Positions 1-64,000 are shown, counted from the first letter of the stretch. The stretch is 64,000 bases of DNA from Heteronotia binoei (GCF_032191835.1 NC_083228.1:83824001-83888000); one strand, 5' to 3'. Translations and numbers: made by a program. Notes: generated by a model from the sequence alone, not told the origin.

Positions 1-140
1 TAAATTCCAAAGGTTTTAGAGTATGTAAAAGGAGCAACTTCAGTTATGTAAATCCAGCAGCCATCCCAGATTCAGTCCCAAGAAAACCACTGTGTGAGGC
101 CCCTCTCATCCCAAAGCAAAAATGAAGATAAATCAAGTAC

Positions 141-260
141 CTTGTTTTTTTCAGCTTCCATCCCAAAGTCTGCACATCTGTGTTCCACAAACATGTCATA
201 CTCTACAAAACTGTCAGGATCCAATAAAAGTAGAATGCGTTCCCTAGCGGTCAGCTTTCC
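141..260 (-). CDS. PCCB: Propionyl-CoA carboxylase beta chain, exon 2
   Basis: Minus strand translates to [40 protein letters not shown] (120 nt, phase 0), flanked by ccag acceptor and gtac donor; matches the carboxyltransferase N-terminus of PCCB. Confidence 0.96.
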
Positions 261-3200
261 CTGGAAAACAGTAAAGACATAGTTTTAATAATTACAGTAA
301 GCCAGTGACAAAGTAAATGACTAAGCATCATTAAAAACTCAAACAGAGTTTCCCAATTTAAGATTTTATTCACACCTACAAATTTGCCCCCATCAAGCAC
401 TGTAAAACTCCATTTCACCATGATAATACTTAACAAGAAAATATTGCTTGCTTTTCCCTTGCAATTTTTTTCTCTTCTGTGCTAATCAAACAACCAAATA
501 CCCATTCTCCTTAATATCTTCCCAGAGAGATAATATAGATGTGGGGTATAATGGTATGACTGCTGGTCTAGAATCCGAGAGACCCAGGTTCTACTCCCTT
601 CTCTGGCATCGAGGACCTTGGGCCAGTCATTCTCTCTCAGACTAATGTCACAGGGTTGTTATGAGAATAAAATGGAAGAGAGGAAAACAATGTTGGAAAG
701 CACTTGGAAGAAGATGAGTCTTTTATATCACACTTTCTCTACCTTAAGGTGTCTCAAAGTGTTTTACGATCCCATTCTTGTCCCCTCCCCACAACAGGCA
801 CATTGTGAGGTAGAGAACTGTGGCTGGCCCAAGTCACCCAGCTGGCTTAATGTGAAGGAATGGAGAATCAAACCCAGTTCCTCAGATTAGAGTCCACATC
901 TCTTGTCTTAACTACTACAACCACACATACTCCCCCATGTTTGGGTCCCCCATTGGAGGGGAAAGTGGGGTATAAATATCTAAACAAAGAAATAAAATAT
1001 ATGTAGAGAAGAAAGGATATGAACCGCAAACAAGTCTAGCAGAGGAGGGAGTAAACACAGAAAGAATTCTTTCAATCACAGCATTAACATATGGAACTGC
1101 AATGGCACTGCACTAAAACTATAAAGAAACAGATTGGAGGTTTCTGAGGAACTGCAGGGGTGGAGAGAAGAACGAATTTGGAAATTCCATCCCACTCTTC
1201 AGAATCTTCCCCCATCCTATGGATTCTATAAACTCCGTTTGAGGTGGCTGATTTTTGCTATCCTTCTTTAACTGATGCTCAGCTACTCTCCACATTCCAT
1301 GTCTTCTGAACATATTTACTCCTTTACATCCAGCTGCTTTTTTAGGGTTTCCCCCTCCCTTCAAGTTAATTTACATCATAGTTCTTGTATACCAAAGGAG
1401 TTCCACCAATATGAAGATACACTATAGGGATGCCAGCTACCAGGTGGCATCTCCAGGAATTACAGCTCATCTCCAGACTACAGAGATCAGGTCCCCTGGA
1501 GAAAATGAATGTACTGGAGGGTGGACTTTATGGCAGTGTACTCCACTGAATCCCTGTCTGCCTCAGGCTCCATTCCAAACCTCCAGGAGTTTCCCAACCT
1601 GGATCTGGTAGCCCTCCCGCACCATTTCCCACTGGCAATCCTATATATTAGGGCCAAACTAGACAGGGACACCATTTCCATACTAAAGCCTAAAATGAGC
1701 AATTTAAAAATGCCACAAGGGCCTAATGGGGGGAGGGAAGGTGCAGTCATTTCAGCACTTTAAATATGTTGTGGGGGGACAAGACAAGGTCCAATCAGGA
1801 TCAGGCCTTCATGGCATTTTTAAATTGCCCATTTTAGACTTTAAAATAATAGTGGCACTGCCATGGTGGAGATGAAGATATCATCATTTTGCCCTTATCT
1901 GTGGGTAGTCCTCCTGTTGGTCATCCATCTGTTTTCCAACAGTCATAATGAACTTAACTAATAGGACAAAAATAATATCCAGTCATGTTTTTAACATTTT
2001 GACGACAGCTAGCCTATTCACAGTAGAGATCTTATGAATGTGCTTCTCTAAGATAGCTAGTGCAACTGAAATAAAACCCCAGCATTAGAAGGTAATCTGC
2101 ACGAGAAGAGATTTTAAAAATTACAGTCCAAAGGACTTTATCCTTCGTATGAGCATCTCATATAAATTCTTTGCACTTAACTTTTTAATTGCTGAATAGT
2201 CACAGTGGTTCTCTCCACACACCCTAGACTTATAGCACTACAAAAACAATCAATTTAAAATATTCATTTCCCTTTACCAAATTATCCAAGTACTGAAAAC
2301 ATGTTATGTATAGCTTAGCTCTGCAGGGATTGCAGCTCTTCTTGAGAAAACAAAAATTTACTCAAAGAAAGCAAAAATCCTTATATCGATAGCAAAGATG
2401 TAGTCAAATAACCAATGAACAAACTTTCCACAGCTAGTTAATGAACCTTGGCCCTATAGATGTGGTCAGTTACAATCCAGAAAACTACCATATGTTATTC
2501 AGTAAGTCTGAACTGCACAAGCAGGGCCAAATCAAGACTCTAAAAACTGTCCTGCCTTGTCAGACTATGGTCCATTTAACAGTACAACCTAGTGTCTCAT
2601 GTTCACATCTAGGACATGATAGTGCCAGCCAAACAAGGAAGAACCATGGCTCAGTGGTTCTGCTCTTCATGCAAAAATTCCCAAATTCAGTCTTCAGTGT
2701 CTCCAGTTTAAAGGTTCTAGTAGCAGGTGATGTGAAAGCCCTGGACAGCTGCTGTCAGTAAAGAACAAACAATGGGGAAGGTATTTGTGAATTTCCTGCA
2801 CTGTGCACGGGGGTGGACTAGATGACTCTGGAGGTACCTTCCAGCTCTATGATTCTTGACTCTTGATTCTAATGCTGACCTTGACAGGCCAACAGTTTGA
2901 TGTGTGGTCAACCACTGTTTATTCTTAGAACTCAGAGGTAGTCTGCTCATGAATACAAAGGTTCCATTTATCTTCTGTGGCTAATAACCACTGATACACT
3001 CATCCTCCATGTCTTTGCTTCTTTGTTAAGCCATCACAATATACTTTAACAAAAAAAGTTTAGTTTATTTGGGTAAAAATACTTATTTTTGGCAAGTTCT
3101 TTTTTTTTTTTTGTCTTCCCATTCAATATTACATCTCTTAGGGTCCAAGAAGAGCTGCCAACAAGGTAATATAATGTGGGAACAGTTAGAAAAGTCTTGA

Positions 3201-3439
3201 GGGCTTTGCCAGACAAATTCTTCAGATTTATATTTGATCATTTTCACACCAGTTAGGTGACTTTTATTGTTACTTTTCTGAAAGCAGTAAAAAACCTAAA
3301 CCTCTATAGAGACTGAACCAATGCAATGACCGCACCAATGTCATTTAAAACTAATAATTTTAAAAGTGGACACAGTATTCCTTCTCGTCACTGCTTGCCA
3401 GAGAAAATTCCCAATGGGAAATTTCCCAGTGGGAACTAT

Positions 3440-4330
3440 GCAGGTTCTCATGCTGCCGCCTCTCGTTAACCAAGGCGAAACTTCTGTAGAATACTACAGA
3501 AGGCCAAGTTTTAAAATTCAGACTAGGAAGAAGGCTAGCCACGAGTCTGCCAAGGGAACACCTCTCAAAGTATTCCAGGGTACTTCACGCACGGTGTACG
3601 CCAAAGAACCGAACCTCTTTCCTGCGATCGTCTCCCAGAGGGCTGCACGGAATTGCCAGTGAACAGCCAAGACCCACGCAAAGAACTGTCTCGCCACCTG
3701 TGAGCAGAGGAAGGGAGGGAGGACAGTGCAAGAAACCCGAGAGAGACGTGCCAGCTCACCCGCCGGTGCTGTGCATCTATACGGGCCTGGCCGCCCCCAA
3801 GCAGCGCTGCCCGACGCTTCTCCTCGATGCGCTCGGGCACAGTGAGAGCTCGGCGAGGGGAGCTGTGGCTGCTGATGGGACAAGAAAGCCTCGGCGTGAC
3901 CCTGGAAAGCCCAAAAGGCAAAATCCGTAAAGCGGCCATTACTGGACTGCGAGGACGCATGCGCAAACGGAGAAAGGCGGTCTGCCTGTTCGGTGCAGCC
4001 CAGTTTTCTAGCTAGACAGGTTAACCCGGCGCCTGGTTGCTGGTATGGTGCTGTTTCTCTGCCGCAAAACAGCTATGCTATTTCTCTCTCGTAGTCTGCA
4101 CCTCGTGAGTCTAATGTTTCCATCCGCTTCAGATTCAAACCCAGAGGATTCTTGCAAGTCAAGAGTTTGTATGAAATGGTCACTGTTTCCTGTGCGCGAT
4201 CCAGAGACGACCTGTATCACGGCTGCCCTTCTGATGCAGGGACATAACTCTGGACATTCTCTCTGCGAATCGATGATGCACAATGTCTCCAGAGAGCAAC
4301 ATCCATTTCCGACTCTGAGGTGACGTTGCT
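3440..4330. promoter_or_regulatory. CpG island, probable bidirectional promoter of PCCB and SLC35G2
   Basis: Dense CpG relative to flanks; NRF1-like ACGCATGCGCA at 3955-3965; possible plus-strand donor (c|gtgagt, GT at 4105) for a non-coding first exon of SLC35G2. Confidence 0.7.
3760..3939 (-). CDS. PCCB: Propionyl-CoA carboxylase beta chain, exon 1 (mitochondrial transit peptide plus ERIEEKRRAALLGGGQARIDAQHRR)
   Basis: ATG at 3939, 60 codons, gtgagc donor; Arg/Ser-rich acid-free presequence followed by the conserved PCCB motif; joins exon 2 in frame. Confidence 0.95.
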
Positions 4331-4570
4331 TTCACAACGTTTTCACGGCAGACTTTTTACGGGGTGGTTTGCCATTGCCTTCCCCAGTCATCTACACTCC
4401 CCCCCCCCCCCAGCAAGCTGGGTACTCATTTCACCGACCTCGGAAGGATGGAAGGCTGAGTCAACCTGAGCCGGCTACCTGAACCCAGCTTCCGCTGGGA
4501 TCGAACTCAGGTGATGAGCAGAGAGTTCAAACTGCAGTACTGCAGCTTTACCACCCTGCGCCACAGGGCT
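4304..4570 (-). mobile_element. Sauria-type SINE
   Basis: Reverse complement of the copy at 54615-54919 (tRNA-like head, ggttgactcagccttccatccttccgaggtcgg core). Confidence 0.8.
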
Positions 4571-4689
4571 TTGTTTGTGTATAGTACCGTAATTAGTGTG
4601 CTGACTGCAGATGCACAGTTGTCATGAATGTGATTGGATATTGGGCAGCAAGAAGCGATGGTTTGCCTGCGTGACTATATACATGTTCT

Positions 4690-5069
4690 CAGGGCTTTTT
4701 TTGTAGAAAAAGCCCAGTAGAAGAAGAAGAAGAAGATATTGGATTTATATCCCGCCCTCCACTCCGAAGAGTCTCAGAGCGGCTCACAATCTCATTTATC
4801 TTCCTCCCCCACAACAGACACCCTGTGAGGTGGGTGGGGCTGGAGAGGGCTCTCACAGCAGCTGCCCTTTCAAGGGCAACCTCTGCCAGAGCTATGGCTG
4901 ACCCAAGGCCATTTCAGCAGGTGCAAGTGGAAGAGTGGGGAATCAAACCCGGTTCTCCCAGATATGAGTCCGCACACTTAACCACTACACCAAACTGGCT
5001 CTCATTTGTAGGAACTCATTTGCATATTAGGCCACACCCCTTTGCATCAAGACCGCTAGAACTGCGTTC
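4690..5069. mobile_element. hAT-like MITE (CAGGGCTTTTTT TIR family) interrupted by a minus-strand tRNA-derived SINE (about 4719-5002); right end lies in the N gap
   Basis: cagggctttttttgtagaaaaagcccag start, resuming after the SINE with gaactcatttgcatattaggccacacccc as in the copies at 45405 and 59645. Confidence 0.7.
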
Positions 5070-5215
5070 NNNNNNNNNNNNNNNNNNNNNNNNNNNNNNN
5101 NNNNNNNNNNNNNNNNNNNNNNNNNNNNNNNNNNNNNNNNNNNNNNNNNNNNNNNNNNNNNNNNNNNNNNNNNNNNNNNNNNNNNNNNNNNNNNNNNNNN
5201 NNNNNNNNNNNNNNN
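5070..5215. other. Assembly gap
   Basis: Run of N. Confidence 1.
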
Positions 5216-5733
5216 GGAACTATGTGAGACTTTTCTGTAGCACAGCATATCATTTAAATAGGCTACTCCTTATGCAAAGCTGCTATGTATGTTCAGCTAG
5301 CATGCCAGCACTGTGCACAACGTCCATTATTGTTACAGGATCTTTTTAACACTCCTCCACTTCCTATTTCAAACTTGAACTTTTCTGCTTACTTTGTTAA
5401 CTCTGATGCTGATAACATCATGCCTGTGATGTTCCCTTATGGTTGCACATCAGGAAAAGGGTACTCTAACTTCTGTCAGGAGCACACAACAGTGATGGGT
5501 GTGCTCAAAACAACATCAGTTTATTAGCAAGAAGATACCAGGGATGGAATCACCTGTTTTCAAGAAAAAGGAGCTCATGCCATCTACAGTTCTAACAAAC
5601 AGAACTAACAAGCAGGAAGACAAAACACACAAATATCAGAGAGGAAAACAGTCTGTTCCATTGTAATGCATACAGTAAATACACCCCAATGCCAATCTGT
5701 TCTTTGTATTAGCTGCCATTTTCTTCATATACC

Positions 5734-5890
5734 CAGGGCTTTTTTTGAGCAGGAACACACAGGAACGCAGTTCTGGCTGGCTTGGTGTCAGGGGGTGTGG
5801 CCTAATATGTCAATTAGTTCCTGTTTGAAACAATAGTGACATCAGGGGTTGGGGCCTAATATGCAAAAAAAATCTGCAAAAAAAGCTCTG
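5734..5890. mobile_element. hAT-like MITE (CAGGGCTTTTTT TIR family)
   Basis: TIRs cagggctttttt / aaaaaagctctg with a perfect 8-bp TSD catatacc. Confidence 0.85.
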
Positions 5891-6714
5891 CATATACCAC
5901 TTATTTTGTATTAGAAAAGTAAAGCACTATGCACTCTCATGCCTCAGGCTTCAAATCGCCATAGATTTTGCATACTTTCCTTACTGTTATCTGAGCCTGT
6001 ACCTTTGAATTAGAATGCTGAGATTCTTCCTTCCAAGTTGACACCTCTCTCTCTCACACACACATACCCCCACACCCCATCTCCATCTTTAAACAATGGA
6101 TGCAGGGTACACTCCCTTGCATCCACTCTCATCTTCTTAGCTAGATGAGGTCCTATCTCTATCTCTTATCATGCTTTCCAGAATGGAGTTCCATATAATA
6201 AATAACTCTTACTAATTTTGAATCTGACTACTGGCTCTGTATAACTCTGTAAGACTGCTAGCACTCAGTAACAAAGCATTGCTGCACAAAAATGCCTTTG
6301 CTGGGTTGTGCACTCTGCTGGATTGATAGTGATTTCTGGCTGTACTAAAACCAGATAATCCAACATTTTAACCATCATAAATGCCTTCATGTCCATTAAC
6401 CTTATTTATCTTTTCTTCATGCCTCTCATTCTTCCTCCCACTCTCTTAATTTTCTTGGCAATTTTATTCTTATTGAAGAAACTGAAAATATGTAATGTTT
6501 GCTTGTAGACAGTATTATCTACAAGAAAATATTACATATTTTCAGTACTTTAGCTATCTCTTGTTCCCTTGCCATATCCTTTGTAATATTTTCCAATGAG
6601 TATTTTAATAGTCATTTCCTGATTATTAATATGTCCTCCCTCCAGACCTCTGTCTTTGACTTTAAATGTTTACTGAAAACTTATCTTTTTGTTCTCCCTG
6701 TCTCATAATGCTAG

Positions 6715-7075
6715 AACCCGAGTTCATCCACTGAAGCTGAAAGGTGTAGGGGATTCAGGAGAGACAAAAGGAATTACTTCTTAAACCAGAACATAGTTAC
6801 ATTGTGGAACTTGCCGCCATAGAATGTAGTGATGGCCACCAACTGGAAGACCTTAGAAGGGGAGCAGACAAATTAATAGAGGATTGGGTTATCACTGGCT
6901 ACTTGTCATGATGGATATCTGCTCCCTTCAGTACCACAGGCATGACTCTATATCAGTTGCTATGGAGCACAGGCTGCTGTTAGAGTTAGAGGCAGCTTGT
7001 TGGCCACTGTGTGAACAGAGTGCTGGACTTGGTGGGCCTTTGGTCTGATACAACATGGTTCATCTTATGTTCTCA
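6715..7075 (+). mobile_element. CR1 LINE 3-prime fragment
   Basis: CR1-type 3-prime UTR ending in catcttatgttct; similar to 25190-25555. Confidence 0.65.
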
Positions 7076-9464
7076 CATTCTGATTGCTGCTCTACCATCA
7101 TTTCCTCTCCCCTTTCTTTATATTCTTTATATTCCCAGACAGAGTCTGGTTTTTTTTAATCCTTGTGGAATGGTTAGCCACTAAGTGCCTTAAAACATAA
7201 TTTTTAAATGCTAATAAAAAAGGTCTTGGTAAACAATCTTGTTCCATTATGATCCAGACTATCCAGTCAATGCCCACTGTCACTGGTATTAATATAAGAG
7301 AACAACATACTTGTTTCTAACTGTTCGTTCTTCTTTAACCAGTGTGCTTAGGATGTCCCCTGTAGTTCTAAAGAATGACGTGATTATAAGTTATTATTGG
7401 AGGTAATTATAAGTTATTATTTTGTCATTTTAAAATATGCCAGATTTAAAGTAATTATTTCCGCCTTCTTTCTAACAGGATGATGCATGTACACCCCAAA
7501 AACCACAGTTCAATCAAATTTCCTGGGCCAATTATTATTATATTGTTCACAATAGACAAGGCAAACAAAAGAATTCCTCTGTGCTAAGGAGAGGCTAAGA
7601 AGGGTTAGCAAGGAGTTTGAAAAGTCCCTTTAACAATAGAGAAATAATTATGGTCTAATCTTCCATCAAAGTCTACCACTGACTTTTAGTCTAAAATGTA
7701 ATGGCAGTCCTTTGATGCAAAACTAGATCATTTCCATTTTCTTAATCCTTCGGCTCTACAAGGAAAACCCTAAGAAAATAATCAATTGATAGCTCTTGCA
7801 TATTTTTATTGTATCTGAGCACTAGCCCATTAGGATGGTATGTGCACTTCAACAGGGAAGGTTCAGAGTAGGATTTGTTTGGTGCAAATGTAGACCAGAA
7901 GAACAGCAAATATTACAGATGGAAGTAGTCCCTGGATTATTTAAAACTGCCTATTACCTGCCTTTCTTCCTTAAAGAGCTCAAGGAGGAGGAGGAGATTG
8001 GATTTATACCCTTCCTGGTGATTTGGGGGAGGAGCATGGGGAGGGAGGGGTTTGGGACATCATCAGGGTGTAATCCCATAGAGTGCACCCTCCAGAGCAG
8101 CCATTTTCTCCAGGTGAACCGTCACACAGCAGGAGACCAGGAAGGGCCTTCTACTGGCTGCCATCACTTTGGTAAGGTTTGTGTTGGAAGGCCCAAAGCA
8201 CCCACCCAACCCGTGTCTTCTTTCTTAACAAAACACCTTCTATCTGTGATCAAAGATATGTGACAATCCCAGCAGTATAACAATAACAAGTTTATTATAA
8301 ATGCTCAAAAACAAGTGATTTGTAAAAACATTTAGTGCAACAGTGAATACCAAAACAGTAAAGGTTGGTACAAAGAAATAAAAGCCCTGACCCAACTAGC
8401 TATACATTCCCTTCTTTTAATCCCAAACAGACTCACCACTCCCTTGGGTAAGGAAACCCACCTGCTGCAGCCTGTAGCTCAGCCTTTCCAGAAAGAAAAC
8501 AACTTCTCTCTCCAGCTAAGCCTATTTATTCTGTCTTCCCAGGTCTCACCCATATGATCTTCACTGGGCAAATTTCCCCTCCTAAATCTTTGCCACCCAA
8601 TCAGAGGGACAGAAAGAATCCAGGGGAATGTAGGCCCACTAGCAATTTGAGATTGCCAGGCCCCACCTATTTATGTATTTATTTACTTATCATATTCAAT
8701 TTATATACTGCCCATTCCCTAGGCAGGGCTCAGGGCAGGGTACAACAGGTACTAACATCACAAACAGTGAACAACAATTTGAAATAATAAATAAACAATT
8801 ACAATAAAATTCACAATAGCAATACAGTTCAAACAGATGGTGGTCAGATTCCAATTGTGCTACTGCCTTGGAGGAGAGGAGGGTAGGGTTGCCAGATCTG
8901 TCTCAGGAAATATCTGGGGACTTTGGGAGTGGAGTCAGGAGACTTTGGGGGTTGACCAGGAGCAAGGTTTTGACAAGCATAATTGAACTCTGAAGGGAGT
9001 TCTGTCCATTGCATTTGAAGGGAATGCACTCCTTTTAAATGCCTTCTCTTCATTGGAAATATTGAAGGAAGGGGGTACCTTCTTTGGGGCTGCATAGAAT
9101 TGGTCCCCCTGGTATGGTCTTTTTGAAATTTGGTGGGTGTTTTGAAGAGAGGCATCAGATACTATGCTGAAAATTTGGTGCCTCTACCTCAAAAAAACCA
9201 GCTCCCCAGATACCCGTGGATCTTTGTATAGGAAGCAAAGCCAGTAAGTGTGTGTGAGAGAGAGAGCAAGAAAGAGAGAGAGAGCAGAGTCTCTGTGCTT
9301 GTTTTGGATTCATTTTAGAGGTCTTTGTATCAGAACTTGTTTATGGGATGGAGGAAAATGCCACCTCTCTCTCTTTTCATTTGCCTGTGTTAGACTTAAG
9401 AAGTTAAGAACATAAGAGAAGCCATGTTGGATCAGGCCAATGGCCCATCTAGTCCAACACCCTG

Positions 9465-9626
9465 NNNNNNNNNNNNNNNNNNNNNNNNNNNNNNNNNNNN
9501 NNNNNNNNNNNNNNNNNNNNNNNNNNNNNNNNNNNNNNNNNNNNNNNNNNNNNNNNNNNNNNNNNNNNNNNNNNNNNNNNNNNNNNNNNNNNNNNNNNNN
9601 NNNNNNNNNNNNNNNNNNNNNNNNNN
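9465..9626. other. Assembly gap
   Basis: Run of N inside the CR1 3-prime UTR. Confidence 1.
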
Positions 9627-9762
9627 GATGGACCTCTGCTCCATATTTTTATCCAATCCCCTCTTGAAGCTGGCTATGCTTGTAGCCGCCACCACCTCCT
9701 GTGGCAATTAATTCCACATGTTAATCACCCTTTGGGTGAAGAAGTACTTCCTTTTATCCGTT

Positions 9763-12078
9763 TTAACCTGACTGCTCAGCAATTTCATTGAATGCCCATG
9801 AGTTCTTGTATTGTGAGAAAGGGAGAAAAGGACATTTCTCTGCTTTCTCCATCCCATGTATAATCTTGTAAACCTCTATCATGTCACCCCGCAGTCGACG
9901 TTTCTCCAAGCTAAAGAGCCCCAAGCATTTTAACCTTTCTTCATAGGGAAAGTGTTCCAAACCTTTAATCATTCTAGTTGCCCTTTTCTGCACTTTTTCC
10001 AATGCTATAATATCCTTTTTGAGGTGCGATGACCAGAATTGTACACAGTATTCCAAATGAGACCGCACCATCGATTTGTACAGGGGCATTATGATACTGG
10101 CTGATTTGTTTTCAATTCCCTTCCTAATAATTCCCAGCATGGCATTGGCCTTTTTTATTGCAATTGCACACTGTCTTGACATTTTCAGTGAGTTATCTAC
10201 CACGACCCCAAGTTCTCTCTCTTGGTCATTCTTTGCCAGTTCACAACCCATCAACTTGTATTTGTAGCTTGGATTCTTGGCCCCAATGTGCATTACTTTG
10301 CACTTGGCCACACTGAACCTCATCTGCCACGTTGACGCCCACTCACCCAGCCTCAACAGATCCCTTTGGAGTGCCTTACAATCCTCTCTGGTTCTCACCA
10401 CTCTGAACAATTTAGTGTCATCTGCAAACTTGGCCATTTCACTGCTTACTCCCAACTCCAAATCATTAATGAACAAGTTAAAGAGCATGGGGCCCAGTAC
10501 TGAGCCCTGCGGCACCCCACTGCTTACCGTCCTCCACTGCGAAGACTGCCCATTTATACTCACTCTCTGCTTCCTATTAATTAGCCAGTTTTTGATCCAC
10601 AAGAGAACCTGTCCTTTTACTCCATGACTCTCGAACTTACTAAGGAATCTTTGATGAGGAACTTTATCAAAAGCTTTCTGGAAGTCAAGGTAAACAGGTT
10701 AGTGAGGCAAGATCTTCCCTTATAGAACCCATGCTGAGTCTTCCTCAATAACTTGTGTTCATCAATGTGCCTACTCATTCTGTCGATAATGGTTTCTGCC
10801 AACTTTCCCGGTATTGAAGTCAGATTGATTGGCCTGTAATTTCCCGGATCTCCTCTGGAACCCTTTTTAAATATGGGGGTGACATTTGCTACCTTCCAGT
10901 CCTCAGGAACGGAGGAGGATTTCAATGAAAGATTACATATTTTTGTCAGGAGATCCACAAGTTCACCTTTGAGTTCTTTCAGAACTCTTGGATGTATGCC
11001 ATCCGGACCTGATGACTTATTAGTTTTTAATTCGTCTATCAGTTGTAGGACCTCCTCTCTCGTCACCTCAATCTGACTCAGGTCTTTCAACACCCCTTCC
11101 AAAATTAGTGGTTCTGGAGTGGGCAAACACTTCTCAACTTCCACAGTGAAGACGGAGGCAAAAAATGCATTCAGCTTCTCAGCCATTTCCCTATCCTCCT
11201 TCAATAATCCTTTTACCCCTTGGTCATCCAAAGGTTCCACTGCCTCCCTGGCTGATTTCCTGCTTCTAATATATTTGAAGAAATTTTATTGTTGGTCTTT
11301 ATGTTTTTTGCAATATGCTCCTCATAGTATCTTTTTGCCTGCCTGATCACAATCTTGCATTTGGTTTGCCACAGTCTGTGTTCCCTTTTATTAATCTCAC
11401 TTGGACTAGCTTTCCACCGCTTAAAGGAGTCCTTTTTACCTTTTGCAGCTTCCATTACTTTGTTTGTTAACCATGCAGGCCTTTTCTTATACCATGTGCC
11501 TTTCCTAACTTGAGGTATATATTTTATCTGAGCTTCTAGGATTGTAGTTTTAAATAGCCTCCAAGCTTCCCCAAGGGTTTTGACTGTATTTGTCTTTCCT
11601 TTCAGTTTCCTCTTCACATGCCTCCTCATCTCAGAGAATTTACCCCTTTTAAAGTTAAACTTGGTTGTGCTGGTCTTTTGGGGCAACTCCCTATTTATAC
11701 ATATGGTGAAATCAATAACGTTATGGTCACTGCTCCCAAGCGGTGTGATCACTTTTACATCTCTCACCAACTCTTGGGCATTACTTAGGACCAAATACAG
11801 GATCTCCCCATCCCGGTAGGTTCTATGACCACCTGCTCCATAGCACAGTCACTGAGAGCATCTAGAAACTCAATCTCTTTCTCTGGACCTGAACACATAT
11901 TGATCCAATCAATCTGTGGGTAGTTAAAATCACCTATTACAACACAGTTTTTATATTTAGCCGCTATCTTTAATCTTTCCATCATATTATAATCATCCTC
12001 TATCTTCTGATTTGGTGAGCAATAACAAACTCCCATAGTTAAATTTCCTTTGGGGCCCTCTATTTCGACCCAAAGCAT
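9763..12078 (-). pseudogene. CR1 ORF2 (APE endonuclease plus reverse transcriptase), broken into four frames
   Basis: ORFs 11785-12078, 11213-11794, 10617-11240 and 9763-10602 are collinear pieces of a CR1 pol. Confidence 0.9.
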
Positions 12079-12129
12079 TTCTAGAAGGGAATCTAATTCT
12101 TTGACCTCATCTCCTGTTGGCTTTCCCCC

Positions 12130-13024
12130 AAGATTTAGTTTAAAAACTGCTCTGCCACCTTTTTGATTTTAAGCGCCAGCAGCTTGGTTCCATTTCGGGA
12201 CAAGTGGAGAGCGTCTCTTTTGTACAGCTCCCGCTTGTTCCAGAAAGCATCCCAGTGCTTAACAAACTTAAACCCTTCCTCCCTACACCATCGTCTCATT
12301 CACACATTGAGATTTCTAATTTGTGCCTGTCTCTCCAGCCCTGCATGTGGAACAGGAAGCACTTCTGAGAAGGCTACCTTGGAGGTCCTGGCCTTAAGTC
12401 TCCTGCCTAGCAGCCTAAATTTTTCCTCCAGGACCTCACGACTGCATTTCCCCACATCAGTGCCAACATGCACCACGACCACTGGCTCCTCCCCAGCACT
12501 GCTATCAGCCTATCTACAACACATGTAATGTCCGCTACCTTCGCACCAGGCAAGCAAGTCACCATACAATCAGTACACGGTTTTGCCACCCAGCTGTCTA
12601 CTTGTCTAAGGATTGAATCCTCCCCCCTCTCCCTGCCCAGGGATGGTTCCTTGGCGCGAAAGGATACCCGCTCACCAACTGAAGAAGAGGTCCCTTCTGA
12701 GGGCGCATTCCCCTTATCCTCAGCACGGTGCCCTGTTCCCTCTCGACCCTCATGCTCCCTGGCAGCAACAGGGCTGCCACGTTCAGAGTGGGGCTCATCT
12801 AATACATCCCCGAGAGTCTTCTCCAAGTGCCTAACTGACTGTCTCTGCTTCTCTAGGTCAGTCACCTCGGCCTCAAGGGTACGAATTCGTTCCCTGAGTA
12901 CCAGGAGCTCCTTGCATCGAGCACACACCCAAGACTTCTGTCCAGTGGGCAGATAGTCATACATGTGACACTCAGTGCAAAACATTGGAAAGCCCCCACC
13001 CCCCTGCTGGCATTCTACCTTCAT
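12130..13024 (-). pseudogene. CR1 ORF1 (zinc finger/coiled coil/SGNH esterase-like), frameshifted
   Basis: ORFs 12407-13024 and 12300-12482 give consecutive pieces of a CR1 ORF1. Confidence 0.8.
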
Positions 13025-16000
13025 GATAGCTTTTTAAAAATATACAGTCCCCTTTTAAATCCTGTTTGTTTATGTGGCTCTCCTTCTGGAGGGTCTACTT
13101 ACCTTATTGGGAATACAAGGAAAATAGGGATCTGGGTTCCTGATCCTTACACAGCCCCCAGGCTAAGAGCCACAGGCCAAGAGCCGTTTAGCTCTCACCC
13201 TTCAGCTCGCGCCAAAGGCTCGTGCCTCTGGCAAGGCACAGCTTAATAATGCAAAACAAAGTTGATTGAAAATACAGCAGCTCCTGTATCTAAAGCCCCA
13301 GTGAGATCACAAAAAAGTGTGCTTGCAAACTCTGTTTATTTTGGCTGCTTTGTTAGTGTGTGTTCACTTTCATTTACTGGAATTGCAGCTGCTGGGGGAC
13401 AAGGAAATTAAGACTATCCAGGGGAATTGCACTGCTGTATTTTTATTTGTTTTAGGGAATGGGAAAGTCTCCTGGTTCAACCCGCAAAGTCTCCTAGCTC
13501 CACCCCCTAAATCCCCAGGTATTTGCTGAGTTTGACTTGGCACCCTTAATCTAGTGGCACCCCAAGTTATGAGATTGCTCCTTCAGGAAGAGTGCCCCCC
13601 CACACACACACAAACACCAGGATAGGCTGTCTCTGTAAACCCAAGTAGTTTCTCCATTGAACAATAGCATTTCAGTCTTTGTCTATATTGTCTTTTATCA
13701 CTTATATTTTATTGCTGGGTTTTAAAAATATATTTTACTGTGATTTTTTGCATTTGTACTTTATTCCTATCAGTGGCTGTGAGTGTATTTATGGCAAAAA
13801 GATATCATATAAGTCACAAATGAACAAAACAGGTAAACAAAATATGTAAAACAAGAAAATTGTGATGTTTGTGTGCCAAGTTCCATATCATATGTATGGG
13901 CTACATAAATAAGAATTATTAATGCCTGTATCTTTTTTGGAAAATAAGATGTTTATCCAATTTGGACTCTCTTCAAAATAGCTCAAACATAAACACACAT
14001 GAGAAGGAACTTTGACATGATATAATTGTGATCTATACAGAAAAGACAGAACAGCAGAAGATAATAGTAGGTAAAAATTAGAGGCTGAGAAATAAAATAG
14101 GTAAGAGTTTAAAGCCTCTATGATACATGCCCTAAGGGTTAGTACCAGCCTGAGAAATCTATCAGTACATTTGTTCAGACAGTAGACTATGGTTGAACTA
14201 CTGCTCACTGTGCATGTGATGCAGTACCATTTATTTTGTAAGATTGCAACAATGAAAATGGTTACTGAGTCATCCCATGGATATTTACTGATTACTTGAT
14301 AAACAATGAGAGTCAGTCCCTTTATTGTAAAGGTGCTTTCTTCTATATAATGGGTTTATTTCTGTCCGCTTCTATGAAATATACTATGTATACTGACATT
14401 TAAAATGTCAAGCTCAGAACATTGTTAAATCTAATTTCCATGGTTTGTGATTATGAGATTTCAGTTTCTTCTACTCTATATATAGAGGGTGCTGATTAAA
14501 AATCTGGCTTTGTGACTGAGAATAAGCACTGTTCAAGCCACATATGCCATACTAATAATTATCTTTTTGTTTGTTTTATTTTTATTTAATATGTAATGTC
14601 ATTTAAAACATATGCTTCATCATCAGAGTCACTAGTAAGAAACAGATTTATTCCATTCCATAATTAGTAGTGAAGGTACTGTCAAATGCCCTTGAGTTCT
14701 ACTGAGCATGCTCACTCTCTTCAATTCTTTAGCTGTCGCCTCTCTCTCCCTCCCTCTCCTCTTCAGTGCCTCTATGTGCTGACAGAAGAGAGGGTAACAG
14801 AAACAGAATCTACATTATTTCTCCTGTAAACATTCTGAATTGATGACGTTTGGTTCTCTGTTCCTGACTGCCCAGTACATTTGGATTCACAGGTAGCTAT
14901 CGTCAATTTCTTCCTATTTTCTTCAAAGCTAAAAGATAGAAATGGACAAACTGCTAGATGTTGGAGCACAGACTTCCTTCCTTTAACATCTCTTAGCCTT
15001 GGGATATTTGTGTGGCATCATTTACTCAGAACCTTCTAAACAAAGGTAAATAGACATATTTCCTCCCTTTTGCTTTGGCTGTTTATTGCTTTCTCTTGCA
15101 GGGTAAAAGAACATTTCAGTTGTCATTGAATGTCTATTTAAGCTGCACCATTCATGTCCATTAATGTGCATTCTGCAGATGTGCAATAATGGGTTATATG
15201 GGGTGGGGAATTGCGAGCCCTCCACCCCTAATTAGACAAAATCATAGTGACCCCACCTCAGGAATTGTAACATCATATATTTTTGAAGGAGCACTCCTAT
15301 CTCTATTTTGCCAAGTATCCTTGGTCTTTCAGCTCTTCATTTGGCATATATTAGTTCTGATACTGACAGAGTTGTGGTCAGCATTCTTACATGCTTACTT
15401 CAATCCCACTGGCTTGACTTCTCTCTATATCTTAATTTTTAAGGCAATGTATCTTATACAGTTTTAAGACAATGTATCTTATACAATTAAAAGGCAGTGA
15501 AAGGGGTAGGGAATGAGTTGGAAAACAAGTTAATCGTTATTTGCATCATAAGAAAACTGTGTTCAAACTAAGATTTTTTTTTTAATTTCCAGCATTGGTA
15601 CAATATTCCCAAATAATAACATAATTTGTTCTTGTTACTCTTGTAAGTTGTGGCCAGCCTTATGTATGCACTGCTATGCCAGCAAATAGGATTGACTTCT
15701 GAACCAGTACAATTTCACACCTATGGCACTAAACTGGAAAGACCAGACTGGTTTAGAACATCATAATAGCCCAGCAGCACAGGTCAGCACTGCAACACCT
15801 GTAAAAACAACCACACATAAATCTGTTGTATGGCACAGAAGTAGGAGAGGGGGTTTGGAGTAACTCAGTTATATGGCTTCCTAAAGACTTAGCCTTTACA
15901 CAGCCAGCTATAAAAACAGAATGACATAGTGACATGCACCTAGTATAGTAAGAAGGAAATTTGACTGAATGAAATCAGTGTCAATGGAAGAGAAGCTTGT

Positions 16001-16522
16001 GGGATAACTACATATTGACAGAATATAATTGTAATTACACAATTACATTGATGCCCATTGCAGCTTTGTTGAGAGTCTTTCAATTACCTATATACTTTGC
16101 AACATGCAAACATGTAAGTTATTTCAATTCTAGTTAAAATTGTAATCTGTTAATATTTTATTGAAGGCAAATGTTCAGAATAAGCCATTTGCTTGAGTAT
16201 AATTTAAAATACAGGGGGAATTGTGGGGGGTGTTGCAGGAGAGGTAAATGTCAAGCCTAATTTTAAATACGTCTAACAAGAAATATGCATTGATGACTAT
16301 GATGCAGTGTAGTGGTTTGCTGCCATAACAGATTTACTATATTTGGCATTAATATTTGAGCTATGGGTTCTTTTTGCTTGCCCAGGGCAATGAGACAACG
16401 TACAGAACTGATTTCAGGATTGCACTATAAGTGGTCTAAATATTGCAACCCAACCACTTTTTTATTGCTAAATTACTTATATATACATATTTCTTTACTA
16501 CCAGTCCTAGTGATCTGAGGAA

Positions 16523-17761
16523 ATGGATACTTCACCTTCCAAACAATATCCAGTGAAAAAACGAGTGAAAATACATCCTAATACAGTGACAGTGAAATAC
16601 ACTTCCCATTATCCACAACCTGGAGAAGAAGATTATGAAGGAACTAGTGAAGACAATGATAGTTTTGTAGAAGATAATCCAAAGAGGAGGCTGCTGAGTG
16701 ATGGGCGATCGAAAGGAAGGTCCTTCTTTGGAACAATAGACATTCCTTCTCAGGCCACACAAAAGCCAGAAGCCACCAAGAGTGAGCCAGGCCAAGGTTT
16801 CATAGAAGGAAGCATTTTTCAGTCCAGAAAGACTTGGGCAGTGCTTTTTGGATCTGCTTTGGCCCATGGTTGTGTAGCTCTGATAACTAGACTGGCTTCT
16901 GACCGTTCCAAAGTGCCATCTCTAGAACTGATCTTCATTCGGTCTGTCTTACAAGTGTTTTCTGTATTAGTTGTGTGCTATTACCAAGAGGACCCTTTTG
17001 GACCAAAAGGCCACAGATTGCGACTGTTCTTCTATGGAGTGTGCAATGTTATTTCTATTACCTGTGCTTACACGTCCTTCTCAATAGTGCCCCCAAGCAA
17101 TGGGACTACTATGTGGAGAGCTACCACCACAGTCTTCAGTGCCATTCTGGCCTTTTTACTAGTAGATGAGCGAATGGCTTGTGTCGATGTAATTACTGTG
17201 CTGAGTAGTGTTTTTGGTGTTTGTCTGGTCATGATCCCCAACATTGTCGATGAAGAAAGTTCTCTTCTGAATATCTGGAAGGAGGCTTTTGGTTACACGA
17301 TGACAGTGATGGCAGGCTTAACAACAGCTCTCTCCATGATAGTATACAGGTCAATCAAGGATAATGTCAGCATGTGGACAGCGCTGTTTACATTCGGTTG
17401 GACTGGAACACTGTGGGGAGCTTCTACCATGTTTTTTCTACAGGAGCCAATTATTCCACTGAATGGAGAAAGCTGGAGCTATCTCATGGGCATTTGTCTA
17501 TGTTCCACAGTGGCTTTTCTGGGTGTCTATTATGCCTTGAGTAAATTTCATCCAGCCTTGGTCAGCACAGTACAGCATCTTGAGATCGTGATAGCCATGG
17601 TCCTTCAACTTCTTGTGTTACGCATCTTCCCCAGTATCTATGATATGATTGGAGGAGCTATTATAATAATCAGTGTATTTTTTCTTGCATGTTATAAACT
17701 GTCTTGGAAGAAATTAAAAAGGCAAGATTATCAAGAGATACTGAATTCCTCCATTAAGTGA
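16523..17761 (+). CDS. SLC35G2: Solute carrier family 35 member G2 (TMEM22), EamA/DMT-fold multi-pass membrane protein; single coding exon
   Basis: 412-aa ORF from [21 protein letters not shown] to [12 protein letters not shown], closely matching recalled human SLC35G2; about 10 hydrophobic segments; AG acceptors just upstream at 16503-16510. Confidence 0.97.
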
Positions 17762-19059
17762 ATAGCACGTTGTTTTCTGATCACAGCAGTGTACAATTAT
17801 TATGCATTTATGTATGTATTTTTGTATAGTGTTATTGACAGCATACTACCTTTTTGTGTTTAGAAACAAGAGGCACATCTGCCAAAGTATAGCTAATGGA
17901 GACTCTCCAGAAATGTCTGTCATATACATGGAAAATGTTATTTTTAAATGTGCAAGCTTTGAAAATTAGATTTTATTCTTTGATAGTATATGGAAATGAC
18001 AATGTTTAATATAGATGGCTGTGTTCCAGGAGAAATCTTAAGTAGATTCTAATTGGAATAGTTTGAGGTTTAATATATCCTAGACCGGACAACTGCCTCT
18101 GTGTAAAGTAGCCTTTTGCAGGGTTCAAGACAAGGGCCATGGAAGGAAATAACAGTCAAACTGAGGCCATTATAGTACAATCCTAAACAGAGTTATACCT
18201 TTCTAGTTGTGACTCTGCTTAGGATTGTGCTGTTCATTTTTCACAACAAAGATCTAGGCCTAATACAGAAGTTTTTGTAAAGTGCCATGTTTGGCATTTT
18301 AAATGCATCAGGTTTTATGGCTCCTGGAGATGTCAATTGGTTTGCTTGCCTTGCTGTTCTGAACTCTGAAGTCTGATAACCTAACAACCTCAAACCAAAG
18401 GCCCAGTTTTAAGACTTGATGTGGGGATAAAACTAGACAGTACAAGAAGATATATTTCAGAAAGTAATTCATCAGCAAGTATGGCCACTAAAGGGGGGGT
18501 ATTATTGATCATGATAATCATATATACTACTTATTTGTAGTATGTAGTATTTTATATATTAGAATTTTAATATGTATGTGTTTATAATAAGTATAATTCA
18601 TCTCTGATTCGGGTGTATGGTTTTTTATTTGTTCTTTGGATCAAACTGTGAAATTAGATGTTATACACCTGGCATCAGACCAGGTGCACAAAGCAGACTG
18701 AAGCACAGAAGGCATTGTAGATGCTTCCACAGAATTTTTAAAATTTTAAATCTTTACTCTTGCTGCAACTCTTATTAATGCCTGTGAACTATGTTAACAA
18801 TCCACCTGTCCAAGCAGCCAGTTATTTGATGAGAGTCCATGTCTACTTGGATTACTTCTCTCAGCTGTTTTTCTAAATGGCTCGCGGCCAGGGCTAGTGT
18901 TGTAAACTACAATTTGGCATTCATAAGCCAACATTACAAGCCAGGAGATAACATTTTAAAAAATGAGCAGTCTTACTTTACCTAAGGAAGTGTTTAATTA
19001 CTGAGACAGTGCTGAATTGAACTGAGGGGAATTTGATAAATGCTACCTTACACTGCAAC

Positions 19060-19253
19060 CAGTGCTCCCTCTAAGCTGAGTTAATGTGAACCAGCTCACA
19101 GTTTTTTAGCCTCCAACTCACACATTTTTGTCTTAGCTGAGGAAGGATGACCCCAGAGCACACTAATTTATGCAGTAGCTCACAACTTTCATGCCAGTAG
19201 CTCACAAAGTAGAATTTTTGCTCACAGGACTCTGCAGCTTAGAGGGAATATTG
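19060..19253. mobile_element. hAT MITE (CAGTGTTCCCTCTAAGCT TIR family)
   Basis: TIRs cagtgctccctctaagctg / cagcttagagggaatattg; homologous to 29911-30104 and 30496-30689; TSD not clean. Confidence 0.8.
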
Positions 19254-19510
19254 GCTCAGGCTGCAACTGCAATAGTTTTATTTCTTTAATATTTATATTC
19301 CCCTTTGTTCTCCAATGAAGACCCAAAGCAGCTTACAGTATTATTCTTCATTTTATCTGCACAAAATTCCTGTTGGGTGGGTTTGGCTGACAGAGAGTGA
19401 TTTGGCCCAGAACCACACAGGCAAGCTTCCATGACAGAGTGAGGATCTGAACCTGAGTCTCTCAGATCCCATTCCAACACTCTAACCACTACAACCCCAC
19501 TGGCACTAGC

Positions 19511-19678
19511 CAGGCTTTTTTTCTTGGAAAAAAAGGTGCCAGAACTCTCAAGAGGAAAGTGAAGGAGAAACATATGGGTGCCCCTTGTGAACTTTTAAAC
19601 ATTTTTTTTATAATGTTATTCCCACAAAGAGGTGCCAGAACTCCTTCCTGCCATGTGCCCCCAGAAAAAAAAGCCCTG
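19511..19678. mobile_element. hAT-like MITE (CAGGGCTTTTTT TIR family, different internal sequence)
   Basis: TIRs caggcttttttt / aaaaaaagccctg; TSD gcactagc / gcaccagc. Confidence 0.75.
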
Positions 19679-20395
19679 GCACCAGCACAATAGTAGGTCT
19701 AGTATATACCAGTGCCTTGCACTACCAAGTTTTCAATGTGCTTCACAATCATAGCCAGCTTCACCTACCATACTGTAACGTGTGGGGTGTGTGTTTTTTC
19801 AAGCTTCTGGAAAAAGAACCAGCCATGCTCAGCAGACAGATAGGAGTGGAAATTCATGCATTTTCCAAATCAAAACATAACCCTTCTCAGGTAGTGATAA
19901 CAACTGTGCTGTTACGTATCTTGTAAAAATTGATTTTTTTCAGATCTTCAGCAAACACAAAGCAAAATTGTTAGTCACTATGTATTATTATAAAATCAGT
20001 CAGTGAAGAATATTATATTTTTGTATTTCACAAAGACACAGTTCTTTAGGTGCTCCCACAGCTGATTTTGTTTTTAACTGAAAACTTACCTGCATGTACC
20101 CGGAAAGTTTAAAATATGATACATATATACTATATATGTGTACTATATGTGTACTATAGTCTATAGATATAATTGTACAGATTGTATTCATTTATTTAGT
20201 TACTTCATTTATAGTCCACTTTTCTCCCCAGTGGGGATCCAAAGCAGCTTACATTGTTTTCCTCTCTTCCATTTTATCCCAACTACCCTGGGAGGTATGT
20301 TAGATTGCAAGTAAGTCAGTAGCCCAGTCACCCAGTAAGTGGGGATTTGAACCTAGGTCTCTTTTTCTCACCCAGTGGGGATCCAAAGTTGCTTA

Positions 20396-20670
20396 CAGTG
20401 CCAGTTTGGTGTAGTGGTTAAGTGTACAGACTCTTATCTGGGAGAACCGGGTTTGATTCCCCACTCCTCCACTTGCACCTGCTGGAATGGCCTTGGGTCA
20501 GCCATAGCTCTGGCAGAGGTTGGCCTTGAAAGGGCAGCTGCTGTGAGACCCTCTCAGCCCCGCCCACCTCACAGGGTGTCTGTTGTGGGGGAGGAAGATA
20601 AATGAGATTGTGAGCCGCTCTGAGATTCGGAGTGCAGAGCGGGATATAAATCCAATATCTTCTTCTTCTC
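20396..20670 (+). mobile_element. tRNA-derived SINE with (TTC)n tail
   Basis: Head ccagtttggtgtagtggttaag with B-box-like gggtttgattcc; near-identical copies at 30718-31004 (+) and 4719-5002, 49270-49537 (-); diverged copy at 24600-24818 (-). Confidence 0.85.
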
Positions 20671-20711
20671 TCCTCCATTTAATCCTCATGATAACCCTGT
20701 GGGTTACATTA

Positions 20712-20987
20712 GGCAGCAAGTAAGCTACAGTACTACAGTCCAAGCTCTGTTAATGACCTGAGTTTGATCCCAGTGGAAGCTGGGTTCAGGTAGCTGGCTC
20801 AAGGTTGACTCAGCCTTCCATCCTTCCGAGATTAGTAAAATGAGAACCCAGCTTGCTGGGGGTAAAGTGTAGATGACTGGGGAAAGCAATGGCAAACTAT
20901 CCCGTAAAAAATCTGCTATGAAAACATAATGAAATGTCAACCCAGAGTCGGAAATGACTAGTGCTTGCACAGGGGACTGCCTTTACC
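20712..20987 (+). mobile_element. Sauria-type SINE
   Basis: Same core and gcacaggggac...ctttaccctt tail as 54615-54919. Confidence 0.8.
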
Positions 20988-21951
20988 CTTTTTTTTTGTC
21001 ACTAGCCTGAAGTCACCCAGTAAGCTTCCATGGCAGAGCAGAGATTTGAACCTGGGTCTCCCAGATGCTAGTTCGACACTCAAACCATTACACTAAACAA
21101 TCTTGATTTGTAAGCATACGACCAAATATTTTAACATATATATTTTACATTGTCTATGCAGGCCCTGGGAGCAAGGAAAGAATATTTGTGTACCAGACAT
21201 TTTAGACTGTATTATCAGATTATCTTAAAACAAAAAAGTGCATATTGGTTGCTAGCAGAGACATTTCTATCTGCTTTTCAGTACTTCATACTTTATTGTT
21301 AGGCAAGCCACACTTTTCCAGACCCCATCTGCAATAAGGGAATAAATATTCACCTACCTTACAGGGCACAAATGGAAGGCAGCACAATATACCATGATCT
21401 CATTTATTTATTTTATGATTTATATTTATTTATAAATATAAATTCATCAGATATTGGTAGCTAGCCAGGGGTGGTACTTGGATGGGAATCTGACTAGAAA
21501 GACTGCAAAGGAAGGCAACAGCAAACCACTTCTGCTTCTCACTTCCCTTGAAAGCCCGTTGCTGAGGTAACCATAAGTCAGTTGTGACTTGATGGCACTT
21601 ATGTATGTACCTTACAAGGCTGCTTTGAAACAAAATAATATATATGCTTTGAAAACTTAAAAGTGCTATATAAATGCTAAATGTTTTTACTATGGAAACC
21701 ACATAGATGATTTTAGAAGAACAAGAGACTGGATTTTTATTTTGCCCTTCACTACCTGAAGGAGTCTCAGAGCAGTTTACAATCTCCTTTCCCTTCCACT
21801 CCCCACAACAGACATCCTGTGAGGTAGGTGGAGTTGAAAGCTCTGAGAGAAACCAGATAAGAGTCCGCAGGCACTTTACCACACATCAAACTGGCTCTTG
21901 TGTGATGAACAAAGAAGGAGAACTAAATTTTATGTGATGAACAAAGGAGGG

Positions 21952-22244
21952 TATAATATAGTGGGTTCTATGCAAGGATGAGGCGAGGTGGTAGTACAAC
22001 ATCAGCTCTTTATTCAGCATAATCAAGGCTAAGCATAAGACTGCCAAACTGGGCCAACGGGGCCAACTATATACACACTCATGTTCCCATGCAAGCGTTT
22101 GATTGGTCCAGTCAAACCAGTAGGGGGGCTGTGATTGGAGCAGGGCAGCAGGGTTTAGGATCCTGCTGCCCATTGTTCTCAAGTCCCCAATGAGCCACGC
22201 AGGAACACCCAACTAATTTCTCCCTTGAGTCAACATACATTACA
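21952..22244 (-). mobile_element. 3-prime LTR of a Gypsy retrotransposon (about 293 bp)
   Basis: Minus strand starts TGTAAT and ends ATTATA (one change from the ATTACA inverted end), contains AATAAA, and is immediately preceded by the polypurine tract aggaggggaggga (22245-22257). Confidence 0.8.
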
Positions 22245-22900
22245 TCCCTCCCCTCCTAGTTCACAAGCCCTGACATACATAGTCCTTTAGGTAAGCAGGC
22301 TTGCAGTGCTCCCTTGTTGATTGCCTGGGTGCCAGAGAAGAAGGCGGTGCGGCAGCTGCTTCAGGCGCGGTGGATGGAGAGACCGAGAATGCAGGAGCTT
22401 CTGTCAGCGGTTCCGGGCTCCTGGATGCTTCCAGCTCTGGCAGAAGGTCGGGGGGTCAGGATCAATGCAGCTGCCGGGTCGGGGGCTGTCAGAGCTGAAA
22501 CCACCGGTGGGTCCTGCGGCCAGCTGTCTTCCTTGACTTCATCCCCAGGCACCTCCTGTGACATCAATTGGTCTATGTGTAGACCAACTGAACCCTCCCT
22601 TGGTTGTGATCTCATACATCTGATGACCCCAGCATCCTGGAGACTGGCCAGAAGCCATGCTGGGCCACCCCCAAAGTTCTTGGCGCACACTAAGTCCCCC
22701 GTGTCATAACCACTTGTCTGGCATCTCTTGCAGGTCTGGGGCCCGATCGGGGTGCATGCGGTCTAAGAGCATCGACAGCTGCTGGCCCATTAGGAGCTCG
22801 GCCGGGCAGCAGCCGGTGGCAGTGCAGGGAATGGTGTGCTGGGTTAGCAGGAACTCCCAGTCCCCCTGGATGATGCGGCGGAGTGACTCTTTTGTGGAGG
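22245..22900 (-). mobile_element. Gypsy (Mag-like) integrase C-terminal remnant, 5-prime truncated
   Basis: Minus strand reads KESLRRIIQGDWEFLLTQHTIPCTATGCCPAELLMGQQLSMLLDRMHPD, then LVCAKNFGGGPAWL and HIDQL, the typical Gypsy integrase tail. Confidence 0.8.
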
Positions 22901-22914
22901 GTGAAAAGGGAATA

Positions 22915-23015
22915 ATTTACCTTTTAACATGTAACATGCATATAGTTTGGCATTAGGAGAAAATATTTTTCTCCTAGTGGCAAACTATATGTATGTTACA
23001 TGTTAAAAGGTAAAT
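22915..23015. repeat. Near-perfect palindrome (49-bp arms, 3-nt loop), TA-flanked; probable Tc1/mariner-type MITE
   Basis: Arms 22915-22963 and 22967-23015 are reverse complements with 3 non-Watson-Crick pairs; TA on both sides. Confidence 0.8.
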
Positions 23016-23149
23016 TAGTTGGATGGGAAAACTTCTGAGATAGAAATCCCTTCCTTTTGGCCCATGAACAGACATTCTCACATTTTGACATATTACTGTT
23101 TTATTGCTTCCACATGCTCATGCTACTCAGATCAAATGTTTGCTCAATT

Positions 23150-23390
23150 TGTTAATTTTACTATCCTGTCATTGGATCTTAAATTTGTACCATTTTGCAT
23201 TCTGAGCCACTGCCTACTAGCTATGTGTGGCTCTGCTCACTGTACCGGATTCTTCGTCTGATGAAGTGTGCTTAGAGAGCACACAAAAGCTTACGTTCTG
23301 AATAAAACTAAGTTGGTCTTAAAGGTGCACCTTGACTCCTATTTTGTTCTACTACTTCAGACCAACACGACTGCCCACTTGGATCTATTC
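23150..23390 (+). mobile_element. Penelope-like element terminal repeat fragment
   Basis: ctgatgaagtgtgcttagagagcacac...aaagcttacgttctgaataaaac...gtcttaaaggtgc, the pLTR motif order of reptile Penelope-like elements. Confidence 0.7.
23255..23295 (+). ncRNA. Minimal type I hammerhead ribozyme motif, G12 mutated to A
   Basis: CGT-CTGATGA-A-GTGTGCT(TAGAG)AGCACAC-AAAA-GC-TT-ACG: stem I CGT/ACG, perfect 7-bp stem II, palindromic AGCT stem/loop III. Confidence 0.65.
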
Positions 23391-23519
23391 TGAAGAAAGG
23401 TGATAAATGTGCTGAAAGCACCTTTCCCCACTATATCTCATGTTTTGCACCGGGATGTGTAAGATTTGACACATATAAACGTAAACATAACAGTATTTTT
23501 CAAGCTTCCATTCCCTAAG

Positions 23520-24100
23520 AAGCTGTCGAGCCGATTCATTCTTCCTCTTTACAGTTCCTCGCCACAGTGATATACACTTCCTGTCCCGCTGCTAGACGAT
23601 TCTAGAGGGAGCAGAGTGGCCACTGGCTGAACAGCGAGGCCCGGAAAATCTTGCTCAGGGAGGTTAATTCCAAGAGTAGCCGCGTCTGTTCGTTGTCTTA
23701 TCGCAGCAGAAAAGAGACAGGAGCCGCGTGACACTTTAACGTGTCTTCATGGGCTCCAGTCCGCGAAAATTTATACAGGGAAACAGTTTTGTTTGTTAGT
23801 CCCTAAAGTGCCCCCCCCCCGGCAAATAAGCAGAATAAGGAAAGGAGCAGAGCTGTCGCCTATTAGCCGTCATGCTGCCATGGGAACCAGAGACGCCACA
23901 GCGGTGCTGCGTGGGAGCCATTGCTGGTTTCTGGAACACGGAGCTTGTGACCCTCCGCGGGGCAAGATAGTTTTCTCTGGGGCAGAGAAGGGTCGCCTCC
24001 AGTATTTTGTCCACAGCCCCCTGAGGCCGAGTACCTCCCCCTTGTTACTGGGTAAGCAGTGGCAGCGCACTGAGTAGCCAGCAGGTCTCCAAACATTTTA
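23520..24100 (+). promoter_or_regulatory. CpG island, probable promoter and non-coding first exon of the NME9-like gene, with RFX X-box-like motifs
   Basis: CpG-rich; GCTGCCATGGGAAC (23874-23887) and GTTACTGGGTAAG (24044-24056); g|gtaagc donor near 24052. Confidence 0.6.
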
Positions 24101-25189
24101 GCTTTTGCATTGCGCTCAAAGGGCTTTCTTAATCAGTTTTTGGCACAATAAAAATAGGTTGTCACCCATTTTCCCTTTTGCTTCAGCTACTTGCATCTCA
24201 TCACATGACATCAGTTTTAATGTCTTCCTTCTCTCCAGGTACAGCTATATCCATCCAGCTACCTCTTCCTTTTGCTTCATTCTGGTGTAGCCAGGGAAAA
24301 GAGCTGCCATAATTTTGAGATCCAACTTCTGTCTGATGAAACTTAGCGAAGTCCCACACCTAAATCCAAGGGACATCTGCAAAGGATAGGAACCTCAGAT
24401 GGCAGAAAACAGGGATCCCACTCCCAGGGTTCAAGAGAATGCAGTGCTGCTTATATCCTCACCCACACTTACACCTGTGCCATCCTCACTTTGCCCTTTT
24501 TCTGGAAGCAAAGAAGCATGCATGTGGAACTCCCCTTTCTCTGGTGCAGAGGCAAACTGTACTCACTTGTTCTTATTTTCTTTTGCTTTGGCATATTTGA
24601 AGAGGAAGAAGAGTTGGTTTTATACCTCGCCCTTCACCACCCAAAGGAGTCTCGGAGCAGCTTACAATCAACCTCCCGTCCTCTCCCCACAACAGACACT
24701 CTGTGAGGTAGGTGGGACTGAGGTCACCCAGCTGGCTTCATGTGGAGGAGTGGAGAATCAAACCTGGTTTCCCGGATTAGAGTCTGCCACTCTTAACCAC
24801 TACACCAACCTGGCTCTCTATACTGGGACTCTTACTGAATGAATGAAGTCTTGGTTGATGAATTGTCTCAGTTTTAATCAATGTGATTGATTAAATCTGC
24901 ATATATTTGCTTATGAATAAATGACTAATTCACATTAGAAGAGTAGTTGGTTTTTAGATGTTGTATGCATGTATGCATACAGTGCAGCAACAGAAGAGGT
25001 GTTCCTTACTGTATGACACGGCAGGAAGAATAAATGCCTCTCATATGTGCCACTTACAGTTTTCATAACATTTGAATTAAAATGAGTTAAAATCAACACT
25101 TCAAAATAATGTGTATATGTAATATGTTAATTAAAGAGAGGTGACAAAGAGGAAATTTTTTTCTCTCCCAAAATACTAGAACTCAGCAT

Positions 25190-25555
25190 CCAATTAAGCT
25201 AATGGGCAGGTAGGTTCAGGATGAACAAAAAGAAATAGTACCTTACACAGAGAGTGACTAAAAACTGAAATTTCCTGCCAGAGGATGTAGTGATGGCAAC
25301 AGGAATAAACAGCTTTCAATGGGGATTTGATAGATCCATGGAGGATAAATCTATCAGTGGCTACTAGCCATAGTGATTTAGGGAACATCCACCTTCAGAG
25401 GCACTATGCCTATGAATACCAGAGTCAGAAGGCAACATCAGTGGAAGGCCTTGATTAGGGCTGTCCAGAGGAACTGTTTGGCCACTGTGTGAGACAGGAT
25501 GCTGGATTTATGGACTATTGGTTTGATCCAGCAGGGCTCTTCTTATGTTCTTATA
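25190..25555 (+). mobile_element. CR1 LINE 3-prime fragment
   Basis: CR1 3-prime UTR ending cttcttatgttcttat. Confidence 0.7.
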
Positions 25556-25667
25556 TAGTGTGTTAATTAATTGGTGTTTCATTAATCAGAGGCATTTTTC
25601 TAGTTGGTTTATTTAAACAACAACAATAAATGTCACACCTGTAGCCAGAGACAGTTATGTCCAGGGG

Positions 25668-25832
25668 GTGTGGCCTAATATGCAAATTTGACATTGACAT
25701 TGTTGTAGTAGATGTTATATGACATAACCAGGGTATTTTTTTGAGCAGGAATGCACAGGAACGCAGTTCCAGCTGGCTTGGCATCAGGGGGTGTGGCCTA
25801 ATATGCAAAAGAGTTTCTGCTGGGCTTTTTCT
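25668..25832. mobile_element. hAT-like MITE remnant carrying an octamer/CACCC module
   Basis: ggggtgtggcctaatatgcaaa (reverse complement of tttgcatattaggccacacccc) twice; homologous to 5734-5890. Confidence 0.65.
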
Positions 25833-25965
25833 ACATTGATGATGTTGTATATCATTGATGACATTTGTATGTAAACAGCCTTATTGTATTTTATATTTTC
25901 TAATATTGTGTAAAATCTAATGACATGACATCAGTTTGTGATTTCCCCCCCCTTTTGATAGAACA

Positions 25966-25998
25966 ATGGTGAGCAGGAAGAAGGAAGTACCTTTACAG
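25966..25998 (+). CDS. NME9: NME9/TXNDC6-like gene, coding exon 1 (MVSRKKEVPLQ)
   Basis: Matches the human NME9/NME8 N-terminus (MGSRKKEIALQ); acceptor tag at 25959-25961, donor gttagt. Confidence 0.8.
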
Positions 25999-28900
25999 GT
26001 TAGTAAGAAATGCAAATATCGCCCCCACCCCCCATGCCTGTCACTGGAATGTCCTGCTAGTATGAAGAGGGTGGATTAAGTCCAAGATTGCATAAAAACA
26101 ATAGAGAGCAAGAACATTGTAGAATGTTGGACTGGAAACCTGGGTTAAAGTCCCAGCACATACAGAAAGTTTACTGGATGATATTGGGTCAGTTGTTATC
26201 TCTCAGCCTACTTCATAACATTATTGAGAGTGGGGACCATGTATGATATACATACATCTCTTTGCTGGAAGTTGGGATAAACCTGTAACAGCTCTTAAAT
26301 GTATGTAAATGTATGCATTCATTTCCCAGGTGCAACAAGTAGTACAATTTTTCCTTTCTGATGAATCAGAAAGAGAACATAAGAAGAAATAACCCCAACT
26401 CTGAAATTTTATATGTTGGAGAATAAGGTAGATTGAGAATCAGAAGCTAACTGTTAAGAGGAACAAGAACTGCAATAAGCTACCACTTCATAATTGTTTA
26501 TCTTCAGATAAACATTAAATATCCTTCTTAAAGAGATCAGTTAGCCAAATTCAGTTAATAATGTGTTGAAATGTATTGGTTGATCTAGCATTAGAGTTGG
26601 CCTTTGCTTCTCGGGAGAGCAGCAAGTATAACTGTGGTGGTACTTCGAGAATAAGAATATTAATTTTTGAATATGCATCTATATACAGTGCATATATTCA
26701 TTAAAAAAACATGTTTAAGGAAGCCTATTCAGATAAGAGTCTGTATGAATATATATTTCTTTTTTGAAAATTGAATCCATATGGGATATAATCTCTCTAA
26801 ATCCTGCCATCAAGTGGCCAGAAAAAGCAAATGATTATAACTTCAATTGGTTAAGTACTTACATCAGAGTAGACCTATTAATTTACCTGGAACTACTCTC
26901 ATTTGACTTTGAGGAAGGTTTTAATAGGATACCTTTTAAGTACTTTGCTATAAATAAACTGATACTCTGCTAATTAAACGTTTTGATGTTCCCTGTTTTA
27001 TTTAGATCTTCAAGAGTAATGTACATTGAATCTTGACATGCTTACTGAGAAAGAAGTGCCCTTGTTAAGTTTTTTCTAGAAAAGTACTTCCTAAGAGTGG
27101 ACTACCTCTTCCTTATGCTACTCCAGATGTTATTCTTTGTGCTAACCCTTAGGGATATTCAGGCAGCAATCCTAAAAGAAATTTCTTGGAGCAAGCCCTA
27201 ATAAATAAAATTGGACTTACTCCTGAATGGACCTGTTTAGGTTTGCTCTTTCTGAGGTCTTCAGGCTGGTCACATGTCACAGGCTGTCTCAGTTTCTGCC
27301 CCAGTCTTTAATACAGTCTACCAGAGCAAGAAAGAAGAGTACTTTATCCAGGGGTGTCAAAGTCATTTGTTATGAGGGCTGGATCTGACATAAATGGGAC
27401 CTTGTTGGGCCAGGCCATGTTGGGTTGGACCAGGCCATGTGTATACCTATATAAGATTAGATAGCAGAGATATAGATTTTATAAAGAACACAGAAAACAC
27501 AAATATATATATTGTTAAAAACATGCTTAAAATGTTAGCACTCATTGGTCTTAAAGATGCTTTCTTTGTATTTCTCCCATGGGACCCAGGGAACTGGGCA
27601 AAAGAAGCTCTAGCTTTTTCCTTCCTTCCCCAGGGGATTGGGGGAGGGGGGGAGCCTCAGCCAATAGAAGGAAGAGAGGCTTGGTTCAGTAGTTCTGCTA
27701 TGCAATTGAGAGAGCCTGACAAAGCAAGCTATTCCTCTCCCCTTCCTCCACAAGGGAGGCTCCTGCCTCAGCCAATGGAGAAAATAGAGGTTTTGTTAAC
27801 AGATTCTTTGTAACAGTCTACTGACAGACAAAGAACATTTTTATCATGTGTTATGTTAATTTTTATCTTTTCCCCAAAACAAGCTGTGGGTTTGTCCATA
27901 GAAGAATTGTCATGATAACTGAATTGTGGCTTTGATCTAGTAACTATTCTGATATAAAAGGTTCTGTTCAGACATTCTATGACTGGATAAAAGACTATGG
28001 TTGACAAGTGGGTACAACTTCCTTCCCTTCCTACATGAACTTTTTGAAACATACGTAGATATTACACATATTCATGCACACATCTCTGTGTACAGTTAGA
28101 AACTCTGCACAGGCTGCATAATGTGTTCCAGTGTTCAGTGCCCTTGGCAGTCAAAGTCTTGAGGGCCCCCTTGCAAATTATCTCAGAGTCAGAGCTCTTG
28201 CCACACTGCCCACAGCCTCCACTGCAGCCTGCGGGCACCTTCTCAGAAGCCCATTTGACAAAGCTGTGGGGGAGAGGCAGAGAGAGGCAAACTTAGCAAT
28301 GATGCTAGCAGCAGCCTCACCAGGCAAATTGGGTAAATTGCTGGCTGCATGTGCAGGCTCCGAGGGCTGCAAGCAGTGGGGAAACTGGGGGGGGGGGGAG
28401 CCAACTCAGGGCTCCTAAAGGTGTGGGCGGCGGGGGGGCCATAGACAAGTGCCTACTTGACCTAATTGTTAATCCGGCCCTGTCAATGCTAACAGAGTGA
28501 GGGAACAGCTTGCTACAAGCATTCATTGTCTGACCTTAGCATATCTGAAGTTCTGAGTTGGTTAGTTTCACACCCCTATTAATCAATCAGATGTCTGTTC
28601 AGAAGGAATACTTGACCACTCCTCTATTTGGATTGTAGTTTGTTAACAAATTATGAGCAGGACTCTTAAAACATTTTGGGGGAAAAGTTCAGCTGTTTTC
28701 CAAACATTTGAAATTGGATCAAAAATGATTTGACAATCTGCTTTCTCATGAAGTTTCCCCCATCTATAAAGAAGTGTATAAACTTCTTTATAAATTAAAA
28801 ACAATTTAAAAGGTATTTTCATTTCTGCAGCCAGGGAAAGTGGCAGAGTTGTGTATCATGTCTTTAGTTTAGTGGTGTCAATTTTGCCTGGCTGACTCAA

Positions 28901-29648
28901 TATCATTGGGTCCAGAATATTTTGTCCTTGTCTGTTAGTTAACTAAACTTTCATTGTATCTGGATGACAATTACCTTGGTATAGCTGTCTTCCTTCCCCA
29001 TCCATTTTCACTGGACAGGGAAGCAATCTAAAGAGTTGGTGTTCTTGTTTGTTTTGATCTTGATGGAAAGTGGCTGGAAAAGCTGTATGATTTGTCTTTC
29101 TGGTGTTCCAGCCTTGTGCTTTTTGCATCCCTGTCTGACTCCCAAAGCTGAATGTGCCTGTTTTGATATGTATTAACTGGATTTACATGCTCTGTTGCAC
29201 TGCTGCCTGGGATCTATGGTTTGATCCAGCTAGCTGAGCCTACACCAGCGTGATGAATGCTGCTGACTGATGAATGTCACCAACTGTGCAAGCAAAAGCA
29301 GCATATACATCCCACAGAGTTGTTTTTGAATGGCATATGACCTGCCCATGAGTTTGGGATAGTAATCCAAAAAGGCCTGTTAACTGTGAGTATACATTAC
29401 CAGTGGCTACCCAGCTAGCAGCCATATTGAATGTCACCACTGGGCAAATGCAAATGTACCCGAAATGCTGCCCATTCCTGAGGCTCTGAAATAAGGTGCT
29501 GAACTTTACATAAAGTAGGAATTGCAGACAAGGTAAATCAGAATATCAATAGCATTTTTGCCAGAATCTCAGCATCTCTGTTTTCAGACATTTGTGTCCT
29601 TAAAGGCCACTTCGCATTATTGAAAGATCTTCTGTTTAATTTACACAG

Positions 29649-29706
29649 ATGGTTGTCAATAATCAGGAACTTTGGGAAGAAATGCTGTGTTCCAGAGGGC
29701 TGATAG
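29649..29706 (+). CDS. NME9: NME9-like coding exon 2 (MVVNNQELWEEMLCSRGLI)
   Basis: Matches QELWEEMLSSKGLT; cag acceptor, gtaag donor, 58 nt. Confidence 0.9.
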
Positions 29707-29910
29707 GTAAGATTTTTGCTGCCAATATGTTCAGCAGTATTAATATATACTAACCATATATAGGTCAGGTTAGAAATTAAAATAGTGAAGGAATGTTACA
29801 TCCTTTTATTCCTTCTGCCGCAATGGGATTGTTATTAGTTATCAGAGCTAATATTCTTTAACTGACAAACTTCCTTTTGTTATAAATCTTAGAATCATAG
29901 AGTTGGAAGG

Positions 29911-30104
29911 CAATGTTCCCTCTTACCTGTGGAGTCTTGTGAGCAGAAATTCTACTTTGTGAGCTGCTAGCATTAAAGCTGTGAGCTACGGCATAAATTA
30001 GTTTGTTCTGGGGCCATTTTTCCTGAGCTAAGACAAAAATATGTGAGCCAGAAGCTAAAAAACTGTGAGCTAGCTCATACTAACTCAGCTTAGAGGGAAC
30101 ACTG
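29911..30104. mobile_element. hAT MITE
   Basis: TIRs caatgttccctct / agagggaacactg; perfect 8-bp TSD ttggaagg. Confidence 0.9.
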
Positions 30105-30495
30105 TTGGAAGGGACCTCCAAGGTCATCTAGTCCAACCACCTGCACAATGCAGGAAATTCGCAAATACCTCCCCCCACACCCCCCAGTTACAACTGCTCC
30201 ATGCCCAGAAGATGGCAAAAAAAAAAAAAATCTCCAGGATCCCTGGCAAAACTGGCCTGGAGAAAATTACTTCCTGACCGTGAAATGGTGATCAGCATTT
30301 CACTAGACATATAAAAAGAGGCCACACAAACTAAGCACTAACACAACCTTTTCTGCCCTCCCACTCATGATCTGCCAAAATTTGCAGAATCAGCATTGCT
30401 GTCAGATGGCCATCTAGCCTCTTTTTAAAAACCTCCAAAGAACAAGAGCCCACCACCTCCCTAGATAGCTTGTTCCACTGAGGTACTGCTCTAAC

Positions 30496-30689
30496 CAGTG
30501 TTCCCTCTAAGCTGAGTTAGCGTGAGCTAGCTCACAGATTTTTAACCTCCAGTTCACACATTTTTGTCTTAACTCGGAAAGGATGACCACAGAGTACAAT
30601 AATTTATGCAGTAGCTCACAACTTTAATGCCAGTAGCTCACAAAATAGAATTTTTGCTCACAAGACTCTGCAGCTTAGAGGGAACATTG
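30496..30689. mobile_element. hAT MITE, same family, opposite orientation
   Basis: TIRs cagtgttccctctaagctg / cagcttagagggaacattg; perfect 8-bp TSD gctctaac. Confidence 0.9.
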
Positions 30690-30717
30690 GCTCTAACTAT
30701 CAGAAAGTTCTTCTGAT

Positions 30718-31004
30718 AGAGCCAGTTTGGTTTAGTGGTTAAGTGTGCGGACTCTTATCTGGGAGAACCGGGTTTGATTCCCCACTCCTCCACTTGCACC
30801 TGCTGGAATAGCCTTGGGTCAGCCACAGCTCTGGCAGAGGTTGTCCTTGAAAGGGCAGCTTCTGTGAGAGCCCTCTCAGCCCCACCTACCTCACAGGGCG
30901 TCTGTTGTCAGAGAGGAAGATAAAGGAGATTGTGAGCCGCTCTGAGACTCTGAGATTTAGAGTGGAGGGCGGGATATAAATCCAATATCTTCTTCCTTCT
31001 TCTT
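30718..31004 (+). mobile_element. tRNA-derived SINE
   Basis: Near-identical to 20396-20670. Confidence 0.85.
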
Positions 31005-32589
31005 CATGTTTAGCCGGAAACTCTTTGATTTAATTTCAACCCATTGGTTCTGGTCTGACCTTCTGGAGCAACAGAAAACAACTCTGCACCATCCTCAATA
31101 TGACAGCTGTTCAAGAACTTGAAGATGGTTATCATATTGCCTCTCAGTCATCTCCTCTCCAGACCAAACATATCCAGCTCCTTCAGCCTTTCCTCATAGG
31201 ACTTGGCTTCCAAACCCCTCACCATTTTGTTGCCCTCCTCTGTACACATTCCAGCTTGTCCTTCTTATTTATCCTTCTTAAGTTGTGGTGCCCAAAACTG
31301 AACACAATACTCTAGGTGAGGTCTAACCAGAGCAGAGTAAAGTGATACCATCACTTTGCTTGATCTGACACAGCTGACTTTTGGTCTGCTAAAAGGCTTA
31401 TCTACACATGGCACATGAAGGCTACGAAAATTCTTCTTCATGGTGGCAACTCCACACAGGAGCCATAATGTATGGCACCATTATCCATAAGGATCTTCTG
31501 TAGCTCTGTGTTTCTATGCCAGTACTCCATGCCAATGGAGGTGGCTGATGCTGGTGGTCACAGATAGTATACAATATTGAAGATCTTGGAACTGTACCTG
31601 TGTGGAAATCTTTTTATTTTTTTAATGCTGTTTATAGTTAGGCATTCTCACTGAGGCTTAGAATTGCCAACTCCAATGCCACAGAGTTCATCCTTCAAAG
31701 CAGCCATTTTCTCCAGGGAGCTGATCTCTGCCAGCTAGAGATCAGTTGTAAAAGTGGGAAATCTCCAAGCCCCACTTGGAGGCTGGCAACCCTTATCAAA
31801 TGCAAAGCCCTTCATGGCCTTGGACCTTCATATGTGCAGGACTGCCTCTCCTCCTATCTCCTGACAAAACAACTTGCTGTTCTGGCCTTCCACAGGACCA
31901 CCCTGGAAATGTGCAAAATCATCAGCTGCAAAATCATCAGTGTATACATGCATTCACTGTAGTGGCCCCCACTCTATGGAATGGCCTGGATGAAGAGATT
32001 AGGAAGGTCCCTATACTTTTAGCTTTCTGCAAACTATGTAAAATAGAACTTTTCAAGAGGGAATTTTTATACAGGAATAGGGCTGCACTATAACAGAATG
32101 ATTCAGGAAAACATTTCAATAAAAAGAACGGAACTATGGAGTATACTACTAATATGTATACTAGTATACTACTAATATGTATTATCTTTTGCTATATATT
32201 TTGTATCTTGCTCTCACGGCATTATAGTTCTACTTATGTAATACCATTTATCCCACTGTTTAACATGTCAAACTTCATCTTTATGCCTTGTTTCAGATTT
32301 TTGCTATCCTAGTCCTGTTACATAGTTTATTATATGACTTCTGATCTTACAGATTGTACCGATTTACATGATGCAGTACACCTTGAGTCTCAATGAGAAA
32401 GGCAAACTATAAATAAGTAAATAAAAATTTGCAGGTGCTTGATGTGCAGCACAATCCTTTTGTGAGAGCTCAATTGAACAGTCCCGAGTAGGATTCTGAA
32501 TAGATCTGCTAAGGATGGCACTATAAATTTAGTATGTTCTGACATGTGTCAGTTTTGCATCCTTCTGAGACAGTTACATCTCTTTGCAG

Positions 32590-32693
32590 TGATAGATGTT
32601 TATCAGGCCTGGTGTGGTCCATGTAAACCAGTAGTAAACATCTTCAGGAAAATAAGACATCAACTTGAGGGTGACCTTCTGCATTTTGCTGTG
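32590..32693 (+). CDS. NME9: NME9-like coding exon 3, thioredoxin active site (VIDVYQAWCGPCKPVVNIFRKIRHQLEGDLLHFAV)
   Basis: Intact WCGPC; 104 nt restores phase 0 with exon 2; canonical splice sites. Confidence 0.93.
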
Positions 32694-33170
32694 GTAAGAT
32701 GTAGCTTCATATGTACAAAGTCTATCTGGCAGAGGACATCAGTGAAATGGCGCATGTGCTTCTGTGTTGCATGAGGGCTTTTCCAGTGCATTGATTCTGG
32801 GTCCAGAGGCAGGATCTGGGGGTTTAGAGGAAGTTTAGGATTTAGAGGGAGCAGAGTTCAGAGAAAGAAGGGGTGGGATTTTTTTGGAGTCACTGGCCAA
32901 ATTTTGCAAATATAATTTCCAAGGGGCTTATGGGGAGGAAGGGTATAGTAGACACCTTTCCTTATTCTATAAGTCACTCTTAGTGATTGACAAAAAAAAG
33001 AAGAAGTCTGGAGGACCTAATGATCTCCTGATGCCATCCCTTCTCTGCAACCATCTTTCTCCTTCAAAGTAAGGAGGAGCATTATGGTTTAGTGGCTAGC
33101 ACACTGCTCGTCCTAGTTTTATTCAGTGGGTTGGACTATTTGCATTGTCAGCAGAGGGCATGGGTAGAGA

Positions 33171-33385
33171 TTAGGGTTGTCAGCTCTGGACTGGGAAATG
33201 CCTGGAGATTTGGGGGGTAGAGCCTGGGTTGAGCAGTTTGGGCAGGGGAGGGACCTCAGCAGGGCATGATGCCATACAGTCTGCCCTCCAAAGCAGCCAT
33301 TTTCTTGACAGAAATTGATCTTGATCATCTGGAGATCAACAACAATAGCAGAAAATCTCCAGGTGCCACCTGGAAGTTGGCAACT
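33171..33385 (+). mobile_element. TAGGGTTGCCA-TIR non-autonomous DNA element (hAT/Tip100-like)
   Basis: tagggttgtc...ggaagttggcaactata; related copies at about 1370-1615, 8881-9210, 13470-13557, 31665-31792, 42597-43850 and 60129-60339. Confidence 0.6.
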
Positions 33386-36264
33386 ATAGCAGAGATAGAT
33401 CTTTCTAATCTTCAGTTTCTCCAGGAGTCACCTGTGACTGCCAAAAAGTCAGTGGGGTTGTGGGAGTCACATGGGTAAAAAGCAATATAGCATGAGTGCT
33501 CTTAGTAAAGAGGAAGTGCACAAAATCCTCTTCTAGCTTATTATGGCAGAACAGTATCTTGTGCTTGTGAAAGTCTTAAGCCAGTAGAAAGTATCCATAA
33601 AATCCAACCCATTATATCCAGAGATCACAGTAAGAAAGAGTGGAATCTGCTTGGATATACCTCTGGAAAGTTCTGGGATAAACTGTGCAAAGAGTACATC
33701 CACCGTTATGAACTTAGATAAAGTTTGTATTAGTTTAAATTGTTGTTGATATTCTCAAAGGATTGTGGGAATTGTGGTTAGAGATATCTGTCTATGATTT
33801 TTTTAGAAACAACTATCTCCATCTCACAGAACTACAATTCTAGGACTCTTTGGGGAAAGGAAATTACTGTTAATTTGGGCCTATTATGCACGAGTGTTTT
33901 CCCTCACTTTCACCAAGCATGTCCATTAGATTTTCTTTGTCTTTCTACATTGTTTTTCCTCCTTCAGCACTCAGTTGGCTTTCTGATCAGATGTAAAGAG
34001 AGATAGACAGTGGGATGGGAAGGCTAAAGCTTTGAAAACATTCCCCTTCATGCTTCAGTGAACAAAGTTTTTTGGGGGAACCATTTTGGCAGTCTCCAGA
34101 AGCCAAACATTAAAGTGGCAGCTGAACCACAAGGACCTCCTGCAAACTGCTGAATTTAAGAATCTCTTGGGATTGATCCATTTGGAGTGTTCTGTCTGCC
34201 AAGAGGACAGAGAATGGGTTCAGTGGGAAGAAGAAAATGCTGTACCTTTAAATGCTTGGAATTATGGGTTTTGTGGTTCTTTAGACTCTGTAGGTCAGGT
34301 GGGATTATATAGTTCCCCCTAATTGGCTAATTGTGGAAGGTTCAGCCACTTCTGAGGACCCGGGAAAGTTTATTGTCCCTTTCCTGTCTGTTTTACAATT
34401 CTTTGTTAAGCCTTTTGTTCAACATGGTGACCCAAGGGGATGTGTCTGTCTTTTCACCTCGCATTCATAACTTGTAAGAGCTGTTTCAGCATGCACGTCC
34501 CACTTGATGGCAGGATGCAGTGAGTACTCTGAAAATGCCTTGGGATGTCAATAAAGTCTGTAAAGTTCTGCAAGTGTGGGTGCGTGAGTTGATCACATCT
34601 GGAAACAGCTGTTAGAGAGCCACCCTAACAGCTGAGGCTCCAGAATTTAAGAATCTCTTGGGATTGATCCATTTGGAGGACAGAGTGCAATACGCACAGG
34701 ACAGGCTCTAAAATGCTGCCAAGTTCACAACCACTGTGCAAGATCAAATTAGAGGGGCTGTTCAGACTCACAGTATAATCAGTTGTTGCTGCTGTTTCAT
34801 ACCGGATTAAAAGTGGCTGATCAGACAGCAACATCTGCTTCCTGGTATTAACTCGTAGTAGCACCCCCCCAATCCTTCTCAGAACTGGAGTATTTTGATA
34901 CCTGCTCCTTTGTGGTGTTTTTTTGAGTTATCTGGATAGTTCTTGACCAACTTCCGGATGCCTGAAGGCTGTCCCGGAGCAAAAGAAGACTCCGATATCT
35001 GGTTTTTGGTCACCATTTTTTTTAGTACTTAGCGATATGCGCACAACTGCATAACCACATAATGTTTTAACCTATGTGCATAATGTGCACATGTGCATAA
35101 CATGCATAAAAGCGGAGAAAAAATGCATGGTGCCGTCGTGTGGACGGCAGAAGACAGTTTCACTGTGGAGTGATTCAAATTGCAGTATGGCAGTCTGATC
35201 GATAATATCTGGAACAAAGATATTCGGAACAGAACTGGGTCTGTTTAACACAGACTCAACACACTGTGTGAAAAGGGCCAGAGAATCACAAGGAAAAAAT
35301 CATGCAGATTTGCAAGGAAGGGCAGGAAATTAGTGTTACTATGCAGCTGGGCATAGATTAAAATATACCCTCATCTTTTTTTTTCAGTTTAGTGGGACAA
35401 GACTAAAAATGCTCTCCAGAGCTTCTGCCAGAGGACTCCTCCCTCATACAAATTACAAAGTATGGTAAAGTTGCAGCCAACTTTACACAGGCATGTGTGC
35501 ACGTACACGCACACACAGCCAACAATCACTGCTGCACCACCTTCTACCATACATTCTGTACAGTCAACATGTTCCCCTATATTATTGTGTGACTCTTTCT
35601 CATTTTCACAGTGACCGATATCACAGCATAGAATCCCCTAATGCTCGGCTATATGAAAAATCGGGCTTTGCAGTTGCTCAGTTCCAAAAATAGTCTGGTC
35701 AGTTTCAGCATCAAGGTTTCCACTTTTTGCCTTTGTTCCTTTTTATTCCCTTTCATTCAGTGAACTAATTCTAAAGTGCATGTGTAAAACCTGAACCAGG
35801 AGGATTTAAATGGAAGGTGACTGCTGGACACTACTGTGCAGCTGCAATAGGGCAATTATATAAATTTTGAAAACTTTGTACACCATCCCCAACACATCTC
35901 AAATGACATTCCACCCCAATTTAGAAAAGTTAGTTTTTAAAAATTGTAGCTGCAGAATAAATTCACCAGAGGAAAAAGAATGGCAGACACAGAATCTGAA
36001 GTCAAGATTAAAGGTTTACTACTCTAAAAATCTGCAGTAAGATGTGTGTGCTTAATGAGCCTTAGTTTTAGCTTGCAGTGAATCTTTGTACAGATATCGC
36101 ACAAATGAGTCAAAGTAACATAAAGCAGCAAAGATTGTGAAGCATGATAAACAACTGGTATTAAATACTGAATGAGAAATAGCTCACCCCTTTCTTACCT
36201 AAATGTAGTCACAATGTGAATGTTGGCTTTGAATAAAGCGTGTTGTTTATTTTCTTTTCATTAG

Positions 36265-36336
36265 GCTGAAGCAGATTCAATTGATGCCCTAGAGAAATAT
36301 CGTGGGAAATGTGAGCCTACATTTCTGTTTTTTGCT
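36265..36336 (+). CDS. NME9: NME9-like coding exon 4 (AEADSIDALEKYRGKCEPTFLFFA)
   Basis: Near-identical to human NME9 EKYRGKCEPTFLFYA; 72 nt, tag/gtaag. Confidence 0.93.
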
Positions 36337-36607
36337 GTAAGTTAGCACAATGCTTGAAATTTCATTTAAGATCTTGTGTTTATTTTAACTATGGTTAGTT
36401 TATAATTCAACCTACAAATGATCATTCAGATCCTGATTTGTCTTGACCAGTGCTGTTTTTATCACTTTCACTCTTTCTCTGTCTCTCCTGCAGAGCACTG
36501 ATTAGCATCTTTGTATGTGTTATGGTGACAGTGGCCCTGAGAATCAAGTTAGGATTAAACTAACATGTTCATATTCATACATCATGCAAAAATATAGTTA
36601 AGACTAA

Positions 36608-36721
36608 GGGTGTGTTCACATACTATACTAAATAATGTGTTTGGCAAGTGGATTTTTGTTATTCTTACACAGTAAAAACCCAGTTGCAAAATGCATTATT
36701 TTGTGTAGTGTGAACGCACCC
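36608..36721. mobile_element. PIF/Harbinger-type MITE
   Basis: TIRs gggtgtgttcaca / tgtgaacgcaccc, flanked by TAA on both sides. Confidence 0.75.
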
Positions 36722-36938
36722 TAACTATGGCTAATAAACCAATTGCAAGCCATGATTTCTGATCCTGATTTGATGTCTCCTGTCTCTGACTAACCACAGT
36801 GGTGCAGTGGACAGTCACACTAACCATAGTTAATTTAATTAACTCATGGCTGTGCATGACATCTGAACTGAGCCAGTATGTTGGCATAAATTATGCTTGA
36901 AATTGTAAAATTGTTTATTAATTTCTGCTTCCTTTCAG

Positions 36939-37055
36939 GGAGGAGAATTAGTAGCAGTTGTAAGAGGAGCAAATGCACCATTGCTACAGAAAACCATTCG
37001 GGAGCAGCTAGAAGCGGAAAAGAAGGTTTTGAACCACGGAGTGGAGAGAGTGGTG
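36939..37055 (+). CDS. NME9: NME9-like coding exon 5 (GGELVAVVRGANAPLLQKTIREQLEAEKKVLNHGVERVV)
   Basis: Near-identical to human NME9 GGELVAVVRGANAPLLQKTILDQLEAEKKVL; 117 nt. Confidence 0.93.
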
Positions 37056-37859
37056 GTAATGTAGTCTCTAGACACGCTGCAATTTTCTAAAGACTGTTTT
37101 CCCTTTCTAGATCATATTCATTTTCAAGTTGTGCAAGATGCTAACTCTGCCAAATCTCTTTTAAAAAATTCAGGACCAGAAGTAGAAGGTTCAAGTACAT
37201 CCTGAGCCTTATGAAGTAAGGCTGAGAATGCCCATGTAGTTGGAAAAGTGGTCTGCATTCTTGGTTTCTGCTGAAAAAAAATACTTTCTGCTGTCAAAAA
37301 CCTTCTTCAGTTTGATGTTCAAAAGGAGATAATGAACCCGAGTGTTCAGCTCCAGATCTTTTCAACAATACAATATCAATTTTATATCTTAAAAAAGAAA
37401 TGGAACTGCTTTATTTATTTGCTTTAAGAAATGTGTATCCTGCGCTCTCCAAAGTCTGCCCCCAGATCTGTGTGGGATTTTGCACATACTGAATGATAGC
37501 AATTAAACAGTTCTGGTCATATCACTATCTCTTGACTAGCTATACTGTGCAAGATTCTGTCTAGAGAAAGCAACTTGAAACTACAGTGCAGGGCATAGTA
37601 GGCTTAGGAATGTTTGGTTTCTACAAACTTGTTCACCTATACAGAACTTTCATATTCTTCTCTGGACATTCTCCACAAATCATGTGTAGCTTCTTCCTCT
37701 TCTACAAAAACAAAACAAGTTCCCAGACAGAACTGTAAAATACTGTGTCACATTCTGAAAAAGTTTAAAAAGTTACTAGAGATAGCCATAGTAGATCATT
37801 AAAAAAGACCAGATGGCTTTCTAAAACAGTCTCTAACTGTAATATTGTACTGATTACAG

Positions 37860-37956
37860 ATTCAGGATGAAGCCTTCCTTTGGGAAAAAGAAGATACTTC
37901 TGTTGAAGAAAAGGAAAAAGAGGAAGGGGAAGAAGAGGATAAAGAAGACAAAGCAG
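37860..37956 (+). CDS. NME9: NME9-like coding exon 6, acidic linker (IQDEAFLWEKEDTSVEEKEKEEGEEEDKEDKA)
   Basis: Begins like human IKDEAL; purine-rich; cag acceptor and ag|gtgtgt phase-1 donor; read-through would stop at TGA 37971-37973. Confidence 0.8.
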
Positions 37957-40900
37957 GTGTGTGGTTCTGCTGAATGCCATGGTCAGCATCACTGTTAAGT
38001 TCTCTTGGTACATGACAGTGAAAGATCTAAAATGCTTGAGATGTCACTGTTCTCCCGTGGTGGACTGGGATGTTAAAATAACCAGAGAGGAAGAAGAGTC
38101 AAGTGGTTCCTGCAATGCTGCAAGCACTGTGGGGCCTACTTGGCTCTGCTTTCTCCTAGGCACCAGTAACCATCCTGGGCAGAAACTTCCCAGGCAAACC
38201 CCAGGTGTTCACCCCACCCCAGGTGTTCACTTCTTTCTCTAGCAACCCGTGCAATCCTAAGCAAAGTTACATCCTATTAAGACCATGGACTTCAGTGGTC
38301 TTACAAGGGTATAATTCCAGTTGGCACTGCAGTTAACATACTCCTCCTGATGCTGCAGCTTATGTTGGACATCTGCTTTTACCTACTCAGAGATGCACAT
38401 GTTTCTTCTAAATCAGTACTCTTGGCTGCCAAGTAGTAGCTTCCCTTACCCTTTTTATTGCTTCACATTTCCAGTTTTGGCTGGTTTAACAATGCTTAGT
38501 TTGTTCCCTTTACCATTTCCCCCTTAAAAAATTATTAGAAAATTGAAGTTATTGGAATCCAGTGAAAGGCCCATGGAGAGCACTTGCTGACATGGATTTT
38601 TCCTGCCTCCCCATTCTCCCAGCAGTCATGGAAAAGCTAATGTTGAAGATTATGGGACTTGCATGGACAAAAAGGCACACAGTGCAGGGTCTGTTGTGAG
38701 GAAGATTCAGATGATATTGCTTCCACCTGCCTCATGCACCAATGACATCTCTTGTGCCAGCCAAAGCACAGTTGCCGTAACAGAAAAACAAAGAGAATTT
38801 TAGCTAGTTCCCCCTCTTTACTGCAGCGTTTTGTTCATGTGGGTTTTTCAGCCTCCAACAGCAGCTTTTCTGAAGTGTAAGGGAGTTGTTGGTAGAAGGA
38901 GGGCAAACAAGATCTGCTTCACTGAAGACTGTTGCACTCATGCTTCAGTGGATCTTTTTATAGGCTTATACTTTTAACTGCTCTAAGACATCAAGGGAGG
39001 ATGCAGCCTCTGTGATTCTTCTTGCCATTCCATTTGTCCACCTTCTTTTCTTCTGCTTGCTGTAGCAAGCACAAAGAAGAAGGTGACAGAATAGGGGTCA
39101 TGGCACAGTGATGCCATCCCCTTTTAGTACCTTATGCCATTTAAAGCTAAAGGCAGACTCCAGTCAAAACAGGGCAAGCTTAGTGATTTAGCTTTGTAAA
39201 TCCCACATTGGGTATTCAAGAGGAGTGTCTTTGACCCACGTTTTCACTTCCCTTATGTATGGAATCTTGTCCAAAGGAAAGAGATTCGTGTATCTCCCAT
39301 AGGGAGATGCATACTGCATAAGCACCACGCTTGAAAAGGTACAAGCAGCAGCCAATAATGTATCTTTTAGCAAGACACTGAAACTCAGGCCTTTTATTCC
39401 TGCCAACACTTTCCAATGGAAGCCTGCTGTGCCTGCAGCTGCCAATGCAGTGCAGTGACAACAGAGTTTCCAGATGGCAGCCATCCCACATTTTCTTTGC
39501 CCCAAACCCCATGATGACTGTTCCTCCCTTCTCCCATTCTGATATACCATTATATCAATTGCTAATTTAAAAAAACCTCCCCCCTCCCCAAGAAAAACCC
39601 TGGTGGCATGTGGGGGAGGATAGCTGCTGCAGGGTCTAAGGCAGGGAAAATGGCTGCTGTGTGGGAAGGACTGGGAAAATCCAGACTCTGTGCACCCTAC
39701 AGCAGCCAGCCAACTACAATGCTGTGAGAAAGCAGGGGGGAAAGTTCACTTAAATTACCAACAGCATCGAACCTGAGGGAGGATCACCCATGTGGCAACA
39801 GCCTCAAATGAATTATCCAGGGTAATGCATTAGCTGAGAGAATTTCTCTCTCTTGCTTGTCAGGAAACCAGGCCCTGTTTCCATTTCCATCTTGGCACCA
39901 CTGTTTGAAGCCTTGCTATGCTTGTTCAGCGGACTTCCTCATAGCATCACTGACTTTTTGGAACTATTAAGGAGGTTCCACTGAGCCCAAACCTATTATT
40001 TGCCAGAAAGTGGTGTACAACATAGTAATGTTTTAAAAGTATTTAATTAAAACCAGAGCAGTCGTATGCAGGATTATTTCAATCTAAGCATATTGATTTC
40101 AGTGGCCTTAGACTGGTATAAGTCTGCATAGAGTTGCACTGTTACTATGTTTGCTTTTATAAAATTTTAACAGAATGTCATTTTATGATTTTTACGAAGT
40201 TCAATAGATCTAGCCACTTTTTCACTCAGTCTTGTCCAATTGCCCTCCTTACTACTACCCCATATGGTGGTCCCATGATCACAGCATAGCCTTGTTAGTT
40301 GGCAGTGGTGGTCCTTTTTCATAACCAGAAAACCTGGCTGAATCCATCCTGCTGAACTGTTCATTTAGTGGTATGTGTTTTAATAATTCTGTAAACCATC
40401 ACAAATAATGGAGAATAGAGAAAATGTAATTAATGAATTTTTTACACTTAAAAGTAATTGAACAAAATTCATTTTGCATTTTGTTGTCCAAAATTCTAAA
40501 CACTGAATACAGGTGGTGAGTTTAGCTCTGGGTTAAATTAAGTTCTGCTCCAGTGATGTAAAAACGACTCAGGAGACAGATGGCCTTGACTGGCAGTCAT
40601 CTGCTAGCTACTCTGCCACTTAGGCCTGCCTCCAGAGATTGCCCATTGCTAATATCTCATGCATGATGGGTCCTTGTCTTTTTACTCCACAGTTCTTGAA
40701 TTTGTTTATTATCATATGATGAACTAGCTAATCCTATCTATGAAATCAAGTTCAACCAGCATATTATTTATTTACTTCATTTATAATTCTACCTTTATAA
40801 TTCAAACTCAAGGAAGACATATGTGAAAATATATACAATACTGATTTAAAAGATTAGTTACTGAGCATGCAACTTTGTAAAATCCAATAATGACCCATTA

Positions 40901-42760
40901 TGCATGCACAGCTTACTGCAGATTTTCCGAGAAATAAGCCTTTAAGCTTGATTTTGGATTCTGTTCCCGCCCTTATGCACAATTCTTTTTCATTCAGCAG
41001 CTACAGTTTAATATATATATATTTTTTAAATCAGGGTGGAGCATCACTTGTGACAGGGGGTGATGTCCAAAGGTTTTTTTTTTGTTAATTTATGCAATTG
41101 CCCTATTGCAGCTGCATAGTAGCATCCAGCAAGCATCTTCCATTTAAATCCTTCTGGTTCAGGTTTTGTGCATGCATTTTAGCTTTAGTTTGCTGGATGA
41201 AAGGTAACAGAAAGGAACCCAGGCAAATGGGGAAAACCCACTGTTAAAATTGACCAGACTTTTTCTACAACTGACAAGCAGCTGCAAAGCCCCGCTTTCC
41301 ATATTGTCAAGTACTAGGGGATTCTCTGCTGTGTTATCGACCACTGTGAAAGATGGGAAAGAGTTACACAGTCTCATAATATGGGGGAACATGATGAGTA
41401 TACAGAATGCATGGTAGATCCCACTGACACTGGAAGCTGTGATTGTTGGCAACATGTGTTTGTGTGTGTGATTATGTTTAGAGGTTCTCAGAAGGTCCAT
41501 GGGACTCAGCTGCCATTTGAATGTTAGGCTTCCAGAATAGCTCCCCCTAACTTTGTTTACTAAAGCATTAAAGGGGAGAATGTTTTCTTGGTAGGTAAAC
41601 TATTTTTTTAATTAAAGATTTTAGAGGGAGAGTTACACAAGGCATGGCAGTAATCTCAATCAAGTAGGGCTGCACAAGCAAATCCTAAATAAATGCTTCA
41701 CTTTAGCACAAAAATCAGTGGAACCCAATCCTAGGCATGCCTACTTAAAAGTAAGTCCCATAGAGTTCTGTGGGGCTTACTCCTAAGTAGGTATTCCTGG
41801 GATTTCAGATTGCAAGTATTCATTTGAAACTCTGCATTCTATTGATTTCTTAAGCAACACTTGTGGTGAGGCCCCCTGCATAAAAGGCAATGAGTTAATG
41901 ATGAAGAGGAACCTGATCCTAGGCATGCCAGGCATGCCTACTTAGAAGTAAGTCCCATTGAGTTCTGTTGGGCTTACTCCTTGAGTAAGTATTCCAGCCT
42001 GCAAGTAATTGTTTGCAACTCCACTCCTTTTAAATTTTCCTCATGTTGTTTTAATTTTTTTTACAAGTGGCATGAGACTAGTGTTAGTTTCATATCACTA
42101 GACTTATGCAGCTTGTAAAAAAAGTAAAATGAGGGAGAAATGGAGCTTGTACACCGATGAAGGGGGGAGAAGAGGTTTAGGTTTATTGGATTTATATCCC
42201 GCCCTCCCTGTCGAAGCAGGTGCAGGGCCTCTCACAATGGTGGAAGGTGCAGAGTGGGTGCACTGACCTCAGTGTGGGCAGTAAAGTGGCCTTTGAGAGG
42301 ATAAGAAAACAGTGGTTGGAGGGAAATCCAAGAGAATCTCTATGCTTTTGAATTACCTTCCGCTTGGAAGCAAAGCAAGAGAAAAAACAGCACAACAGCA
42401 CTCTCAGAAAACTTTGAAAACACCAACCAGAAAGCAACCGGAGAGCTGAAAGGAGGAAAAATAATACCAAATAAAAAAGAAAATCCAGTGAACATGCACG
42501 GTGAAAGTGAGACAAAACACCCGTGCATAATAGGTCAATGTCAAATAGTGATTGCTTTAAACAAGGATGGGCTAGGAAGTTAAAATAGCCCTCCTCTAGG
42601 GTTGCCAACCTCAGGTAGGAAATTCCTGGAGATATGGAGGCAAAATATGGGGAGGGTGGAGTTTGGGGAGGGGAGGGAGCTTGACAGAGATGTCATGTTA
42701 TAGAGTCCATCCTTCAAAGTTGCAATTTTCTGGGAGAATGCCAGGCCCCACCTGGAGGCT

Positions 42761-43826
42761 ATACAACACACAGAGAGTAACACAGCAAAAGGACAAAAAA
42801 ATCAAAGGTACATAACCCACCATGAAAACCAGCTTCTATTATTAAATTATACAAGGTCAACAAAAATAAACACAAATTCCATCATCATAAATTACAAAAC
42901 AACCATAATTTTTAGTCCTTAATAGAAAAGGAAGCAATAGCACCAAGAGTCTTTCTTTTCATCCTATGGTAAAACTTCCCATCTTATTCCATGCAATCCT
43001 GGTGTAGAACTCCAGATGTTTAATGTCTGTCCAAAGATGCAGCCAATAATCCAAGTTTCCAAGGACAAGGTCGTACTAAACCCTTGTTTCGCGTGAGCGT
43101 CTTCAAGCTGCAACAATCCTGAATAACATGAATAATATACAATGATACAACCATATGCACATAAGCCATAAAAAATTTTAAACCCTGAATAAAATCAACA
43201 AACCTCTTAGTAATTTCTCTTAAGTGTTAGGCCAAATAGCCAGCATATTTGAAGGAACACCTACAAGGTGCTAGAGTGAGTCATGCTAAATGGCTTATAT
43301 GCAGCAGGTGCAACAATTCAAAAAGTTCCTTAAAGCTACAGAGTACCCAGCTACAGTAATGCTAAAAACTTATTATAACAAATATCCAAAGCACATGCCA
43401 ATAAATTATTTTATAAACAGTATATTTTATAAAAAACATGCCAAATCCCAATCACTATTTAAACCATGAGGAAACATCATCCCTAATTTAAAGATCATGC
43501 GCATCTCCTTCTGATGTAACCATCTGCTACAATCCATCCTACCTTGCAAACGCATTGGAAACTTAAGAAGTACACAAAAACGTAGAGCACTTCATTCAGT
43601 TTAATCATGATCCAGACTCTTTTTTACCATAGGATGAAAAGAAAGTTTTACCATAGGATGAAAAGAAAGACTCTTGGTGCTATTGCTTCCTTTTCTATTA
43701 AGGACTAAAAGTTATGGTTGTTTTGTAATTTATGATGGTGGAATTTGTGTTTATTTTTGTTGACCTTGTATAATTTAATAATAGAAGCTGGTTTTCACGG
43801 TGGGTTATGTACCTTTGATTTTTTTG
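42761..43826 (-). mobile_element. 5-prime truncated Penelope-like retroelement with inverted terminal duplication, inserted in a TAGGGTTGCCA MITE
   Basis: 14-bp TSD cccacctggaggct (42747-42760, 43827-43840); minus strand encodes the GIY-YIG C-terminal motif LHQKEMRMIFKLGMMFPHGLNSDWDLACFL* (stop 43427-43429); 184-bp inverted arms 42794-42977 and 43643-43826. Confidence 0.85.
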
Positions 43827-45086
43827 CCCACCTGGAGGCTGGCAATCCTACCTGGAACAAGCCAATCTGTGTGGCCCTTGTTGCACAACAACTTGGTGCT
43901 ACAGGGCTACTCAGCTCAGCACCACCAGCAATGGACCTTCTCCCACAAACGGGAGGTTGTGCAGGAGGAGGCAAGCAGCGAATTGACACCAATTATCATT
44001 TCCACTGAAAAGGCTGAGACAAGTGGCCTTCTAGGCACTGGTAGAGTTGTTGGGGCTTGGCCCTGCACACTTCTTGCCCCCAAGGGTAGCAGCACACTGA
44101 GAAATTTCCCTGTGAGTCCACCCATGACTTCGAACCTTAAAGAATTTGTGGAGTGGTTGTGCAAATAAATGCATCTTTCTGTCTCTCATTGTATTTAATA
44201 TAATGGTAGAAGCCCAGTTGAAGGCTCTGGACTCCTGTACTAAAGTAACCTTGGTTTCCTTTCTTTCCAATATGCTTAGGGAAAAACACACATCTATATT
44301 TGCTGTAACTTTAGCTGCAGTGTCATTAAGCTTTGACTGTAAAAAATTAAGTACAGAGTGAAAATAGATGAATATTTAATTTCACAGTCATGCTGTGTAG
44401 TTCAAAGACTGAAACAACAATTTTGCCATTTAAAAATCAAACAAATATTGTTCCTTTGATGTTGCCTTCAATATTTACATTGCTTTCTTTTTATAATTTC
44501 TTCCTCTCTTTTCTTCCTAGATTAAGTCACCCATTTATCTTCCAGAACTGGCTTTCCAACTGCCATTTTAAAGATGATGAAAAATGTTATGTTTTTCTAT
44601 TGTAGTAGAGGCAAAAAAGAAGGGTAAAGGTGTTGGCAACTCACTGTCAAAAAGGGGGAAAGTATGTTTCAGGTAGAGGCAGTCTGTGTCAAAATTCATG
44701 TTACTACAGGGGGAAAAAAATCCTGAGCAGATCTACTTGGAAGTAAGTTCCATTTTATCCAATTTAAATTATAGTTTTCCCACTCTTAGGAAAGTGTTCT
44801 CAGAACTACAGCCTTAATGCTTAACCATCATTAATCACAATATAATGGTCTTCTGAATAATGCTACAAGTATACAATTGAGAAACAGTTGTACAGTAATT
44901 AGTGCCATATTAATTTGTGCAGTTCTAGGGGGTGCAGTTTGGTTGATTGTTGATTTTGAACCTACTGTGAGACATATGACACATATCTTTTATCTCCAGA
45001 GCTTTGCTATTTGCTTCACTGTAATGTTTGCTTCAGAACAATGAAGCTTTTCCTGGCTTTCTCCATCAGATGTTTCCATGCTGAGG

Positions 45087-45284
45087 CAGGGCTTTTTTGT
45101 GGTGAAACTCACTGGTACTGAATATCAGCATTCGGCACCTTTTTTCAGGACTCTCCCAAGTCCTGATCTTTATGTGCTGCACCACCTCACTCAGCCAGAG
45201 AGAAGGGAACCTCAGGAATAGCCTGAGTGGGCATCTACAGCTGGAAATAAATGCTGGCACTTTTTTAAAACAAAAAAAGCACTG
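45087..45284. mobile_element. hAT-like MITE (CAGGGCTTTTTT TIR family)
   Basis: TIRs cagggctttttt / aaaaaaagcactg; TSD tgctgagg / tgttgagg. Confidence 0.7.
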
Positions 45285-45404
45285 TGTTGAGGTAATCTAA
45301 AACAGAACAGAATAATTAGCAATTCTGCAAACCTTCAGGGTATCAAATAATCAACAGAACTGTACATTTGTGGCAGCTATCTTTAACCCAGCTATGGTTG
45401 TCAT

Positions 45405-45523
45405 CAGGCCTTTTTTTGTAGAAAAAGCCCAGCAGGACCTCATTTGCATATTAGGTCACACCCCCAACACCAAGCCAGCTGGAACTGTGTTCCTGTGCAT
45501 TCATGCTAAAAAAAAAAGCCCTG
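45405..45523. mobile_element. hAT-like MITE with octamer/CACCC module
   Basis: TIRs caggccttttttt / aaaaaaagccctg; TSD gttgtcat / gttgccat; contains ctcatttgcatattaggtcacacccc. Confidence 0.8.
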
Positions 45524-45798
45524 GTTGCCATAGTAATATTACAGTTAATTTCAGTTTATAATATGTAGGATTTACAGTTATTTTCTAACCTTAGTAGGGG
45601 CTGCAGTTTTTATGTAAATTAACAATTGTCACCTTGGATTCCAACATGGCAGGCACACACACATTGGCAACATGACTTTCAACCACAGGTAGCCAACTTC
45701 TATCAGAAATATACTTTTGCTGCTCATGGCAATGAGTTGACAGTGGCAATAAGATCCAGGAGACATTATTGATAAATTAATGTTATGATTACTGTTTT

Positions 45799-45840
45799 AA
45801 TAAAGAAATTCTAATACATATGTTGTTGTTTTTTCTTTTT
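45799..45840 (+). terminator. Candidate polyadenylation signal with downstream GU/U-rich element
   Basis: AATAAA then tgttgttgttttttctttt about 17 nt downstream. Confidence 0.4.
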
Positions 45841-46329
45841 CACATCTACACTTTAAGCTATCTGACCATAGTAAAATGCCAAAGGATGCTTCATGAACCA
45901 AAGATTTATTTATTTACACTCCAGTATTTTTCTCCAGTGGGAACCTGAAGCAGCCAAAAATACTTATCTGGAAATAAGCCCCATTGAACACACAGTGCAA
46001 TTTTATGCTGCCTGTCCATTAAAGTTAATGGGTATAGACTGGTGTAACATTGCATACGACTGCACTGTTACTCTCCTACTTTGCCGTCGGAAAGGTAGGC
46101 TCCAAATCTAAACACACAAGGGATGAAGTCCTACTAAATTTAATGAGATTAATTTCTGAGTTTAAGTGTTTAGGATTGCACGGGTACATTCCTAAGGGTT
46201 TACTCTCAGGAAACTGATCACTGTATCTCACGCCACTTACAGTTGGAATATGGTACACAAAATCATGAAGCCTCTACTGGAGTTTTTGCTTTGTTTTCTA
46301 GCGATGTTTTTGTTTGAACACGGGGAAAT

Positions 46330-46920
46330 TTTACCTTCGATTTTACCTTTCCATTCCTGATGCGGGGAAGGGCGAGCGGGCGAAGACAGAAACCCCTAGT
46401 TCTATTAATACATTTTAAGAAAACCGTATCATTAAATAAATCGTGTTCAATGAACATTTGAGATTCAAATTGATACTATTCGTATGCGACATCTCCCATC
46501 CATCGCCAGTCAAAATACAAAGGAATTCAATTATTACGAGAATACCGAGTTTAGGGCAATTTCCGGAGCTCATTTTTACGCCGGAGCCAGAAGAGGGCGC
46601 GATGAAATCTGAAGTTTAGCCGGCAGAAACGTCTGCGCTGTCCCTTTAAACGGACGCCGGGCAAGAGGCTGCGGTGGCTCGGGCGGAAGTAAATGGCTGC
46701 GGTTGAAAGATCAAGGGGGTGGTAGCGGCAGGATTCTTGGGTTGTGAGGAAACCCCTGGGTATGTGACCGGGTCCACCCTGTTTGTCTCTTTTGTAGCGT
46801 CAGCCCGCTAAGCCTGACAGGATCCGAATTTGTGACGCTCCTCGTGGTCGGGTCGAGTACAGTCAGCCTCTTGTCAGAAGCCAAGAAACGGCAAGACCAG
46901 GCAGCAGTGTCCTGGCTTTA
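46330..46920 (+). promoter_or_regulatory. VPS8: CpG island, VPS8 promoter and non-coding first exon
   Basis: CpG-rich; ETS/GABP site GCGGAAGT (46683-46690) followed by YY1-like AAATGGCTGC; candidate donor g|gtatgt near 46759. Confidence 0.75.
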
Positions 46921-48828
46921 TTAATTTTAGTCGGCTGTCTTAAAAGGTGTTAGTGTGTTTTCTTATATGTGCATCATTGTGTGAGGTTGTGTCATCTGTG
47001 TGTGTGTGGCGGGGGGCGGGGTTTAATACAATAATTCTTAATTTAAATATTTTTATTCTGTTTTTCTTTCCAGTAGGGACCCAAGTGACTTCTTTAATAT
47101 GAAAATGTCAGTTATCAACATACAGTTTAAATAAGCAAACGAAAGGGGTGGGAACCTCGTGAAAAGCAGCACAGCACTCTACAGCCTGGACTATTCTAGG
47201 ATCTGAGAGACCCTCACTTGGGTTTAAGAATTAAATTAAGGAGCCTTTAATGTGTGTCTCCAATAGGCTAAGTACTTGTAAACAGTGGAGGAACCTAGGC
47301 TTTGCTCAGATTTTATTTAACAGTCCTAAAGAAGTTGAGAGAGCAGCCTGATGTGTGTCTGGTTTTATTCTCATAACTTGCAGTTTATTGCTGTTCCAGG
47401 GTCAGAGCTGCCACTATGTTATCCTGGAGCATTAAAATGCCCCTGTGTCTTTGTTACAGTGTTTGCATTTAGAGGAAGATGTCAGACTCTTTCACTTCCT
47501 ATACCCTTTCACTTTCCAGGACAAACTTCAGTGAAGCTCCTTAATCTTCTTCTATTATTGAAATGATAGCCGAGTTCCTGCATGCCCCCTTTTTCATCTC
47601 TTCTCCTGTTGTTGGTTTGCATTTGTGAAAAACAGTTAGATTTGCTCAGGGGTCGTTTTGTAGAAAAATAGGTGGTGGAGCTCATCCAGGGACTGTTATG
47701 CAGCTGTACCTACTATTCAATGGACAAGGAGGAGGAGGGGGAACCCTCAGAAAGGTTCAGGAGCTGTGCTCCTGTGAGATCCTGCTGAATCTGAGGCCTG
47801 GATTTGCTTATATTTTGCTTCTAACCAAATTGAAGACCACAAAGGAAAGTCAATTTGCAATGGCATTTCAGCCTTCCTGTGGTTTACAGTGCGAGAGTGA
47901 TTTTGGTCTAAGTAACCTGAAGTAATTTAGGGGCCTGCTTTCATGCTGTTACTCTGTAAAATGCCAGAAACATTGATACTTCTGTATTTAGATGATATTT
48001 GCTCTTAGTTTAGCGGCATGTTCTCATGGCTGTTTGGAAGCAGGCTTGATGAGCATTCTCTGACAGAGTGGGAAAGGAAAGGTCCCCTGTGGAAGAACCA
48101 GTCATTTCCGACTCTGGGGTGACGTTGCTTTCACAGCGTTTTCTTACACTATCAGAGTGGACAGCCTGCTAAAAACCTGTTAATGTAAAGCTTGAGAATC
48201 AGCATTTGCATTGTGGGCAGTTGTTTACTCATAATGTAGTCTGTTGGTGGTGACTATTGGAGGTTTATGCTTTGAATGGAATATGGAAATCTATATTCAA
48301 CTACAGTCTGATGGGGGAAGGTGAGGGTAGGATGGAGAGGCGAGCTAGAGGGGTTGTGGGATAGCAGGTGAGGGGACTATGAATTGGAGGGTGATTTTAG
48401 TTTGTATGTTTTAATATGTGCTGATTTCCTGTGATTAATTAAAGAGATGGGTCTCTTTGAAGGACTAGTATGGATGGTACAGTCCATACAGCTAACTTGT
48501 GAGATGTGCCTCTGCTGACACCCAGGAAAATGTACCTATTTTTCTTTACATACTGCAGATTTAGTAATAAAAGACTAAATTGATAGTGTGAGAAACTACT
48601 GTATACAAATATTCTGGCTCTTAAGTAAATTAGTGGTTATTATTCATTAACTGTGATGTATTCACATAATCTGGATGTTTATTTGCTGCAAGCTTTCCCG
48701 AGTGACAGCAATGTGCCTTAGATGCAGTATGTAATTTGATCAATAGAAATTACAGATCTGTGGACCCTGGAAGCAAACAAGCTTTAATATCCTTCTATGA
48801 ACTGTCTTAAGAGGTGGGGACAGGAGAA

Positions 48829-48990
48829 ATGGAAGATGAAATGATGATGGAGAATCAAAACCTTGATGCAGACCAGGGCTCTTGCTCTGTGACAGATGAA
48901 TTAAGTCATCAGCTCTTGAGCCAAGAAGCCCCTTCTCCAAAGCTGTCTGTGATTGAATTGAGCAAGGAGCTAGAGTCCAAGAGTGATTTG
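48829..48990 (+). CDS. VPS8: VPS8 first coding exon (MEDEMMMENQ...SKELESKSDL)
   Basis: Ends like human DKELEFKNDL; gtaag donor; start ATG uncertain among several nearby ATGs. Confidence 0.8.
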
Positions 48991-49181
48991 GTAAGACAAG
49001 TTGTTGCCATTTTCTGTTTGTGCAGAAAAATCTGCATTCTACATTTGTGGCTGTTCTGTACATTCCGTAGCTAATGTACTATATGCCTACATGTTTTGCT
49101 GTCTGCTTTTATATTCTCAGGTGATTAACTTTTTATTAGTCAGATACACTTGTTTTAAGTTAATAGCACAGTTAAGTATAC

Positions 49182-49184
<3 letters not shown>

Positions 49185-49227
<43 letters not shown>

Positions 49228-49265
49228 ATATATATATCTATATATACACACACACACACGCACAC
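49185..49265. repeat. Compound (TA)n/(TG)n/(CA)n microsatellite next to a SINE tail
   Basis: Direct reading of the sequence. Confidence 0.95.
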
Positions 49266-49269
49266 AGAG

Positions 49270-49537
49270 AAGATGATGATGATATTGGATTTATATCCTG
49301 CCCTCCACTCCGAAGAGTCTCAGAGCGGCTCACAATCTCCTTTACCTTCCTCCCCCACAACAGACACCCTGTGAGGTGGGTGGAGAGGGCTCTCGCAGCA
49401 GCTGCCCTTTCAAGGACAACCTCTGCCAGAGCTATGGCTGACCCAAGGCCATGCTAGCAGGTGCAAGTGGAAGAGTGGGGAATCAAACCCGATTCTCCCA
49501 GATAAGAGTCCACACACTTAACCACTACACCAAACTG
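49270..49537 (-). mobile_element. tRNA-derived SINE
   Basis: Reverse complement of 20396-20670. Confidence 0.85.
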
Positions 49538-51215
49538 ATCTTCAGACACTTCAATTAGATTACAGGTATCAAAAATCTATAACAACAGAGGTATGTGATC
49601 ATAGTTTTCATAATTAAAATACTACTTCTACATATTCCTGCTTATAGGATGACCTTCCATTGCTGCTGGGTAGTGTGATCTTTTCAGCTAAATATTTCTT
49701 CGGAGATTAGAAAGTAGTCCTTTATTTCCCCTGCTTTCTGAGGCTTTATACTCATCCTAGCAGAGGCTTGAAACATAAATGCAACTAGCACATAGCAGTA
49801 GAAGAAAAGAGAGGTATGGGCTCAGAGCAAGGAATCATGTTAGGGTTTTAAAAATAATTTAGTGTTTCAGCATGCAGTGACTGATATGTTCATCACAACT
49901 ACTGTAGAGTTTATCTAATACTTAATATTTCAGTTATTTATAAAGATGATGTCTGATGTGTCATGCTGTCTTTAACAGTTACCTTGTGCTTTCTGCAGTT
50001 GAATTAATACATTTGTTTACCTGTGCTACTTTGTGTTATGTTGTACAGTAAGGAAGTAGAGTGCCGGAAGATAACTTTTGTTTTATTAATCAAGAGACGC
50101 ACACACCCTATTTTTATTTGCAGCTGATTTATGGTAGCTCCTCATGGGGTTGTCAAGGCAAGAGATTTCAGAGGTGATTTTCCATTGCTTTCCTCTGCTT
50201 AGCAGCCTGGGGCTTCCTTGGTGATCTCCCATCCAAATATTAACCAGGGCTGACTTTTCTCAGCTTTCAAGATCTGACAAGATCAGGCTAGTCTGGGCCA
50301 TCCAAGTCAGGCTACAGGGATTTGTGTAGTGTGAAATTCTTAAATGAACTGGAATGGGGCAAACAATGAAAGCCAGTAAAAATATACCGGGCAAGTAATG
50401 CATTTCTCAGTAATCCAACCACCCTTGTACTCCCACACCATGGCAGTGCTGGGGGCAGAAGCCTTCAGCAACCGGATACAGTCTGTACATTTATTCTTTG
50501 GATCCTGACCTTTACAGTGCAAATTTAAGCCCCATTTAATAGACCCGAGTGGGATTATGAGCAGACCTACTCAAGATGGCACTGTTAAAGCTCTGCGTTC
50601 TTTACTTGAAGGCACTTTGAATCCTGTGTTTGAAGGCTCTTTGGATCTTGCATGAGCCCTCCTGAACGTTAAGATCTTCAAATGAAGCACTGTTCAAGAT
50701 ACCATTTGGGGTAGATTGGTGTGACTGCTATCGAGAGCAGAACTTCAGTAATTGCCCCAACCCAGAAGTTAACTTTGCTCTTAACTGATCTTGCTTTGTG
50801 AAAACAATTTTTTTCCAGTATGCATTTTGTTGAACTGATAGATTGATGGTATTGCTGCTATTATCTTGCTGGCTTGTTGGTTGGGTATGAATTGGACTTC
50901 TAAAATTTTATGGTCAGTTGCTATTTATCCAGTTTATAAATGGCTTTGGAAACATTAATAAAGTTACATATAAATTCAGTAAAATAAATAAAATAGCGCT
51001 GAATTGCACATCTATATGTTCAATAACAACAGACTTTTATCATCATCAAGCAGCTTATCTTTCAGGTATGCTATTTATTGTGCTGTAATTTGTACTTGGA
51101 AATCTTCTGAAATCTTTATTAAATGAAAATACATCAGAGGCAAAAACTGTTAACTATATGTCATATCTCACTCTGGAAGGCTGTTAAGAAGTTTGTTTTT
51201 CTCTTCTCTATCTAG

Positions 51216-51284
51216 ATTGATGACAAGGAGTTTGATATTCCCCAGGTTGATACTCCTCCAACCCTGGAAAGTATTTTAAATGAG
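51216..51284 (+). CDS. VPS8: VPS8 exon (IDDKEFDIPQVDTPPTLESILNE)
   Basis: Identical to recalled human peptide; tag/gtgagt. Confidence 0.95.
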
Positions 51285-51669
51285 GTGAGTTGAGGAAGGC
51301 ACAGCCAGCTACCCATTCTCACATTAGGCAGATGCAGATCAATCACTCACCTACTTTTTGCTTCCTGTAACATACAGCTGCTGTTCAACTGCACTGGCTA
51401 AGGAAATTATGTCTTTATTAAAAGAGCTGAAAAGCCAAGTTTTGAATCAGCATTTCATGCTTTGTTTGTTTGTTTCTGTGTGACATTCTGTATGCATCAG
51501 GAGGCACATATTTTATGGAGACTGAGAGACCTTTGTAAACCACAACTGTCTTCTGCCTTGCATTAACCACTGTGTCTAACCTGTAGGTAGTAAATTGTGG
51601 TAATACTTGCTGCTGTAAAAGTTTAACATGTAATGGAGTGATTAACAACCTATGGATTTTCTCTCTCAG

Positions 51670-51800
51670 ACAGATGATGAAGAAGAGCCTTTTGTTCTTG
51701 AAGATCCTTGTCTTCTGAACATTGATAATATTGACACCCACTCTTATGATACCTCTTCTGTTGCTAGCTCCGACAGTGGGGATAGGACCCACATGAAAAG
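51670..51800 (+). CDS. VPS8: VPS8 exon (TDDEEEPFVLEDP...SDSGDRTHMKR)
   Basis: 131 nt, phase 2, canonical splice sites. Confidence 0.95.
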
Positions 51801-52852
51801 GTAACCAATTTGGCAAAAGCTGTTATAGAGCAGTTTTGTGATACAAGCTTAACAGAGCAATCCTTTTGAAGATTGATATGCACATCCTAAAACCTGTGGT
51901 TGAGATGATTGCCAGTTATAAGAGATGGGTAGATCTTTTATTTTTTGAAGTGGGCAAGGCCAGATGGATAAAAGAAACTACTTGGAATAGAATGGTATTG
52001 TAGTTCAGGGGTTATGCACAGTTCTCTTCTGTCTTTAAGTAATATATTTATGAGTTTAGGACTGTAGGAAGGCTCATGAGTTGCTATTTCATTATCTTGA
52101 TGCTTTGATTAGTTAAGCTTTAGTGTTGCCTTTTACAATTTTTGCATTTCACCAAAGTTTCGGGTTTCCCTTTTGGTGATGGGTGATCTGTCCTACATAC
52201 CAGATCAGTCATTTATCCATTGGCCAAAATCTCAAGGAGTCTCCTGGTTAATAACTGAATAATATTAGGATTCATCCATGCAAGAAACTGATCTATCTAA
52301 TTACTCAAATAAAATACAGCTTTTATTTGTTTTATTTGAAACATTTTTATGTCACCCTGATCATAGTCTCCAAGGCAGCACACATAAAAACATTAAAACA
52401 TCTGAGCAATTGAAAACTTTACTTGTTACTGTTGTGTACTAATTCAATATTTGTTCTAAATGTCTTAATGGCTAGGTTTCTTATTATTTCCTTAAACTTT
52501 CTTCTGTATATTTAATATTTAGGCAAAAAACAATATGGCACCCTCAAAGTATGGTATGGTAAGGCCTCTTGCATACTTTCCATTAGCCTGGTGCCTCAGT
52601 GCTTGGATGCAAACCTGAAATGGTATTCTTGCAATTACTTGGGCATTTCTCTTTGACTGAACAATGGGGTTTTTAAAAATAAGATGCAGGTTTTTGCAGG
52701 GTGTTTCAATTTCTTTGTCCTGTTTGTATGCTTGCAAAGAAGTTTGATAGCTCTCTATCAAAATATTGGGGCATGTAGCATCTTATTTGGTTAGTTATAC
52801 ATATAGAATGAGATATGATTATGTTCCAATTTATTTTTCTTATTTTACAAAG

Positions 52853-52946
52853 GAAGAAGAAGCTTCACGATTCTTTCTCTGTCCATGGCTCAGTTATACG
52901 GCTGTCACTTTTGAAAGGCATCTCTGCACAAATAGCATCTGCCACA
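52853..52946 (+). CDS. VPS8: VPS8 exon (KKKLHDSFSVHGSVIRLSLLKGISAQIASAT)
   Basis: 94 nt restores phase 0; matches human KKKLPDSFSLHGSVMRHSLLKGISAQIVSAA. Confidence 0.93.
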
Positions 52947-54071
52947 GTAAGCTCCTTTTTTCTTCTTTTTCAGATTTGCCCATTGTGACAAATAAACAAC
53001 AGAGCCATATATATTTTGGATGGGGCAGTAGCTTAGTTGTAGAGCATATGCTCTACATGCATAAGGTCCCAGGCATCTACAGCTAAAGTATCTCTGGTAT
53101 TGGGGCTAGGAAATACTTGTATCTAAAACTTTGGAGAGCTGTTTCTGGTGGAATAGACAAATTTGAGCTAGATGGTCCAATTATATGACTTCTTAGGCTG
53201 TCATATGTTCTTCTAAATGTTTTAGCTAAAGGGGCTAGTTTTGGTGTTAGTCACTACTTGCAACCATTGGAAGAGAATCCTTGGGTTTGAAAAGTGGAGG
53301 TATACTTTTCAGGTTTAGCGACTTCTCCTTTATAATGTCAAGTTCTGCTAATGTCTGTCTTTTTTGATGCAATGCAAAGGAAGAGCCATAGGATGCATTG
53401 GACATTCAGGGTGATGCTGAGGTTAAAAAAGGAAACTTCTTATTTTCATCAGGAAGGATCTAATTATTCTCTGTGAAAGTATTAGCAAGATCATTCTGCC
53501 AATTACAATGTGAACATTGGTATGTACTTGAAAACCTTGTTCACAGTGCTATGTAGTCCAGATGAGTACATAGTACTTTGAGAACCCTAACAGAAAATGA
53601 TTCTTGGAGCAGATCTGGATTGCTTTGAATAGACAATGCTGAACCCAGGCAGAAGGTCCACTCTAAGAACAAGTTTGATTCTGCATCCTTAAACCCAAGT
53701 TAATTGTATGCTTGTCCTGCTGGGCCCTTTTACTCCATCCCTCTGCAGCTTTGTGCTTGTGATATTTCTAGTTCAGGGTCAAGGCAAAATCCACTCTTGA
53801 GTATTCAGTCACAGCCAGATGTGTTATCTTAGTCCTTACATGGCACTTAAGAGCATGTTTGAGTTGAACTTGAGAGCTATTTGTCAAAGAAGATTAACAA
53901 GACAAGAACTTAGCCAAAAGAAAGTGGCCTTAAAATAGCGATTTGTAAAGGCTCTCAATAAATATTTGGCATGTGGATGATGTTTTAGTACAAATTTAAG
54001 AAAATCTAACCGACTCCTATATGTACTTGTTTGAAGTATTAATGGATTCTGTAATGTATTTTGTCTTCTAG

Positions 54072-54104
54072 GCCAAAGTGGATGCTGGCTTACCCACTGC
54101 AATA
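54072..54104 (+). CDS. VPS8: VPS8 33-nt exon (AKVDAGLPTAI)
   Basis: Matches DKVDAGLPTAI; tag/gtaagt. Confidence 0.92.
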
Positions 54105-54614
54105 GTAAGTTTGTAGATGGTTTGAGGATATCTTGTGATTATTATTCATGTTTGTTCTAATTTTCAAATGCTTGGTTCAGTGCTCTAACTCTAACCAATT
54201 TTATGTGTCCTATTTCACCCAGAGCTATTTTATTTCTTTTGGTACAGAGTGAGTAGAACATAGAATTAAACTGTATTCAAAGTATTGAATACAATTAATA
54301 TGACTGTAGTAACTTGTTGCAACAGTATTTAGAGAACTTTTAATAAAAAACCAAAAAGCCTCTAACATATGCCTGGGTAGTGATGATCCAGTTATGCATT
54401 CCAGTGGTAAGATCACTATGATCAGTTTGTGTAGTTCTTCGTGGAATAATCTTTAATCCCTCTGTGTCAATATCTGGGCAATAGCTGGGCAAGTGTCTGT
54501 GCTTACCCATTTTAGATTTATTAATGCCATTTTCATCTCTTGCTTATTCATATTGTGTTGACCCAGTATTGGTACCCATGTCTTGCATTTAGGTATTGCT
54601 CTCATGGCTTTAAG

Positions 54615-54919
54615 TGGCCCCGTGGCGCAGAGTGGTAAAGCAGCAGTACTACAGTACTGAGGTCTGAACTCTCTGCTCACGACCTGAGTTCGATTCCAGC
54701 AGAAGCTGGATTCAGGTAGCTGGCCCAAGGTTGACTCAGCCTTCCATCCTTCCGAGGTCGGTAAAATGAGTACCCAGCTTGCTGGGGGGAAAGTGTAAAA
54801 GACTGGGGAAGGCAATGGCAAATCACCCCGTAAAAAGTCTGCCGTGAAAACGTTGTGAAAGCAACGTCAGCCCAGAGTCGGAAATGACTGGTGCTTGCAC
54901 AGGGGACCTTTCCTTTCCT
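54615..54919 (+). mobile_element. Sauria-type SINE, full length
   Basis: tRNA-like head gtggcgcagagtggtaaag, conserved core, tail gcacaggggacctttcctttcc. Confidence 0.85.
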
Positions 54920-54969
54920 CATGGCTTTGAAGCATCTAACACTTCTAATTCCTTTCTTGTTTTGTTTAG

Positions 54970-55024
54970 GCAGCATCAAATCTCATAGCAGTGGGAACAT
55001 CTCATGGACTAGCGTTGATATTTG
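54970..55024 (+). CDS. VPS8: VPS8 exon (AASNLIAVGTSHGLALIF)
   Basis: 55 nt, phase 1; WD40-region match. Confidence 0.93.
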
Positions 55025-57297
55025 GTAAGAATTAATATTCCTTGAGTTGCATCAGGATTAAGAATGATTTGGAATTTAATTTCTGTGGTGTATTCTATAT
55101 GGATATACAAGGGTATATAAATCATATCTTGCTATATAAAACTCCTCTAACTGGTCATGTTGTACTGTAGACTTAGCAGGAGCTACTACAAGTAACTAGC
55201 TTTTGTTACTGTTTCAACTACTTATTTAATATCACATTGGCTTGCAAACTTTCTCTATTTCAAAAAGGTCTTATCTACCTAATGCATTTAAAGAATGTCA
55301 TTATCCAGGATGTGCCATTTTTGTCTTCTGTTGTTAAAAAAAATTATATGTACCCCTCAAAGTAGAAGTGTACTGGCATGTTGGTGATGGAAATAAGAGT
55401 GAGTTGGATCCAGTAAACTTTTTACTTCATCCTACCTACGTGGTGTCCTTACTAGAGCTCTCATCTTGCATGGTTTTTGGCCAGTGGAAAAGCTGATAGT
55501 ATCCAACCAAATCTGTTTGTTATTTCTGTCTCTTATTCCTTACATATTGACTTTTGACTTTTTCTCTCTCTTGACTTTGTTTTCCTCATGGACTGAGAAG
55601 GCAAAGGTATAGTACTGTTGCATTGTGCATGCAATCCGCATGAACAGCTCCACATTTCAAAGAGTGTGACAATGATGTTCTGAAATGATTTGTATTTCAA
55701 GCTCCATATGTTCATGAGTGCATAGTGGTTTATGACAGGGTCCTATTGTTAAGCAAATGTAATGTTTGAAACAATTCCTTGTGCTGAGAAATCTGCAACA
55801 GAAGATGATTTTTTTCCTATGGCTTTTAGTATAGGATAGATTTGATTACTGTTGTTGCAAGAGGTGTTGGGCTTCAGCTAGGCAGACTCCTGCATTGACT
55901 TAAGGAGTCAGGCAATAATAGTGAAGAGTCTCATTTTCTTTTTGTGAGGGGAAGTATGGTGGCCACCTGGCCAGCAGTGCCATGGTTAAATCTGTCCACT
56001 TGCTTTTCTTTTTTCTTGTGACTTAACAGAATTCTGTCTTCATAGACCAACAAGAGAAAATAGTCTTCAAAGTGGTACTGGACTTGAATTTTGTTCTGTT
56101 ATCCTTTTGTTACCTATATTAAAAGTCATCTGACCAAGACATCACATTTTACGCAGTAGTGTTGGCAGATGTCCTCATGCAACAAATTTCTTTGGGTAGC
56201 GTATTATGTGTGAGAGAGTATTTTCATGATTGGACTACAAAATGGTTGGTGTGACATATGTCAAAAAGTTCAGGAGGTTCTCACAATTGTTTAACTGTCT
56301 ACTAAAATACAGAGTGCATACTTCTGTTGCATATGCTTCCCCCCACCTCTCCCTTAGAAACACTCATGTCAGTTTCAAACTGGTCTTGTCGGTTTCAAGA
56401 GGTTCTCATCCTCCCCCACCTTACAGGTTTCCTTTATGTTCCCTTTCAATTTTCTTGCACAGAGCTTGCAGACTGCCCTCCCTTACTTTGATTTGTTGTG
56501 ACACTGTACTCTGAGAGCAGTCCTTTTAGGCTTGCAATGCCAGTGGTACTGGGTTCCGCTGTGCCTTTTTAAGAACATAAGAGAAGCCATGTTGGATCAG
56601 GCCAATGGCCCATCCACTCCAACACTCTGTGTCACACATTGGCCACAAAAAAAGTTGCACTTTGTAACTGGTTGTTCTGGTCTTGAAACCTCCCCCCCCC
56701 CCCCCCCCCAAACTTGGATTTCTTGTGGCACTGTTCTTTGAGATCAGTCCTTTTAAGCTTGCAGTGCCAGTTGGTACTGGGTTCTGCTGGGAATTCTTTA
56801 TACTGGGCTAGTTGTGCTCTGCTTCATCCTCTTTGCCTTTAGCAAGGTTTTCCCCAAGGTTTCATTGCCAAAGATGACTATATTCAGTCTTCCTTTACTT
56901 AGTGTTTGATATTTTTTTCTCTCTCGCTTTCTTTGTCACATATTTGACTTGTTCACCTTCCCTTCCTTATCTACAGCTCTTGATGTCCTGTTTCTTTTCT
57001 TTCTTGTACACTGTCTGTCTCTGGATCCAATTGCCTTGTATTTTTTGGTTTCTATTGTGCCTGTGGTTTTTTTCACCACTACTTACTTTTTAAACTTCTC
57101 TTTCGGTATGGGAGAAGCAGAAAAGAAAAAGAAAAAAAGTATGCAACACATTTCTGACACTTCAGGCCATGATTGGGAGGACTGGGAATATGACATCTGA
57201 TATGAGCCAATATAGAATTGCTGTTTTTGACAGGGTAGAAGTGCTAATCTGTATTAATTTGCATACATAGTGTTAACTAGACTTGCCTCTTGTTTAG

Positions 57298-57422
57298 ATC
57301 CCAACCAGGCTCTTCGGCTTTGTTTGGGCAGTACGGCAGTTGGAGCACAGTATGGAGCCATATCTGCTCTTAGTATCAACAACGATTGTTCAAGACTTCT
57401 GTGTGGTTTTGCAAAAGGAGAG
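57298..57422 (+). CDS. VPS8: VPS8 exon (DPNQALRLCLGST...LLCGFAKGE)
   Basis: 125 nt; matches human. Confidence 0.95.
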
Positions 57423-57954
57423 GTAATATTACATTGTTGTGTGATCTTGTCTATTATTAGTTGGGTGGGGCGGAGATCCAAGGAGTTCAGTGTCATTTGC
57501 TGCTAGATTAAGTATGTATTTCTTTGGTAATTTTTTTTCTTGTTTGCTGGCTAATTTGGGAATGGGCTTTCTCCCTTCCTATTGCACTTTGTCTACCAGC
57601 ACTCTATTGTGGAGAAAGGAACATAGATGCCCCTGGAACAGAAGTGGAGCATGTGGAGTTTCTCTTGGTTTTCCTGGTCACCATAATCTGGCATATGATA
57701 TCTAAATTGTGCCTTTCTTCTCATGAAGTGTTGTGCAAGATACAGGGCTACACGGGGTTTGGAGTTTTTAAAAAGATTTTTGTACATTAAGCAAAAGTGG
57801 GCCTTCTGTGCCCAAGAGCATAAAAGATAGGAAGCTTATTAATTCAGTTACATTTGATTGCATGTGTGGGTGATTTGGCAGATCTCTCATAATTATCCAT
57901 ATACTTCGGAAATAAGAACTTGTACTAAAAAAACCTGGTAATATTTATCTATAG

Positions 57955-58041
57955 ATTACCATGTGGGATCTAGCCAGTGGAAAGCTTTTGAGATCAATAA
58001 CAGATGCTCATCCTCCAGGAACAGCAATTTTACACATTAAG
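57955..58041 (+). CDS. VPS8: VPS8 exon (ITMWDLASGKLLRSITDAHPPGTAILHIK)
   Basis: 87 nt; identical to recalled human peptide. Confidence 0.95.
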
Positions 58042-58592
58042 GTAACAAACAATCATTTGCTCTGCTAGTGAATTATCTGAAAAAATGTAAATCCTGTTGC
58101 TAGAAAACATGATATGTGTGTGTGTGGTATTTCTGATTGAATATAATGTGTATATTTGTGTACGGTTTCTGTTATTCTGAGAACAGGATTTTCATTACTT
58201 GATAGCTTTGAAAGAGGAGTGCTTGAATGTCTTGGGAAGTTGCTGTATTGGATCTTGTGGATCAGTTCCACTAATGGCAGAGCTTTTCTCTGATGCAAGG
58301 AACCTTCCAAAGGTACCAGTAGTTCTTCTAGTTTTGAAAGTCTTCTTGCATTGGAGGAAAACTCTGCGATTAGAAAAAATGTGCATCCTGCTACTCATGT
58401 TAAGAAATGGGAATAAGGCTGGTAGCTCTTAGGAAATGGAGTAATAAAGAATATTGGGCCAATAATATAGTTTTGGCAAACAAGAAAGGGCTATGACTAG
58501 TAGAGGGATATTGGAAGAAGTTGTGGGAGGGACCATGCCCTATAGTAGTTTTGTGAACATTTTCATAAGAGAAAAATTAATGTTCTGTTCAG

Positions 58593-58660
58593 TTTACAGA
58601 TGACCCAACTCTTGCAATTTGCAACGACAGTGGAGGTTCAGTTTTTGAGCTGTCATTCAA
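58593..58660 (+). CDS. VPS8: VPS8 exon (FTDDPTLAICNDSGGSVFELSFK)
   Basis: 68 nt, phase 2. Confidence 0.95.
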
Positions 58661-59198
58661 GTAAGAATATCTGTATTTATTGTAGAGGAACAGATTTTCA
58701 AAAATTAAATCCGTAGAATTATTTGTGTTCCAGTTGTAAACCCTAAGATGCAGTTTTTCCAGTACCATGGTTTGCGCAAGGTGTTAGGGTTAATGAAAAC
58801 ATTGGTAGTTATGCAAGACTTCATGCATTATTTGTCATACACTTTGATAACTGAGTGTATGGAGCTAGGCAAATTACCTGTTTAGCATTCCAATCTGTCC
58901 CATCCTGAAACAATGAAATGAGCAAATATAAATTATTTTTATGAGTGCTTCTATGAAGCCAGGGTTGAAATTGTTGCTCATGTATTAACTAACTTTTGGG
59001 CAGCCTGGTTCTCTCAAGTCCACTCTATGACATCATCTTGGAACTGTTTGCAGAGTTACTGTGGAAGGAAAAAAAATGACACATGTTCTGCCTGTCATGT
59101 ATCATTGATAGTGAATTTACACATGCAGTTTCTTGTTTCTAAGCATGCAAGAGTTGCAGTGGCCTTATTGCTAACATTGCTGTGTGCTTTGCTCTCAG

Positions 59199-59352
59199 GA
59201 GAGTTATGGGGGTGCGAACATGTGAGTCACGCTGTTTGTTCAGTGGTTCCAAAGGAGAAGTTTGCTGCATTGAGCCATTGCATGCAAAGACTGAATTGAG
59301 AGACCATCCTATTACACAATACTCTCTGCTGGCAATGGCTTCCTTAACAAAG
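59199..59352 (+). CDS. VPS8: VPS8 exon (RVMGVRTCESRCLFSGSKGEV...LLAMASLTK)
   Basis: 154 nt restores phase 0. Confidence 0.95.
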
Positions 59353-59445
59353 GTGACTATTTTTTTTATAAAGTATTTAAACAAATACTAGCAATAGCCT
59401 GAAACATGAGACTTAAAATATAACTACTTTTTATTTGTACTGCAG

Positions 59446-59505
59446 ATTCTTGTAATTGGATTGAAACCATCTTTGAAGGTGTGGATGACTTTTCCGTATG
59501 GCCGT
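59446..59505 (+). CDS. VPS8: VPS8 exon (ILVIGLKPSLKVWMTFPYGR)
   Basis: 60 nt; cag/gtgagt. Confidence 0.95.
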
Positions 59506-59644
59506 GTGAGTAATTTGATTAATTTATCTGTTCTGGTTCAAATCAATGTGATAATGAATGAGAAATAGTTAAAGGAAACATTAGCTTGGAAATGAAAAGC
59601 AGCCTTCCATAAGCCTGCAGGAACTTTGTGTGATGATTATATAA

Positions 59645-59840
59645 AGGGCTTTTTTGTAGAAAAAGTTCAGCAGGAACTCGTTTGCATATTAGGCCACACC
59701 CCCTGACATCATCATTGTTTCACACAGGGCTTTCTTGTAGAAAAAGCCTAGCGGGAATTAATTTGCATATTAGGCCATACCCCCTGATGTCAAACCAGCC
59801 AGAGCTGTGTTTCTGTGCATCCTGCTCAAAAAAAAGTCCT
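59645..59840. mobile_element. hAT-like MITE with two octamer/CACCC modules
   Basis: agggcttttttgtagaaaaag...tttgcatattaggccacacccc twice...aaaaaaaagtcctg. Confidence 0.7.
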
Positions 59841-60690
59841 GATTATATGTGGGTCATGCTAGCATAGGGACAGAAGCATAGACCATTGAACATCAAGGCT
59901 ATATTTTAAAAATCCTTGAGCTGGTCCAGATATGTCTAGTATGGCATCCCTTATTCAGACCTTTATTTTGCTTGGGGTGCACTGTAATCTGGAAACTATT
60001 CTTGTTTTTAATGGGGAGTTGATTTCTGTCTTTAAAGACTCCTGATTTATTGCTTGCACTTGTGCAGAGTTTTGAGGCTGTTAAATTCAGTGTGTTTAAA
60101 GATGTCTAACTCTGCATGGAATCAGGGCCAGGGTTGCCAGGCCTGTGTTGGAAAATACCTGGAGGCTTTGAGGATGGATCCAGGAGGGGGTGAGGTTTGG
60201 GGAGGGGAAGGGTCTCAGCATGGCACAGTCATAGAGTCCACCCTTCAAAGTGGCTATTTTCTCCAGGGGAGCTGATCTCTTCCAGATTAGTTGTACAAGT
60301 TGGAGATTTCCATTCCCCACCTGGAGGCTGGCCACCCTAAATCAGGCTGGGAGTGTAGTAAGTTGCAAAGTGAACTGTTGCCTTATAAATGTTTGAGTAC
60401 AAGAAGTAAATGTTATATGCCTGTTATAAAGCAACAGTTTGTCCCTAGTTGAATCAACAAGCTTTCCAAAACCTTTATTCAATTTATTTTGCCAATTAAG
60501 CTTTTGAAAGTATACAGGAAAAACATAATTATAAGGTTCATTTTACATTTACATTTAAAATTGAACTATTTTGATTTTATCCATTTATGTAATGGTTTTA
60601 TATTTAAAATGCTGCCTGATTTTGTCTGCATCCGGTACCTTCTCTCCCCCTCAACTGTCATAGAACTATCTGATATCTTTTATTCTGCAG

Positions 60691-60798
60691 ATGGACCCAT
60701 CCAGTGTTCCACTGCTGGCTTGGCATTTTGTTGCAGTGCAGACATCTGTGAATCCTGTGCTTGCTTTCTGTCGAGGAGATGTTGTTCACTTCCTTCTA
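60691..60798 (+). CDS. VPS8: VPS8 exon (MDPSSVPLLAWHFVAVQ...DVVHFLL)
   Basis: 108 nt; matches human. Confidence 0.95.
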
Positions 60799-62256
60799 GT
60801 AAGGTTTATGTTCTTTGTCAGCTTGGAGACTTGCTTTCTAAATAAATGGCTCAAACTCTAGAGGAACATGAAGCTGTGTGTGGTCACAGGATGTCCATAA
60901 TTCTATTGTGACACGAGTCTTTTTTATCTGTTTGAAAAAGGCTCAGTGTGCATCTTATTTATGCATCCTTCCTCCAAAGAGCTCAGGGTGGCATTCATGG
61001 CTTGTCCCCTATTTTATGCTTGCAACAACCCACTCAAGTTAGGCAGAGAGATAGGAATAACTGGTCTGAAGCGAGTTTTGTAGTAGAGTTGTGGTTTGAA
61101 GTCAGATCTTGCTAATCCTAGGACAGCAAATAACTTTGTACTCATGTTGAGGTAACAACTATGTGAACTAGAATATGGGCCTAAGATCGGCAAGATCTGG
61201 CTTGGTGCATTTGAATTTCTGCTTTCTACATTTTATACTTTGTATGATTATTCAAGTACCAGTGAGCATGCTGAGGTTGTTTGTCCAGTGTGTAATATTT
61301 TAATTATTCAAAATACTTATTTGTTGCCCTCCTGCCATTTAATATGGTATAAGGGGAATTAGGAGTGCAGAAGCCTTCCTTGCTCCTCCCATTCCCAAAA
61401 CGTTTAATACAGAGGGAGAGAAACTGGCAGGGATCCCAACTGCATTCAAGGGAGAGACAGTTGTTCCAAGGAAACTCTTATTTATTGAACTTCAGAACCA
61501 TAATGTAGAAACTCTCAAACATTCTAAAATGCAGCATACAAAATTAAGCAACTAACTGAAATACAGTACACTGTAGTTTATAAGATATATCCTGGTTGTT
61601 TGTCAAGACCCATAAAGAAGGTGGTTGGCGTATAACAATTACCAACAGAAAATCCAGACGTTAAATACCCTTTTGCCATCTATAGAAACCAGTGTAGCTG
61701 TCAATTTGACCAGTGATGAATGTCTGACACGTTTGACAAGATCCAGCCCCCCATATATAGTAAGCATGAACTATGCCCATAGTTAATGTAGTATTTTTTA
61801 GGGCAAGAAGACTCATACTATTATTGTATCTCTTCAAGTGCTAATCTGTATATTTTCAATGGGTTAGTGAGACTCTAAATGCGTACCACATCAAGGATAG
61901 GAGCCAGGTAATCTATGTTTAGGCTTAGAGGCTAGTATCATGGACTTGGAAAAATGTAAACTGTTTTCTAGGACAGAGTACATTAGAGACTCTTGCTTGA
62001 AAAAACCCCAGTAGACTAGTGGGCAGAGCCAGAGCTAATTAAAAAAAAATGGCTAAGAGAGTACAGGACCCAGTCTCACTTCCTAGTAAATTCCCTGACA
62101 TATGGTTTATATTTTATCTTAATTCTTAAGAACAGGCATCTGTTGTCAGGACTGCTGAAACTAGCCCACTTCCATCAGTCCAAAATTGAAAGCAGAGTGT
62201 TTTAGTATGCAAGGGAGTGGCCAGAAAATAATGCTCTATCCTCATTCCATTATCAG

Positions 62257-62337
62257 GTAAAGAGAGATGAATCTGGAGCAATTCATGTTACAAAGCAGAA
62301 GCAACTGCACCTGCATTATGATCTCATCAATTTTACT
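62257..62337 (+). CDS. VPS8: VPS8 exon (VKRDESGAIHVTKQKQLHLHYDLINFT)
   Basis: 81 nt; matches human. Confidence 0.93.
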
Positions 62338-62815
62338 GTGAGTAATTACTAATTATACTTTTTGAATTCAAATAAGAAATAGCAATATTTTGTGGTTGAT
62401 TTGTATTTCTCAGCTTTAATTGGATGTAATGCTTTATAGAAAACTACTTAGAAAAGAAGCCGTGTGTGCTTTTTACCATTCTTACTTGCAAATATTTCTG
62501 AAGTATCTCATATTTTGCTGCCTGCTTTTGTGACCTCACTACATGTTGCAACCACAGTGAGATCTAAGATACAGTGATTTTTCTACCTTATGTTTATGTT
62601 TCAGGTGCTGATGCTCATAGGAAAATATTCCCTAGAAAATAATATAGTGTTAATCTTTCCCCTTTTTGGTCTTGAATTTGCACAAAATGTCAGCTTTGCA
62701 CTGCCATTAGCTGCAATACTTCAAGAACTAAGGCTTTTGAGGCTTATTTGATATTTTAATATTACCTGGGGCATGTGTGTATGAATTGTTTGTCTTTTCC
62801 TTGGTTTTTTCCTAG

Positions 62816-62986
62816 TGGATAAATTCTCGCACAGTTGTACTTCTGGATAGTGTGGAAAAACTGCATGTGATAGATCGTCAGACACAGGAGGAGCTTGAGA
62901 CTTTGGAGATTTCAGAGGTTCAGTTAGTTTACAACAGCAGCCATTTCAAATCACTGGCAACAGGAGGCAACGTCAGCCAAGCACTG
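62816..62986 (+). CDS. VPS8: VPS8 exon (WINSRTVVLLDSVEKLHVIDRQTQEELE...GGNVSQAL); gene continues beyond the window
   Basis: 171 nt; matches human. Confidence 0.95.
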
Positions 62987-63075
62987 GTACAGCCAAATGA
63001 GATGTGTGGTTGATACATTTTGATAATCTTTCTATCTGAAATGTGTGCCCAGAAGAATTTCAGCTAAATAACACC

Positions 63076-63265
63076 TCCAAAATCTGTCAGATAATTGCTT
63101 TTGGGATAGAATAGTTTTTTGTGTTGTCTGTGTGGCACAGCTGCTTGAAATATCATCAGGCATGTAGAACATCCAAAATCTGTCAGATAATTGCTTTTGG
63201 GATAGAATAGTTTTTTGTGTGTCTATAGGGCATAACTGCTTGAAATGTCATTAGGTGCACAGCAC
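63076..63265 (+). repeat. Tandem duplication, period about 96 bp
   Basis: tccaaaatctgtcagataattgcttttgggatagaatagttttttgtgt starts at both 63076 and 63172. Confidence 0.9.
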
Positions 63266-64000
63266 AGTGTGCTGCTGTGTCATATTATCCCTGCCAACCA
63301 ACATCTTTCTTTGAACATGTTTTCCTTGAGATTATAAGGACAACTTGTTCAGACAATGGCTGGCATGCACGTCTACCACACACTTACACAGAGTCCTCTG
63401 GGTAAATTGAGAAAAGCCTTTTATTATAATATTGGATGCACTGATTTGCATCCATGACGATAAAAGACATGCTTTCTGTTCAACTTTAGGAACTCTGTCT
63501 AAATCTTATGACCTCCATGTGATATGCTATAACTTTTTTTATAATTAATAACTTTACTGAATAATTGTGCAAAAATTACAAAAGACAAGTAAACATGTAG
63601 TTGTAACAGTGAACAAGGCAAGAGAACCAGGCTAAATTACATTATTTGCACAAAACCAGAATAGGGCTTGCCATAAGAACAGTAAACATGAGACAGAAAC
63701 ATAAAGAAAGGCTGAAATCCAGCAGTCAGAAGGAAAAGAAAAACAAGGGAAAGAGAGGAAGGAGTTATTGTGGTGAGAGTCAGAAACTGCTCTGCGTTAA
63801 CAGGACATGGATCGCTAAATTGCTGTGAAACTGGTCCAGATTACAAGCAATAAAGGACGGAAATGCTGTAACATTTGAAAGTCATTGGGCATGCAGATTG
63901 TCTGCTGTCCCAGCCTGATGGAGAATCACTGGCTGATTCTGCACTAACCTTGCTCCGTGCCAGGCTTTCGTTTCTCTTTGGAGCAAGCTAGTGATTTCAC

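What the first reader, a model, noticed from the sequence alone, without database searches (positions are those of the whole stretch)
25966..46330. NME9/NME8-family gene that appears to encode a thioredoxin-only protein, with no NDP-kinase exons before VPS8
Seen: six in-phase exons (160 codons) encode a complete WCGPC thioredoxin domain and an acidic linker. In human NME9 the next exons encode the NDK domain (TLAIIKPDAV, FYxxH, NAVHGS). I found none of these motifs in the gap-free 8.4 kb between exon 6 and the VPS8 CpG island. Known: NME8/NME9 (TXNDC3/TXNDC6) are Trx-NDK fusion proteins of cilia and flagella, related to the sea-urchin outer-arm dynein intermediate chain IC1. Inference: this locus may make a roughly 161-168 aa stand-alone ciliary thioredoxin with a conserved catalytic CXXC, a domain architecture I do not recognise as described for this family. 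It could have arisen by truncation at a rearrangement next to VPS8, or represent a separate ancestral paralog.
Basis: partly seen in the sequence, partly recalled or inferred. Interest (0 to 1): 0.72.

Follow-up and report, generated by a model that had tools for sequence, protein, structure and literature searches.

The report
Gecko NME9 gene lacking its kinase half
This gecko gene is the counterpart of human NME9, a small part of the motor that beats cilia, but in reptiles and birds it keeps only the thioredoxin half; databases already list the short protein, though I found no paper that describes it.

Summary
The window is Heteronotia binoei. The gene has seven exons, not six. Exon 6 (37861-37957) splices to a terminal exon at 44521 that adds two bases and a TAA. 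The product is a 161-aa protein identical to the RefSeq model "thioredoxin domain-containing protein 6".

No NDK coding sequence exists anywhere in the 64 kb by tblastn or by exon-level HMMs. Echidna NDK exons served as a positive control at E 1e-13 to 1e-22.

A spliced contig from another gecko joins all seven exons. Short thioredoxin-only TXNDC6 models (about 130-180 aa) are annotated in geckos, other lizards, a snake, tuatara and many birds.

A thioredoxin-domain tree puts them in one clade inside tetrapod NME9/TXNDC6, apart from NME8. Frogs, caecilians and a chimaera have thioredoxin plus three NDK domains, echidna two, and the wallaby and cow one each. The sauropsid form is therefore a truncated orthologue, not a separate paralogue.

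dN/dS on the thioredoxin domain is 0.1-0.3. Its likely role is an LC3-type light chain of the outer dynein arm.

The gene models are already in databases. I found no paper that describes this architecture. Interest is moderate.

The parts
23874..23887 (+). Candidate RFX X-box-like palindrome (GCTGCCATGGGAAC) in the GC-rich region that probably holds the promoter and a non-coding first exon
   Evidence: It has 2 mismatches to the X-box consensus, and matches in the window as a whole are at chance level. The same motif sits at the orthologous place in Sphaerodactylus (L003 6668) within a 69%-identical block. A Podarcis isoform model starts in the equivalent exon. This is a hint only.
25966..25998 (+). 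Coding exon 1 (residues 1-11, ATG at 25966; an AG acceptor lies just upstream at 25960-25961)
29649..29706 (+). Coding exon 2 (residues 12-30 plus the first base of codon 31)
32590..32695 (+). Coding exon 3 (residues 31-65) with the WCGPC active site
36265..36336 (+). Coding exon 4 (residues 66-89), including the conserved CEP motif, taken here to be the cis-proline position
36939..37055 (+). Coding exon 5 (residues 90-128): last strands and the long C-terminal helix of the thioredoxin fold
37861..37957 (+). Coding exon 6 (residues 129-160 plus one base): disordered acidic tail, ending in phase 1 at a GT donor
44521..45820 (+). Terminal exon 7: two bases complete Asp161, TAA at 44523-44525, then 3' UTR. 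The 3' end is approximate: transcript similarity reaches 45643 and an AATAAA lies at 45799.
   Evidence: The annotated gene end falls at 44525. A polypyrimidine tract and AG precede 44521. The spliced contig L005 joins exon 6 to 44519 onward and stays colinear to 45643. Poly(A) signals were located.
16523..17761 (+). Upstream neighbour: single-exon SLC35G2 (412 aa, EamA domain)
46250..47000 (+). CpG island, the presumed VPS8 promoter, about 0.5 kb past the TXNDC6 3' end
   Evidence: CpG observed/expected is 0.8-1.2. The block is conserved in Sphaerodactylus.
48829..64000 (+). VPS8 coding exons, from the annotated ATG to the end of the window

Best explanation
This is the Heteronotia binoei orthologue of NME9/TXNDC6. 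It has seven exons. The last exon contributes two bases and a stop codon, then the 3' UTR. The 161-aa product consists of a thioredoxin fold (residues about 11-122, WCGPC intact) and a disordered acidic tail. It has no nucleoside-diphosphate-kinase domain.

Shown:
- The short form is the annotated state in lepidosaurs and birds.
- The thioredoxin domain is under purifying selection.
- A spliced contig from another gecko, read here as a transcript, carries the same exon 6-to-7 junction.

Inferred, evolution: the short form arose once, before the lepidosaur-bird split. It came from loss of the 3' NDK-coding part of an ancestral gene that encoded thioredoxin plus three NDK domains. Mammals shortened the same gene less: two NDK domains in echidna, one each in the wallaby and cow.

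Inferred, function: the protein works as the LC3-type thioredoxin light chain of the outer dynein arm of motile cilia and sperm flagella. It would dock through its thioredoxin domain on a heavy-chain neck, as human TXNDC6 does in the axoneme structure 8J07. Its vicinal cysteines could sense or relay redox state. The NDK module would then be dispensable for that role.
For: Gene structure:
- Exon-by-exon identity to P0001, and window identity to L001.
- Exon 7 with an immediate TAA.
- The spliced 1468-nt contig L005 from another gecko is colinear with all seven exons and at least 1.1 kb of 3' UTR.
- The crane gene range also ends at AG|GT TAA.

Absence of NDK:
- tblastn finds only the thioredoxin exons.
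- NDK HMMs find nothing below E about 0.2 in the window, in Sphaerodactylus or in the crane. Echidna exons score 1e-13 to 1e-22 as the control.

Distribution and orthology:
- Short thioredoxin-only TXNDC6 models (about 130-180 aa) occur in about a dozen squamates, tuatara and many birds.
- Pfam domain counts are 3 NDK in frog and chimaera, 2 in echidna, 1 in wallaby and cow, 0 here.
- In the tree the sauropsid clade has support 98/95. It sits inside tetrapod TXNDC6, and the NME8 clade is separate at 99/94.
- Exon borders and phase match echidna.
- ARMC8, DBR1 and SLC35G2 are neighbours in different lineages.

Selection: dN/dS on residues 1-128 is 0.18-0.32 among geckos and 0.10-0.16 between geckos and the crane.

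Function:
- The sequence matches human TXNDC6 in the axoneme structure 8J07 at E 2.4e-64, and Chlamydomonas outer-arm LC5 and LC3 at 1e-18 and 2e-17.
- The AlphaFold model superposes on 8j07_v1 with rmsd 1.0 A and target TM-score 0.91.
- Only 133 residues of the human chain are modelled in 8J07.
- A review identifies TXND6 as LC3 bound to the DYH9 neck and calls the function of its NDPK domain unknown (PMC10886578).
- Xenopus Nme9 co-purifies with Dnai2 (PMC7785291).
Against: - There is no expression or protein data from this species.
- L005 comes from another gecko, and I could not read its run metadata, so a processed genomic copy is not formally excluded.
- The rest of the Heteronotia genome was not searched for detached TXNDC6-type NDK exons.
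- Association with dynein is inferred from orthology and fold only.
- Recombinant human NME9 showed no thioredoxin activity (PMC2777172, PMC13256974), so a redox role is uncertain.
- Turtles and crocodilians were not sampled.
- The deep nodes of the tree are unresolved.
Confidence: 0.8

Rival explanations
1. The gene still encodes an NDK domain, but its exons are misassembled elsewhere or too diverged to see.
For: Exon 6 ends at a strong donor in phase 1, as in echidna where the next exon starts the NDK domain. Only 64 kb of the genome was examined.
Against: The same thioredoxin-only layout with VPS8 downstream is seen in three independent assemblies: Heteronotia, Sphaerodactylus and Grus. A spliced contig joins exon 6 to the stop-bearing exon 7. 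Exon-level HMMs that detect every echidna NDK exon find nothing here. The crane has only 268 bp between the gene end and VPS8.
Confidence: 0.03
2. It is a decaying remnant (pseudogene) left after a truncating rearrangement.
For: Two thirds or more of the ancestral protein is gone. The acidic tail evolves fast, with dN/dS above 1 on small counts. The Heteronotia branch is somewhat long.
Against: The thioredoxin domain has dN/dS of 0.1-0.3 across geckos and between gecko and crane. WCGPC and the conserved proline are invariant or nearly so in 32 sequences. All splice sites are intact. The reading frame is kept in lepidosaurs and birds alike.
Confidence: 0.03
3. It is an old, separate thioredoxin-only paralogue rather than a truncated NME9.
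For: Stand-alone thioredoxin light chains exist in Chlamydomonas outer arms.
Against: The tree nests the sauropsid clade among tetrapod TXNDC6 proteins that have NDK domains. Exon borders are identical to echidna TXNDC6 exons 2-6. ARMC8 is adjacent in both crane and cow, and DBR1 in the frog. No second TXNDC6-type gene appeared among the sauropsid hits listed.
Confidence: 0.04
4. The protein is a functional thioredoxin but no longer a dynein subunit. For example, it could be a soluble redox protein of ciliated or germ cells.
For: Losing the NDK part could have changed its partners. No localisation data exist for any sauropsid.
Against: It is 75% identical to the part of human TXNDC6 that is ordered on the dynein arm, with 1.0 A rmsd. 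Only that part is modelled in the human axoneme. An X-box-like motif at the presumed promoter is conserved between two geckos (weak evidence).
Confidence: 0.1

Closest known systems
Mammalian NME9 / TXNDC6 / Txl-2 (outer dynein arm light chain LC3 of human respiratory cilia, PDB 8J07)
   Same: It is the orthologous gene by tree, exon structure and neighbouring genes. The thioredoxin domain is about 75% identical with the same WCGPC. The fold superposes at 1.0 A.
   Different: The wallaby and cow proteins carry one NDK domain after the acidic linker, and echidna carries two. The gecko protein stops one codon after the linker.
Amphibian, chimaera and ray-finned fish TXNDC6 (about 600 aa)
   Same: They share the TXNDC6-type thioredoxin domain, and the tetrapod members group with the gecko in the tree. 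The frog gene lies next to DBR1.
   Different: They have three NDK domains, the layout usually called NME8-like. Desvignes et al. 2009 listed them as Nme8 (PMC2777172).
NME8 / TXNDC3 (Sptrx-2)
   Same: It has an N-terminal thioredoxin domain with WCGPC and is axonemal.
   Different: It forms a separate clade (99/94) with different signature residues and three NDK domains. It is retained as a full-length gene in birds, crocodile and echidna. Desvignes et al. 2009 list it for Anolis and chicken (PMC2777172).
Chlamydomonas outer-arm light chains LC3 and LC5, and Tetrahymena LC3BL
   Same: They are stand-alone thioredoxins of 129-156 aa with a CXXC, bound to heavy-chain tails. After human TXNDC6, the Chlamydomonas chains are the next-best structure and sequence matches (PMC10886578).
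   Different: They are only about 30% identical. The gecko protein reached this layout secondarily, by losing NDK domains, and it has an acidic tail.

Membership tests
NME9/TXNDC6 orthologous group | The thioredoxin domain groups with TXNDC6 and not with NME8 in a phylogeny | tested here: met
   The sauropsid clade (98/95) lies inside the tetrapod TXNDC6 group. The NME8 clade is separate at 99/94.
NME9/TXNDC6 orthologous group | Same exon borders and phases in the thioredoxin and linker part | tested here: met
   Gecko exons cover residues 12-30, 31-65, 66-89, 90-128 and 129-160. Echidna exons cover about 10-30, 31-65, 66-89, 90-128 and 129-153. Both have a phase-1 junction after exon 6.
NME9/TXNDC6 orthologous group | Conserved genomic neighbourhood | tested here: inconclusive
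   The crane has ARMC8-like > TXNDC6 > VPS8. The cow has NME9 > < ARMC8-like. The frog has DBR1 > TXNDC6 > < TMEM237. Geckos have SLC35G2 > TXNDC6 > VPS8. Members of one gene cluster recur, but their order and orientation differ. That these genes all lie at human 3q22.3 is from memory, except NME9 itself (PMC13256974).
NME / NDPK protein family (Pfam NDK, PF00334) | At least one NDK domain | tested here: not met
   Pfam finds only Thioredoxin in P0001. tblastn and NDK HMMs find nothing in the window. By domain content this protein is not an NDPK-family member, although its gene is the NME9 orthologue.
Thioredoxin family (PF00085) | Thioredoxin fold with the CXXC active site and the conserved proline | tested here: met
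   PF00085 matches at E 4e-11, above the gathering score. WCGPC is present, and P83 in the CEP motif is invariant. The AlphaFold model has a thioredoxin fold with block-mean pLDDT of 75-90 over residues 11-122.
Thioredoxin family (PF00085) | Disulfide reductase activity | not testable with these tools
   Human NME9 was reported to be inactive with thioredoxin reductase (PMC2777172, PMC13256974). Nothing is known for sauropsids.
Outer-dynein-arm LC3-type thioredoxin light chain | Structural match to the chain docked on the heavy-chain neck | tested here: met
   Foldseek rank 1 is 8j07_v1 (E 4e-20, target TM-score 0.91, rmsd 1.0 A, 75% identity). Ranks 2 and 5 are Chlamydomonas LC5 and LC3.
Outer-dynein-arm LC3-type thioredoxin light chain | Physical presence in the outer dynein arm | not testable with these tools
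   Inferred from orthology only.

The most novel reading that the evidence does not exclude
NME9 is not a eutherian novelty. It is an ancient vertebrate paralogue of NME8 that started with three NDK domains and was eroded from its 3' end independently in amniotes: two domains in echidna, one each in the wallaby and cow, none in sauropsids. The sauropsid loss dates to before the lepidosaur-bird split and goes with a new 3' neighbour, VPS8. Sauropsids would then be a natural knockout showing that the NDK module is dispensable for the LC3 role in the outer dynein arm. The lost function may be covered by NME8, or by the NDK domain that non-mammalian DAAP1 carries.
Probability: 0.4. Interest if true: 0.55.

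Novelty: new variant of a known kind. Interest (0 to 1): 0.42.

Why it matters
Reviews up to 2026 still describe NME9 as a mammalian partial copy of NME8 and call the function of its NDPK domain unknown (PMC2777172, PMC13256974, PMC10886578). The data here point to a different history. The NME9 lineage occurs in tetrapods with three NDK domains in amphibians, and TXNDC6-type genes with three also occur in fishes. Amniotes then trimmed the gene to different extents.

Birds and lepidosaurs kept only the thioredoxin domain, under purifying selection since before the two lineages split. That makes them a ready comparison for asking what the NDK domain of the dynein light chain does. It also suggests that the thioredoxin domain alone is enough for docking.

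For annotation, the short sauropsid TXNDC6 models are probably correct and not fragments.

Tried and rejected
1. Exon 7 as a relic of the first NDK exon. By eye, its in-frame translation and a few DNA words resemble the echidna exon that encodes the start of the NDK domain, and both junctions are phase 1. nhmmer in both directions did not pick the matching sites (best E 0.5-1.5, at other places). The NDK HMMs did not report it either. This reading is not supported.

2. A gecko profile of exon 7 did not find the crane exon 7 by nhmmer. The case that the two are homologous rests on shared features only. These are the same phase, a polypyrimidine tract, the AG|NT TAA layout, and 11 of 14 identical bases by my count of the sequences printed.

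3. A 14-aa NDK-like match on the minus strand at 62305-62346, inside a VPS8 intron, recurred with several queries (E 0.5-0.7). It stands alone and is at chance level.

4. Outgroup neighbourhoods:
   - The main Xenopus and sea-bass proteins were not on record.
   - The caecilian gene spans 330 kb with no informative neighbour.
   - The pipefish gene sits inside a SMARCAL1-like gene.
   - The echidna has no neighbour within 10 kb.
   - Only the Eleutherodactylus frog was informative.

5. The Xenopus protein P0070 proved to be a compact, processed-looking copy inside an A2M-like gene. It was used only as a source of NDK sequence.

6. An X-box scan of the window gives chance-level counts overall.

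7. The search of earlier findings returned nothing relevant.

Full report
**What is in the window**

The window carries N only at 5070-5215 and 9465-9626. On the + strand, six exons with canonical borders encode an NME9-type thioredoxin domain and an acidic stretch:
- e1 25966-25998
- e2 29649-29706
- e3 32590-32695, with WCGPC
- e4 36265-36336
- e5 36939-37055
- e6 37861-37957

A word search with the open stretch around exon 3 returned a 161-aa RefSeq protein, [quoted passage not shown] (P0001). Each window exon translates to the matching part of P0001 at 100%. The locus fetched for P0001 is base-identical to window 15966-54525. The window is therefore Bynoe's gecko.

Exons were searched by reference, and P0001 stood in for the whole protein.

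**The missed exon**

Exon 6 ends one base into a codon at a good GT donor. The annotated gene range ends at window 44525. At that place a long polypyrimidine tract and an AG precede 'AT TAA'. The junction completes Asp161 and stops translation at once.

A 1468-nt assembled contig from a public sequencing run of another gecko (L005) is colinear with all seven exons. It crosses the exon 6-to-7 junction exactly. It then follows the window for another 1.1 kb, to about 45643. An AATAAA lies at 45799. The simplest reading is a spliced mRNA whose last exon is almost all 3' UTR. I could not read the run's metadata, so a processed genomic copy is not formally excluded.

**No NDK anywhere in the window**

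Three tests found nothing:
- Regular expressions for the NDK motifs.
- tblastn with cow, sperm whale, seal, shrew, horse, frog and arowana NME9 proteins. Only the thioredoxin exons hit, and everything else has E above 0.08.
- HMMs built from NDK domains 1, 2 and 3 of twenty TXNDC6 proteins, run against all stop-free pieces of the six frames of the window, the Sphaerodactylus locus and the crane locus. The best E was about 0.2-0.5.

The same HMMs found every NDK exon in the echidna locus at E 1e-13 to 1e-22. Single-exon sensitivity is therefore adequate.

**Neighbours**

Upstream lies single-exon SLC35G2 at 16523-17761. Downstream lie a CpG island at about 46250-47000 and the VPS8 start codon at 48829.

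Sphaerodactylus has the same SLC35G2-TXNDC6 order, and a block matching the gecko VPS8 CpG island lies downstream. The whooping crane has an ARMC8-like gene, then TXNDC6, then VPS8 only 268 bp after the gene end. The crane's gene range also ends at an acceptor followed by 'GT TAA'. This is the same layout of two bases plus TAA as in the gecko.

**How widespread the short form is**

Thioredoxin-only TXNDC6 models of about 130-180 aa are annotated in:
- Geckos: Heteronotia, Sphaerodactylus, Eublepharis.
- Other lizards: Hemicordylus, Elgaria, Anolis, Sceloporus, Phrynosoma, Podarcis.
- A snake, tuatara and many birds.

Lepidosaurs and birds bracket all living sauropsids. Turtles and crocodilians were not sampled.

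**Where it came from**

A search with a frog NDK-containing relative and Pfam scans give these domain counts:
- Thioredoxin plus 3 NDK in Xenopus and Callorhinchus by Pfam. Other frogs, caecilians and ray-finned fishes have proteins of similar length (about 580-610 aa).
- 2 NDK in echidna (473 aa).
- 1 NDK in wallaby and cow.
- 0 NDK in sauropsids.

Birds, crocodile and echidna also have a full NME8/TXNDC3.

A maximum-likelihood tree of the thioredoxin domain used 43 proteins and 128 columns. The 14 sauropsid proteins form one clade (98/95) inside a tetrapod TXNDC6 group with frogs, caecilians and mammals (86/77). NME8-type proteins of amniotes, sturgeons and gar form a separate clade (99/94). 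Deeper nodes are unresolved.

Echidna TXNDC6 has the same exon borders through exon 6 and the same phase-1 junction. Its exon 7 begins the NDK domain.

Gene order differs by lineage. In a frog the gene lies between DBR1 and TMEM237. In the cow its 3' end faces the 3' end of an ARMC8-like gene. In the crane an ARMC8-like gene lies upstream in the same orientation.

The gene is therefore the NME9 orthologue and not a separate paralogue. Its 3' flank has been rearranged more than once. The VPS8 adjacency is not seen in the frog or the cow.

**Is it functional?**

Nei-Gojobori estimates were made codon by codon within exons. For residues 1-128, dN/dS is:
- 0.23, 0.32 and 0.18 for the three gecko pairs.
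- 0.16 and 0.11 for gecko against crane, where dS is saturated.

The acidic tail gives values above 1 on very few sites.

In a 32-sequence alignment, W38, G40, C42 and P83 are invariant, and C39 and P41 nearly so.

**What it probably does**

P0001 matches human TXNDC6 in the respiratory axoneme structure 8J07 at E 2.4e-64. The next matches are the Chlamydomonas outer-arm light chains of 14 and 16 kDa.

An AlphaFold model shows a thioredoxin fold over residues 11-122 (block-mean pLDDT 75-90) and a disordered tail from residue 134. Foldseek ranks 8j07_v1 first, with rmsd 1.0 A and 75% identity. Only 133 residues of that 330-aa human chain are modelled, which I take to be the thioredoxin part.

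A 2024 review names TXND6 as LC3, bound to the DYH9 neck, and calls the function of its NDPK domain unknown (PMC10886578). Xenopus Nme9 co-purifies and co-localises with Dnai2 (PMC7785291).

I therefore infer an LC3-type light chain of the outer dynein arm that docks through the thioredoxin domain. This is inference from orthology and fold. No sauropsid localisation data exist, and human NME9 lacked thioredoxin activity in vitro.

**Literature and novelty**

Desvignes et al. 2009 found Nme9 only in eutherians and listed the fish and frog TXNDC6 genes as Nme8 (PMC2777172). A 2026 review repeats that NME9 is an incomplete duplicate of NME8 (PMC13256974). Searches for TXNDC6 with chicken, or for NME9 with NDK domain, found no description of a thioredoxin-only form.

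The gene models are public and the gene is a known one. The finding is thus a lineage-wide variant of a known kind, not a new system.

**Dead ends**

The idea that exon 7 is a relic of the first NDK exon did not pass nhmmer in either direction. A 14-aa NDK-like match at 62305-62346 on the minus strand is at chance level.

Noticed in passing
window 23874-23887 (+); L003 6668-6681: A palindromic X-box-like motif (GCTGCCATGG[G/A]AAC) lies in the GC-rich region about 2 kb upstream of the ATG exon. It is kept at the orthologous place in Sphaerodactylus. A Podarcis isoform model begins in the equivalent exon. It could be an RFX site of a ciliary gene promoter.
   Followed up: partly
window 62305-62346 (-): A 14-residue stretch in a VPS8 intron resembles the 'HGKTDEIIMKIQ' part of the first NDK exon (E about 0.5-0.7). 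It is isolated and at chance level.
   Followed up: partly
L002 10001-11275 (Xenopus tropicalis): A 350-aa TXNDC6-like model occupies only 1275 bp inside an A2M-like gene. It looks like a processed copy fused to a repeat-derived C-terminus.
   Followed up: no
window 31800-32069 (+): An open stretch in TXNDC6 intron 2 is similar to the repeat-derived C-terminus of the Xenopus model P0070 (tblastn E 6e-4). It is probably an interspersed-repeat ORF remnant.
   Followed up: no
P0038 (Sphenodon punctatus model): The tuatara model reads WSGPC instead of WCGPC, so the first active-site cysteine is replaced. I did not check whether this is real or a sequence or model error.
   Followed up: no
L006 51032-51523 (echidna TXNDC6 intron): Three extra copies of a 12-residue piece of an NDK exon ('SEIEIAEREHPG') lie at 228-nt spacing just downstream of the real exon. 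This is a small tandem duplication in the intron.
   Followed up: no
window 37861-37957: The acidic tail exon changes much faster than the thioredoxin domain, with dN/dS above 1 on about 16 synonymous sites. It varies in length and charge pattern among squamates and birds.
   Followed up: partly
L004 17330-17390 (Grus) and bird isoforms P0021, P0025, P0030: Birds have two adjacent GT donors at the end of exon 6. Their annotated isoforms either read through into the intron or splice to the 'GT TAA' exon, giving different C-termini.
   Followed up: partly
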